From contig JAITFU010000030.1 in assembly GCA_031281125.1 (NCBI GenBank), positions 1 through 41,085 of the forward strand: a stretch of 41,085 nucleotides of DNA, given 5' to 3'. Of this stretch, positions 1 through 41,085 are shown piece by piece. The notes under the pieces are model-generated. The model was not told the DNA's origin, searched no databases, and saw only the letters and a list, made by a program, of their open reading frames with translations. Source of the stretch: Prevotellaceae bacterium. Its GTDB lineage: Bacteria; Bacteroidota; Bacteroidia; Bacteroidales; UBA932. The translations under genes were made by a program, and so were the position numbers. The number at the start of each line of letters is the position of its first letter. Position 1 is the stretch's first letter.

Positions 1-84
1 TCCCTCCTGAGGAATGGGCGCCGCCCCATGATTGGGGACTTGTTTTACAACACACATATGCTGTACTTCATGTGAATAGATCAT
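1..84 (-). CDS. Partial CDS (first 28 codons, continues past the window edge), product unknown
   Basis: Minus-strand ATG at 84..82 opens a frame (MIYSHEVQHMCVVKQVPNHGAAPIPQEG) that stays open to the window edge. A TACCTTTG -7 box lies about 30 nt upstream. Too short to assign a family. Confidence 0.35.
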   Translation of the reverse strand, partial: MIYSHEVQHMCVVKQVPNHGAAPIPQEG

Positions 85-113
85 ATTGATGTATTTTTTA
101 AATTTTCCGGTGG

Positions 114-121
114 CAAAGGTA
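114..121 (-). promoter_or_regulatory. Bacteroidetes-type -7 promoter box (TAnnTTTG): TACCTTTG
   Basis: Plus strand reads CAAAGGTA, so the minus strand reads TACCTTTG. It sits about 30 nt upstream of the minus-strand ATG at 84. Confidence 0.4.
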
Positions 122-228
122 ACGATTTTTCCGTATTGTTGGTTTTTGATGTGCTGCAACCAAAGTGTCGTTATATACAAGTCGTCGAATAAGGTGGGCA
201 GCTAAATAGAATGGAGTTCAGTACATGA

Positions 229-270
229 CAAAAAAGAAGAGACCGCCTAATGACTTTTTAGACGGCCTCT
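229..270 (-). terminator. Putative intrinsic terminator downstream of the SusD-like gene
   Basis: Imperfect hairpin: AGAGACCGCC (238..247) pairs with GACGGCCTCT (261..270), 8 of 10 positions. On the minus strand it is followed by TCTTCTTTTTTG. Confidence 0.45.
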
Positions 271-288
271 ACTACTACTATTACTATC

Positions 289-1905
289 CTACCACCCCTC
301 ATTTTGCTGGGAAGCCAATAATGGATTCCGAGAAACACTATTAATGGGAATAGGGAATACACACCTTCTATCGGAATAGGGGATAAACTGAATATTAAAG
401 GCGTCTGCCGGTACCGTACCGCCAACAATGTAAACCGGTGTGCCGGCGTTCATCAAAGCGCCGATCTTGGTGCGGTCAGGTTTGGCCGGAATTCCGCCGG
501 TCGAATAGTCGGGATCCAAAAATAACCGATGAATATCCTCCCATCGGCGACCTTCTCCCAAAAATTCAATACGGCGCTCGCCCAATACTGCTTTCATAAA
601 CTCCTTAGTATCTGCAAAACTACTAACAGTATAGGCATCTACAGGAGAATTAATCAAAGAGCGGTTACGCACGGAATTCAAATAGGGCAATGCATCGCTC
701 ACCGATCCTCCGGTTCTAATAATCAATTCTGCATAGGTAAGCAATACCTCTGCATAGCGAATAATGGGTGCCCACTGCGACATGGCTGAAACGTTATCTT
801 CATATTTTCTTAAATACAACAGGTCGTAGCTACCCAACCTAAACATATCTCTTCTCTTGTCTTTTGTCTCGTCCAACCAGTAAGGATTGTTGTAACCTAC
901 GGGACTTAGAGAGATTAATGCCCTGCCACCCAGCGCAGTAACAGAATACATAGAGGGAAGAGATCCATTCACACTCGGATTTCTCAATGGAGAATTATCA
1001 ATAGAGAAAATGCTCTCTTTATTGCTTGTGTAGTTGGCAAAAGGAGTCATGGGATCGGGTTCGATTGCATACCCTCCAATCGGACTTTGCATGGATGCAT
1101 TAATCAGCTTGGCCGCCTCTGCTTTTGATCCGGTCCAATCTCCTTTGTGGAGTTTTACCCTCACTTTTAAGGCTATGGCTGCACCTTGGGTCACTCTGGA
1201 AATTCTGCTGACTTCTTTAGGAATTTTTGATTCGGCATAATCTAAATCTTCTATGATTTTGGCATAACACTCATCCAAAGTGTTACGTCCGTGAGCCAAA
1301 CCTCTTTCAATGGCCTCCGGAGTATTGATCGGATAGTCGTAATAAGGCACCCCGTACCGTTTGTTTCCCTGCTCGGCAAAGGGACGCGCAAAGTGAATCA
1401 ACAGATTGTGGATCGACAAGGCACGAATAAACTTGCACTCTGCAATAAAGGACTCCCCTTCTGCTGCGGTCAGTACGCCTCCGGCAATAGCGCCCTCTAA
1501 GCCATCAATCACAATGTTGGCGCCATTGACTACTGAATAGGTGTTTTCCCACATTCCATCGTTGTTTGGAGCAGAAGTGGTTGTGTAGTTTGCCTCGTAG
1601 GTAACCTGAAAAAAGGCCTCAATATTCATCATATCCTCTCCCCTCATATCGGACTGCTCAATGGACGCAGCGCCAAAGGGATAACCGCGCTCAGCACCGG
1701 CAGCAGGATAAACCCCGCTTTGGGCCAAAGCATATACTCCTTTGACAGCCAAATCGCAATGGTCGTAGGTGTCAAAAACAGTAGCAGGCGTGAACCGGTC
1801 AATAGGAACCAATTCCACCACATCTTTCTCGCAGGAAGAGATAAACAGCAGACCTATAAGCGAGAAACAAGAGATAATCGTAATTTTTAATATATTTCTT
1901 TTCAT
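289..1905 (-). CDS. SusD/RagB-family nutrient-binding outer-membrane lipoprotein
   Basis: 538-aa ORF. Lipoprotein signal MKRNILKITIISCFSLIGLLFISSCEKD. Length, composition and position immediately downstream of a SusC-like gene (18-nt gap) are typical of SusD homologues. Confidence 0.9.
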   Translation of the reverse strand: MKRNILKITIISCFSLIGLLFISSCEKDVVELVPIDRFTPATVFDTYDHCDLAVKGVYALAQSGVYPAAGAERGYPFGAASIEQSDMRGEDMMNIEAFFQVTYEANYTTTSAPNNDGMWENTYSVVNGANIVIDGLEGAIAGGVLTAAEGESFIAECKFIRALSIHNLLIHFARPFAEQGNKRYGVPYYDYPINTPEAIERGLAHGRNTLDECYAKIIEDLDYAESKIPKEVSRISRVTQGAAIALKVRVKLHKGDWTGSKAEAAKLINASMQSPIGGYAIEPDPMTPFANYTSNKESIFSIDNSPLRNPSVNGSLPSMYSVTALGGRALISLSPVGYNNPYWLDETKDKRRDMFRLGSYDLLYLRKYEDNVSAMSQWAPIIRYAEVLLTYAELIIRTGGSVSDALPYLNSVRNRSLINSPVDAYTVSSFADTKEFMKAVLGERRIEFLGEGRRWEDIHRLFLDPDYSTGGIPAKPDRTKIGALMNAGTPVYIVGGTVPADAFNIQFIPYSDRRCVFPIPINSVSRNPLLASQQNEGW

Positions 1906-1923
1906 AATCGTATTCTTTTAATA

Positions 1924-4900
1924 TTAGAAGGATAAATTAATGCCAAACACATAGTTACGCTGCAATGGTTTTGCTCCGTATTCAACCCCAAAACCATCGG
2001 CTAAGGTTGAACCAGACATATTGGTCATCAGTTCAGGATCGAATCCGGAGTATTTGGTAATGGTCATGATATTTTGAGCCGAAGCATAGATGCGTACGCC
2101 GGAAAGCCCGACTTTGTTGATAATGTTGCGGGGCAAGGTATATCCAAGGGTAATGTTCCCAAGTTTTAGGTAAGAACCGTTTTCTACATAACGGCTGTCG
2201 GTCTCCTGTTGTTTGTTGGCCACCGCGCCGTATCCGCTTCTGATCTTTGGAACGATTCCATTACCCGGTTTTTCCGGACTTTGCCATCTGTCTAATATTT
2301 CTACACTCTTATTGGCAAAGTCGTAGTTCATTAAGCTATAGGCGCGGGTACCGTTGTAAATCTTGTTGCCGCCCGAAAAGCGGAAAAAGATACTTAAATC
2401 AAGATTTTTGTACATCAAGGTATTGTTAAAACCTCCAAACCAAGTAGGGATGGTACCTCCAAGTAACATTTTATCGTCCAAACCTAAACTTGCCCGTGCA
2501 CCCAGTACAGCGGGGTTAGAGGCATCATAAAGATAGGTGGTATTGGTATTGTTTGACATATCGTGCTGCACAATTGTGCCATCTGCTTTGTGCCACATGG
2601 GGTTGCCGTTGGCCATATTTACACCTGCATATTGGTAGCCCCATAAGGTATTCATCGATTTGCCTTCCTCAATCACCGAATAGGTTCCACGAATAGTACC
2701 GTCAACCAATTTTACCACCTCATTTTTTAGGGTGGAGAAATTAACATCAGCATGCCAGCTAAAATCTTTTGTGCGCACAATGTCAGCGCCGATACTAAAC
2801 TCCAAACCACTGTTCTTTATCTGTCCAATGTTCTGTGTCATACTGTTGCCGGGGATTCCAAAACTGGGATCAAAAGGAACATCCAACACAATGTCGCTGT
2901 TGTCTTTGGTCCAATAGGAGAAACCAAGATTAAACCTGCCGTTTAAAAACTGGGCGTCAAAACCCAAGTCCATGGTTGCCTGAGATTCCCATTTTAAAGC
3001 ACCGTTCCCCACATTGGAGTAACAAAGACCGGCAAGCGATCCATACCTCCTGGGACTAAAGGTGTCCATATAGGGATAGTTTCCACTGATGCCCTGGTTA
3101 CCAACTGTGGCAAAGCTGCCTCTTATACGAAGATCATTGACATATCCCCTGATGCCATCCCAGAATGACTCATCAGAAACGCGCCATGCTGCTGAAACGC
3201 CCCAGAAGTTACCCCAACGGGTATCAGCAGGTAGCTTAGAGAGGCCGTCTCTACGGATAGAGCCGCCAAGGTAGTACTTGCCCGCGTAGTTGTAGTTGGC
3301 ACGGAACAGGTAGGAAGCCAATCCATTCTCTTGACTGCCTCCTCCAATACTGCGCATATCAAAGGTGCCGCCAATGATCTCTTCCATAAAGAAGGGATCT
3401 GAAAAATTTTGAACAGCAGCCGAGAAAGATCTGTACGAATACTTGTTATACTCTGCCACCGCAGTAAGATCAAGGTTGTGTTTTTCCGCAAAGGTGGTGC
3501 TATAGGCAACAATATTTTGCCAATTCCAACGCGTCCTCGGATAGAAATACCTGCTGATAAGCCCACCATACGTCACACCGTCTCCCGAATCAGGCATCCA
3601 TTTATACATATCGTCCGACAACATCAAATCCGCAGAAGCAATAGTTTTTATCGACAACCCTTTAATCGGCATCAATTCAACAAAACCGGAAGCAATCCCG
3701 CGATAGCTCTCTGCAAGGTTGAGGTTGTTGTCCAATACCCACATGATATTGGGGATTGAACTTGTTACTACCTGCTTGTTGGAGCCGCGTCCCAATGCCT
3801 TGCGGTCAACTGCGTCAATGTTGTAACCGGTGGGGTCATCGTCCCGATAGACCGCCACATTGGGTAACATTCTAATTACTGCAAACATGGCGTCACTCAA
3901 TGAGTTCCATCCTTCAACAATACCCTGAACCTTTTGGTTGGACACATTGATATCAACCCCGGCCTTAAACCAGTCCACCGGTCTTACGTCTCCATTGGCA
4001 CGAACGGTGAAACGTTTGTAATTGTTTGCTACAATAATACCCTCTTGGCTGGAATATCCGCCGGATAGATAGAAGTGTGCTTTGTCTGTTCCGCCACTCA
4101 TCGACAAGGTGTGGGAATGTTGGAAGCCTGTTCTAAAGACGTAGTCAAGCCAGTTGGTATTAGTGCCGTCGTCAACAGCCTGTGCTACGTTGCCGTTGTT
4201 TACGTACAATTCGTTGGCTATCTCGGTAAACTGCTTACCATTCATAAGATCAGGAAGCTTAGAGGCTTGAGCTGCACTAAAGTAGGTGTTGTAAGAAACA
4301 CTAAACTTACCTGCTTTTCCCCTTTTGGTAGTAACAAGGATCACCCCGTTGGAGGCACGAGATCCGTAGATAGCCGTGGCTGCACCGTCTTTAAGCACAT
4401 TGATCGATTCAATGTCGTCCGGATTGATGTCTCCCATAGCATTGTTTGAGGCATAACCCACCCCTACATCACCAGAGGTAACAGGAACGCCATCAACCAC
4501 ATACAATGGAGATGTAGAAGATGATATGGAGTTGATGCCACGTACACGAATAACGGGAGCAGAGCCAATCACACCTGATCCTTGGGTCACTTGTACCCCT
4601 GTAGCACGACCGGCTAATTGCTGGTCAAAACTGGGCGTGGCCAATTTGGCAATGGCGCCTCCATCCACTTTGGTTACCAAGCTGGTAACGTCCCTCTTTC
4701 TGGCCTCGCCGTAACCAATAACCACCACCTCGTCCAATCTAGTGTCTGATTCCAAAGACACGTTAATTACTGAACGCCCGTTTACCTGAACTTCCTGGCT
4801 TTTCATCCCAATAAAAGAGAATACCAGAGTAGCATTAGACGGAGCATTGATAGAATAGGTTCCTCCACCAAGAGTACTTGTAACAGTATTTGTTCCCTTA

Positions 4901-5037
4901 ATGGTAATAAAAACACCCGGAAGTGGAGAGTTGTCCCACACATCCGTCACTGTTCCTGTAATCTGTACCGATTGTCCATATAATTGAGAGACACCCATAC
5001 AGATCAGAAACGTTAAAATAGTTCCGATTTTTTTCAT
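1924..5037 (-). CDS. SusC/RagA-family TonB-dependent outer-membrane transporter
   Basis: 1037-aa ORF with a signal peptide. N-terminal carboxypeptidase-regulatory-like segment (VQITGTVTDVWDNSPLPGVFITIKG). Plug-region motif NVLKDGAATAIYGSRASNGVILVTTKRGK. Ends in an aromatic F (GINLSF). Confidence 0.95.
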   Translation of the reverse strand: MKKIGTILTFLICMGVSQLYGQSVQITGTVTDVWDNSPLPGVFITIKGTNTVTSTLGGGTYSINAPSNATLVFSFIGMKSQEVQVNGRSVINVSLESDTRLDEVVVIGYGEARKRDVTSLVTKVDGGAIAKLATPSFDQQLAGRATGVQVTQGSGVIGSAPVIRVRGINSISSSTSPLYVVDGVPVTSGDVGVGYASNNAMGDINPDDIESINVLKDGAATAIYGSRASNGVILVTTKRGKAGKFSVSYNTYFSAAQASKLPDLMNGKQFTEIANELYVNNGNVAQAVDDGTNTNWLDYVFRTGFQHSHTLSMSGGTDKAHFYLSGGYSSQEGIIVANNYKRFTVRANGDVRPVDWFKAGVDINVSNQKVQGIVEGWNSLSDAMFAVIRMLPNVAVYRDDDPTGYNIDAVDRKALGRGSNKQVVTSSIPNIMWVLDNNLNLAESYRGIASGFVELMPIKGLSIKTIASADLMLSDDMYKWMPDSGDGVTYGGLISRYFYPRTRWNWQNIVAYSTTFAEKHNLDLTAVAEYNKYSYRSFSAAVQNFSDPFFMEEIIGGTFDMRSIGGGSQENGLASYLFRANYNYAGKYYLGGSIRRDGLSKLPADTRWGNFWGVSAAWRVSDESFWDGIRGYVNDLRIRGSFATVGNQGISGNYPYMDTFSPRRYGSLAGLCYSNVGNGALKWESQATMDLGFDAQFLNGRFNLGFSYWTKDNSDIVLDVPFDPSFGIPGNSMTQNIGQIKNSGLEFSIGADIVRTKDFSWHADVNFSTLKNEVVKLVDGTIRGTYSVIEEGKSMNTLWGYQYAGVNMANGNPMWHKADGTIVQHDMSNNTNTTYLYDASNPAVLGARASLGLDDKMLLGGTIPTWFGGFNNTLMYKNLDLSIFFRFSGGNKIYNGTRAYSLMNYDFANKSVEILDRWQSPEKPGNGIVPKIRSGYGAVANKQQETDSRYVENGSYLKLGNITLGYTLPRNIINKVGLSGVRIYASAQNIMTITKYSGFDPELMTNMSGSTLADGFGVEYGAKPLQRNYVFGINLSF

Positions 5038-5101
5038 TTGTAAAAAAATTAGTTAATGTTTTAGGATTTATATATAATTAGTTCAATATAGGTTTAGCTT
5101 G

Positions 5102-5109
5102 CAAAGATA
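5102..5109 (-). promoter_or_regulatory. -7 promoter box TATCTTTG upstream of the susC-like gene
   Basis: Plus strand CAAAGATA. Lies in the 82-nt gap between the SGNH gene stop and the susC-like ATG (5037). Confidence 0.45.
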
Positions 5110-5119
5110 ATACTTTATT

Positions 5120-6214
5120 TTAATATAACAAATCTGACAACACCTTTGCCATCCGCAAAAATCCCAAATCGGTGAGGTGTACCCCGTCAACGGTGGCTTC
5201 GGCATCGCTTCCCGTGAGCTTATCGGCAGGGACATAAAAGAGGTTTTCAAATCCCTTACAACGTAAGAGTTCGTAAATATCGCGCCATGTTGCGTTCTTT
5301 TTGGCAATAGTTTGTGCCTCTGTCAAGTTAAACGCTATAGCCGGGAATAAGTGATTTTCAACCATATAAACAGGGGTATCGGGGCGGGCTTGCAAGAGTG
5401 CGCACATAAAGTCATACCCAAGTTGTTCAATCATCTCTACGGTACAATTGCCCAAACAATCAACAAAATAGGCTCCTGCATCAATTTTGGCCATCAAAGC
5501 GCCAATCGAGCTGTCCATACGGCCATTACCGCTGAATCCCAAATTGATCACTTCGCGTTGCAGGCTTCGTGCCATAATGGCCGGGTAGGCCATTCCGGGA
5601 CGCGTGGCGCATCCGCCCTGCGTGATGCTGGTTCCATAACACACAATCGGTTTCTCTGCCAAAGGTAAAGGGCTTAATGGAGTATATATATTTGCGGTAG
5701 AATCGATTCCGATCTCCAATTTGACCACTCCGTCGTAAAGCGGCAAGTGGAGCATAAACTCCTTTTCTGCTCCATCCATCTCCAAAATCAACATCTTTTC
5801 GTTCTCTTTTCCAGTTGCGGGAATGCCCGTGCCAACGTACCGCCACCCATCGTCATTCAGCACATATAGGTCCACACCCCGTACTCCTGTTGCAGCCATG
5901 TGATTCATACCAAAGCCACTCCGCACTATCCACCGGGCACCTATCGCTCTGCTGTTGCTCCGGAACCGCACCGCAATCCCTGCCGAATGCAACCCCAACC
6001 CCCATAATTCTGAACGGAAATCCTCCTTTTGCGACCAAGGCAAGCGTGTATAAGCCATACTGTCGGTATGCACCATGGCAGGCTCCGCAACGCTCCGTCC
6101 CATAATCCTAAACGCCTTGGCATCGTGATAAATAAGCTCCGATGATCTCTGCGCCATCAATACGGACGGAGAGATCAGAAGCAACCATAAAAAAAGTTTA
6201 CGTCTCATATTCAT
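5120..6214 (-). CDS. SGNH/GDSL-family hydrolase (esterase) with an N-terminal GxDLY-type domain, secreted
   Basis: 364-aa ORF. Signal peptide MNMRRKLFLWLLLISPSVLMAQ. GVRGVDLYVL (GxDLY motif) is followed by the block-I motif CYGTSITQGG and a C-terminal DGVHLTDLG (catalytic D..H). The start overlaps the miaA stop (ATGA). Confidence 0.8.
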   Translation of the reverse strand: MNMRRKLFLWLLLISPSVLMAQRSSELIYHDAKAFRIMGRSVAEPAMVHTDSMAYTRLPWSQKEDFRSELWGLGLHSAGIAVRFRSNSRAIGARWIVRSGFGMNHMAATGVRGVDLYVLNDDGWRYVGTGIPATGKENEKMLILEMDGAEKEFMLHLPLYDGVVKLEIGIDSTANIYTPLSPLPLAEKPIVCYGTSITQGGCATRPGMAYPAIMARSLQREVINLGFSGNGRMDSSIGALMAKIDAGAYFVDCLGNCTVEMIEQLGYDFMCALLQARPDTPVYMVENHLFPAIAFNLTEAQTIAKKNATWRDIYELLRCKGFENLFYVPADKLTGSDAEATVDGVHLTDLGFLRMAKVLSDLLY

Positions 6215-7170
6215 AAAATCATATCATTACTCAATTGTTTTACAATCTCCGTTTCGCCCACCATTGCATCCACCCAACGTACCGCCAACCCCCGCCGCTC
6301 CATACCTCGGAACCAAGTCATCTGTCGCTTGGCAAATTGATGAATCGCAACGCGCAACTGCCCCCTCATCTCCTCAAAGGAGAGCGCTCCGGTAAGATAC
6401 AACGCCAAGTATTTGTATTCCAACCCATAATACATCATATCCTCCACTGTCAATCCCTGCTTCATCAAGCGTAACGCCTCCTCCACCATTCCGCTTTGCA
6501 ATCGTTCATCCAATCGCCTGTCAATCCGTGTCCTACGCTCCTCTACGGGTATATACAAACCTATAATATACGGATCGGTAGGGGCAAAAAAACTTTTGCC
6601 CCTACCATCGCCCCTATCGTTGCCCCTACCGATACCATCATCGTCCCTACCGTCATCGTTACGATATTCCGCAATTTCGATGGCGCGGATCAGGCGTTTG
6701 CGGCTTTGGGTATCGGTGGTGTTGTGCAACGGGCCGTACGAGGCCAACCGCTTTATCAGTTCTTCCTGCGTTACCCCCTCGCACTCCTGACGCAACTCCC
6801 TGTTTTCCGGCACCTCCGGCATTTCATACCCCCTGCACACCGCCTCTATATACATCCCCGACCCTCCACACAAAATTGGAACTAACCCCCTTGCCCTCAC
6901 ATCTTTATACGCTTTCCAAAAATCCAACACGTAGCGATACACATTGTACCGCTCCCCCGCATCAACAATGTCAATCAAATGATACGGAATCTCCTTCCCC
7001 TCAAATCGATAATCGGCCAAATCTTTTCCCGTACCTATATCCATCCCCCTATACACCTGCCTCGAATCGGCAGAGAGTACCTCCCCGCCCAACTGCGCCG
7101 CCAACCGTACCGCCAACCGAGTCTTTCCTGACGCAGTAGGGCCTAATATAACAATAAGCCGATTTTCCAT
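6211..7170 (-). CDS. miaA: tRNA dimethylallyltransferase
   Basis: 319-aa ORF. P-loop ILGPTASGKT, SADSRQVYRGMDIGTGK, and overall MiaA-like sequence. Contains an unusual D/G/R low-complexity insert. Confidence 0.95.
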   Translation of the reverse strand: MENRLIVILGPTASGKTRLAVRLAAQLGGEVLSADSRQVYRGMDIGTGKDLADYRFEGKEIPYHLIDIVDAGERYNVYRYVLDFWKAYKDVRARGLVPILCGGSGMYIEAVCRGYEMPEVPENRELRQECEGVTQEELIKRLASYGPLHNTTDTQSRKRLIRAIEIAEYRNDDGRDDDGIGRGNDRGDGRGKSFFAPTDPYIIGLYIPVEERRTRIDRRLDERLQSGMVEEALRLMKQGLTVEDMMYYGLEYKYLALYLTGALSFEEMRGQLRVAIHQFAKRQMTWFRGMERRGLAVRWVDAMVGETEIVKQLSNDMIL

Positions 7171-7226
7171 AGCTCAACGCTTTGACTTCTATATCTGTCT
7201 GTTATTTTTTTTTCTAAAAAGCATCG

Positions 7227-7234
7227 CAAAGATA
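7227..7234 (-). promoter_or_regulatory. -7 promoter box TATCTTTG upstream of miaA
   Basis: Plus strand CAAAGATA, about 57 nt upstream of the miaA ATG (7170). Confidence 0.45.
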
Positions 7235-7373
7235 CACTAAGTTTTCCACCACTCGAAAAAAGATGTAAATTTGCATTTGGTACATGACAAAAATAGAAAA
7301 ATATTTAATTTGAAATAGTTTGAGTAGATTTGTACTCGACCTTGATAGCTAGGGAGAATTGATAAAAAAATTT

Positions 7374-7381
7374 TATCTTTG
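7374..7381 (+). promoter_or_regulatory. -7 promoter box TATCTTTG upstream of the methyltransferase gene
   Basis: TATCTTTG on the plus strand, 50 nt upstream of the ATG at 7431. It lies inside the ORF-track N-terminal extension (7359), which argues against that start. Confidence 0.45.
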
Positions 7382-7430
7382 TAATTTGAGATTAAAGTGT
7401 CAAAAAAAGATATATACTAACTTTAAAGCA

Positions 7431-8537
7431 ATGGCAAACAGGAATTTATCAAGCGCAAAAAATGCGAGAAACGACGAGTTCTACACGCAATTTCACGACA
7501 TAGAAAAGGAAATTGCCGCCTATTTAGAATACAGCCCCGATGTGTTTCGCGGCAAAACTATTCTATGCCCCTGCGATGACCCTTATGAAAGCAATTTTTT
7601 TAAGTATTTTGCTTTAAAATTTAACGAATTTGGACTAAAAAAACTTATTGCAACTTGCTATGCAGGGTCGCCCATTGCAAATAGAGAACTTTCTTTGTTT
7701 CCGGATGAGAACGAAGAAAACAAAACAACAAGAAATCCTCACAAAATTGAAATTACAGATAACGACGGAGTGAGAAATTTATACGATGTTGAATTACTCC
7801 TTGCTAACGATAGAAATCATTTGACCCGTTTAAAAGGCGATGGAGATTTTAGAAGCAATGAAATAAAGAAGCTGAGAGACGAAGCCGATATTATTATTAC
7901 CAATCCACCCTTTTCGCTTTTTAGAGAGTTTTTGGCGTGGCTTGTAGAGGCGAACAAACAGTTTTTAATTATCGGCAATATGAATGCTATTACCTACAAA
8001 GAAGTATTTCCGCTAATAAAAGAAAACAAAATGTGGTTAGGTAGAGGTTTTAACGCGGGAAATGCTTTTTTTTCAACACCACTTGTTAAAGAGTATGCAG
8101 AAGGAGTTTATAATCCCGATACGGGTTTAGTCAAGTTTAGGAATTGCTGTTGGTTCACAAACCTTGACCACGGCAGGCGACACCAACCTTTACAACTAAT
8201 GTCTATAAAAAACAATTTAAGATATAACAAGAAATTAAAAGGCAAAGAGTTTTATGACCGATACGATAATTATGACGCAATAGAAGTGCCGTTTACAGAA
8301 ATGATACCTAACGATTATGATGGCATAATGGCTGTTCCAGTCAGCTTTTTAGATAAATATAATCCTGACCAATTTGAAATATTGGGTATAACTCAAAGAA
8401 ATGATGACCCATATAAAATAAAAAAATATACCAAAGCAGACTATCCTAACGCAAATGACTTAAATGCTCGTGGGGTTATTATCGTTGAAGGCAAACCCAA
8501 GTCAATGTATGCCAGAGTTCTAATAAAGAAAAAATAA
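7431..8537 (+). CDS. N6-adenine DNA methyltransferase, M.EcoRI-like family
   Basis: Frame of ORF 7359..8537, with the start moved to [21 protein letters not shown]-terminal KNxxDEFYTQ and CPCDDP...SNFFKYF blocks resemble my memory of M.EcoRI-type enzymes. Catalytic DIIITNPPF motif is present. Confidence 0.85.
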
Positions 8538-8545
8538 AAACAAAT

Positions 8546-9709
8546 ATGATAACAACCCTCAAAACAGACATTACAGTAAAAGATATTTGCGAAGGTTTTG
8601 TTTATAACGAATTAGAAGGCAAAGGTTTATTTGGGCTTTCTGGCAGGCTTACCATTCAGCCCGAATATCAAAGAAATTACATTTACGCTGACGGCAAAAA
8701 AGACGTTGCAGTTATTGAATCTATTCTCAAAGGATACCCTTTGGGTTTGATTTATTTCAATAAAGTGAGCGACAACGCGCTTGAAGTGCTTGACGGACAG
8801 CAACGTATTACAAGTTTTGGGAGATTTGTGACTAATAAACTTGCTATCAGAGATGAAAATGGAAGACCACAAACTTTCAACAGTATTGCTGCCGACAAAC
8901 AGAAAAAGATTTTGCAAACCAAACTTTTGATTTATGAATGTGAGGGTACAGAAAGTGAAATTAAAGAATGGTTTCGTACTATCAATATTGCGGGCGTTCC
9001 GCTCAACAATCAGGAATTGCTTAACGCTGTTTATTCAGGTCCCTTTGTAACGCTTGCAAAAGAAGAATATAGCAACAGCCAAAATACAAATATTCGAAAA
9101 TGGAGTGCATACATTGCAGGTAGCGCCAACCGTCAGGAGTTTTTGGAGTGCGCACTTGATTGGGTAAGCAAAAGCAACATTGGCGATTATATGAGTTGCC
9201 ACCGTTACGACGACAATATCAACGAATTAAAAACCTATTTTAACAGCGTGATAGATTGGGTTTCTACAGTTTTTACAGATGTAGAGAGTGAAATGCGCGG
9301 TTTGGAATGGGGACGACTCTACGAAACTTACCGAAAACAACCCTATAGTCCCAAAGAAGTTTCCCAGGAAGTGCAAAAACTCTATGCCGACCCTTACATA
9401 AAAAACCGCAAAGGAGTTTTTGAGTTTATTTTGGGTCGCTCAACTGACACAAAATTACTTGAAGTCAGAGTTTTTGACGAGGCAATCAAAAAATCTGTTT
9501 ATGCAATACAAACGGCAGAGGCAAAAGAAAAAGGAATTTCAAATTGTCTTTTGTGCGCGATAGGACACGATGCAAACAAAACAAAAATTTGGAATATTAC
9601 CGATATGGACGCCGACCACGTTGCTGCGTGGAGTAAAGGCGGCGCAACCGACATAAACAACTGTCAAATGCTCTGCAAAACACATAATCGGGCAAAAGGG
9701 AATAGATAG
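8546..9709 (+). CDS. DUF262 (ParB-like, DGQQR motif) domain protein with a C-terminal HNH endonuclease domain
   Basis: 387-aa ORF, 8 nt after the MTase stop. N-terminal [11 protein letters not shown] and [14 protein letters not shown] (DUF262 signatures). C-terminal [32 protein letters not shown] (HNH His-Me finger). Confidence 0.85.
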
Positions 9710-9743
9710 GATTGACAGCAAACGCGCATTGGCCCATTTTCCA

Positions 9744-11219
9744 CTAAAACCACTCCACGCCATTGGCGCCGTTGGCGCCGCCGTTAGCGCTGCCGTTTCC
9801 GCCGGCGCCGCCGGTTCCTATATTGGCGCCGTTTCCACCGCTGCCGCCCAAACCCGGATTAATGCTCCCCAAGCCGCCAATGGCACAAACCTTATTGGCG
9901 GTAGTGGATGCTTGATTGGGCAACATGAACGCCTCGATAATGATGGAGGTATAGGTTCCGCCCGGTTTTGACGGTTCATTGGTGAACAGAGTACTTCTGC
10001 CCCCCCCGCCACCTATGCCTGCACCACCCCCACCCAAGCCGAAATTTGTGGCGAAACCGGGGTCTCCATCACCGCCCTTTGCCGTGATGGTGCCGCCGCT
10101 GATGATGATGCCTTCTACACTTCCATCGCTGCCGCCTCCAATGCCTGCACCGCATAAAGTTGCGGTTGCCTCAATGGTGCCGCCGGTGATGCATATCATC
10201 CCGTTACTGCTGCCGTAGCCGCCTCCTATGCCGGCGGCGCCTTTGCCTTTAGCGACCACAGTGCCGTTGGTTATGGTGATGTTACCGGCGTTTCCATTAG
10301 CACCACCGCCAATACCTGCGCCCCCGTCTCCCATGTTGGAGATGGCCGTAATAACACCGCCGTTGATGGCAATGTTGCCGCCATTGCCTTTATTTCCGCC
10401 TCCAATGCCCGCGCCTGACCAGGAGGAGGTTGCCGTAATGACGCCTGAGTTGATGGTAATCGCACCGGCACTGAGGTTATTGCCTCCGCCAATACCCGCT
10501 CCAAAATCGCCACCTTTGGCTTCTAACGTTCCCGATCCATCAATGCTGAGCGTTGTACCGGCAGGCACTTGTATGCCGGCAGAATTATCTCTCCCAAAAA
10601 AGGTGTTGGAACTGCCCGTAGCTAAGGTCAGCAATACATTGGCGCCACTTCTTAGGAGAAAGGGACTTCTACCCATACTCAAACCTGTTATAGTCACATT
10701 GTCTAAGGTAATGGCCACGGTTGCATCATCTTCCACCTCAATGCGCCTCAGGCTGGCAACCGGTAACTGATTGTTCCCAATCACCTTTACTGACGTGCCG
10801 TCAAGAATGGTATAAACAGAAGTTGTGGCGTTATAATTCCACCCGTGACCGCTTATATCGGAGGAGGGAGCGCCGGACAAATCAATCACATTTAATTCAA
10901 AAGTCGCCTTGATTGCCACATCCTCTTCTGGCATTACAAAGAACGTAGTAATGGCACTATTGTTGTCAAGGAGAACAGTGCCGCCCTCCACCGTCCATCC
11001 TGTAAAGAAATAACAAGGATCCGGTGTAGCGGTTATGGTTACAGTTACGCCCTTTATGGCCTTGTCAGAAGGGACTGAACTTGCCGTACCGTTGCCGTCG
11101 TTACTCATGGTAATATTGTTGGAAACATGAATCGCCCAGGGAGGGCAGCTATCCATATCGGTACAACCCAAAAGGATCAATCCGGTAAAAGTTAATACGA
11201 AAAATGATTTATGTAACAT
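9744..11219 (-). CDS. Candidate independently translated lipoprotein with a Listeria/Bacteroides-repeat-like domain, a GAGIGGG beta-helix repeat region and a Gly/Asn-rich tail
   Basis: Internal ATG at 11219 (codon 310 of the long ORF), preceded by AGGAGG (11234..11229) with a 9-nt spacer. Encodes [19 protein letters not shown] (lipobox). GWTVEGG...IKATFE resembles the Listeria-Bacteroides repeat. Six [14 protein letters not shown] units follow. Confidence 0.5.
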   Translation of the reverse strand: MLHKSFFVLTFTGLILLGCTDMDSCPPWAIHVSNNITMSNDGNGTASSVPSDKAIKGVTVTITATPDPCYFFTGWTVEGGTVLLDNNSAITTFFVMPEEDVAIKATFELNVIDLSGAPSSDISGHGWNYNATTSVYTILDGTSVKVIGNNQLPVASLRRIEVEDDATVAITLDNVTITGLSMGRSPFLLRSGANVLLTLATGSSNTFFGRDNSAGIQVPAGTTLSIDGSGTLEAKGGDFGAGIGGGNNLSAGAITINSGVITATSSWSGAGIGGGNKGNGGNIAINGGVITAISNMGDGGAGIGGGANGNAGNITITNGTVVAKGKGAAGIGGGYGSSNGMICITGGTIEATATLCGAGIGGGSDGSVEGIIISGGTITAKGGDGDPGFATNFGLGGGGAGIGGGGGRSTLFTNEPSKPGGTYTSIIIEAFMLPNQASTTANKVCAIGGLGSINPGLGGSGGNGANIGTGGAGGNGSANGGANGANGVEWF

Positions 11220-12146
11220 GCCATCACCCCTCCTTTTCTTTCCCAGTCGGTTCCCATCCTTTTGCACAGCACCGGACTTTGCAGGAGAGGGTTTGGGCTG
11301 AGGTGGAAGATGATTGAGTGTACGCACCTGAAGCATAGCCGGTTTGCCATTAACTACACTATATACGACCAACCCAACCCCAATTATAATGAATGGAATG
11401 CTTAACCATTGTCCCATATCTAACGTCATCCCTTCCTCAAAAGCTACCTGCGTATTTTTGATAAATTCGATAAAGAAACGGGAAGTAAAGACCAAGATTA
11501 AGAAAATGCCCAAAATCATTCCGGTCTTCAATTTTGGTAAAAATCGTCTGTATATCCACAACAGAAGAAAGAAAATCAGTAGATAACACAAAGCTTCATA
11601 AATCTGAGTCGGGTGCTTTGGAAGCACCTCTCCGCGCCTAACAAAAATGAAACCCCATGGGAGAGATGTCTCAATGCCGTAAATCTCGGAATTGACCAAA
11701 TTCCCCAATCGGATAAAACAGGCTGCCAGCGCCGTGGGTATTGCAACCCTGTCCAACAGCCAAAAATAGTTGAATCCATATTTGGGACCATACTTTTTAA
11801 TATAAAAGAACCACACCCCAATCAAAATGCCAATCGTGCCGCCGTGAGAAGCCAGTCCGCCTTCCCACATCATCAAGATTTTGAGCGGATTTGATAGATA
11901 ATATTCGGGGTCGTAGAAAAAGCAGTGCCCCAATCGTGCCCCAATCGCTGCAGAAAAGAAGACGATATAGGCCAATGGCTCCACAAGTGAGATGGGTAGT
12001 TGCTCCCGTCTAAAAAAATTCCGCATTATAAAGAAACCGGTAACAAATCCCAATACAAATAGAATCGAGTAATACCTAAACGAATAGGAACCAATAGTAA
12101 AAATGTCGGGATTAAAATCCCAAGTAACAGATAACAAGTGATTCAT
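9744..12146 (-). CDS. lgt: Prolipoprotein diacylglyceryl transferase (Lgt) ORF that continues in frame, with no stop, into a lipoprotein precursor
   Basis: 800-aa ORF. Residues 1 to about 270 carry Lgt motifs: [38 protein letters not shown]. There is no stop before a second signal peptide at residue 310. Confidence 0.85.
10000..10525 (-). repeat. Coding tandem repeat array, about 87-90 nt (29-30 aa) units, GAGIGGG-x-G-x-I-x-I-x-x-G type
   Basis: The plus-strand complement of GAGIGGG (ccNccNccaatNccNgcNcc) recurs near 10009, 10135, 10222, 10309, 10399 and 10492. The protein shows repeated GAGIGGG...[10 protein letters not shown]-like units. Confidence 0.8.
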
Positions 12147-12169
12147 GGCTTTATGTTATATTCAATCTA

Positions 12170-12177
12170 CAAAGATA
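12170..12177 (-). promoter_or_regulatory. -7 promoter box TATCTTTG upstream of lgt
   Basis: Plus strand CAAAGATA, 24 nt upstream of the lgt ATG (12146). Confidence 0.45.
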
Positions 12178-12189
12178 GGCAAAATTCCG

Positions 12190-12197
12190 TACCTTTG
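12190..12197 (+). promoter_or_regulatory. -7 promoter box TACCTTTG upstream of smpB
   Basis: TACCTTTG ends 8 nt before the ATG at 12205 and lies inside the ORF-track extension (12145). Confidence 0.4.
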
Positions 12198-12204
12198 CGC
12201 CGTT

Positions 12205-12654
12205 ATGCCAAAAGCAAAGTCCAACATAGAGATAAAAAACAAACGCGCCGGCTTCGAATACGAATTTATTGAGTCGTTTACCGCCGGCATTGTGCTCACC
12301 GGCACGGAGATAAAATCAATCCGCGCAGGCAAGGCTTCGTTGGTGGATGCGTACTGTTACTTTGTTGGTAATGAACTTTTTGTTAAGCATCTGCACATAG
12401 CCGACTATTGGTGGGGCAGCTTTAACCAACACGATCCCAAGCGCGAACGCAAGTTGCTGCTCAACAGTAAAGAGTTGCGCAAATTACAACGCAACGTCAG
12501 AGAGAAAGGGCTTACCATTATTGCCACCCGCCTCTTTATTGCCCAAAACGGTTTTGCCAAGCTCAACATCTCATTAGCGAGAGGCAAACGCGAATACGAC
12601 AAGCGTCACACTATTAAGGAGAAGGATGTGCGGCGCGACATGGAGCGCGAATGA
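12205..12654 (+). CDS. smpB: SsrA-binding protein (tmRNA partner)
   Basis: Frame of ORF 12145..12654, with the start moved to [29 protein letters not shown] and the overall SmpB pattern are present. Confidence 0.93.
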
Positions 12655-13557
12655 TTAGCGCTCTATCCGTACAAATACACTCAATGGAAGCTGTTTACCA
12701 AATCGGTCTTTAATGATCAGCTCTCCAAACGACGTGTGCCCCGCACCGCCAAACGCCTCCCGTACCAACGTATTAGCCAACACCGCCGAGTAGCCATTGG
12801 AATAGAGATTTAGCAGTACAAAGCTATCCTTTGGCGCCAAAATGGCGTTGCACTCCCTTAACAACGCAAACAAACACTCGTCCAACTTCCATCGCTCCCC
12901 CTCCGGCCCATGCCCATACGCCGGCGGATCCAATATAATTCCTTGGTAAAGAGAACCCCTGCGCGCCTGCCTCTTTACAAATTTGAGCGCATCCTCCACC
13001 ATCCAGCGTATCCCATCCATCCCGCTCAACACCATATTCTCCCGCGCCCACGTTACCACTTGCTTCACCGCATCCAAATGAGTCACATCGGCCCCGGCGG
13101 CCCGCGCCGCCAAAGAAGCCCCACCCGTGTAAGCAAACAAATTCAAAATTTTTGGCACTCCGCCCATCTCATCCCCAATCCGTTTGGTCGCCCCATAAAT
13201 ATAGTCCCAATTGGGCGCCTGCTCCGGAAAAACCCCAATATGCTTAAACGCAGTAAGCCCCAACCGCATCTTCTCCGCAAACCCATTGCCCTGATAATCA
13301 ACACTCCACTGCTCCGGCATCTTTTTTACCAGAACCCACGACCCGCTATCCTCCTTACCGGACTTTCCAAAACCCGCCCCCTGCACAAATCGGGTGTGCG
13401 CCAAACCATTCCACTCCTTTTGAGACAACGATTTGTCCCATAACGCCTTAGGCTCAGGCCGTGCCAAAATATAAGCACCAAACCGTTCCAATTTTTCTCC
13501 GGCGCCGCAGTCAATCAACTCATAATCAGCCCAATTTTGAGGAGAGAGCAACAACAT
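12655..13557 (-). CDS. Class I SAM-dependent methyltransferase, RlmI/RlmK-like (rRNA m5C-type fold, no PUA domain)
   Basis: 300-aa ORF. SAM-binding LNLFAYTGGASLAARAAGA and DVTHLDAV. Catalytic-region IILDPPAYGHGPEG. Confidence 0.8.
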   Translation of the reverse strand: MLLLSPQNWADYELIDCGAGEKLERFGAYILARPEPKALWDKSLSQKEWNGLAHTRFVQGAGFGKSGKEDSGSWVLVKKMPEQWSVDYQGNGFAEKMRLGLTAFKHIGVFPEQAPNWDYIYGATKRIGDEMGGVPKILNLFAYTGGASLAARAAGADVTHLDAVKQVVTWARENMVLSGMDGIRWMVEDALKFVKRQARRGSLYQGIILDPPAYGHGPEGERWKLDECLFALLRECNAILAPKDSFVLLNLYSNGYSAVLANTLVREAFGGAGHTSFGELIIKDRFGKQLPLSVFVRIER

Positions 13558-13558
13558 A

Positions 13559-16024
13559 TTATTCCACTTTGATCGTCAAGGTTTTTGTTTCTGAGCCAAG
13601 ATAACTCTCTGCCTTTACGGTAAGGGTAAAAACCCCTACAGAAGTGGGCACTCCAAACAGCTCGCCCCTATATGGGTCAATCGTTATCCAACCCAACTCC
13701 GGATCGGCGCTTTCTACACTCCACACAAAGTTCTCGGTACCGGACGCAAAAAGAGTGGTCGAATATGGTTCCCCAATTGCACCGGTAGCCATCAGTTCCG
13801 TCACGATTGTGGGTGCGCCCATAGCATACACCACCTCGCCGCCAAGCACCGTCATTACTGCATTTATCTCCTTGATTTCAAAGTCCCAACACAAATTGCG
13901 ATCAAAGTAATCGCGGTCTATCACCACAAAGTCGGCCAAATAACCTTTTCTGAGTACCCCCTTGGTTTGCTCCTCAAAGTTTGCATACGCGCCCCCCCAT
14001 GTGGAGTAGTGTAGGGCCTCTGCCCTTGTAAGTCTCTGATCCTTATACCAGCCGCTCTCCTGTGAGAAGTTTTTTGTTCCGGGTTCAAATTCGGCTTTAA
14101 ATTTTTCTCTGTCTTGATCAATCACCTCTTGGGTGGGACCTGCCCTTCCCACCAATCCACTCCTACTCACCCTTGTTACCCCTGCATAAAGTCCATGATA
14201 CGGATTTAACAGTTCGACCGTTGCGTCTGTTCCCTGGGCAATAATCCCGCCCCTGTCAATCACCTCGCGCCAAGCATACGCGCCTACGATTCTGTCGGGT
14301 CCAATTAAATTTTCTGCGTAGGTCATATCCGAAGTGGCGTGGGTGGTTTGCATCGATAACACCATTCCTAACGCTACCGATCGTTCAATATCGTTAATAT
14401 TACTGTTGGTAAGCTCGCCATCAACCACAATATCTTGAATGCCAAGGCTTGCAATCTGGTAGTGTTCCGCTCTCTGTCGGTCATCGGTGACAAGGTCTAA
14501 CCTTCCTTCTGCAATCATCTCATTTTTAATCTTTTCGTAGAAATCGTTGAGCTTTCTGGTTGCGGCATCTCCAATCACATGAACGCTTGTTTGCCATCCC
14601 GCCATAATGTTCCGGCGCATAAAGTCCATAATGGTCTCATCTGTTTCGTAGCAAGTTCCCATAGAATTTGGATTGTTGTTGTATGGCGCAAGCATGGCAG
14701 CGTTTTGACCGCCAAACGCTCCGTCAATCAGCAGTTTTGATGCCCTTACCGTTAAGCGATGCCCATATTCGTTAATCAAACGACCATTTGCGTCTCCACG
14801 CCCTTCGCCTATCATTCGATCCCTAAACACTTGATCAGTTTTATTTGCACCACCATGTGCGATCTCAAGGTATATTCTCAATTTAAGTGAATCTGCAAAT
14901 CCTTGAAGTTTACCCTGATACGCTTGGTCAAGCAGTTCAAATGTTTCCATGCCCGAACCTGCATCCATAATGGTGGTAATGCCATAAGAAAAGCACGTTT
15001 GCTGGGCTGCATACACCGCAGCTCTGTATTGAGTAGCGCTTGATTCGGGAACGCGCACCATCCGAGTGGCATTTCCCTGTAAAACGCCAATTGCCCTCCC
15101 GGACTTACCCACAAGAGTAACAGCGACTCCGGAGGGATCGGGATAATCGGGAGGATTTTTGTCCCAATCGATGCGTCCCAACGCCACTATGATTCGCTGA
15201 TTAACACTACGATTGGCCGCGGGTACTGCAAGGGCGGCAGCCAATGCGCGGGCATTTCCCACCTCTAACGCTTTGGTGTTGTACCACGCCGCATGTCCCG
15301 AAGTATTGGTCAATGCCACCGGATAACCTCGTGACACCGCATCAAGTTCCCATCTTGTTGGCCAGTTAGAAACACCATCGGGGTGTGGGTTGGCGTCCCA
15401 ATCTCCCCCAATGCCGTTTGCCCATCCCTGCGATACAATCCACGTATCATTGGGGTTCGCGCCTTGTGCGTATAATTTGTCTGCCTCTGCTTTAACGGCG
15501 TCAATAATAGCGCTTTTTGGTTTATAAAATATGTCGATTTGATTGGATCTTACCCCTTCGTCTATATAGTGCATGTGGCTCTCTATCAAACCCGGAATTA
15601 CGGTTGCCCCTTTTAGATCGATCCAAATGGCATTAGGGCCGGGGGCCGCTGCGCTTCCAATAGAAACATTAAGATCCTCGTTGGCAATCCACTTAGTCAA
15701 ATCTCTCTCTCTATTGGCAACGCATTCAATAAACTGACCTTTTGTAACAATTGCCCAAGCCTCTATGTATGAGTTGATTTTACCGTTTGCTCCGGTAATC
15801 GTACCGGGCTTATGGTAATAATCAAACTCTTTTGGATTTGCTTCTGTATAAAACTTTCCGTTGTACCAAACGTAGTACTTGTTAGGGTCAAACGATCTCT
15901 GTTTTACCGTCGCTGTATGAGGGTTAAACGTCCCTCCCCAAATTTTGCGCTCAACAACTGTTTGATTGCACTGGACACAGGCAAGCAGACACAACGTAAA
16001 CGCCATAATAGCCATTGTTTTCAT
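13559..16024 (-). CDS. Amidohydrolase-3-type metal-dependent hydrolase lipoprotein with a C-terminal Ig-like domain
   Basis: 821-aa ORF. Signal/lipobox MKTMAIMAFTLCLLAC. VIPGLIESHMHYIDEG (HxH metal motif), SVHVIGDAA, and QGTDATVELLNPY near the end of the barrel. The C-terminal ~100 aa are beta-rich and Ig-like (FTLTVKAESYLGSETKTLTIKVE). The stop is 1 nt from the downstream MTase start. Confidence 0.8.
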   Translation of the reverse strand: MKTMAIMAFTLCLLACVQCNQTVVERKIWGGTFNPHTATVKQRSFDPNKYYVWYNGKFYTEANPKEFDYYHKPGTITGANGKINSYIEAWAIVTKGQFIECVANRERDLTKWIANEDLNVSIGSAAAPGPNAIWIDLKGATVIPGLIESHMHYIDEGVRSNQIDIFYKPKSAIIDAVKAEADKLYAQGANPNDTWIVSQGWANGIGGDWDANPHPDGVSNWPTRWELDAVSRGYPVALTNTSGHAAWYNTKALEVGNARALAAALAVPAANRSVNQRIIVALGRIDWDKNPPDYPDPSGVAVTLVGKSGRAIGVLQGNATRMVRVPESSATQYRAAVYAAQQTCFSYGITTIMDAGSGMETFELLDQAYQGKLQGFADSLKLRIYLEIAHGGANKTDQVFRDRMIGEGRGDANGRLINEYGHRLTVRASKLLIDGAFGGQNAAMLAPYNNNPNSMGTCYETDETIMDFMRRNIMAGWQTSVHVIGDAATRKLNDFYEKIKNEMIAEGRLDLVTDDRQRAEHYQIASLGIQDIVVDGELTNSNINDIERSVALGMVLSMQTTHATSDMTYAENLIGPDRIVGAYAWREVIDRGGIIAQGTDATVELLNPYHGLYAGVTRVSRSGLVGRAGPTQEVIDQDREKFKAEFEPGTKNFSQESGWYKDQRLTRAEALHYSTWGGAYANFEEQTKGVLRKGYLADFVVIDRDYFDRNLCWDFEIKEINAVMTVLGGEVVYAMGAPTIVTELMATGAIGEPYSTTLFASGTENFVWSVESADPELGWITIDPYRGELFGVPTSVGVFTLTVKAESYLGSETKTLTIKVE

Positions 16025-16040
16025 AAATTTCTTAAAAAGA

Positions 16041-16048
16041 CAAATATA
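16041..16048 (-). promoter_or_regulatory. -7 promoter box TATATTTG upstream of the amidohydrolase gene
   Basis: Plus strand CAAATATA, 17 nt upstream of the ATG at 16024. Confidence 0.4.
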
Positions 16049-16112
16049 GGCGAAATTCTTTTAAGTAACGCTTCACATTCTTGAAAAATTCGACATATCC
16101 AAATATATTTTA

Positions 16113-16120
16113 TATTTTTG
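16113..16120 (+). promoter_or_regulatory. -7 promoter box TATTTTTG upstream of pgk
   Basis: TATTTTTG lies 37 nt upstream of the ATG at 16157 and overlaps the ORF-track start at 16118. Confidence 0.4.
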
Positions 16121-16156
16121 TACTGTGATTACAACAGATTTTACATCACTATTATT

Positions 16157-17422
16157 ATGCAACAGATAGATTCTTACAATTTTACAGGTAAACGCGCCAT
16201 TGTCCGCGTGGACTTTAATGTTCCGCTCAACGCCAATTTTGAGGTGACAGACGACACCCGAATCCGTGCAGCCATCCCCACCTTAAAAAAAGTGCTCATG
16301 GGTGGAGGTTCTATTATCATTATGTCTCACTTGGGTCGCCCCAAGGCCGCCGAGAATAAATATTCTTTAAAACACATTATCCCTGTTATAGAGAAGCATT
16401 TGGGCACCTCTCTTCTCTTTGCTCCGGACTGTATGGGTCCACAAGCAGAAGATATGGCAAAAAATCTCCAACCCGGACAAGCGCTGCTGCTCGAAAATCT
16501 TCGCTTTTATGCCGAGGAAGAGGGAAAACCACGCGGATTGCCCGATGATGTCTCTGACGAAGAGAAAAAAGTGGCCAAAGCCCTTATGAAAGAGAAGCAA
16601 AAGCTATTTGTAGATCAATTGGCCTCTTATGCAGACTGTTACATTAACGATGCTTTTGGCACCGCACACCGCGCCCATGCCTCTACTGCAATGATTGCAA
16701 AGCATTTCTCTAACGACAAGATGTTTGGATACCTTATGGAGGGAGAGATAAAAGCCCTTGAACAAGTGCTGCAAAACCCTCAACACCCGGTAGTTGCCAT
16801 TCTTGGAGGCGCAAAAATTTCTTCTAAGATTGCGGTGGTAGAAAATCTTATGGATAAGGTTGACTCCATGATTATTGGCGGAGCAATGGCCTTTACCTTT
16901 ATCAAAGCAATGGGAGGAACATCCATTGGCGCCTCTTTATGTGAAGACGATCAATTAGATTTGGCCCGTACCATTATGAACAAGGCCCAAGAGAAGGGAG
17001 TGGAACTCTTTTTCCTTGGAGACGTAGTGGCTGCCGATGCCTTTGCCATTGACGCCAACACCCAAATATGCCCATCGGATCAAATTCCTGAAGGATGGAT
17101 GGGAATGGACGCCGGACCCGACTCGTTACGCGCTTGGGAAATGGTACTCATGGACGCCAAAACCATCTTGTGGAACGGTCCCGTAGGCGTATTTGAGATG
17201 CTTCCCTTTGCCAAAGGCACCCACAGAATTACCGAAATTCTTGCCGCCGCCACCGCACAAAACGGTTGCTTTACCCTTGTTGGCGGAGGCGATTCTGTAG
17301 CCGCCGTAAACCAAATGGGTTATGCCAACAAAGTGAGCTACGTCTCCACCGGCGGCGGCGCCATGCTCGAATATTTAGAGGGCATTGAACTCCCGGGCAT
17401 TAAGGCGATTCGCGAACAGTAA
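16157..17422 (+). CDS. pgk: Phosphoglycerate kinase
   Basis: Frame of ORF 16118..17422, with the start moved to [35 protein letters not shown], and GGGDS...STGGGA motifs are present. Confidence 0.97.
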
Positions 17423-17607
17423 AAGACGCCAGCTTTGATTATTCGACGCCACTTTGCAAAGTCGCTACCATATTTCATTGCAGATAACTATTCTCGATGA
17501 ATAGTTTGGACTTGTTGTATTATCACCTCTTTTGATCTTCAGACCAAATTCGTTAGACTAAATCGCTGGCGGTTGAATTTCCTCGTTGCAATCTGTGAGA
17601 ATTATTG

Positions 17608-17615
17608 TAATTTTG
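17608..17615 (+). promoter_or_regulatory. -7 promoter box TAATTTTG upstream of the DUF3800 gene
   Basis: TAATTTTG lies 26 nt upstream of the ATG at 17641 and 11 nt upstream of the alternative ATG at 17626. Confidence 0.4.
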
Positions 17616-17640
17616 CAAGTAAAATTTGCAAGTTAATTCT

Positions 17641-18309
17641 ATGGACAAAACATTCAACATATATTGCGATGAAAGTTGCCATTTGGAAAACGACCACAAG
17701 CCGTTTATGTTTTTGGGATCAATCAGTTCGGCATACAATCAAGTACGTTTGCACACCGAACAAATCAGCCTGTTGAAAAAGAAACATAATTTTTACGCCG
17801 AAATAAAATGGACGAAAGTATCACAATCAAAGTTTCATTTCTATTCCGAGTTGATTGATTATTTTTTTGCTACCGACTTGAAATTTAGAGCAGTAGGTGT
17901 CGAAAAAGAGAAAATCAACAATGCTGCTTTCGGACATACTTATGACGATTTTTACTTCAAAATGTATTATCAACTTCTTAATCATAAGACGGATAGCCGA
18001 TATGCCTACAACGTTTATCTTGATATAAAAGATACTTTGAGCGCTTGCAAAGTTCGCCAATTAAGAGAAATTTTGAATACAAAATATGGAGTTTTCCGCA
18101 ATGTGCAAAATATCCGTTCACACGAAAGCTTTTTAATGCAGTTTACAGATTTTCTAACGGGATCAATTTCATATTATAAAAATAGTGCGGAAAAGCAAAA
18201 TCAGGCAAAAGTACAACTCGTAGAGCGAATTATAAAAAAATCGGGTTGCGACCTCGACCATACTAATTATTCCGAAAAATTGAATCTGTTTTTTATTGAA
18301 TTGAAATAA
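17641..18309 (+). CDS. DUF3800-family protein
   Basis: Frame of ORF 17626..18309. MDKTFNIYCDES (N-terminal DES motif) and the late FLMQFTDFLTGSISY block match my memory of DUF3800. The start could also be 17626. Confidence 0.72.
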   Translation: MDKTFNIYCDESCHLENDHKPFMFLGSISSAYNQVRLHTEQISLLKKKHNFYAEIKWTKVSQSKFHFYSELIDYFFATDLKFRAVGVEKEKINNAAFGHTYDDFYFKMYYQLLNHKTDSRYAYNVYLDIKDTLSACKVRQLREILNTKYGVFRNVQNIRSHESFLMQFTDFLTGSISYYKNSAEKQNQAKVQLVERIIKKSGCDLDHTNYSEKLNLFFIELK

Positions 18310-18310
18310 T

Positions 18311-18817
18311 ATGCCGCTGAATTTGCTTAAAAAATACAATCAATTATTGGATATTTCAGCAATGAATGAGTTTCAGCGCAAAAAATCGTTGAAAGGCGTG
18401 TTTGACAAGGATATAACCAACAATCACAACTTTGCTTTTCGCACAAAACAGATAAATCCGACACCTGCCGAGGGACAGGATTCAATGGAGCGTCTATTCA
18501 CACATTTAACGACTGTTATTACGGACAAAAGTTCTAATAAACGAGAATTTGATATGGCTCGTTCCGTGCGGTTACATTGGTTGAATTATCATATTGAAGA
18601 AAGTAAAAAAGCAAATATGTTTGTCTTTTCCGTTGCAGAACCAAATGGAACAAGGACTTACATTTACGATAAAGACGAGTTTTATGTGATAGTTTTAGAA
18701 CCAATGCGTAAAGGAAATAATTATTTTTTGCTTTCGGCATATTATCTTGAAGGTAAGGACAAAGCACGTGATAAAATGATGAAAAAGTATAAAAGAAGAT
18801 TGTCGGATGTGTTATAA
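18311..18817 (+). CDS. Hypothetical 168-aa protein, partner of the DUF3800 gene
   Basis: The ORF starts 1 nt after the DUF3800 stop. I recognise no family. The C-terminal beta-rich segment FYVIVLEPMRKGNNYFLLSAYYLEG, followed by a basic helix, is loosely reminiscent of RelE/barnase-like small nucleases (weak). Confidence 0.6.
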   Translation: MPLNLLKKYNQLLDISAMNEFQRKKSLKGVFDKDITNNHNFAFRTKQINPTPAEGQDSMERLFTHLTTVITDKSSNKREFDMARSVRLHWLNYHIEESKKANMFVFSVAEPNGTRTYIYDKDEFYVIVLEPMRKGNNYFLLSAYYLEGKDKARDKMMKKYKRRLSDVL

Positions 18818-18827
18818 AAAACAAAAA

Positions 18828-18850
18828 ACGCAGAACTTCGAGGTTTGCGT
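18828..18850. terminator. Bidirectional hairpin terminator (better on the minus strand)
   Basis: ACGCAGA (18828..18834) pairs with TTTGCGT (18844..18850), including one G-U pair. On the minus strand the hairpin is followed by TTTTTTGTTTTTT. On the plus strand it is followed only by CTTTCGATTTCC. Confidence 0.5.
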
Positions 18851-18891
18851 CTTTCGATTTCCTTTTCTCAAATGAGAAATGAACTCAGCCG

Positions 18892-18899
18892 CAAAGGTA
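18892..18899 (-). promoter_or_regulatory. Orphan -7-like box TACCTTTG between the frr stop and the terminator
   Basis: Plus strand CAAAGGTA. It points toward the 18828..18850 hairpin with no ORF in between. Confidence 0.25.
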
Positions 18900-18977
18900 C
18901 AACTTAATTTGTTATCTGCAAACAAAAAACAAAAAAATTATGGGGACACTCTTCCTCTCCATTGGAACACAGCCGCA

Positions 18978-19544
18978 TCACACCGTCATTATCTCCTTCT
19001 CCTTTGCCACCAACAACTCATCAATCTTCTTTACAAAACCCTCAGTCTCCTTTTGAATCAGCCCCTCGGTATCTTTGGCCATATCCTCGGGTAAGCCCTC
19101 TTTTTGCATCTTTTTGATCACCTCAATCTGGTCGCGGCGAATGTTGCGGACGCTTACTTTTGCTGCTTCGCCCTCATTTTTAGCGCGTTTAACCAATTCC
19201 TTGCGCCGATCTTCTGTCAGCGGAGGTACGTTGATTCTAATCACCTCTCCGTTGTTCTGCGGGGTAAATCCAATGTTGGCAGCAAGGATCGCCTTCTCAA
19301 TCAATGGGATCATCTTCTTTTCCCAAGGCTGAATATACATGGTGCGGGCATCGGGCGTATTGATGCTTGCTATTTGGTCAATTGGCGTTTGAGTGCCGTA
19401 ATAATCAACGGTAACGCCATTAAAAACAGCAGGAGTCGCCTTTCCTGCCCGATAAGTGGCTAACTCTTCTGTAAAGTGAGACACCGCCTTTTGCATCTTA
19501 ACCTTTGCGGCCTCTACTACCTCTTTGGTTTTTGCTATATCCAT
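18978..19544 (-). CDS. frr: Ribosome recycling factor
   Basis: Frame of ORF 18978..19583, with the start moved to MDIAKTKEVVEAAKVKMQKAV (188 aa). RAGKATPAVF, VRNIRRD and the overall RRF pattern are present. The longer start would overlap pyrH. Confidence 0.93.
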   Translation of the reverse strand: MDIAKTKEVVEAAKVKMQKAVSHFTEELATYRAGKATPAVFNGVTVDYYGTQTPIDQIASINTPDARTMYIQPWEKKMIPLIEKAILAANIGFTPQNNGEVIRINVPPLTEDRRKELVKRAKNEGEAAKVSVRNIRRDQIEVIKKMQKEGLPEDMAKDTEGLIQKETEGFVKKIDELLVAKEKEIMTV

Positions 19545-19563
19545 AATCTTATATTTTGATTTT

Positions 19564-20268
19564 CTAAAACAACTCTGTTCCAATTGGATCGCCCTTAACC
19601 AACCGCAACAAGTTTCCTCTTTTGTTCATATCAAAAACCACCACCGGCATTTTATTCTCTTTGCAAAGGGCAAAGGCGGTTATATCCATTACTTTAAGAT
19701 TTTTTTGCAACGCTTCGTCAAACGACAAACGATTGTATTTAATGGCTGTAGGCTCTTTCTCCGGATCGGCATTATAGACTCCGTCCACGCGGGTGCCTTT
19801 AAATAGTGCAGAGGCTCCCAACTCCACAGCGCGCAAAGCGGCCGCCGAATCGGTGGTAAAGAAGGGATTACCTGTTCCGCCGGAAATCAAAGCTACGCCC
19901 CCTTTTTCCAAGCACTCAACTGCTTGATCCCTAACCCAGTATCGTGCGTAAGGTTCCATCTGCGTTGCAGAAAACACCTCTGTCTCAAGCCCTTCGCTAC
20001 GCAACGTACAACTTAGCGCAATGCTGTTGATGGTGGTGGCCAACATCCCCATTTGGTCGCCCTTTACGCGGTCAAAACCCTGTCCCACACCCTTTAGCCC
20101 CCTAAAGATATTGCCGCCGCCAACTACAATCGCAACCTGAACACCCGATGCACACACTTCGTGAATCTCCTTGGCATACGCCACAATCACATCCGAATCG
20201 ATGCTTGTTCCGCCTGAGCCTGCCAAACATTCTCCGCTCAATTTTAATAATATACGTCTAAATCTCAT
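19564..20268 (-). CDS. pyrH: UMP kinase
   Basis: 234-aa ORF. ILLKLSGE, VVGGGNIFRG and GTGNPFFTTDSAAALRA motifs are present. Confidence 0.95.
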   Translation of the reverse strand: MRFRRILLKLSGECLAGSGGTSIDSDVIVAYAKEIHEVCASGVQVAIVVGGGNIFRGLKGVGQGFDRVKGDQMGMLATTINSIALSCTLRSEGLETEVFSATQMEPYARYWVRDQAVECLEKGGVALISGGTGNPFFTTDSAAALRAVELGASALFKGTRVDGVYNADPEKEPTAIKYNRLSFDEALQKNLKVMDITAFALCKENKMPVVVFDMNKRGNLLRLVKGDPIGTELF

Positions 20269-20290
20269 ATTGTGTTTCTTCTATAACCTA

Positions 20291-20298
20291 CAAAAATA
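20291..20298 (-). promoter_or_regulatory. -7 promoter box TATTTTTG upstream of pyrH
   Basis: Plus strand CAAAAATA, 23 nt upstream of the pyrH ATG (20268). Confidence 0.4.
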
Positions 20299-20306
20299 AC
20301 ATTTTT

Positions 20307-21431
20307 TTATGAAACAACCAATTCTCTGATGATTCCATCCACAATAAACCACTTTTGAGGAAGAATCTTTACATATCCTGCCTCCATCACCAATAGACCC
20401 TTTTGCAACAGATCGTGGAGAGATTGTTCATAATAAAGCCTGATTTTTTTATCTGTAAACTCCTCATCAAAAGTCTTTTGACACAAGCCCTCTGCGGTGC
20501 GCAGACGTGTCATCACAAACTCATTGTACCGTTTTTTAGTGGTGATAGACTCCTTTTTAATGTACGGAAGGCCAAAATTTATCCCATCTAAATATCTCTG
20601 TACACTCTTTACATTTGCATGGCGGGCCACTCCATTATAGGAGTGCGCCGCCGGCCCAACCCCCAAATAGGGAACTCCCAACCAATATTTACTGTTGTGG
20701 CGCGACCTATACCCTTTTTGCGCAAAATTGGAGATCTCATACTGTTCAAAGTCAGCAGTTGCCAACATCTCTTGCAGCAGCGTATAGTGTCCCGCTGCCA
20801 CATCCTCCTCTACCATCTCAATCGTGCCTTTGTTTACCTCTTTATATATGGGCGTTCCCGGCTCAATCCCTAATTGATAGGCCGAAATATGCTTGGGATG
20901 TAATGCCAACGCTTGCTGTATGTTACGCCTCCATTCCGTCTCCAACAGGCCCGGAAAGCCAAACATCAGATCAAGACTTATATTTTGGAACCCAACACTT
21001 TGTAACGCCTCTACCGCGTGAATTGCCTGTAAAGCGCTGTGCCTCCGGTTCATAAATTGTAAATGATTGTCACAAAACGACTGAATCCCCACGCTTGCTC
21101 GATTTACACCCACGTCAATCAGCTCCTTACCATAATCTGTGGTCACATCTTCGGGGTTCAGCTCCACCGTTACCTCAACAAAATCGGTCTTCCACAACTC
21201 CTTAGCAAACTCAATCAATCCGCCCAACTCTTTTGCCGGTACCAAAGAGGGCGTTCCGCCACCCACATAAAGCGTATCCGGAGGCGTTATATAGTCGCGT
21301 CTCGTTACCATCTCCTCTTTAAGTGCACGCAACAGATCGCCCATAAGCCCCCGCGACCGTATCGAAAAAAAATCACAATAGGTACAAAACTGCGCGCAAA
21401 ATGGAATATGAATGTATAACCCCGTCAACAA
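20307..21431 (-). CDS. hemW: Radical SAM heme chaperone HemW (HemN-like, oxygen-independent coproporphyrinogen oxidase family)
   Basis: 374-aa ORF. LYIHIPFCAQFCTYCDF (CxxxCxxC cluster), YVGGGTPS, and a HemN C-terminal-like domain. Confidence 0.9.
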   Translation of the reverse strand: MLTGLYIHIPFCAQFCTYCDFFSIRSRGLMGDLLRALKEEMVTRRDYITPPDTLYVGGGTPSLVPAKELGGLIEFAKELWKTDFVEVTVELNPEDVTTDYGKELIDVGVNRASVGIQSFCDNHLQFMNRRHSALQAIHAVEALQSVGFQNISLDLMFGFPGLLETEWRRNIQQALALHPKHISAYQLGIEPGTPIYKEVNKGTIEMVEEDVAAGHYTLLQEMLATADFEQYEISNFAQKGYRSRHNSKYWLGVPYLGVGPAAHSYNGVARHANVKSVQRYLDGINFGLPYIKKESITTKKRYNEFVMTRLRTAEGLCQKTFDEEFTDKKIRLYYEQSLHDLLQKGLLVMEAGYVKILPQKWFIVDGIIRELVVS

Positions 21432-21443
21432 TAAAACAGTCAG

Positions 21444-22322
21444 CTATTTAAGCGATACATCAACCGATCCCAATTTTGCCTCCACAGTGTACACATCAAC
21501 GCTATATACACCTTTCTTAAACAAACCCGCCTGACCAAAAAAGACGCACACTTCAATATCAGCGCCTTGGTAGTCCACCTCTCGTGAAGCGGAATAGATC
21601 ATCGACTCTCCACCCGACACAAATACCGACTCATCTCCGGAGGTCATCAACACCCCATCTGGTCCTTTTACCCTAAGATAAATCTTACGCGGCCCTCTAT
21701 TGGCAATGTCGTTCTCCATCAAAAAGAGGCAACACTTTAGCTTTTCTGTACGGCTCGATCGGTCGGTCACTTTCCCGTTGGACAAGAGCGCCGTCAATCC
21801 AAAGTTTCGCCCCTTGACCACCGATCCCACCTCCACTTTTCGGGCATACTCATCTGCGGTGCTTTTAAGCTCGTTGTACTCCCGCTGCGATTTGCGCGCC
21901 TCGTCTCGCGCCGCCACGGCATCTTGACGCAAAGTGGTGTTTAGGGTGTTAAGTGAGTCAATTTGAACAATATAGTGGCGCATAATGCTCCGGAGCGTGC
22001 CCAACTCCTTTTCGTATTCGCGGATTTTAGATCGATTGGACGCTTCGGTTTGTTGCACCCTATCAATCAGTTGATCAACCTTTTCGCGCTCTCGTTCCAA
22101 TTGTAAGCTCAGGGTGTCGTTCTGAGTGTGGATATTTCCGTAGTCTAAACGCAAATCTTGCAACTGAACGGTCAAGTCGTCTTTATCTGTTTGCAGGCTC
22201 TCAATCATTTTATAACGATCTACCCATACCCAGGCCAATACGCCAATTAACGCCACCGCAACAACAGCTAAAATAAGGGTCATAACCCTCAACATGGTTA
22301 CTCTTTTTTCTTCCATAATCAA
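21444..22322 (-). CDS. Hypothetical membrane-anchored coiled-coil protein
   Basis: 292-aa ORF. One N-terminal TM helix (VMTLILAVVAVALIGVLAWVW), about 130 aa of heptad-like Q/E/L/R-rich sequence, then a beta-rich C-terminal domain. It ends 12 nt upstream of hemW. Confidence 0.7.
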   Translation of the reverse strand: MIMEEKRVTMLRVMTLILAVVAVALIGVLAWVWVDRYKMIESLQTDKDDLTVQLQDLRLDYGNIHTQNDTLSLQLEREREKVDQLIDRVQQTEASNRSKIREYEKELGTLRSIMRHYIVQIDSLNTLNTTLRQDAVAARDEARKSQREYNELKSTADEYARKVEVGSVVKGRNFGLTALLSNGKVTDRSSRTEKLKCCLFLMENDIANRGPRKIYLRVKGPDGVLMTSGDESVFVSGGESMIYSASREVDYQGADIEVCVFFGQAGLFKKGVYSVDVYTVEAKLGSVDVSLK

Positions 22323-22341
22323 TTATATTTTCTTTCTGCTG

Positions 22342-22349
22342 CAAAAGTA
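22342..22349 (-). promoter_or_regulatory. -7 promoter box TACTTTTG upstream of the coiled-coil gene / hemW operon
   Basis: Plus strand CAAAAGTA, 20 nt upstream of the ATG at 22322. Confidence 0.4.
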
Positions 22350-22400
22350 CGAAAAAAACACTACATTTACGGGTTATTAAAATTTCTAATTCACAAAAAT

Positions 22401-22868
22401 ATGTTTAAATACCTTATTCGCGTAGTAAAATATATGGTTTACTGCTTTGTTCTGCTCTGCCTGCTTCTTTCTCTAGTCTTCTACACATCCGATCACGGCC
22501 AACTCACCTATTTTTGGGAGATGATTCCCTCCACAAACTATTGGCAAGTGGCCCTCTTTTTGATTGCTTTTGCAGCCGTTTACCCTTTTATTGGATACGC
22601 GCAACGTACTGTCTATCTAAATCGCTCTTTTGAAACCGATAGAGAGGCGCTTATTGAGCCAATTTTGTTTGCCCGTTTTCAAATTACTGACGATTTTGGC
22701 CAAAAACTTGTATTTCGTCACAAAAGCGCCTTTACCCGACTGATGCGGCTTTACGAAGATGCCATCACCATCGATTACTCGAACAATCCCGTAATAATAA
22801 CCGGATTACGCAGAGACGTATATCGTTTTGCCCGCTACATGGAACACATAACGCGGCAACTCACATAA
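22401..22868 (+). CDS. Hypothetical small membrane protein
   Basis: 155-aa ORF with two predicted TM helices (VYCFVLLCLLLSLVFY; VALFLIAFAAVYPFIGY). No recognised family. Confidence 0.6.
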   Translation: MFKYLIRVVKYMVYCFVLLCLLLSLVFYTSDHGQLTYFWEMIPSTNYWQVALFLIAFAAVYPFIGYAQRTVYLNRSFETDREALIEPILFARFQITDDFGQKLVFRHKSAFTRLMRLYEDAITIDYSNNPVIITGLRRDVYRFARYMEHITRQLT

Positions 22869-22895
22869 GATTGACCTCTTTACCCCTCTTTTCCG

Positions 22896-23477
22896 CTACT
22901 TCCCCCACTCCGAGACAGGCGGAATCGCTGTTTGTGTGGTGTCGCTTTGGGCCTTTGTTACACTGTCGATATAGGCTGCCCATCGCTCGTTCTCCTCTTG
23001 CGAAAAAACGTATGGCTCAGGGTCTAACTTTAAGTCATCTCCAAAGGTAAGTACCAAAAGTTTTATATAATCCGAAATCAATATCTGCGACTCGGAAATT
23101 TTTGCGGTGCCTTGCATTGTGCAGCGATCCTTAACCATTTCTAAGTCCAACATCATCAGATCAATAAACAACCTCTGCACCATCCACTCCCTTGCATAAT
23201 CGAGATCTAATTTGATCACCTTTCTTTGCTCCTTTTCTGTAAGAGTCGCAAAATCTTTCTTCCGCCACTTCTCGCCTTCTTTGTACATCGACTCGATCTT
23301 TTTCCCAAAAGCATTCCATTCCTTTGTATATTGGGTAATAAAGCGATACGCCGCCGTGTCGGCTTTATACGATACGGGCAAATCAATTACAATGGGCGCC
23401 ACCGTGGGCTTTTGCTCGGTACAAGTCACAAACAACAAACTTGTTAAGATCCCTAAAATAAATCTGTTAGTTTTCAT
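22896..23477 (-). CDS. Hypothetical lipoprotein
   Basis: 193-aa ORF. Signal/lipobox MKTNRFILGILTSLLFVTC. Helical, K/E-rich body. Confidence 0.65.
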   Translation of the reverse strand: MKTNRFILGILTSLLFVTCTEQKPTVAPIVIDLPVSYKADTAAYRFITQYTKEWNAFGKKIESMYKEGEKWRKKDFATLTEKEQRKVIKLDLDYAREWMVQRLFIDLMMLDLEMVKDRCTMQGTAKISESQILISDYIKLLVLTFGDDLKLDPEPYVFSQEENERWAAYIDSVTKAQSDTTQTAIPPVSEWGK

Positions 23478-23498
23478 TTTTCTTATATTTTAATCGTG

Positions 23499-23506
23499 CA
23501 AATATA
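23499..23506 (-). promoter_or_regulatory. -7 promoter box TATATTTG upstream of the 193-aa lipoprotein gene
   Basis: Plus strand CAAATATA, 22 nt upstream of the ATG at 23477. Confidence 0.4.
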
Positions 23507-23546
23507 GTTATAATTTAGTTGTAATCTTAGTTGGATAAAAAAAATG

Positions 23547-23554
23547 TATCTTTG
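23547..23554 (+). promoter_or_regulatory. -7 promoter box TATCTTTG upstream of the DUF3791 gene
   Basis: TATCTTTG lies 26 nt upstream of the ATG at 23580 and overlaps the ORF-track start at 23544. Confidence 0.45.
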
Positions 23555-23579
23555 CAAATTGACATTAAAAATAGTTTTT

Positions 23580-23828
23580 ATGGAAGCATTAAGGCAAAAA
23601 CACGAACTTGATAGAGAAACGCAAAACAAAGTAGGTTTCATGGCATTCATTATCAATCAATTTGCTCGCACCTATAAAATGAATAGTCAAAATGCGTATT
23701 TGTATCTAAAAAAGTACGGTGGTTTTGATTTTCTTAATGAATGCTGGTGGGCATTGCACACTGATAATCCAATGTGGGCAGTGCGTGATATGTATTTGAT
23801 TTGTGTTCAAAATGGAGGACAAAAATGA
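23580..23828 (+). CDS. DUF3791-family protein (putative antitoxin-like partner)
   Basis: Frame of ORF 23544..23828, with the start moved to MEALRQKHELDRE. FIINQFARTYKMNSQNAYLYLKKYGGFDFL...WWALHTD matches my memory of DUF3791. The stop overlaps the next start (ATGA at 23825..23828). Confidence 0.72.
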   Translation: MEALRQKHELDRETQNKVGFMAFIINQFARTYKMNSQNAYLYLKKYGGFDFLNECWWALHTDNPMWAVRDMYLICVQNGGQK

Positions 23829-24496
23829 AAGTTTATCACGGAAGTTATACGGCAATAGATCAAATTGACCTTAGTCATTGCGAAGTCGGCAAAGATTTTG
23901 GACAGGGTTTTTATGTTACCAAGCTATTTGAACAAGCAGAATTTTGGGCAATTAGAAAAGGCAGAATAAAACGAACTAAAGCAGTTGTTACCGAGTTTGA
24001 TTTTAATGAAAACATTTGTCGTATAATGAAATTCAAAGTGTTGCGTTTTGATGATTATAACGAAAAATGGCTTGAATTTGTTGTGCAAAACAGATTAAAC
24101 GATACCGAACAACAAGCACACGATTACGATATAATTGAGGGACCGGTTGCTGATGACAAAATTACCGAACAAATCAAGGATTATATTGCTGGAATTATTA
24201 CAGAAGAGAAATTTCTTAATGACCTTGTTCATAACCCATCACACCAAATTTGTTTTTGCACAGTACAGTCATTACAATCATTATCGCTCTCAAAAGACAA
24301 AATTGATAGTGCAAAATATCATATTGACAAAGATGTTTTGCAAGCTCTAATGACCGATTATGGAATAGATGAAATTAAAGCAGCCGACCTATACTACACA
24401 TCAAACACTTATACCCAACTTGCCGACGAAACCACAGAATTTTACAAAAAGGATTGGACTAATATATATAAACTTTTGAAACAAGAAATCATTTGA
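23825..24496 (+). CDS. DUF3990-family protein (ADP-ribosyltransferase-like motif pattern)
   Basis: Frame of ORF 23801..24496, with the start moved to MKVYHGSYTAI. The YHGS and DFGQGFYVT motifs are characteristic of DUF3990. DUF3990 habitually sits next to DUF3791. Confidence 0.75.
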   Translation: MKVYHGSYTAIDQIDLSHCEVGKDFGQGFYVTKLFEQAEFWAIRKGRIKRTKAVVTEFDFNENICRIMKFKVLRFDDYNEKWLEFVVQNRLNDTEQQAHDYDIIEGPVADDKITEQIKDYIAGIITEEKFLNDLVHNPSHQICFCTVQSLQSLSLSKDKIDSAKYHIDKDVLQALMTDYGIDEIKAADLYYTSNTYTQLADETTEFYKKDWTNIYKLLKQEII

Positions 24497-24502
24497 CACG
24501 AT

Positions 24503-24545
24503 AAAAAAAAACCGCCCCACAATTGCTTGAAGGGCGGTTTTTTAA
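24503..24545. terminator. Bidirectional rho-independent terminator
   Basis: AAAAAAAAACCGCCC ... GGGCGGTTTTTT. A GC stem (24512..24517 with 24532..24537) is flanked by an A-run and a T-run. It lies between the convergent DUF3990 gene and the beta-barrel gene. Confidence 0.7.
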
Positions 24546-24558
24546 TAATCACAAACTC

Positions 24559-25407
24559 TTAGAAACGAATACCAAATTTTAGTTGCGGCAACGCAAAGAA
24601 AGAAATGGTATGCGCGTTGGCGTTCCAGTTAAGTCCATCTGAATATACACGCGCTAACGTGTACATATAGTTAAATGGACGCACTTCGATCGCCACATTG
24701 AGTCCGGGTAAAAAGTTATACTCAATCCCGGCGGTGATAGCTCCCGTAAAGCCGAAAACTTCACCGGCGCGCTTGTGTGCATAAAAAATTTCGGTCCATA
24801 ATTCATCGCCCAATTCATCGCCTGTATAGGGCAGTGTTACCTGAATCCGAGCGTGCTGAATACTTCCCAATACTCCCAGATAGGGGAAAATACGTCCGTT
24901 ACAATTATTAAAGTAGTAGTTGGTGCCTAAGGCGCCCATCCAGTTGTCCTGGAGGCGGCCCTGTACATATTTTAATCCGGGATAGACGGCATCTCCAAAG
25001 TCAATATACTCTTGATAATGTCTTTGGGGTTGTACGCCTATGTCCATCATAAACATGCCGTTTACTTCCCACCTGTTTGTAATAAAGTATTTTCCCTGAA
25101 TCCCCGCGATGTTTGTAACGGAGTTGTTGTTTAAACTCCCTACGTGGAACACAATCGATGGGTCATCTGACTGATTTTTGGTGAGGCCCTGACCGGCAAT
25201 GCCAAAGTTTGATCCGGAAACGATTCCGGGTAAGAGGTAGGTGTTGTCCTCAATGGGGAAAAAGAGGCCCCTTCCTAACATCAAATTGACTTGCCATTGG
25301 CCCGCACGCGGTGCAAACAGCGCACTTCCGGAGCGTTCCACCGGTTGCGCCAGCAAGGGCGCAACCGTTAGAGCCGCTACAAGAAATATGCTAAGTTTTT
25401 TAGTCAT
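24559..25407 (-). CDS. Outer-membrane beta-barrel protein (small porin/OmpW-like size)
   Basis: 282-aa ORF. SPase-I signal MTKKLSIFLVAALTVAPLLAQ. Alternating hydrophobic beta-strand pattern and a terminal aromatic beta-signal (LKFGIRF). It starts 20 nt after the upstream 1076-aa gene. Confidence 0.75.
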   Translation of the reverse strand: MTKKLSIFLVAALTVAPLLAQPVERSGSALFAPRAGQWQVNLMLGRGLFFPIEDNTYLLPGIVSGSNFGIAGQGLTKNQSDDPSIVFHVGSLNNNSVTNIAGIQGKYFITNRWEVNGMFMMDIGVQPQRHYQEYIDFGDAVYPGLKYVQGRLQDNWMGALGTNYYFNNCNGRIFPYLGVLGSIQHARIQVTLPYTGDELGDELWTEIFYAHKRAGEVFGFTGAITAGIEYNFLPGLNVAIEVRPFNYMYTLARVYSDGLNWNANAHTISFFALPQLKFGIRF

Positions 25408-25427
25408 TCTATCGATAAATTATATTA

Positions 25428-28400
25428 TCAAATTACAAGAGCTAAAATGGTATCTTTTTCTTTGTCCAAAATCTTCAGCTCGGCATCAATAATATCAATG
25501 CGTTCTTGGAGAGAGGCAATATGGGCATCAATATGTTTAACCCTGTTTTCTACAAAATTTGCATGGTCGCTGTCGGCTAAAATCAAACCGTTGTGGTAAA
25601 TGCCAAGGGTATTAAACAACTTGATGTTCTCTTCTGCAGCGGTAAGTTGGGCTTGATACTTGACAAAGTTGTCAAACGCGTCTTTGTAATATGTGGGCGC
25701 CCAAATGTGTGCTGCGGTCTCAGCAATCATGTGGTTGATAACATCAAGCATTGCAAAGTAGTGATTTTCAAATACGTCAGCTTGGAAGTGCATTGCTTTG
25801 ATTTCAAAATCTTTGAATACGCGCTCTTGCTCGGCGGCTACCCACTTGTTGTAGAGGTCTTCTACTACAGGACGCAAGGCGGCAATCTCATCGCTAATGG
25901 CGTCTAACAACTTATGGTAGCTGTTGGCGTCCACGTTCTCGTCATACCAGAATTTGAATTGATTGTAGTTGCGGATGGCAATAAAGGCCCTTGCTGCACG
26001 TGCGGTTGGAATTGCGGGAGCTGTTGTGGAAAATGCAGCCCAACCTGTATTTGCTTCCCAAAGCACGGGATCGCCCAGATAAATGGGGCTGCCAATGTTT
26101 ACCCAACGGTTATACTGTGTTCCGGTCAAGGCTACGCGATGAACGGCAAGGCTGGGATAATAAGCCCACCACCAACTTGTATTGGTACCGATATTATCGC
26201 TCAACTGATCATCTGCAAAATGAATATATTCGTATGGCACAAAATTGCGTGTCCAGTAGAGAACATCCTCTGTTAAATAAGGAGGATAGGTACCGGTGGT
26301 CAACTCGGGCTTAAATTGGAAGTCTTTTGTTGCATCGCCGGGTGTGCCTACTGCAGCTTTGTTAAAATCATCGGTTAGCCATCCGTTGCAGTTTGTGCTG
26401 CCTGTACCCCATTTACGATGGTAGGGAGTGTACAACCTTGCATCTACCGCATTTAGTGTATCTACAGCATTTTGATAACCTATCCATCTGGTTCTAAGAT
26501 TTGCCTCAGCAGTAATCACTAATGCTGAATATGGAGATTTTGCGCCGGAGGGGAACACACGGTTGCCGGCCGCCGGAGCCGTTGCTTTTGTAAGACAGGT
26601 TGCCGTGCTGTAATAGCCGGGGAAGTTTACGGCGGTGTATTTCAAAAAGTCTGTTCTAATTTGAAGGTCGGCATCTGTATAACCGCTTGAGTTGATAGAA
26701 ATCACGTTGCCAATGTTAATCATGCCAGGGTTCTCCAACAAAACGTAGAGCAGGAACCAAATATGGTACTCCCAAGGTTGGCTCACGCCATACTTGCCCA
26801 TAATGGGGCCTTCATTTTTAAGAATTTCCAACATTTCGGCTTGTGTGTAGCCCACAGTCGCTAATTTGATAGGATCAATTGCTCCTTGGAAGAAAAGGTA
26901 GTTAGCATAATAAGTAGGCATTAATTCTGCAACGGCGGCAACAAGGTCATAAGTGTAGGCATATCCCAAAATCATATTGATCAGGTCTTGGAATGCTTTT
27001 ACATTTTTACCTGTCCACAAAAGCTCCAACAATCCGCCGGGGTTAAAGGTAATCCCGCCCAATACGTCAGAAATTTGCAAATGTTTGTCTAACTCCAATT
27101 TCCAATCTAAGTCAATCTCGCCTTCTTCAAAGAGTAAATATTTTACATTTTTTACGTAGGTAGAGATCAAATGGGTCAGCACCAAATATTTGAAGTTAAG
27201 GGTGCTCATATTGGCGATCGCAAGCACCTTTTCTGCCCTTAAATCAGGATTGGTAACGCCATCTTTGTTCATTGTGGCCACCAGTTCCATTAAAGCTTTT
27301 GCGCCTGCCTCAATCTGTGCTTGGGTAAATTCAATTTTGTTGTTGGTGCCCTTTAGGAACCCATACAAACCAGTAAATGCATCTACTGCATCGTCGTAGG
27401 TATCAGATGTTGCTTTCCAATAGTCTGGCGTGATAGCTATGGCATAGTTGGTCCTCCATTTGGTCATGTCGTTGTTGAAGTTGGCAATAGCAGTAGTCAT
27501 ATCTTTGTCCCTCTTATCCAAATTTGCTTTTGCTAATGCCTCACCCTCAACGCCTCTGATAATGCGGTTTTTCTCAATATAGATTGAGTCTAAGATCAAC
27601 TGCTCCATGGTGTTTTTAGCGCCCAATTGTGCTTTTGCTCCAAACGGCTCGCCTTCGGCATAGAAAGAATAGGTGTTGTTAACAACGCCGGTAAAGATGG
27701 TTACGTTTTTGGCACCAAGACTGTGGTTCAACCCTTGGTTAACAACGCTACCAATTCTAAAGAAGTCGTCTGCCACTTTGGAGAATACGTTCTCAACAAT
27801 GGGGGTGTGCAATCCGCCGCCGTATTTGTAATCGAGTTCGGCGTCAGAAACTTTTTTCTTAAGTTCTTCTAAGTTAAATTGCTCCATGTCGGCTGCAAGG
27901 CGAAGCTCGGTTGATTTGGCAAACGCCTCTTTAAGATCTTGCTCCACTTTGGGCAAATAGCTCTCAAATTGATCAATGGCAAGGTCTTTAAGTTCTTCCC
28001 ACATGTTTAAGGCGTGCTCGGCAATGTTAAATAGAAACTGAGCTTGCTCAAGTTCATAAGCCAAAATAGCCTCAATTTTGGGCACTTCAACGGCTAAGTA
28101 CATGATCCTTCTGGCCATCCACTCGGCAACTTGGGCCTCTAAGCCGGCTTTTTCAATAATCAACGCCCTCATCTTGGTTATGATACGGTCGCAGTTTGTG
28201 ATCTTTGCTTTTTCCAAATCCTTCTCTAACTTGATAATTTCCTCATACCATAGATAGATAGCCTTGACGCCTTTGCGCTTCTCGGCTGCCAACTTGTTGA
28301 GTTCCTTCTCAATCATCACATTTAGTTTGGCAATTTCGTAATCGATTCTTGCTTGCAGAACGGCTTTTTCAAACTCATTTGCGAGTTTTTCTCTTTCGTT

Positions 28401-28658
28401 CTCAGTCTTTTTGAGTTCGGTAAGGGCGTCAACATATTTAGCTCTTGCCTTTACATAGTCGGCAGCGGCTAAAATAAATGATGCTTTTGCGTCCTCAACA
28501 ACAATTTTAGCTAACGTAAGTTTAGCCTGTGCTCTCAGAAGCTCAGCTTTGGCCATTCGCATCTCAAGGACGCCTTCCGGCTCCTTATTGTCGATACAGC
28601 CAACGAACAGTGCGCCTATCAACGTAAAGGCCGCACACAGTTTTAAAAATTTTTTCAT
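25428..28658 (-). CDS. Very large lipoprotein with N- and C-terminal coiled coils, function unknown
   Basis: 1076-aa ORF. Lipobox LIGALFVGC followed by an acidic IDNKEPEG. About 270 aa of heptad-rich A/K/E/L sequence at the N-terminus and about 170 aa at the C-terminus. The W/Y/N/G-rich central region has no family I recognise. Confidence 0.8.
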   Translation of the reverse strand: MKKFLKLCAAFTLIGALFVGCIDNKEPEGVLEMRMAKAELLRAQAKLTLAKIVVEDAKASFILAAADYVKARAKYVDALTELKKTENEREKLANEFEKAVLQARIDYEIAKLNVMIEKELNKLAAEKRKGVKAIYLWYEEIIKLEKDLEKAKITNCDRIITKMRALIIEKAGLEAQVAEWMARRIMYLAVEVPKIEAILAYELEQAQFLFNIAEHALNMWEELKDLAIDQFESYLPKVEQDLKEAFAKSTELRLAADMEQFNLEELKKKVSDAELDYKYGGGLHTPIVENVFSKVADDFFRIGSVVNQGLNHSLGAKNVTIFTGVVNNTYSFYAEGEPFGAKAQLGAKNTMEQLILDSIYIEKNRIIRGVEGEALAKANLDKRDKDMTTAIANFNNDMTKWRTNYAIAITPDYWKATSDTYDDAVDAFTGLYGFLKGTNNKIEFTQAQIEAGAKALMELVATMNKDGVTNPDLRAEKVLAIANMSTLNFKYLVLTHLISTYVKNVKYLLFEEGEIDLDWKLELDKHLQISDVLGGITFNPGGLLELLWTGKNVKAFQDLINMILGYAYTYDLVAAVAELMPTYYANYLFFQGAIDPIKLATVGYTQAEMLEILKNEGPIMGKYGVSQPWEYHIWFLLYVLLENPGMINIGNVISINSSGYTDADLQIRTDFLKYTAVNFPGYYSTATCLTKATAPAAGNRVFPSGAKSPYSALVITAEANLRTRWIGYQNAVDTLNAVDARLYTPYHRKWGTGSTNCNGWLTDDFNKAAVGTPGDATKDFQFKPELTTGTYPPYLTEDVLYWTRNFVPYEYIHFADDQLSDNIGTNTSWWWAYYPSLAVHRVALTGTQYNRWVNIGSPIYLGDPVLWEANTGWAAFSTTAPAIPTARAARAFIAIRNYNQFKFWYDENVDANSYHKLLDAISDEIAALRPVVEDLYNKWVAAEQERVFKDFEIKAMHFQADVFENHYFAMLDVINHMIAETAAHIWAPTYYKDAFDNFVKYQAQLTAAEENIKLFNTLGIYHNGLILADSDHANFVENRVKHIDAHIASLQERIDIIDAELKILDKEKDTILALVI

Positions 28659-28771
28659 GCATTAAAAATTTAAGTTAAACAATAATTTTTTAAGTTGTTA
28701 TAATTGATTTGTATTTAGTTGTTTATTACATATTTAGCGTTATCGGTCACTTTTAAGGTCAATATCGAGCG

Positions 28772-28779
28772 CAAAGTTA
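28772..28779 (-). promoter_or_regulatory. -7 promoter box TAACTTTG inside the 174-nt gap upstream of the 1076-aa gene
   Basis: Plus strand CAAAGTTA, 114 nt upstream of the ATG at 28658. This is the only sizeable intergenic gap in the five-gene cluster. Confidence 0.35.
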
Positions 28780-28832
28780 TAATATTTTTTGATACGACAA
28801 TAAAAAATGTGAAAAAGTTGTTGAAAAATTTT

Positions 28833-31460
28833 TTAAGGTTCCAACAAACTCCCCGTTCTTTGGAGCAAAATATTGACGCCCGGGTTCCAGTAAACGGAAT
28901 AATTGGGATGATCCTTTATGGCCTGCGGAATGGTTCCCGTCAAACTGTTTGCGTTTACTTTTAGGATGGAGAGGTTGTGGAAATAGAAGATGTTGTCGCT
29001 ATCCTTACCGCCCCACTCCGCGGGAATATTGCGCCCCGATGTTGCATTGGCAAAACTGCACCCCGACAGATTAAGCTCCTGTAAATACCTAAGTTTGTAC
29101 AGATTTACGGGAAGCTCTCCCCCCAACCCAATGTTGCCCGACAAATTGAGCTTTTGGAGCCATGTTAACTCCTCTAACGGTATTCTGCTCACTACCGGCC
29201 CGTTCTCCAACACCCCAAAGAGGTTGAATCCGGGCAAAGAGATCTCCGATACCCGTCTCTCTCCCTCCATTACAACGGGATTAAACCCAATACCGGCCCA
29301 CTCTGCAACAGGTCTGTTGAGTTCCCACCGCTCTTTCCACACCACTCCGCTTAACCCAATGTAGAGCCGCGTCAATACGGTGCTGTCGGCAACCGATATG
29401 GTTGCGCCTCTTTGCACAAGAGTAAAGGTGGTATCAACCGCTTTTTCGCCGTTTATATTTTTAAAGGTAATGTGGGCGGTTCGGGGCGATAGTTGGCCGG
29501 TGGGCGCAAAGGTAAAGCTGTACCGCTGCTTGGCAATGGTATCTGCCGGCTTGATGGTTACCCAGCTCTCCATTCCGCTGTTTTTAAAGGCAATGGGATA
29601 ATTTGCGTTGATCATAAGGGTTACGTCTCCCCCTTTACCGTGCATACTTTGTGCCGATGGGGTGATGGTCACCTTGGGAACAAGGCCGCCCTGCACAATC
29701 TGTACCTCTTCTTTTAATGTCCCGCCCGTTTGGGTAATGGTCACTTTTCCTTCCCTTGGGGTGAACGATGGGTTGGAGAGGATATTGATTCTAATGACAG
29801 AGTCAACAAGGGGCGCTTTGGTAACAGGCGCCTTCTCAATCACAATCCAGGTGGCAGAGGCCGATGCGCTCCAAGGTACATTGGCGGTAACGGTCAAGTT
29901 GTGAGAAGATTCATCACCGGTGGTTTCGATTTTGTTTGTCTGCGCTTTTAGATACTCATCTCCTGCTTGTTGACGCACTGTCAATACCACTTTATGGGTG
30001 GCGCTTGTAATGGTCACGTTGGCCGATCTGGGGGCGCTGTTTGTATTGGGCGTAGCGGCACAAGAGAGCGCCTCTGTCTGTAACCCTTTGGTAACGGGGC
30101 TTCTTGATACCGTAAGCCACGGCTGATCCACCGCAAAATCCCAAGTGTCGTTGGAGGTGATAAAGAGATACGTTACTTTGTTTGGATCGGTACCGCCCTC
30201 TTTGCCAATGGGATGCGTATTTAAGTAGTCCTGATCGGGCGTTACGCTCAGTTGCGGGGCCGATGCGTTTTGCGTTAGTTTATAAGCCCTTGTATAGTTG
30301 CTGCTTACCTGTTTTATGATGATGTTGGTCGATCGGGTAGTCAAATCGTCGTTGGTTGCCACCTTAAGGGTAAAGGTGTTGCTGTTGCTGACCTTGCCTA
30401 CGTCGCTGACCCAAGAGGCAGGGGCGTTGTTTCCCGTTGTATCGACATCCCATACAAAGTTGGCATCCACCTCAATTGAATACCTTTGATTGGTTGCGGT
30501 TCCCGCCGCCGAAACGTTCACGCTCTCCGCAGGCGTAAAACTGATGGTGGGCGTTGTTGGACCCTGTACCACCGTAAGCGTACTTTTCACACTTGACTCG
30601 GGGAATCCTTTTCCGGTGAACTGTACAAGCGCCGTGCGCTCGTCTGCAAGGCCGTTTGGCTCCACAAAAAGAATGCAGGTTGAGTCCTTCTTCGCCTTGG
30701 TTTCTATACTCTCTACCACTTTTACCCAGCTATGAGTAGAGGTGGCCGTCCAGGGGACGTTGGAGATAATATCAAAGGTGATGTATCCTCCGCCCACCTC
30801 CACAGGTTGTGTATGCGACTCCTGAGGCAGCAAAATTTCGGGTTTCTCTCCCAATTGCGTTACGGTAAATTGTTGCGACAGCGATCCGCCCCTCTGCTTA
30901 AAGGTGATCTTTGCACTTCTGGCAGCCAAATCGGTGTTTTGGCTTGCCCTAAATATACGTTTGTTGTCCGCCACCGTCTTGGTTCCCGTAATCTCAGTCA
31001 CCCACAACCCCTCTATGGTAATATCCACCTCCACATTTGTTGTCAGCATCACCTCAAATTCTTTCTGTTCAGCGTCAAACGCTATGGCATCCTCTTTTAG
31101 AGACAACACCGCCGCCTCTCCCCTTTGCGTCACCTTTACCTCCTGTCTAATCTTATCTCCCTGAAGGATAAAACTTGCCTGACGCGGAGTCAACGTAACG
31201 TTGGGTGTTACCATAATATCCAACTCCGTATCTCCATAGTTTTTTGTGGGCGACACGCTGAGCCAAGTGGCCGAAACATCTACCACTGTCCACATTCCGT
31301 TTGAAGTAACAAAAATAGTAGCCGGCGTATATTGCTCCGCATCCACCTCAATCGAACTCCGCGAGACGTTTAAAAATTCATCCGCTCTCTTCATGCACCC
31401 CAAAAAGGCAAGGGCAACAAGAGGCAATAAAAAGTAGGTTTTTCTCCAATGTGCTTTCAT
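28833..31460 (-). CDS. Surface lipoprotein with at least 7 BACON-like Ig domains and a C-terminal plant-type leucine-rich-repeat domain
   Basis: 875-aa ORF. Lipobox LVALAFLGC. Repeated W..V/WLSV...N....R.A.I.. units (for example ATWLSVSPTKNYGDTELDIMVTPNVTLTPRQASFILQG). C-terminal LQKLNLSGNIGLGGELPVNLYKLRYLQELNLSGCSF...LSILKVNANSLTGTIPQAI. Confidence 0.85.
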   Translation of the reverse strand: MKAHWRKTYFLLPLVALAFLGCMKRADEFLNVSRSSIEVDAEQYTPATIFVTSNGMWTVVDVSATWLSVSPTKNYGDTELDIMVTPNVTLTPRQASFILQGDKIRQEVKVTQRGEAAVLSLKEDAIAFDAEQKEFEVMLTTNVEVDITIEGLWVTEITGTKTVADNKRIFRASQNTDLAARSAKITFKQRGGSLSQQFTVTQLGEKPEILLPQESHTQPVEVGGGYITFDIISNVPWTATSTHSWVKVVESIETKAKKDSTCILFVEPNGLADERTALVQFTGKGFPESSVKSTLTVVQGPTTPTISFTPAESVNVSAAGTATNQRYSIEVDANFVWDVDTTGNNAPASWVSDVGKVSNSNTFTLKVATNDDLTTRSTNIIIKQVSSNYTRAYKLTQNASAPQLSVTPDQDYLNTHPIGKEGGTDPNKVTYLFITSNDTWDFAVDQPWLTVSRSPVTKGLQTEALSCAATPNTNSAPRSANVTITSATHKVVLTVRQQAGDEYLKAQTNKIETTGDESSHNLTVTANVPWSASASATWIVIEKAPVTKAPLVDSVIRINILSNPSFTPREGKVTITQTGGTLKEEVQIVQGGLVPKVTITPSAQSMHGKGGDVTLMINANYPIAFKNSGMESWVTIKPADTIAKQRYSFTFAPTGQLSPRTAHITFKNINGEKAVDTTFTLVQRGATISVADSTVLTRLYIGLSGVVWKERWELNRPVAEWAGIGFNPVVMEGERRVSEISLPGFNLFGVLENGPVVSRIPLEELTWLQKLNLSGNIGLGGELPVNLYKLRYLQELNLSGCSFANATSGRNIPAEWGGKDSDNIFYFHNLSILKVNANSLTGTIPQAIKDHPNYSVYWNPGVNILLQRTGSLLEP

Positions 31461-31480
31461 ATAGTATAATTTGGTTCGAC

Positions 31481-34312
31481 TTATTTAGACCCCATATAGT
31501 ACACCACTATACGGTCGCCATCGGCAATAAAGAGGTAGTTGTTCTTAATTGCCATGCCTTTGGGATGATTGAGGGTCCCGTCTGCGGGGACAAATTCATG
31601 GATTTCATAGTTGGCATTGGCGCCCGTAAGGGTTGGCGGAGCAAGCGGGAGGCGGGGCGGCGGCGGATAAAAGCCGTATGCCGCAGAGAGGGCGTTGTTA
31701 AACGGGCTCCATCCTGAGTACGTTACCGATACAATCCGTCCTTTGTTAAGGAGGGTCTCGCCATCGTCGCAAGATACCAATACACGGCCTCCCATGAGTG
31801 GATTATTGTCAAAAATAACGCTGTGGCAATGGTCTAATATAACGGGATTACTTGCCGTAACATCTGTTTTGTCTTGTCCGGACTGTCCCGGTGTAACTAA
31901 TTCCCAACGAAATCCACTTTTACTCCATGGTGGACTTGACGGCGCCGGATATTCCGGGGTATGTGGATAATCGTCCCGTAGATACCTTGCACCTCCGCCC
32001 TTTCCGCCATAATTAATATGGCGCGAATAGAGACGACCCCTGTCCACCACCCATGAAGTAGTGCCTACGCCCGCAACCTCGCCAAACGCAATACCTGTAG
32101 GATTGGTTGGACTCCAGTCGTACCACCAACCCTGTGCAGAGTTTACACGCGGTATCCGGCCGGTAACCCATCCGGCCACGGTGCTCCACGGATTTCCCAA
32201 ACCATCTACAAAATTATCCATCTGCTGGTAAAGCGATCCCAACAACTCATGCGGCGCAATGGCGCCTGCACGGGTGCCGTTTAAGTTGCCCCAATCGGGC
32301 AACCCTTCCCAAGCTTGAATAATCGTTTGAAAATCAGGAATCCGCACACCCCAATCATCAAAATGGGTAATCAATTCGTAAAGAGCGTCAAGGGCAACGG
32401 TTATGCTGTTGTCAAATCCCGTTACCTGCGAAACAGCGTCCAAGAAGTTGAGATATTCAATAATCTGGTCATTTTTAATCACTTTCTTTATATTGTCGAT
32501 CTCAAGGATCTCTACTATTGTCTTTATCTTGTTCAACATATTGCCATCATCTAAAGCAGTAACCAATCTGTCATACTGACTACGCTCCGACACCAATGCA
32601 AAGGGATTTCCGGTTTCCTGATCCTTAAATTTAAGCAGATGAAGCGTAAGGGCCAACTTTTGGTTCATGGTACGATCATCCAAAGCATTGTAACTATTGG
32701 CAAAATCGGGACTAATAGGCACTCCGTATTCAGCTATCGGCTTGGGAGTTCCATCGGATTTCCATGGATTCCACGGCTCCTCGCCGGTCGGGGACAACAC
32801 GTATGGACGCTGGGGAAGCTCCCCAAACTGATCCTTATAGGTGCCGTTTAGCGAAAGAATGCCGCCCGGTTTGCGGTACTCGTTAATGACGCTTAACCAT
32901 GCTTCGTAATTTTTAAAGTTGGTGGTGATTAGCTCTGCATTAATGACACTATTCACAGGGCCTGTGATATACCCGTTTTCTGCAATCCAAACCATTATAC
33001 CTTCGGTAGCTATATCTTTAAGACTCAGCACCGTGGGGTCAGTATCGGGGTTGCCGCTCCAAAACCAACTAATCGGTGGAATGGTTGCAGCAGTATTTAC
33101 TATCCCTCTTACTCCACCATAAACTTGGTCTCGTACATAAGGCACCAAATAATTCATCGCTTCGTTCCGTAAAGTTGTCACAATGTTATCTATAAGTCCG
33201 GTATCTGAAAGGAGCCCGTCCACCAAATCTTTAATAATTGACTCGTCCACCTCAAGCAAACCATACCACAAAGTGACCAAATGCAGGCCCCATTGCGGCG
33301 TAAGGGTCAGCTCTACGGGAACATAAATGGTCAGGTCAAAATCAATGTTGAAATTAATGGGGATAATTGCAATATTAAAAAAATTTATATTCCAACTAAC
33401 AGGAATATGAATAGGTATGATAAACGGTATGGAATTGGGAGAGGGCAACAGAAACCTCAGAAAATCCAAAGCATCTGTCGGCAAATCAATATTATAATCA
33501 AATGTCACAAAGTTCTCCAACATTTCAAGCGGCAAATCCTCAAGATCCATCTTTAGATTTCCATTGTCATCAATCAGATTGTCCAAAAATCCATCGGGTA
33601 AATAGAGGTGAAACTGTCGGGCAATATTGAGCATTGTCCCGTAGTCCATATTGCTAAAGTCCGCGTTTCCCAAAGCCAAATCCACCAGAAACTGAAACTC
33701 TTTGGGCACAAGATTTTCAATTGCGCCCAAAGTTTTGCTGATCCGATCCGTGGTATTTATGGTCATTCCTTCCAAATCGCTGTTGGCCGCATAGTAAAGG
33801 CTTCCGTTATACACCGTTAGGGCGTTAAAGCTGCCGCGTGGCGCCACAAAGAGCTTTTGGGCGGGGCAATTAAAAAAACGACTGTGCCACGATTCGGTAG
33901 CTTGCGTCACATAAATCACCTGATCAGAGGTCCACTTGTGGGTGGTGGCGCCCGGCTTGGGATCGCCCGACGAACCAATAAACAAGGTGTTGTTGGCCCC
34001 CGCCGCGATTCCATTGGCGCCCGGCACCTTAGCGTAAGGTACCGCCGTGGCGGTACGCGAAAGTTCCATCAAATTAGATATGTCAAACCTATAGACCTGA
34101 TCCTGTTTGGGTGCAGTGGCATACAAATGGTTGCCGTCAACGGCCAGCGATGTCACCTCAACCCCTTCGGGCAGATAGATCACTTGTGGCGGCGCACCGG
34201 GGCGGGTGGGGTCATCCATGGAGTTCTTTGTGGGGGCATCCATGGTGGGGTTGCAGGCGGTGGTGAGGAGGGCGGCACTCAAAACAAAGGGTTTAAAATA
34301 TAGTGTTTTCAT
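31481..34312 (-). CDS. Large lipoprotein of unknown function with propeller-blade-like N- and C-terminal segments
   Basis: 943-aa ORF. Signal/lipobox FVLSAALLTTAC. NHL/SMP-30-like strings appear at both ends (NHLYATAPKQDQVYRFD; HPKGMAIKNNYLFIADGDRIVVYY). The central ~500 aa are unrecognised. It starts 8 nt after the upstream gene and ends 20 nt before the downstream gene. Confidence 0.8.
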   Translation of the reverse strand: MKTLYFKPFVLSAALLTTACNPTMDAPTKNSMDDPTRPGAPPQVIYLPEGVEVTSLAVDGNHLYATAPKQDQVYRFDISNLMELSRTATAVPYAKVPGANGIAAGANNTLFIGSSGDPKPGATTHKWTSDQVIYVTQATESWHSRFFNCPAQKLFVAPRGSFNALTVYNGSLYYAANSDLEGMTINTTDRISKTLGAIENLVPKEFQFLVDLALGNADFSNMDYGTMLNIARQFHLYLPDGFLDNLIDDNGNLKMDLEDLPLEMLENFVTFDYNIDLPTDALDFLRFLLPSPNSIPFIIPIHIPVSWNINFFNIAIIPINFNIDFDLTIYVPVELTLTPQWGLHLVTLWYGLLEVDESIIKDLVDGLLSDTGLIDNIVTTLRNEAMNYLVPYVRDQVYGGVRGIVNTAATIPPISWFWSGNPDTDPTVLSLKDIATEGIMVWIAENGYITGPVNSVINAELITTNFKNYEAWLSVINEYRKPGGILSLNGTYKDQFGELPQRPYVLSPTGEEPWNPWKSDGTPKPIAEYGVPISPDFANSYNALDDRTMNQKLALTLHLLKFKDQETGNPFALVSERSQYDRLVTALDDGNMLNKIKTIVEILEIDNIKKVIKNDQIIEYLNFLDAVSQVTGFDNSITVALDALYELITHFDDWGVRIPDFQTIIQAWEGLPDWGNLNGTRAGAIAPHELLGSLYQQMDNFVDGLGNPWSTVAGWVTGRIPRVNSAQGWWYDWSPTNPTGIAFGEVAGVGTTSWVVDRGRLYSRHINYGGKGGGARYLRDDYPHTPEYPAPSSPPWSKSGFRWELVTPGQSGQDKTDVTASNPVILDHCHSVIFDNNPLMGGRVLVSCDDGETLLNKGRIVSVTYSGWSPFNNALSAAYGFYPPPPRLPLAPPTLTGANANYEIHEFVPADGTLNHPKGMAIKNNYLFIADGDRIVVYYMGSK

Positions 34313-34320
34313 GGCGATGT

Positions 34321-36534
34321 TTAATTTTGTTTAACAGGAATTGTTAAGTTTAGCGAACCATCTGTGTTGGGTACTGAAATAGTGATTGTCCAGTTAGCAG
34401 TAAATATTGTGAGGTACTGGCCGGGCCGCACATTAAAAGTGGAAGGAAGTGTGCATACGGTTGGAAATGAGACAGTAAGGTTATATGTGATTAAGCCAAC
34501 ACCGACGTGTGATCCTATCCATTGTTGAGAACCAATATAACCGGACAGGGAAAGAGATGCGGCACCAGGGGCTGTATTTGGGAAACTACCTGATCCAAAT
34601 GAAAATGAAGTCGGATTTGCGATCAAATACCAAGTCGCATCCTGAGATACTGATACTGATTTGTTGAAAGAAGAGTATGCAGGATTATCAGCGACGATCT
34701 GCAGAAAGTCATCCCTACCACTCTGTAAATTTGATTGATTGCCATTATTCACTGCCCTAAAATTATACGTCCATGAATCTCCGCCGTTATGAACCAAAGA
34801 TTTTTCCAACCACCAAATATCGGGAACAGAAAAGGCAAAATTACACTCAAATGTAATGGCCTGCCACAGAGCGCCTGCACCTGCAAACTGAACGGTTGGA
34901 GCACCACCGGTAATTGCACAATGAGGCACAAAAGCGTCCTGTGTAACGGTAAACCTACTCTGTTCTATATTGTTGCACTTAATAATATATGTGGCAGAAT
35001 AAGCATTTGTAGTTTCGTTTGCGATAGTTGGATATACGTATATGGTTTGCTGCCTGACCACCGTTTCCGGATTGTCAGACATCACGCTAACTGTAAACAT
35101 ATTATGGTCTCCGGCGCCCTCTGCCTCAATGGTCCATGGATGGTTGGCCTCAATGGTAAAGGATGGAGTAATACCGACCTGAAAACCGCCGTTAGAAGCA
35201 GCAAAATTGTATGGACCGGACACATTGGTAACAAAATGCAACAATTTCACGGGCTGCTCAATCGTCAACACCCTGATTAAGTCATTGACCGGCGACCCTT
35301 GAATAACCATACCTCCGGAAAAAGTGACCTCAGCAGTCCGTGGTACCGTAAGGCTGGGGTTGGGTGCAATGGTAAACTTGATGGTTTCTGCCACTTCGTC
35401 AATGCCCATGGTCAGGTTGGCCTCTGTTGGGGTAACAGCTTTGACCCAGTCGTCACCCAGAGTGATCTCTGCCTCCCAGTTGCGGTTGCTCTCCGACACA
35501 AGCCACACCTCAAAATCATTGGGGATATTGCCAGGGTTAAGCGCCGGAACAGAAAGAAGATAATCAGAATATGAAAAATCGCCAAAATTTGGTGAGCCCG
35601 GATCTTTTTCAAAAACAATATAGGGACTTACCGTAAGTTGCTTGATTTCTAAAGTTTTGGCGCTAATATTACCCACGCCTCCATCCATAACAATCTCAAT
35701 TTTTGCGGTTCGCGGATAACGGGTTGATGTATTGGCAAGTAGGGTCAGCCATACCGGCACCTCTCCGGTAGCGTCTGTGGAAAAGGAGATGGATAGGCCG
35801 TTGCCGTCCGGGGTGGCTGTAGCCGTACCGTCCAATAATCCAACTGATAACCACAAACTCACATCCTCATTGGCATTTACGCCGGTGGGCTTAACGGTAA
35901 GCGTCCACGACCTAAGAGTGTGTACTTCAAAACGGCGCGTCTCCTCGCCTCCAACACCGCTGCCCGTTCCGGCAAAAAGAATAAAGGCCGGGGTAAAGGG
36001 GTATTGCGTTGCTTTAATCTTGTCTTCCTTATATTTTTCGATAAAATTGCCGTCATAGTCAAAGAGATCCAAATCCTGTCCCATCATATTCCGCACCACA
36101 TGAATCTTCACCGTCAAGTTGGGGTTCCCGTTGTTGCGGAGTATCAAATCAAACGACTGAACAAAGGGGTGGTCGTTGTTGGCTTTGTTGGTGAAAGTCA
36201 TTGTTTTGTCGGTGACTACGCCGGTTACGGCGCCGGCAAAGATGCCAATGCTGAAACAGGAAGGAATAGAGACTTCGCACCAGTTTGGGATGCTGTAAAA
36301 AGAGGCTTTGTCAATGTACCAATAGTTGGTGGTGTTAATATCGATTGTAACGGCAGAGCCTTGGGCGCCATTAAGATAAACTGTTGCCTCTTTGGCATAC
36401 TTGCTGTCGGGTTCGCCCTGCTGTTTGACCAACAGACGCGCATCGGGACCCTCGTACGCGTCTCGCGCACAAAAGCCTACGCCCGATGTTAAGATCGCAA
36501 TCAGAGACAAATGTATAAATGAAGATATTCTCAT
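34321..36534 (-). CDS. Large lipoprotein with several BACON-like/Ig-like domains, function unknown
   Basis: 737-aa ORF. Signal MRISSFIHLSLIAILTSGVGFC. BACON-like units, for example WLSVGLLDG...PVWLTLLANTSTRYPRTAKIEIV and DWVKAVTPTE...IAPNPSLTVPRTAEVTFSGG. Confidence 0.8.
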   Translation of the reverse strand: MRISSFIHLSLIAILTSGVGFCARDAYEGPDARLLVKQQGEPDSKYAKEATVYLNGAQGSAVTIDINTTNYWYIDKASFYSIPNWCEVSIPSCFSIGIFAGAVTGVVTDKTMTFTNKANNDHPFVQSFDLILRNNGNPNLTVKIHVVRNMMGQDLDLFDYDGNFIEKYKEDKIKATQYPFTPAFILFAGTGSGVGGEETRRFEVHTLRSWTLTVKPTGVNANEDVSLWLSVGLLDGTATATPDGNGLSISFSTDATGEVPVWLTLLANTSTRYPRTAKIEIVMDGGVGNISAKTLEIKQLTVSPYIVFEKDPGSPNFGDFSYSDYLLSVPALNPGNIPNDFEVWLVSESNRNWEAEITLGDDWVKAVTPTEANLTMGIDEVAETIKFTIAPNPSLTVPRTAEVTFSGGMVIQGSPVNDLIRVLTIEQPVKLLHFVTNVSGPYNFAASNGGFQVGITPSFTIEANHPWTIEAEGAGDHNMFTVSVMSDNPETVVRQQTIYVYPTIANETTNAYSATYIIKCNNIEQSRFTVTQDAFVPHCAITGGAPTVQFAGAGALWQAITFECNFAFSVPDIWWLEKSLVHNGGDSWTYNFRAVNNGNQSNLQSGRDDFLQIVADNPAYSSFNKSVSVSQDATWYLIANPTSFSFGSGSFPNTAPGAASLSLSGYIGSQQWIGSHVGVGLITYNLTVSFPTVCTLPSTFNVRPGQYLTIFTANWTITISVPNTDGSLNLTIPVKQN

Positions 36535-36656
36535 AGATTTTGGTTTTATTTATCTGCTATTATATGATGCTGCTTCCCCTCAAAACGCTGCATGAAGGGT
36601 CGGTTTTTCTAAAATTTTTAACAAAACTATACACTTTTTCTAATATAGGTATCGGG

Positions 36657-36664
36657 CAAAGATA
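36657..36664 (-). promoter_or_regulatory. -7 promoter box TATCTTTG for the minus-strand surface-protein operon
   Basis: Plus strand CAAAGATA, about 123 nt upstream of the ATG at 36534. It forms the left arm of an 11-nt inverted repeat with the plus-strand promoter. Confidence 0.45.
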
Positions 36665-36695
36665 GATATTTTTTTTACACGGCGATAATATTTTT

Positions 36696-36703
36696 TATCT
36701 TTG
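36696..36703 (+). promoter_or_regulatory. -7 promoter box TATCTTTG upstream of the AAA ATPase gene
   Basis: TATCTTTG, 23 nt upstream of the ATG at 36726. Confidence 0.45.
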
Positions 36704-36725
36704 CCCCCGCAAGAAAAACCATTTA

Positions 36726-38285
36726 ATGTCACGCATCCGTTTTTTTAACACAACAGGTCCCTGCAACCCCAACGACCACTATATGTTGCCGCCAAAAGAG
36801 CGCTTGGTGGGCGCTCAGTTGCATCGCTATCTTCGCGACAGCCTCTATTGGGTACTTCATGCGCCAAGACAAACCGGAAAAACCACATTTTTACAAAGTT
36901 GGATGCGGGAGATCAACGCTACAGAATCATACGTGGCCTGCTACGTAAGCGTAGAGACGTGTCAGGGCATTTCCAACGCCGAGATTGCCTTTCCTACCAT
37001 CTGCAACGCTATTAAGTTTTTCGCGACATCATTTGAAGTTCCTGTCCCACAAACAAATGACACAAATTCAATTAGTTTGTTCGGCAGCATGTTGCACGAA
37101 TGGTCTAAGTTGGTTGCACCAAAGCCTTTGGTTGTTCTTTTTGACGAAGTGGATGTTCTTCAGGACGAGACGCTTATCACCTTTTTGCGCACACTGCGCG
37201 GCGGTTTTGCCTCTCGTGGGGTTGGGACGTTTCCTGTTTCGGTCGTATTGGTGGGGATGCGCGATCTTAAAGATTACATCGCGGCATCAAAGGGAGGATT
37301 TTCGCCCAATCCGGGATCTCCGTTTAATATTAAAGCCGATTCGGCAGTCATCACCAATTTTTCCAAAGAGAATATAACCCGACTCTTTGCACAACGAACG
37401 GAGGAGACAGGGCAACAGATTGCTCCGGATGCCCTTGATTATGTGTTTGAACAGTCCAAAGGACAACCATGGATTGTAAACAGCCTCTTCGCAAGGGCTA
37501 CCATGCGTGTGTTGGACGAAAATTGTACCCAAACCGTGACCCTTGACCACATCAGGGAGGCGCGTCAACAAATGATCTTAGCGCGAGAAACGCACTTAGA
37601 TGCATTGGCCTATCGACTCGATAATCCACAAGTTCGCAACATTATGCAATCTTTAATGAGCGGTGAGCCCGATCCCACAATGGCAAACAGCGAAGCATTT
37701 CGTCTCTGCTTGGACCTGGGTTTGGTGTCGCTTGATCAAGGGATGCCGCAGGTGACCAATCCTATTTACCGCGAAATCTTGGCACGTCAGATGACCTTTG
37801 GCCCCCAAATGGCCATTCCAATACCCGAATGGCAGTGGCAACTCGCCGATGGTAACTTAAATATGGATAAGTTGCTGCACGAATTTCAAGTTTTCTGGCG
37901 CCGCCATGCCGATATTTGGGAAGAAAAATCTGACTACTCAGAAGCGTTTCCCCATTTGCTGTTGATGGCCTTTTTGCAACGTGTGCTTAACGGTGGTGGG
38001 CGTATCGAACGCGAATATGCCGCCGGCCGTGGCCGAATGGATTTAGCAGTCGAATTTAATTACAAGTGGTTTATCATAGAGATCAAATTGATACACGATT
38101 ATGATGCGCCGCAAACCGTCGAAGAGGAGGGATTGGAACAAATCTCACGTTATCGCGACAAGATCGATCCTGCCGCCCAATCCTACTTAGTAATCTTTGA
38201 TCGCCGTTCAAAATCGCTACAAACTCCTTGGGCCGACAGGATCCAATGGCGTATGGTCGGCGATATTGCTGTTTTGAGCTGCTAA
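36726..38285 (+). CDS. AAA/ORC-like ATPase with a C-terminal PD-(D/E)xK nuclease-like domain
   Basis: 519-aa ORF. Characteristic N-terminus FFNTTGPCNPNDHYMLPP. Walker A HAPRQTGKTTFL and Walker B LVVLFDEVD. C-terminal GRGRMDLAVEFNYKWFIIEIKL (D...E.K). Confidence 0.8.
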   Translation: MSRIRFFNTTGPCNPNDHYMLPPKERLVGAQLHRYLRDSLYWVLHAPRQTGKTTFLQSWMREINATESYVACYVSVETCQGISNAEIAFPTICNAIKFFATSFEVPVPQTNDTNSISLFGSMLHEWSKLVAPKPLVVLFDEVDVLQDETLITFLRTLRGGFASRGVGTFPVSVVLVGMRDLKDYIAASKGGFSPNPGSPFNIKADSAVITNFSKENITRLFAQRTEETGQQIAPDALDYVFEQSKGQPWIVNSLFARATMRVLDENCTQTVTLDHIREARQQMILARETHLDALAYRLDNPQVRNIMQSLMSGEPDPTMANSEAFRLCLDLGLVSLDQGMPQVTNPIYREILARQMTFGPQMAIPIPEWQWQLADGNLNMDKLLHEFQVFWRRHADIWEEKSDYSEAFPHLLLMAFLQRVLNGGGRIEREYAAGRGRMDLAVEFNYKWFIIEIKLIHDYDAPQTVEEEGLEQISRYRDKIDPAAQSYLVIFDRRSKSLQTPWADRIQWRMVGDIAVLSC

Positions 38286-38327
38286 AAAAAATCAGGCACG
38301 AATTTTGTGTTATTTTTGAAAAAATTA

Positions 38328-38335
38328 TTACCTTT
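38328..38335 (+). promoter_or_regulatory. -7 promoter box TACCTTTG upstream of the TPR gene
   Basis: TACCTTTG, 16 nt upstream of the ATG at 38351 and 28 nt upstream of the alternative ATG at 38363. Confidence 0.4.
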
Positions 38336-38350
38336 GTATTATAATTACTA

Positions 38351-39319
38351 ATGTACAGACACATGAGACAAATCAAATTTTTCCTTATGAGTGGCGTATG
38401 CACGCTCTTTTTTGCTATTGTAGCAAATGCACAAGACATTAACCAAGCCATTGAGTTGAACAACAAAGGCGCAGAAGCCGTTCAGGCAAAAGAGTGGGTT
38501 GGCGCCATTACTCAGTTTAACCTGGCGCTTGCCGTTGCACAAGAATTGGAGGAGGAAGAAGCTGCCGATATGGTTCAACAAATCAAAGACTTTATCCCTG
38601 CCCTCCACCTCTTTTTGGGTCAAGAACTTGCCAAAGAGGCACAAATTGAAGAAGCTATTGAACAACTGAACAAGGCCATTGAGTTGGCCCAACTCTACGA
38701 CGACTTTGGCACCACCGCAATCGATGCAAAAAAACTGATCGATCAGCTTAAAATGAAGACAGCCAACGATCTATTTAATGACAAAAAGTATGAAGAGGCC
38801 ATTGTTGCATTTCAAAATGTGTTGGAGACCGATCCAAATAACGGAAGCATATATTTATACATAGGTGTATCGCACGCTGCGCTCAACAACGACCCAAAGG
38901 CCATAGAAGCGTATCAAAAAGCTATTGACCTTGGCAACAAAGATGCCGCCACACGTTTGGCCAATCTCTATGTTACTCAGGCCAATGCCGCCAATAAAGA
39001 CAAAAAATGGGCGGTGATGAACGACCTTGCCAAAAAAGCGCTTGCCATAACCCCCGATAACGCCAATGCCCTAAAATTTATCGGCATTTCGGCATTTGAG
39101 CAAAAGAAGTATGACGAGGCAATTCCTGCATTGGAAAAGACCATTGCCGCCAACCCCAACGCTCCCGACAAAAACGGCATCATATACCGATTGGCCCAAG
39201 CATTTGAGGCGCAAAACAAAAACAGCCAAGCGTGCGCCCAATACAAGTTACTTCTTAACGACGCCACCTTTAAACAAATGGCCGAGCACAAGATCAAGAA
39301 TGTGCTCAAATGTCAATAA
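38351..39319 (+). CDS. Secreted tetratricopeptide-repeat (TPR) protein
   Basis: 322-aa ORF. Signal peptide (MRQIKFFLMSGVCTLFFAIVANAQ). Repeated A..Y..A/EEAI..F..AL..DPNN-type 34-aa units. The start may be 38363. Confidence 0.85.
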   Translation: MYRHMRQIKFFLMSGVCTLFFAIVANAQDINQAIELNNKGAEAVQAKEWVGAITQFNLALAVAQELEEEEAADMVQQIKDFIPALHLFLGQELAKEAQIEEAIEQLNKAIELAQLYDDFGTTAIDAKKLIDQLKMKTANDLFNDKKYEEAIVAFQNVLETDPNNGSIYLYIGVSHAALNNDPKAIEAYQKAIDLGNKDAATRLANLYVTQANAANKDKKWAVMNDLAKKALAITPDNANALKFIGISAFEQKKYDEAIPALEKTIAANPNAPDKNGIIYRLAQAFEAQNKNSQACAQYKLLLNDATFKQMAEHKIKNVLKCQ

Positions 39320-39364
39320 GGCACACGTTTGCACCATTTTTTCAGAAAGATTTGTGGGGAAGAT

Positions 39365-39553
39365 ATGAAATACAGCAAATTGATACAAGTTCTTCATCAT
39401 CATGGATGGGAGATAACAGGTCAGAGAGGAAGTCATCTAAAGATGAGACATCCTTTACGAGAAAATGCTTTGATTGTTCCGAATCATGGCACAAAAGAAA
39501 TTGGCAAAGGTTTGGCAATAAAAATATTAAAGAGTGCAGGAATTATAGAATAA
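39365..39553 (+). CDS. hicA: HicA-family mRNA interferase toxin
   Basis: Frame of ORF 39329..39553, with the start moved to MKYSKLIQVLHHHGWEITGQRGSHLKMRHP. This is the canonical HicA GW...GSH core. 62 aa. Confidence 0.85.
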   Translation: MKYSKLIQVLHHHGWEITGQRGSHLKMRHPLRENALIVPNHGTKEIGKGLAIKILKSAGIIE

Positions 39554-39560
39554 ATGCGTT

Positions 39561-39833
39561 ATGAAAACATTATATGTAGTTTTAGAGAAAGCAAAAGATG
39601 GATACGGTGTGTGGATAGATGAGTTTCCAAATGTTTTCTCGTTTGGAAAAACTGTTGAAGAGGCAAAAAAGAACATTCGAACAGCTTTGGAGTATGCATT
39701 TGAAGATGTAGTTGAAAAACCGTTGTGGCTTTCGGATGGCTTTGAAATCGATGTACGATGCTCCACAACCAACCCTATTCAATTCAATCTCACTCCATGC
39801 TCTTCTCCTCTATACCCGGCCACTCCTTATTAA
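39561..39833 (+). CDS. hicB: HicB-like antitoxin (N-terminal domain only)
   Basis: 90-aa ORF, 7 nt after hicA. YVVLEKAKDGYGVWIDEFPNVFSFGKTVEEAKKNIRTALEYAFE is the HicB partial-RNaseH-like fold signature. The last ~20 codons overlap holB and look non-native. Confidence 0.72.
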   Translation: MKTLYVVLEKAKDGYGVWIDEFPNVFSFGKTVEEAKKNIRTALEYAFEDVVEKPLWLSDGFEIDVRCSTTNPIQFNLTPCSSPLYPATPY

Positions 39834-40918
39834 AAGAGCGCCTTGCCGATATGGCCAATGCAGGCCGAACCCCACATTCGTTGCTCTTTTGGGGCGACTG
39901 GGGGGTGGGAGCGTTGCCTTTGGCACTGGCGTTGGCGCAACTTATGGTGTGCAAAGCCAAAGAGAATGGGGATGCGTGCGGGAAATGCCCACCCTGCAAC
40001 AAGATGCAAAAGCTAATCCATCCCGATCTTCACTTTGCCATACCTGTGAACAGCGTCAAACCATCTGACCGTAATCCCGTTACTGATCTTTACATCTCAA
40101 AATGGAGAGAGACCCTGATTGCCAATCCTTTTCTCTCAGAATTTGATTGGTACGAAGCGCTCGGAATTGACAACAAAAGCGGAAACATTAGTGTTCATGA
40201 AGCAGACGCCATCCAAAAGAAGCTCAGTCTCAAGCCTTACGAAGGAGAAGTAAAATTTATGATCGTTTGGTTGCCCGAAAAAATGAACATTCAGGCTTCC
40301 AACACCATCCTCAAAATTTTGGAAGAGCCGCCATTGGGCACCCACTTCTTTTTGGTCAGCGAACATCCCGAACTCCTGTTAAGCACCATTCGCTCACGCT
40401 GTCAGGCTATTAGGGTAAACCCAATTTCTCAGGAAGAGTTGGCTCCGGCCCTATCCAAAGATCTCTATATCTCACATCAAGAGGCATTGACCTTGGCGCG
40501 CCACGCCAACGGAAGTTACGGTAAAGCGCGCGCCGTCTCCAACCGATCGGAACAACAAGAAGAGTTAATAAAGTATGCATCTGATTTAATGACACTTTGT
40601 GTCGATAAAAAACTTCTCTCTCTCATTGAATGGGCTGACGACGTAGCAGGTCTTGGACGGGAACAACAACGACAAATGGTTGCCTATACACTTGATCTGT
40701 TGCGAGAAGTACACGTCGAACATCTTCACGCCCGCCACATCAGTAACGCCCTTGCAAGCGACCTTCCTCATCTTGGCGCCTGGGCATCCAACCGCCCGCC
40801 TCACTTCTTTTCACAAGCAGTCGAAGCCCTCAACGGCGCCCTCAGCGACATCGACCGCAACGTCAACGCCAAGATGACCTTCTACTCGACCGCCTTGCGC
40901 CTCTTTTTTGCATCATAA
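39797..40918 (+). CDS. holB: DNA polymerase III subunit delta prime
   Basis: Frame of ORF 39758..40918, with the start moved to MLFSSIPGHSLLKERLADMANAGRTPHSLLFWG. Zn-module-like CKAKENGDACGKCPPCNKM, ILKILEEPP, and the sensor SRCQ motif are present. Confidence 0.9.
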   Translation: MLFSSIPGHSLLKERLADMANAGRTPHSLLFWGDWGVGALPLALALAQLMVCKAKENGDACGKCPPCNKMQKLIHPDLHFAIPVNSVKPSDRNPVTDLYISKWRETLIANPFLSEFDWYEALGIDNKSGNISVHEADAIQKKLSLKPYEGEVKFMIVWLPEKMNIQASNTILKILEEPPLGTHFFLVSEHPELLLSTIRSRCQAIRVNPISQEELAPALSKDLYISHQEALTLARHANGSYGKARAVSNRSEQQEELIKYASDLMTLCVDKKLLSLIEWADDVAGLGREQQRQMVAYTLDLLREVHVEHLHARHISNALASDLPHLGAWASNRPPHFFSQAVEALNGALSDIDRNVNAKMTFYSTALRLFFAS

Positions 40919-40925
40919 TAATTAC

Positions 40926-40933
40926 TATCTTTG
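40926..40933 (+). promoter_or_regulatory. -7 promoter box TATCTTTG upstream of the last partial ORF
   Basis: TATCTTTG, 23 nt upstream of the ATG at 40956. Confidence 0.4.
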
Positions 40934-40955
40934 CCGAGTCCCTAACCTCCATTTT

Positions 40956-41085
40956 ATGCAAGACCAAACCACCGACATATTAGACTTTTATCCCATCTAC
41001 ACCCCCACCGATGACGAACCTGTTCGGGATTGCGCCCGCGGCTGTACCGTTGCGCGCTCCCATCAGGGAGAGTTGTCGTGCCAAA
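40956..41085 (+). CDS. Partial CDS (N-terminal 43 codons). Possibly a PSP1/YaaT (RicT)-like protein, judged only from position after holB
   Basis: ATG at 40956 opens MQDQTTDILDFYPIYTPTDDEPVRDCARGCTVARSHQGELSCQ, which stays open to the window end. The Cys-rich N-terminus and holB-adjacent position resemble the holB-yaaT synteny known in other bacteria. The family call is a weak inference. Confidence 0.35.
   Translation, partial: MQDQTTDILDFYPIYTPTDDEPVRDCARGCTVARSHQGELSCQ

Follow-up and report, generated by a model that had tools for sequence, protein, structure and literature searches.

What directs a DUF262-HNH nuclease that is encoded directly behind an adenine methyltransferase, and do the two proteins form a restriction-modification (R-M) system? 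The question is raised by an insert in a 41,085-nucleotide contig of a Prevotellaceae bacterium (GCA_031281125.1, JAITFU010000030.1), analysed at its full length and referred to below as the window. A previous sequence-only reading had described an AT-rich insert between miaA and lgt, carrying two genes 8 nt apart that encode an M.EcoRI-family N6-adenine methyltransferase and a DUF262 protein (DGQQR) fused to an HNH nuclease. The open reading frames were found as described (Table 1). The GC content of the insert (7171-9743) was 36.6%, as compared to 45.7% in the remaining window, and its neighbours were miaA (PF01715, IPPT) and a gene encoding an 800-aa Lgt fusion (PF01790). No flanking repeats or recombinase gene were found at the insert edges, and no terminator was found in the gap between the nuclease gene and the convergent lgt-fusion gene.

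Table 1 Features of the two-gene insert and its boundaries (positions in the window).
Feature	Position	Strand	Details
Intergenic region with putative divergent Bacteroidota-type promoter boxes	7171..7430	.	TATCTTTG at 7374-7381 (+) and 7227-7234 (-)
EcoRI-family N6-adenine DNA methyltransferase	7431..8537	+	368 aa, 42.8 kDa; PF13651, PADLOC MTase_II
Methylase variable cassette A	8043..8147	+	residues 205-239; type A1 in the window
Methylase hypervariable C-terminal cassette B	8391..8510	+	residues 321-360, between FEILG and YARVLI; type 2 in the window
Spacer (operon junction)	8538..8545	+	8 nt, methylase stop to nuclease ATG
DUF262-HNH nuclease, R.BanLI homologue	8546..9709	+	387 aa, 44.1 kDa; PF03235 + PF01844; PADLOC REase_II
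DUF262 / ParB-Srx-like NTPase domain (predicted)	8651..9034	+	residues 36-163; PF03235
Zinc-finger HNH nuclease domain	9545..9706	+	C334-x2-C337, D357-H358, N372, C373-x3-C377, N381
Gap to convergent lgt-fusion gene	9710..9743	.	34 nt; right edge of insert

The upstream gene encodes a member of the EcoRI methylase family. PF13651 (EcoRI_methylase) matched the protein over its full length (E 1.7e-124, profile 1-345/345), the PADLOC MTase_II model (PDLC03297) scored 331 bits, and both the DEFYTQ motif (nt 7473-7490) and an intact catalytic NPPF (motif IV, 7902-7913) were present. Translation likely starts at ATG 7431 rather than TTG 7359, because homologues align from MANRNL and the plus-strand TATCTTTG box falls downstream of 7359. 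This box lies about 50 nt ahead of the methylase ATG, and its minus-strand counterpart probably serves miaA. TAnnTTTG is a known -7 promoter motif in Bacteroides, and the likeness of the two boxes to it suggests a promoter role.

The domain content of the downstream protein also agreed with the earlier description. Pfam searches identified PF03235 (GmrSD_N/DUF262; residues 36-163, E 1.5e-21) and PF01844 (HNH; residues 352-387, E 2e-7). The DUF262 half contains YQRNY (8666-8680), DGQQR (8792-8806) and TINIAG (8978-8995), and the HNH half contains DADH...NCQMLC...THNR (9608-9691). The catalytic motifs were intact: in an alignment of 121 sequences, DUF262 residues Q42, R43, E80, D83, G84, Q85, Q86, R87 and N147 were invariant, as were HNH residues C334, C337, D357, H358, N372, C373, C377 and N381. 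The Pfam matches in the window are not chance matches, given their extreme E-values and the recurrence of the pair in hundreds of genomes. PF07510 (DUF1524) was absent from the nuclease matches, which contained only PF01844/PF14279 HNH with four invariant cysteines, and a Pfam scan of the 170-residue helical middle region returned no match at E <= 10. PDB sequence searches found no relative of the nuclease or of the methylase. When an AlphaFold model of the nuclease (pLDDT 79) was used for a fold search, nothing was found at E <= 0.001; the best match was BrxU (E 2.9e-3), a weak one. The DUF262 domain best matched BrxU and ParB CTPase domains, all weakly, and the HNH domain matched the Gme HNH (4h9d) and McrA (6ghc). 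As only weak fold matches were obtained, the nuclease has no structural template.

This architecture recalls GmrSD, BrxU and SspE, which share an N-terminal ParB/Srx-like DUF262 domain with the invariant DGQQR, a helical stretch after it and, at the C terminus, a nuclease of the His-Me-finger type. Their nuclease is DUF1524, however, whereas that of the window protein is a zinc-finger HNH (PF01844). They are also stand-alone or accessory enzymes that act on or sense modified DNA, whereas the window nuclease is tied to its own methylase. The DUF262 half alone also matched NsnA and PD-T4-2_A, but Menshen (NsnABC) and PD-T4-2 were rejected as identifications: the NsnB/NsnC (ATPase, OLD nuclease) or HEPN partners are absent, the neighbours being miaA and lgt.

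The closest characterised relative is BanLI of Bifidobacterium animalis subsp. lactis. The link to BanLI surfaced only through a 2026 Bifidobacterium paper. The BanLI locus was recovered from a gut metagenome by means of a published primer, and its identity was confirmed by B. animalis accessions that matched it exactly. The PADLOC REase_II model (PDLC03418) matched the full-length window nuclease with 277 bits (E 6e-83, 6-371/372 covered) and R.BanLI with 905 bits (1-372/372), and this "Type II REase" model is essentially R.BanLI. Full-length alignment of the window nuclease with R.BanLI gave 39% identity (E 8e-93, residues 9-387 of the former against 8-372 of the latter), and the window methylase was 51% identical to M.BanLI over 320 aa. 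Both loci have the same M-then-R order on one strand, similar protein sizes, the same DUF262, helical and zinc-HNH plan, a GC content below that of the host and a mobile context. In REBASE, the DUF262 gene of B. animalis is entered under Type II REases, with the recognition sequence RTCAGG (PMC13091528). The premise that the combination had gone unrecognised was not supported: the family is already filed under this heading in both PADLOC and REBASE. The window pair is a further member of a known, poorly characterised BanLI-type kind, and we are confident in reading it as an R-M module. The two loci nevertheless differ. The window nuclease belongs to another clade (387 aa, as opposed to 360-372 aa in the BanLI-like clade), no integrase adjoins the window pair, and its methylase carries another cassette B, so that its target site probably differs from that of BanLI. 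Within the family, protection by N6-methyladenine (m6A) and restriction are known for BanLI itself only, and weakly.

The 2014 study of BanLI reported methylation of RTC(m6A)GG on a single strand, and weak restriction, P1 plating being reduced about 10-fold; the authors regarded the system as incomplete (PMC3990576). Searches of the literature for DUF262 with HNH, DUF262 with EcoRI and ParB-like with HNH found no mechanistic study of the DUF262-HNH architecture. The family is nonetheless very large, and essentially uncharacterised apart from BanLI, its only experimental study. At least 8000 database matches were obtained; the family was present in over 586 species-level genomes and on 348 viral contigs, and its range takes in more than 15 phyla as well as plasmids and (pro)phages. 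Ten representatives of 50%-identity clusters carried no informative names when looked up. Among related loci with enough flanking sequence, 230 of 234 encoded an EcoRI-family methylase in cis, nearly always as the next gene upstream and in the same orientation. This M-to-R synteny is obligate. The commonest junction in relatives was a 4-nt ATGA overlap (27/68 pairs), and other genes were inserted between M and R at about 15% of loci, an arrangement compatible with a complex of the two proteins but not evidence for one. Throughout the family, the conserved arrangement includes just one methylase. The comparative data argue that one methylase and one DUF262-HNH nuclease make up a complete, conserved design, contrary to the verdict on BanLI.

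The neighbourhood survey bears on the nature of the pair. The sequence-only reading had taken the genes for an R-M-like pair and had noted that characterised DUF262 nucleases normally lack a cognate methylase. The first part stood, with a methylase in cis and homology to BanLI; the second does not extend to this family, in which the nuclease almost never occurs without one. We considered whether the nuclease could be a Type IV enzyme directed against modified phage DNA, or the pair chiefly a selfish addiction cassette, with the methylase serving another role. Type IV enzymes are the best-known members of the DUF262 lineage (PMC4619093), and the pair is a mobile cassette of two genes that occurs in unrelated genomic contexts, on plasmids and in phages. 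A Type IV enzyme would, however, make no sense of a 98% co-occurrence with one methylase family, and an m6A-dependent nuclease beside an m6A methylase would be suicidal. Moreover, M.BanLI methylation increased transformation efficiency and RM.BanLI reduced phage plating (PMC3990576). We consider this explanation very improbable.

About 200 copies of the pair were compared, including 198 methylase genes. In 99.2% of 2080 pairwise comparisons, conservation was higher for the nuclease than for the methylase, with mean identities of 72.9% and 56.1%, respectively; in orthodox Type II pairs the reverse is usual. Two variable cassettes were found in the methylase. Cassette A fell into 17 types, which assorted nearly independently of cassette B (AMI 0.06). 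Cassette B fell into at least 52 unrelated types, with identities of 0.57-0.59 within a type and 0.08-0.13 between types, and was swapped cleanly among otherwise near-identical genes; we presume that it forms part of the target-recognition region (TRD). The nuclease has no hypervariable segment, and none of its blocks co-varied with cassette B (within-type/between-type ratio of 1.00 in every block). Nucleases with at least 90% identity stood beside different cassette types in 87 pairs, in 24 of which the methylase core was also at least 85% identical (for example loci L071 and L080). In addition, 16 of the 30 multi-member cassette types were shared by the two nuclease clades, whose mutual identity is about 40%. 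The methylase thus reassorts against a constant nuclease, suggesting that specificity is modular and located in the methylase. From this independent reassortment of cassettes beside near-identical nucleases we infer an R-M system in which the nuclease would not read the sequence itself. The sequence-only reading had allowed for a defence pair whose logic had not been worked out, an apt description, and the cassette analysis argues against orthodox, independent recognition by the nuclease.

The same data were weighed against an orthodox Type II system (IIP or IIS), in which the nuclease itself reads a fixed sequence, all methylases of the clade mark that sequence and the cassettes are irrelevant to specificity. 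Isospecific methylases can diverge strongly, and the cassettes could instead be tolerant surface loops that recombination has shuffled. The helical middle of the nuclease, blank in Pfam, could house a recognition domain. The window methylase was 40% identical to M.EcoRI over its full length, and M.EcoRI is independent of its nuclease. REBASE and PADLOC also classify the family as Type II (PMC13091528). Against this, cassettes that are kept within a type, swapped cleanly among near-identical genes and common to two 40%-identical nuclease clades are the usual signature of specificity switching, and no hypervariable segment is present in the nuclease. M.EcoRI (GAATTC) and M.BanLI (RTCAGG) have different cassettes and different known sites (PMC3990576), and they are about as divergent from one another as clade members are. 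Finally, BanLI methylates its asymmetric site on a single strand, a poor fit to protection in an orthodox Type IIS system (PMC3990576, PMC2582602). We therefore judge this reading unlikely, although it deserves serious consideration. The EcoRI system differs in its nuclease: R.EcoRI, an unrelated enzyme of the PD-(D/E)XK type, works as a homodimer and recognises GAATTC unaided, and its gene precedes that of the methylase. The M.EcoRI-type cassette B was also found in a methylase linked to a DUF262-HNH nuclease (L059). Observed/expected ratios of 4-6-mers (Markov and mononucleotide models), calculated for 0.86 Mb of loci, for the window and per cassette type, revealed generic palindrome avoidance only. 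GAATTC occurred twice in the window against 11.8 expected, a deficit that is unexceptional because many 6-bp palindromes were wholly absent.

We somewhat favour a model in which a BanLI-family R-M module combines a methylase that chooses the target with a generic nuclease that takes its target from it. According to this model, the EcoRI-family methylase would place N6-methyladenine on host DNA at sites chosen by its own variable cassettes, and the co-transcribed DUF262-HNH protein would cleave DNA that does not bear the mark. The nuclease would most likely be a generic, highly conserved effector with no sequence specificity of its own, in which a ParB-like NTP-binding switch gates the zinc-HNH cutter. 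Information on the target and on self versus non-self would reach it from the methylase, preferably through an M-R complex, as for Res with Mod in Type III systems, or alternatively by direct sensing of the methyl mark. In short, specificity set by the cassettes, reliance of R on M for recognition and gating of cleavage by NTP are our inferences. The generic-nuclease reading is also supported by BanLI, whose single methylase modifies just one strand of an asymmetric site. Marking of one strand is sufficient in Type III and MmeI-type systems and insufficient in orthodox Type IIS systems (PMC2582602). MmeI-type (Type IIL/IIG) enzymes are a precedent for host protection by one-strand m6A from a single methylase activity, with recognition common to methylation and cleavage (PMC2582602), but MmeI consists of one polypeptide, cuts with a PD-ExK nuclease and lacks an NTPase. 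Against a dependence of the two proteins on each other, it can be noted that M.EcoRI acts as a free monomer alongside an unrelated orthodox nuclease and that its methylase family needs no partner.

The proposed logic resembles that of Type III enzymes such as EcoP15I, with a variable recognition module in the methylase and a conserved, NTP-using nuclease subunit; the one-strand methylation by BanLI is a further resemblance. Unlike Type III enzymes, the window pair has a methylase of another family and a ParB-like NTPase with HNH in place of an SF2 helicase motor and PD-(D/E)XK, and an M-R complex or a need for two sites is hypothetical here. We tentatively propose, as one possibility, that the BanLI/DUF262-HNH family is no orthodox Type II system but forms an R-M class of its own, in which labour is divided much as in Type III. 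Interchangeable cassettes for recognition would come from a mosaic EcoRI-family methylase, some sites being marked on one strand only. Unmarked DNA would be located and cleaved by a universal HNH nuclease, gated by NTP through its ParB-like domain and using nucleotide-dependent clamping or sliding in place of a helicase motor. One conserved nuclease could then be given a new target simply by exchanging a methylase cassette of 20-90 residues. Confirmation of a modular specificity in the methylase would place a ParB-like NTPase among the few engines known to drive restriction, explain single-strand protection in the family and offer a naturally retargetable nuclease-methylase pair.

A further alternative dispenses with the M-R complex: the DUF262 domain would itself read m6A regardless of flanking sequence, much as SspE senses phosphorothioate, and the mark would either license or disarm the enzyme. 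The characterised proteins GmrSD, BrxU and SspE detect modifications in DNA and link their detection to NTP hydrolysis (PMC10952713, PMC12065111). A reader of the mark would account for one nuclease fitting any methylase cassette, and for the tolerance of genes inserted between M and R. Nevertheless, the nuclease shows no sign of an m6A-binding pocket, and a reader blind to context would be confused by the m6A of Dam-like and other host methylases. We consider such sensing improbable. Physical coupling of methylase and nuclease is suggested instead by a Mollicute protein, in which DUF262-HNH is fused to a methylase-like domain whose motif IV is degenerate (FPSF).

The insert at 7171-9743 contains two ORFs on the same strand. 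The first matched PF13651 in a Pfam profile search (E 1.7e-124, profile 1-345/345) and is a complete EcoRI-family N6-adenine methyltransferase, with DEFYTQ and the catalytic NPPF both present. The sequence favours the ATG over the alternative TTG as its start, because homologues align from its Met and the TATCTTTG box lies downstream of the TTG. The nuclease ORF begins 8 nt past the methylase stop and encodes a 387-aa product carrying DUF262/GmrSD_N at its N-terminus (Pfam, E 1.5e-21) and HNH at its C-terminus (E 2e-7). Alignment with 121 relatives showed that YQR, DGQQR, D357-H358, N372, N381 and four cysteines are invariant, so that the predicted NTP and zinc-HNH sites both look intact. The insert has a GC content of 36.6% (rest of the window, 45.7%) and is flanked by miaA on one side and an Lgt fusion gene on the other; a search of its edges found no terminator, flanking repeat or recombinase. 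The sequence-only reading had described a methyltransferase paired with a DUF262-HNH gene, and both ORFs, their domains and motifs, the short spacing and the low-GC insert bear this out. The neighbouring 'lgt' ORF encodes an 800-aa protein in which Lgt (residues 13-262) is joined to an InlB B-repeat and beta-helix repeats, with a Gly/Ala/Asn-rich tail at the end.

Features of the window and of related loci carrying nuclease homologues (L-numbers; positions are those within each locus)
Feature	Position	Strand	Remark
TATCTTTG box, Bacteroidota-type	7374-7381	+	downstream of TTG 7359
Preferred methylase start, ATG	7431
'lgt' ORF	9744-12146	-	800-aa fusion
60% GC stretch	9750-10500		encodes 'lgt' tail
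12-nt periodic direct repeats	9760-9846
L174	4805-10197		pair in thiamine-biosynthesis operon
L117	4001-8434		solitary nuclease
L139	3127-3978		insertion between methylase and nuclease
L094	5001-7067		fusion protein P0310
L076	~5449-6004		duplicated methylase C-terminus

PADLOC labelled the window proteins MTase_II and REase_II, and the REase_II model PDLC03418 spans the nuclease end to end. According to a 2026 paper, a Bifidobacterium animalis 'DUF262 domain-containing protein' is assigned in REBASE as a Type II REase recognising RTCAGG (PMC13091528). The BanLI system of this species, studied in 2014, has the gene order integrase, M.BanLI (methylase), R.BanLI (nuclease); M.BanLI was aligned with M.EcoRI, and SMRT sequencing revealed RTC(m6A)GG on one strand only (PMC3990576). 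The cloned pair reduced P1vir plating ~10-fold, a weak restriction, M.BanLI pre-methylation increased transformation 1.8-fold, and the authors judged the system, which has no second methylase, an 'incomplete Type IIS' (PMC3990576). A scan of metagenome contigs with the published cloning primer yielded the BanLI locus, whose methylase was an exact match to B. animalis accessions. Along its entire length the window nuclease shares 39% identity with R.BanLI (E 8e-93). For the window methylase, identity is 51% to M.BanLI (320 residues) and 40% to true M.EcoRI, which partners R.EcoRI, an enzyme unrelated to the DUF262-HNH nuclease. R.BanLI scored 905 bits against PDLC03418 over 1-372/372, and this model is therefore effectively R.BanLI. 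The window locus is thus of the already known, poorly understood BanLI kind of R-M pair; the suggestion that the combination was unrecognised did not hold, since it is already represented by BanLI and in REBASE and PADLOC.

The nuclease family is very large. A word-based search returned at least 8000 candidates, the best 120 of which are all 387 aa long and 81-91% identical to the window nuclease; an exhaustive search of 50%-identity representatives gave 442 clusters at E <= 1e-30, most sharing a ~380-aa architecture. A genome scan found at least 586 loci in species-representative genomes. The 80 loci fetched from these (70-84% identical) came from Bacteroidota, Chloroflexota, Patescibacteria, Omnitrophota, Elusimicrobiota, Verrucomicrobiota, Planctomycetota, Bacillota, Pseudomonadota, Actinomycetota and one DPANN archaeon, and the family also occurs on plasmids and on 188 + 160 IMG/VR contigs. 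When all fetched loci with sufficient flank were pooled, the neighbour survey placed an EcoRI-family methylase in cis at 230 of 234, so the nuclease is rarely alone. The methylase is almost always directly upstream, most frequently with a 4-nt ATGA overlap. This synteny and the BanLI experiments (PMC3990576) agree with the R-M-like pair originally proposed, and the R-M reading is well supported. Close relatives occupy unrelated settings (a thi operon beside an AbiEii toxin-antitoxin pair; beside htpG/uvrC), so the pair acts like a mobile cassette of two genes.

Several related loci depart from the simple arrangement. In L174, an 87% identical relative, the thiamine-biosynthesis operon that houses the pair also includes HicAB and a DUF6088-AbiEii toxin-antitoxin pair; the intergenic gaps of this housekeeping operon have gathered small cassettes of the defence and toxin-antitoxin kinds. 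The rare solitary nuclease of L117 (71% identical) has no methylase within 4 kb upstream, the 1.2 kb upstream of it lack any ORF of at least 100 aa, and it is directly followed by a 1076-aa KAP-family P-loop NTPase. Extra genes separate methylase and nuclease in ~15% of related loci (L005, L009, L020, L021, L025, L035, L039, L040, L074 and L139): RhuM, Bro-N, MUG113/GIY-YIG-like, DUF2806, a D12 Dam-type methylase with a ParB-like ORF, and Schlafen AlbA_2 with HATPase_c_4. Type I R-M operons often hold such passenger genes. Clustering at 90% identity groups the 391-aa nuclease P0241 with two 370-aa proteins, P0392 and P0402, named 'adenine-specific methyltransferase EcoRI family protein'; these names may reflect an artefact of clustering or labelling, or else a trace of fused gene calls.

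Of 2080 comparisons among 65 pairs from the window's clade, 99.2% showed the nuclease to be more conserved than its own methylase (average identity 72.9% versus 56.1%; Spearman correlation only 0.36). The methylase is mosaic, with two variable segments, cassette A (residues 205-239) and cassette B (residues 321-360, between FEILG and Y-x-R-I-L-I-K), the latter comprising discrete types of 17-90 residues that cannot be aligned with each other. Across 198 M-R pairs we found at least 52 cassette-B and 17 cassette-A types, assorting almost independently (AMI 0.06; 108 A×B combinations). Block by block, cassette-B identity was 0.57-0.59 within and 0.08-0.13 between types, whereas the within/between ratio was ~1.0-1.4 for each other methylase block and 1.00 for each nuclease block. 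Nucleases at least 90% identical lay beside differing cassette-B types in 87 pairs, 24 of which also had methylase cores at least 85% identical; L071 and L080 represent a clean replacement (core 91%, nuclease 93% identical, cassette wholly different). Sixteen of 30 multi-member types occurred with both nuclease clades, the window's and the BanLI-like, which are ~40% identical, and the M.EcoRI type recurs in a Gillisia methylase linked to DUF262-HNH. In L076, the methylase C-terminus is tandemly duplicated (EcoRI-type cassette, (ER)n repeat, second GVPISFLDKY...cassette), which suggests an intermediate of recombinational cassette exchange.

Gamma-class methylases (Malone-Blumenthal-Cheng topology) hold their recognition domain in the C-terminal part. 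The cassettes are sited there, which argues that they set sequence specificity, although they might instead be tolerant loops; site-avoidance statistics singled out no particular site. We infer that the DUF262-HNH nuclease would be a generic effector, since it has no variable segment, does not co-vary with the cassettes, and family members with unlike cassettes have unlike sites (GAATTC for M.EcoRI, RTCAGG for M.BanLI). Throughout the family the conserved arrangement has just one methylase. Marking one strand is enough for Type III and MmeI-type systems but does not suffice for orthodox Type IIS ones (PMC2582602). BanLI has one methylase and marks its asymmetric site on one strand, an arrangement workable in the former, which favours a generic nuclease and therefore argues against the 'incomplete system' view. 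However, M.EcoRI acts alone, so an EcoRI-family methylase does not require a partner, and an orthodox Type II R-M system keeps a minor but appreciable share of the probability. A generic nuclease would rely on the methylase for recognition, the favoured route, or read the methyl mark itself. By analogy with BrxU, SspE and ParB, DUF262 probably gates HNH by NTP binding or hydrolysis; a fold search with the nuclease gave BrxU as its best, weak match (E 2.9e-3) and none at E <= 0.001. One constant ParB-like/HNH nuclease facing many methylase cassettes family-wide offers a concrete, testable lead to a logic resembling that of Type III but assembled from other components.

A 688-aa Mollicute protein, P0310 (TGA = Trp), fuses an EcoRI-methylase-like domain to DUF262-HNH. 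Its methylase-like domain is degenerate (FPSF replaces NPPF of motif IV, AGDG replaces CDDP), no second methylase lies nearby, and the genes around it encode an ABC transporter and a lipoprotein-like product; the fusion hints at physical M-R coupling. Many 6-bp palindromes are wholly absent from window 1-41085: CTCGAG, GTCGAC, GAGCTC, CAGCTG, GACGTC, GCTAGC, CCTAGG, ACTAGT, GTATAC and GGGCCC have 0 copies apiece where base composition predicts 5-12, which suggests a host long exposed to many R-M systems.

Follow-up and report, generated by a model that had tools for sequence, protein, structure and literature searches.

In Bacteroidota, S-layer-type lipoproteins are represented by one studied protein, BT1927 of Bacteroides thetaiotaomicron, and by its paralogues in human-gut Bacteroides; in that genus they modulate resistance to phage and complement. 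BT1927 combines a conserved N terminus of ~48 aa with a divergent body and is encoded beside a barrel (Taketani 2015, PMC4611039); it has been imaged as a lattice attached to cells (PMC4611039; PMC12578637). The barrel, Bt1926, is predicted to have 8 strands and is the putative anchor of this S-layer surface lipoprotein, its role being left open as ‘anchor or secretion partner’ (Silale 2025, PMC12578637). A two-partner secretion role has also been proposed for BT1927–BT1926, and BT1927 was found in culture supernatant (Taketani 2015, PMC4611039). B. thetaiotaomicron has seven further phase-variable ‘S-layer-like lipoprotein / OmpA-like’ loci, such as BT1826 (Porter 2020, bioRxiv 10.1101/521070). 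These occur in multiple copies, are controlled by recombinases and default to OFF, and they make the lipoprotein–barrel module a diverse family with variable bodies that is linked to phage resistance. Within the order Bacteroidales, Tannerella forsythia builds its S-layer from two large proteins, TfsA and TfsB, which are exported by the type IX secretion system (T9SS) through a C-terminal domain.

Here we analyse a gene cluster in a 41,085-nt stretch of DNA from an uncultured Prevotellaceae bacterium, called the window below. Most likely, the locus is distantly related to the switchable ‘S-layer’ that protects B. thetaiotaomicron from phages, is itself always on and is accompanied by extra fast-evolving surface proteins.

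Gene content of the locus

The genes, P1 to P6, lie on the minus strand in the following arrangement.

34321..36534, minus strand: P1, putative lipoprotein of 737 aa with a BACON/Ig-like domain; optional locus member
31481..34312, minus strand: P2, lipoprotein of 943 aa with a split beta-propeller and an inserted domain; optional member
28833..31460, minus strand: P3, lipoprotein of 875 aa; seven BACON repeats, plant-type LRR at the C terminus; core member
25428..28658, minus strand: P4, lipoprotein of 1076 aa with a BT1927-type N-terminal module, coiled coils and a family-specific body; core member
24559..25407, minus strand: P5, OmpA_like outer-membrane beta-barrel of 282 aa, probably 8-stranded; presumed anchor of P4; core member
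22896..23477, minus strand: P6, small lipoprotein of 193 aa; sixth conserved member

A preliminary description of this DNA had proposed five co-directional genes, P1–P5, and their coordinates, their lengths (737, 943, 875, 1076 and 282 aa) and the gaps between them (8, 20, 174 and 20 nt) were reproduced exactly; its boundary was drawn too tightly, as P6 (22896–23477) is also part of the locus. As it had proposed, P1–P4 have hydrophobic N termini that run up to a lipobox Cys, which is kept in every orthologue, although the residue at position −1 of P1 is unusual (F, Y or N), and P5 has an SPase-I-type signal (LLA/QP) and a C terminus, ...GIRF, that ends in Phe. The modules that it had named were also recovered: BACON domains (PF13004) in seven stretches of P3 (128 bits) and one of P1 (30.9 bits), both above the gathering threshold; a plant-type LRR in P3, for which the match is weak (LRR_1); propeller-like blades in the AF2 model of P2; and coiled coils in P4, as helices 28–278 and 886–1075 of a low-confidence model. 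These had been thought the only nameable modules, but P4–P5 has a recognisable relative in the BT1927/BT1926 pair.

No glycoside hydrolase, SusC/D pair, protease or T9SS C-terminal domain was found in Pfam or NCBIfam, as the preliminary description had also held, and P1–P6 lack matches in either collection to the SusC/SusD proteins and glycan-active enzymes that mark a polysaccharide-utilisation locus (PUL). No family of the T9SS C-terminal sorting domain matched at E ≤ 0.1; the proteins here are lipoproteins without that domain, unlike TfsA and TfsB. The PDB yielded nothing significant by sequence search, whether queried with P2, P4 and P5 individually or with the family profiles A1, A2 and A3; P1–P6 had zero matches in PHROGs and PADLOC, and Rfam gave nothing credible over the cluster. 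Domain content and the conserved chromosomal position described below exclude a PUL, T9SS cargo, a pilus, and phage-derived or mobile cargo.

P4–P5 resembles the BT1927/BT1926 pair

Judged by sequence homology, P4 and P5 are a BT1927/BT1926-type pair, in which an S-layer surface lipoprotein is followed by a small OmpA_like barrel; the homology covers the N-terminal module and the barrel. As in B. thetaiotaomicron, the gene for a lipoprotein of ~100–120 kDa directly precedes that of the barrel: P4 has 122 kDa, and P5 starts 20 nt past P4.

The homology of P4 is confined to its N terminus. NCBIfam NF053619 (BT1927 family outer membrane S-layer protein), an equivalog model with a curated cutoff of 1300 bits, matches P4 at 34.5 bits over residues 1–125 only, short of a full-length assignment, and does not match the other members of the P4 family. 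Profile comparison with hhalign aligned the P4 family with the BT1927 homologue P0007 at 98.6% probability and 46% identity over residues 2–97; P0007 itself scores 268 bits against BT1927_fam (profile positions 209–945). P4 thus has the conserved N-terminal module of this family, comprising signal peptide, lipobox Cys and an extended conserved peptide, as residues 1 to ~97 with the motif GCIDNxEPxG...AKAEL; its first ~100 residues take in, besides signal peptide and lipobox Cys, the CIDNxEPxG motif and the beginning of the coiled coil. Identity within the P4 family is 63% in the first 50 aa compared with 18–41% elsewhere, and BT1927 likewise has a conserved N terminus and a divergent body.

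By contrast, the P4 body after residue ~100 lacks detectable similarity to the BT1927 family. With the N terminus removed, the best profile–profile hhalign match to the BT1927-like family reached 26% probability over 68 columns. An end-to-end hhalign match obtained at low mact vanished after removal of the first 100 residues, and a full-length relationship was rejected. Because the body is without significant similarity to BT1927-like proteins, lattice formation is not transferable to P4 by homology. On sequence grounds these ~980 residues form a separate and rare family, with ~20 full-length representatives among 1.84e9 representative proteins in an exhaustive profile search. The P4 profile retrieved 517 representative proteins at E ≤ 0.001; among the 150 matches listed, those other than the ~20 full-length members are mostly 750–1150 aa long and aligned from residue 1 over ~100–300 aa, and five of ten tested proteins from these N-terminal matches also matched the BT1927_fam N terminus. 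For P4, AF2 gave a poor model (pLDDT 47, from a 6-sequence alignment), too weak for a fold search.

P5 matches PF16961 (OmpA_like) at 37.2 bits, above the 26.6 cutoff, over profile positions 92–195 only. Over its full length it is homologous to the barrels encoded directly after two BT1927-like proteins, P0007 (34% identity, E 7e-59) and P0008 (35% identity, E 6e-56). Its own orthologues are 63–78% identical. The surroundings of the pair differ: in the BT1927-like loci L007 and L015, genes for a small protein and for an OmpA (PF00691) come after the barrel, whereas here its successor is P6, a small lipoprotein that differs from theirs; the BACON–LRR lipoprotein P3 always lies upstream and P1 and P2 are present in some loci.

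Separate promoters and no sign of phase variation

Transcription signals could be read from the sequence at the following positions.

36657..36664, minus strand: Bacteroidota promoter −7 box TATCTTTG for P1–P2–P3
36566..36594, minus strand: 5′ leader motif CRTGCARC-N-TTTTG...TGCRTC, downstream of the TATCTTTG promoter
28772..28779, minus strand: internal −7 box TAACTTTG for P4–P5, inside the 174-nt P3–P4 gap
28659..28683, minus strand: AU-rich leader ATTGTTTAACTTAAATTTTTAATGC, directly adjoining the P4 ATG
24503..24545, no strand assigned: bidirectional intrinsic terminator, a hairpin flanked by an A-run and, on its opposite side, a T-run, closing the P4–P5 unit
23499..23506, minus strand: −7 box TATATTTG of P6, 21 nt ahead of the P6 ATG

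The box proposed for the cluster start is present on the minus strand (36664..36657), and an equivalent TA(T/C)CTTTG box lies 76–122 nt upstream of the first gene in six loci. The leader motif below it has invariant columns in six loci, although the proteins there are only 32–49% identical. Within the P3–P4 gap, each of the nine loci examined has a TA(A/T)CTTTG box with an upstream T-run, 83–113 nt ahead of the ATG of P4. The ATTGTTTAACTTAAATTTTTAATGC leader that follows is nearly identical across all loci, including L031 (in which holB is only 35% identical), and is predicted to be unstructured (minimum free energy −2.6 kcal/mol, z +1.8). A hairpin at the P4 start codon was rejected, the region being predicted as less structured than shuffled sequence. 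After P5, the strong bidirectional terminator reported earlier folds at −26 kcal/mol (z = −5.3), and a GC hairpin with a T-run is also found after P5 in the other loci. The P6 layout, TAnnTTTG at 21–23 nt before the ATG, recurs in seven other loci.

As read from these signals, the genes are not a single operon, because the 174-nt gap holds a conserved promoter and P6 has a promoter of its own. The preliminary description had one co-transcribed five-gene set anchored by one barrel, which is not supported as stated, given the conservation of the P3–P4 promoter in nine of nine loci.

Unlike BT1927/BT1926, the locus has neither 22-bp inverted repeats nor an adjacent tyrosine recombinase, and its promoter is fixed and conserved. 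No GTTAC-N7-GTAAC site or BT1927-type inverted repeat lies near either promoter, no recombinase gene occurs among the annotated ORFs of the window, and the promoter is oriented toward P4 in nine of nine loci. AT-rich inverted repeats flanking the P4 promoter were considered as a possible invertible element and dismissed: they are A5T5 low-complexity sequence overlapping the MKKFLK codons, and their positions differ between loci. Phase variation was rejected on these grounds. Compared with the BT1826-type loci, the present one is single and tied to its position, stands in the ON orientation in the assembly of every contig seen, and belongs to a different Bacteroidales lineage.

Conserved core and variable companions

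About 17 loci share a conserved core of P3, P4 and P5, with P6 usually next and P1 and P2 optional. Where the origin of these loci could be traced, it was the gut of higher termites. P3–P4–P5 is contiguous in every locus with enough sequence, and the chromosomal site, between TPR/holB and m155/hemN/pyrH, is constant even where holB is only 35% identical. Synteny of the full five-gene block, as first envisaged, holds for P3–P4–P5, usually with P6, but P1 and P2 are absent from L002, L025 and L031, so the conserved unit is limited to P3–P4–P5 plus P6. P1 is present in the window, L010/L027, L011, L012 and L023. Wherever a locus reaches that far, even in the distant L031, P3 is the gene next upstream of the P4 homologue. 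P6 is 38% identical (E 1e-40) to the gene that comes next after P5 in L010, and it follows P5 in L004, L005, L010/L027, L011, L014, L023, L024, L028 and L031; in the window, an insertion parts the two.

Each of the larger companions has a better-conserved part. In P1, the N-terminal 150 aa are 46–56% conserved and the remainder 18–35%. P2 is a split propeller (~40–175 and 724–939) with a variable, helix-rich insert of ~540 aa (AF2, pLDDT 64); among its homologues (n=10, 37–48% identity) the propeller parts are 47–69% conserved compared with 12–41% for the insert, and Foldseek against the PDB gave only generic 6-blade propeller matches, with E of at least 3e-3. The best-conserved part of P3 is its C-terminal LRR (48–60%), and a homology search with that region found one fragment only. 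P6 had no Pfam match. The BACON repeats of P1 and P3 are probably Ig-like spacers; such domains are shared with proteins of PULs and crAss-like phages, but here they occur without a catalytic domain, in an S-layer-type context and, in P3, ahead of a plant-type LRR.

Sequence divergence is about five times faster in the lipoproteins than in the barrel. Identity to the window is 63–77% for P5 and 60–72% for holB, compared with 26–35% for P4, 35–49% for P3 and 32–37% for P1. Between the closest pairs, P5 is 90–93% identical and P4 51–63%, with dN of 0.04–0.05 and about 0.28–0.43, respectively. Gene-wide dN/dS is about 0.2, and the fast divergence may come partly from the low constraint typical of coiled coils. 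In P3 and P4, dS is roughly two-fold above that of the adjacent P5, a sequence pattern that hints at allele exchange.

Discussion

We favour, with a probability of about 0.6, a constitutive protein coat that evolves fast and lies on the outer side of the outer membrane, with P4–P5 as a core like BT1927/BT1926 and P3, P6, P1 and P2 as accessory components. The preliminary description had suggested a dedicated cell-surface assembly rather than a PUL, with an S-layer among its options; that main idea holds, as P4–P5 is homologous to BT1927/BT1926 and the cluster has no enzyme or SusC/D pair. The ~100 N-terminal residues of P4 would guide the protein to the surface and dock it onto the small barrel P5, leaving the variable body of ~980 residues to point outward, make the coat and possibly form a lattice. 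P4–P5 would be driven by its own strong promoter and unstructured AU-rich leader, with the terminator closing the unit. P3, encoded directly upstream, would be a BACON stalk with an LRR head. P1 and P2, in one sub-lineage, and P6, usually downstream, would join P3 as accessory surface lipoproteins whose conserved parts join or decorate the structure and whose variable parts are exposed. Such a coat may protect against phage or predators, or serve adhesion. The principle, a partner outer-membrane barrel holding surface lipoproteins, is that of the Bacteroidota complexes of Silale 2025; the barrel here is small, rather than a 22-stranded TonB-dependent transporter, and has no uptake function.

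Possible but distinctly less probable is a second account: only P4–P5 would be a functional unit, a surface lipoprotein with its barrel, and the other four would be independent surface lipoproteins, for example adhesins for particles, fibres, glycans or the host, at a site that tolerates variable surface genes. The separate promoters of P1–P3, P4–P5 and P6 and the terminator after P5 fit this account, as do the loci without P1–P2 (L002, L025 and L031), the BT1927-type loci L007 and L015 without P1–P3-like genes and the generic binding or spacer nature of BACON, LRR and propeller modules. It sits poorly with P3 being the next gene upstream of P4 in all loci examined, L031 (28% identity) among them, with the matched divergence of P3 and P4, whose dS is similarly raised relative to P5, and with the lack of an evident terminator between them, which makes read-through possible. 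That P4–P5 is instead a two-partner export or release system, in which P5 acts in secretion and P4 is released to the medium or onto vesicles as an effector or decoy with no fixed coat, is unlikely: the secretion role proposed for BT1927–BT1926, BT1927 in the supernatant (PMC4611039) and the undecided role of Bt1926 (PMC12578637) speak for it, but from known pore sizes an 8-stranded barrel of ~260 residues would be too small for a 120-kDa protein, and the BT1927 lattice was imaged attached to cells.

In Bacteroidota, acidic residues after the lipobox Cys act as a surface-export signal. Their presence here, the N-terminal module that P4 shares with the demonstrated surface protein BT1927, and lipoproteins whose rate of divergence is about five times that of the barrel and of the housekeeping neighbours, which is atypical of internal scaffolds, make it very improbable that the locus encodes a core envelope scaffold tethered within or below the outer membrane, despite its conserved position beside holB, pyrH, frr and hemN-like genes, its constitutive promoter without phase variation and the long coiled coils of P4. 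Scarcely credible is a system of non-canonical type for capturing nutrients or glycans, with the BACON-rich proteins as glycan binders. BACON domains are frequent among PUL proteins and the window does contain a SusC/D pair (289–5037), but that pair is ~20 kb off and not syntenic with the locus, and neither the cluster nor its conserved relatives have SusC/D, a TonB-dependent transporter, a glycoside hydrolase or a regulator.

A bolder form of the favoured coat can be put forward only tentatively: the P4 module may be a portable ‘display handle’ by which unrelated bodies of ~1000 residues are carried on one conserved barrel, with P3, P6 and, where present, P1 and P2 docking by their conserved bases to give a multi-component constitutive coat whose exposed parts are replaced or diversified at a fixed site. 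If so, a new body family would have been joined to the handle in a Bacteroidales lineage that comes from termite guts wherever its origin could be followed.

The lipoprotein–barrel module reaches well beyond the genus Bacteroides, here in a form that is not phase-variable, is fixed in position, and has a different body and conserved companion lipoproteins. The locus offers a natural experiment in which the putative anchor part (residues 1 to ~100 and the barrel) can be compared with a putatively exposed, fast-evolving part, and it gives genomic context to the unannotated families of P2, the P4 body and P6. It is a candidate determinant of phage or predator interaction, or of particle attachment, in gut Bacteroidales.

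Gene content of the cluster

The five minus-strand genes, P1 to P5 (737, 943, 875, 1076 and 282 aa), lie where the preliminary description placed them, with gaps of 8, 20, 174 and 20 nt, a TATCTTTG box at the cluster start (36664..36657) and a terminator at 24503-24545 that forms a strong hairpin between an A-run and a T-run (−26 kcal/mol, z = −5.3). P1 to P4 each carry a hydrophobic signal peptide ending in a lipobox Cys that every orthologue retains; the signal of P5 is of SPase-I type, and the protein terminates in GIRF. The BACON, LRR, propeller and coiled-coil modules named earlier are borne out by Pfam, Foldseek and AF2 results, and domain searches uphold the description of a cluster without an enzyme, SusC/D or T9SS domain. 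Pfam matches one BACON domain in P1, BACON in seven stretches plus a weak LRR in P3, and OmpA_like (PF16961, 37 bits) in P5; nothing was matched in P2 (Pfam, NCBIfam) or in P4 (Pfam). PDB searches by sequence and profile with P2, P4 and P5 returned nothing, as did PHROGs and PADLOC searches with P1 to P5 and P6, a sixth, small lipoprotein. In the AF2 model of P2 (pLDDT 64), a propeller in two pieces (residues ~40-175 and ~724-939) is interrupted by about 540 inserted residues rich in helix, and the only Foldseek matches are weak ones to generic six-blade propellers. The P4 model is poor (pLDDT 47), with predicted long helices at 28-278 and 886-1075 and a mixed centre between them.

Relationship of P4 and P5 to BT1927 and BT1926

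The start of the NCBIfam model 'BT1927 family outer membrane S-layer protein' matches P4 residues 1-125 at 34.5 bits, against an equivalog cutoff of 1300 bits, so P4 does not qualify as a BT1927 equivalog. P4–P5 do share two features of a BT1927-type locus, its N-terminal module and a barrel gene alongside. A homology search with P4 found P0007, a clear BT1927 homologue (268 bits, profile positions 209-945), and the P4-family profile aligns to it with 98.6% probability and 46% identity, limited to residues 2-97, with the common motif GCIDNxEPxG...R.AKAEL. This N-terminal module of about 100 residues, the handle, is thus homologous between the two families; the remainder of P4, the body, gave no significant similarity when P4 minus its first 100 residues was compared with a 17-member BT1927-like alignment (best 26% probability). 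Judged by sequence, P5 is clearly homologous to the barrels adjoining BT1927-like genes, with 34% identity (E 7e-59) to the OmpA_like barrel immediately 3′ of P0007 and 35% (E 6e-56) to that immediately 3′ of P0008, another BT1927-like protein.

These features fit what has been published. In BT1927 an N-terminal stretch of ~48 aa is strongly conserved and the rest divergent, and a barrel is encoded next to it (Taketani 2015, PMC4611039); Bt1927 is described as an S-layer surface lipoprotein of 100 kDa, and the 8-stranded Bt1926 as a putative anchor for it or its partner in secretion (Silale 2025, PMC12578637). B. thetaiotaomicron has eight lipoprotein/OmpA-like loci, all phase-variable and tied to phage survival (Porter 2020, bioRxiv 10.1101/521070). 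In another lineage, the promoter before P0008, TATCTTTG, is likewise fixed, its leader repeats TTTTACTAATACAT (L007, 9787-10000), and this region has no GTTAC-N7-GTAAC site; non-invertible versions of such loci therefore exist elsewhere too.

By word-indexed search, P4 has only five full-length relatives (31-35% identity); an exhaustive profile search gave about 20 full-length representatives among 517 proteins (E<=0.001). Among the 150 of these that were listed, the non-full-length matches are mostly 750-1150 aa and have the N-terminal 100-300 residues in common, the alignment beginning at residue 1; five of ten tested match the BT1927_fam N-terminus. The sole P4 match among species-representative genomes is the Bacteroidales MAG Emb289P3bin89, whose source is the P3 hindgut of Embiratermes neotenicus, a humus-feeding termite. 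A metagenome scan gave 14 JGI contigs, of which the one traced to its source, Ga0123356_10019387, is the Emb289P3bin89 contig.

Synteny of the locus

P3 lies directly 5′ and P5 directly 3′ of the P4 homologue in about 17 distinct loci, wherever the contig reaches. The chromosomal site is constant, with a divergent TPR gene and holB on one flank and a 155-aa membrane protein, a hemN-like gene and pyrH on the other. Of the proposed five-gene block, it is thus P3-P4-P5 that holds together. P1-P2, carried by the window, L010/L027, L011, L012 and L023, are missing from three related loci: in L002 and L025 the TPR gene adjoins P3, and in the distant L031 an M16-like peptidase occupies their slot. 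P6, a lipoprotein of ~200 aa with no family match, follows P5 in nine other loci. In the window, P5 and P6 are separated by an inserted gene pair, and the AAA/PDDEXK_9 gene is an insertion relative to all other related loci.

Features flanking the cluster
36726-38285 (+), AAA ATPase/PD-(D/E)XK_9 (PDDEXK_9) gene, between the TPR gene and P1
23544-24496 (+), DUF3791 (94 aa) and DUF3990 (231 aa) pair, between the P5 terminator and P6
22896-23477, P6 orthologue, 38% identity, E 1e-40

The AAA/PDDEXK_9 promoter is back-to-back with that of P1 (inverted repeat 36654-36673/36687-36706). The DUF3791/DUF3990 pair sits in a low-GC stretch (37-39%), and DUF3990 has PADLOC matches (E 1e-46) to the candidate defence systems PDC-M13B, M13A and M10A.

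Other genes observed in the window
7359-9709 (+), type II restriction-modification pair in a 35-37% GC island: EcoRI-like adenine methyltransferase and GmrSD_N/HNH nuclease (PADLOC REase_II, 6e-83)
9744-12146 (-), fusion protein: Lgt (prolipoprotein diacylglyceryl transferase) at residues 13-262, then about 540 C-terminal aa with an InlB B-repeat-like domain and, below threshold, a weak match to beta-helix repeats
17626-18309 (+), DUF3800 protein matching PADLOC candidate defence system PDC-M04A (6e-80), adjoined by a low-GC bin (18001-19000, 34.5%)

Transcription signals

The cluster had been taken for one co-transcribed set; from its signals it appears to comprise three units, with separate predicted promoters for P4–P5 and for P6. 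The first has a TAnnTTTG promoter 5′ of its leading lipoprotein gene and, after the promoter, a leader motif, CRTGCARC-N-TTTTG...TGCRTC (36566-36594, -), that is kept in six loci and might act as a short hairpin or as a dyad-type binding site. The second starts in the P3–P4 gap, where a T-run and TA(A/T)CTTTG lie 83-113 nt 5′ of the ATG in 9/9 loci examined. Abutting the P4 start codon is a nearly invariant leader of ~25 nt, ATTGTTTAACTTAAATTTTTAATGC (28659-28683, -), also present at the matching position in L002, L004, L005, L010-L012, L030 and L031; it is near-invariant even in L031, where holB identity is 35%, and is more conserved than the P4 body. Because it is predicted to be unstructured, this leader may act in translation initiation or in regulation. 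The third unit follows a GC-rich terminator after P5, its promoter 21-23 nt before P6. The P3–P4 gap shows no evident terminator, and read-through from P3 may therefore add to P4–P5 expression.

Evolutionary rates

The barrel evolves about as slowly as holB (60-72% identity to the window), and each lipoprotein from P1 to P4 has one conserved part and a variable remainder.

Identity to the window and conserved part
P1, 32-37%, first 150 aa
P2, 42-51%, propeller
P3, 35-49%, C-terminal LRR
P4, 26-35%, first 50 aa
P5, 63-77%

The asymmetry is also seen in the closest pairs, L023/L027 and L004/L005, with identities of 93% and 90% for P5, 63% and 51% for P4, and 63% and 54% for P3. In these pairs dN is 0.28-0.43 for P3/P4 versus 0.04-0.05 for P5, and dN/dS about 0.2 versus 0.07. 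Further, dS of P3/P4 (1.2 to saturated) is ~2x that of P5 (0.59-0.65), which could reflect allele exchange or replacement between conserved flanks, or could be a product of saturation or misalignment.

Discussion

The best-supported reading of these genes is that P4–P5 are a surface lipoprotein and anchor barrel of the BT1927/BT1926 type, with a P4 body that would form a new family. They would be expressed constitutively, within a positionally fixed, fast-evolving surface locus, with P3 as a constant companion and P6 as a usual one. Beyond the observed homology of handle and barrel, synteny, regulatory conservation and rate asymmetry, we infer surface exposure, docking, and formation of a coat or lattice in which P1–P3 and P6 would take part, and a protective or adhesive role for the locus. 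The main rival explanation confines the unit to P4–P5 and takes the other lipoproteins for independent adhesins; the loci without P1-P2 accord with it, and the contiguity of P3 with P4–P5 speaks for a wider assembly.

As a kind of system, S-layer-type surface lipoproteins paired with a small barrel are already known in Bacteroidota. The locus described here differs from BT1927/BT1926 in its body family and in the BACON-LRR, propeller and small lipoproteins alongside, and from the B. thetaiotaomicron loci in being a single fixed locus without phase variation. As such it would be a useful extension of that system, a clean natural dissection of anchor versus exposed surface, read from the genes of an uncultured organism.
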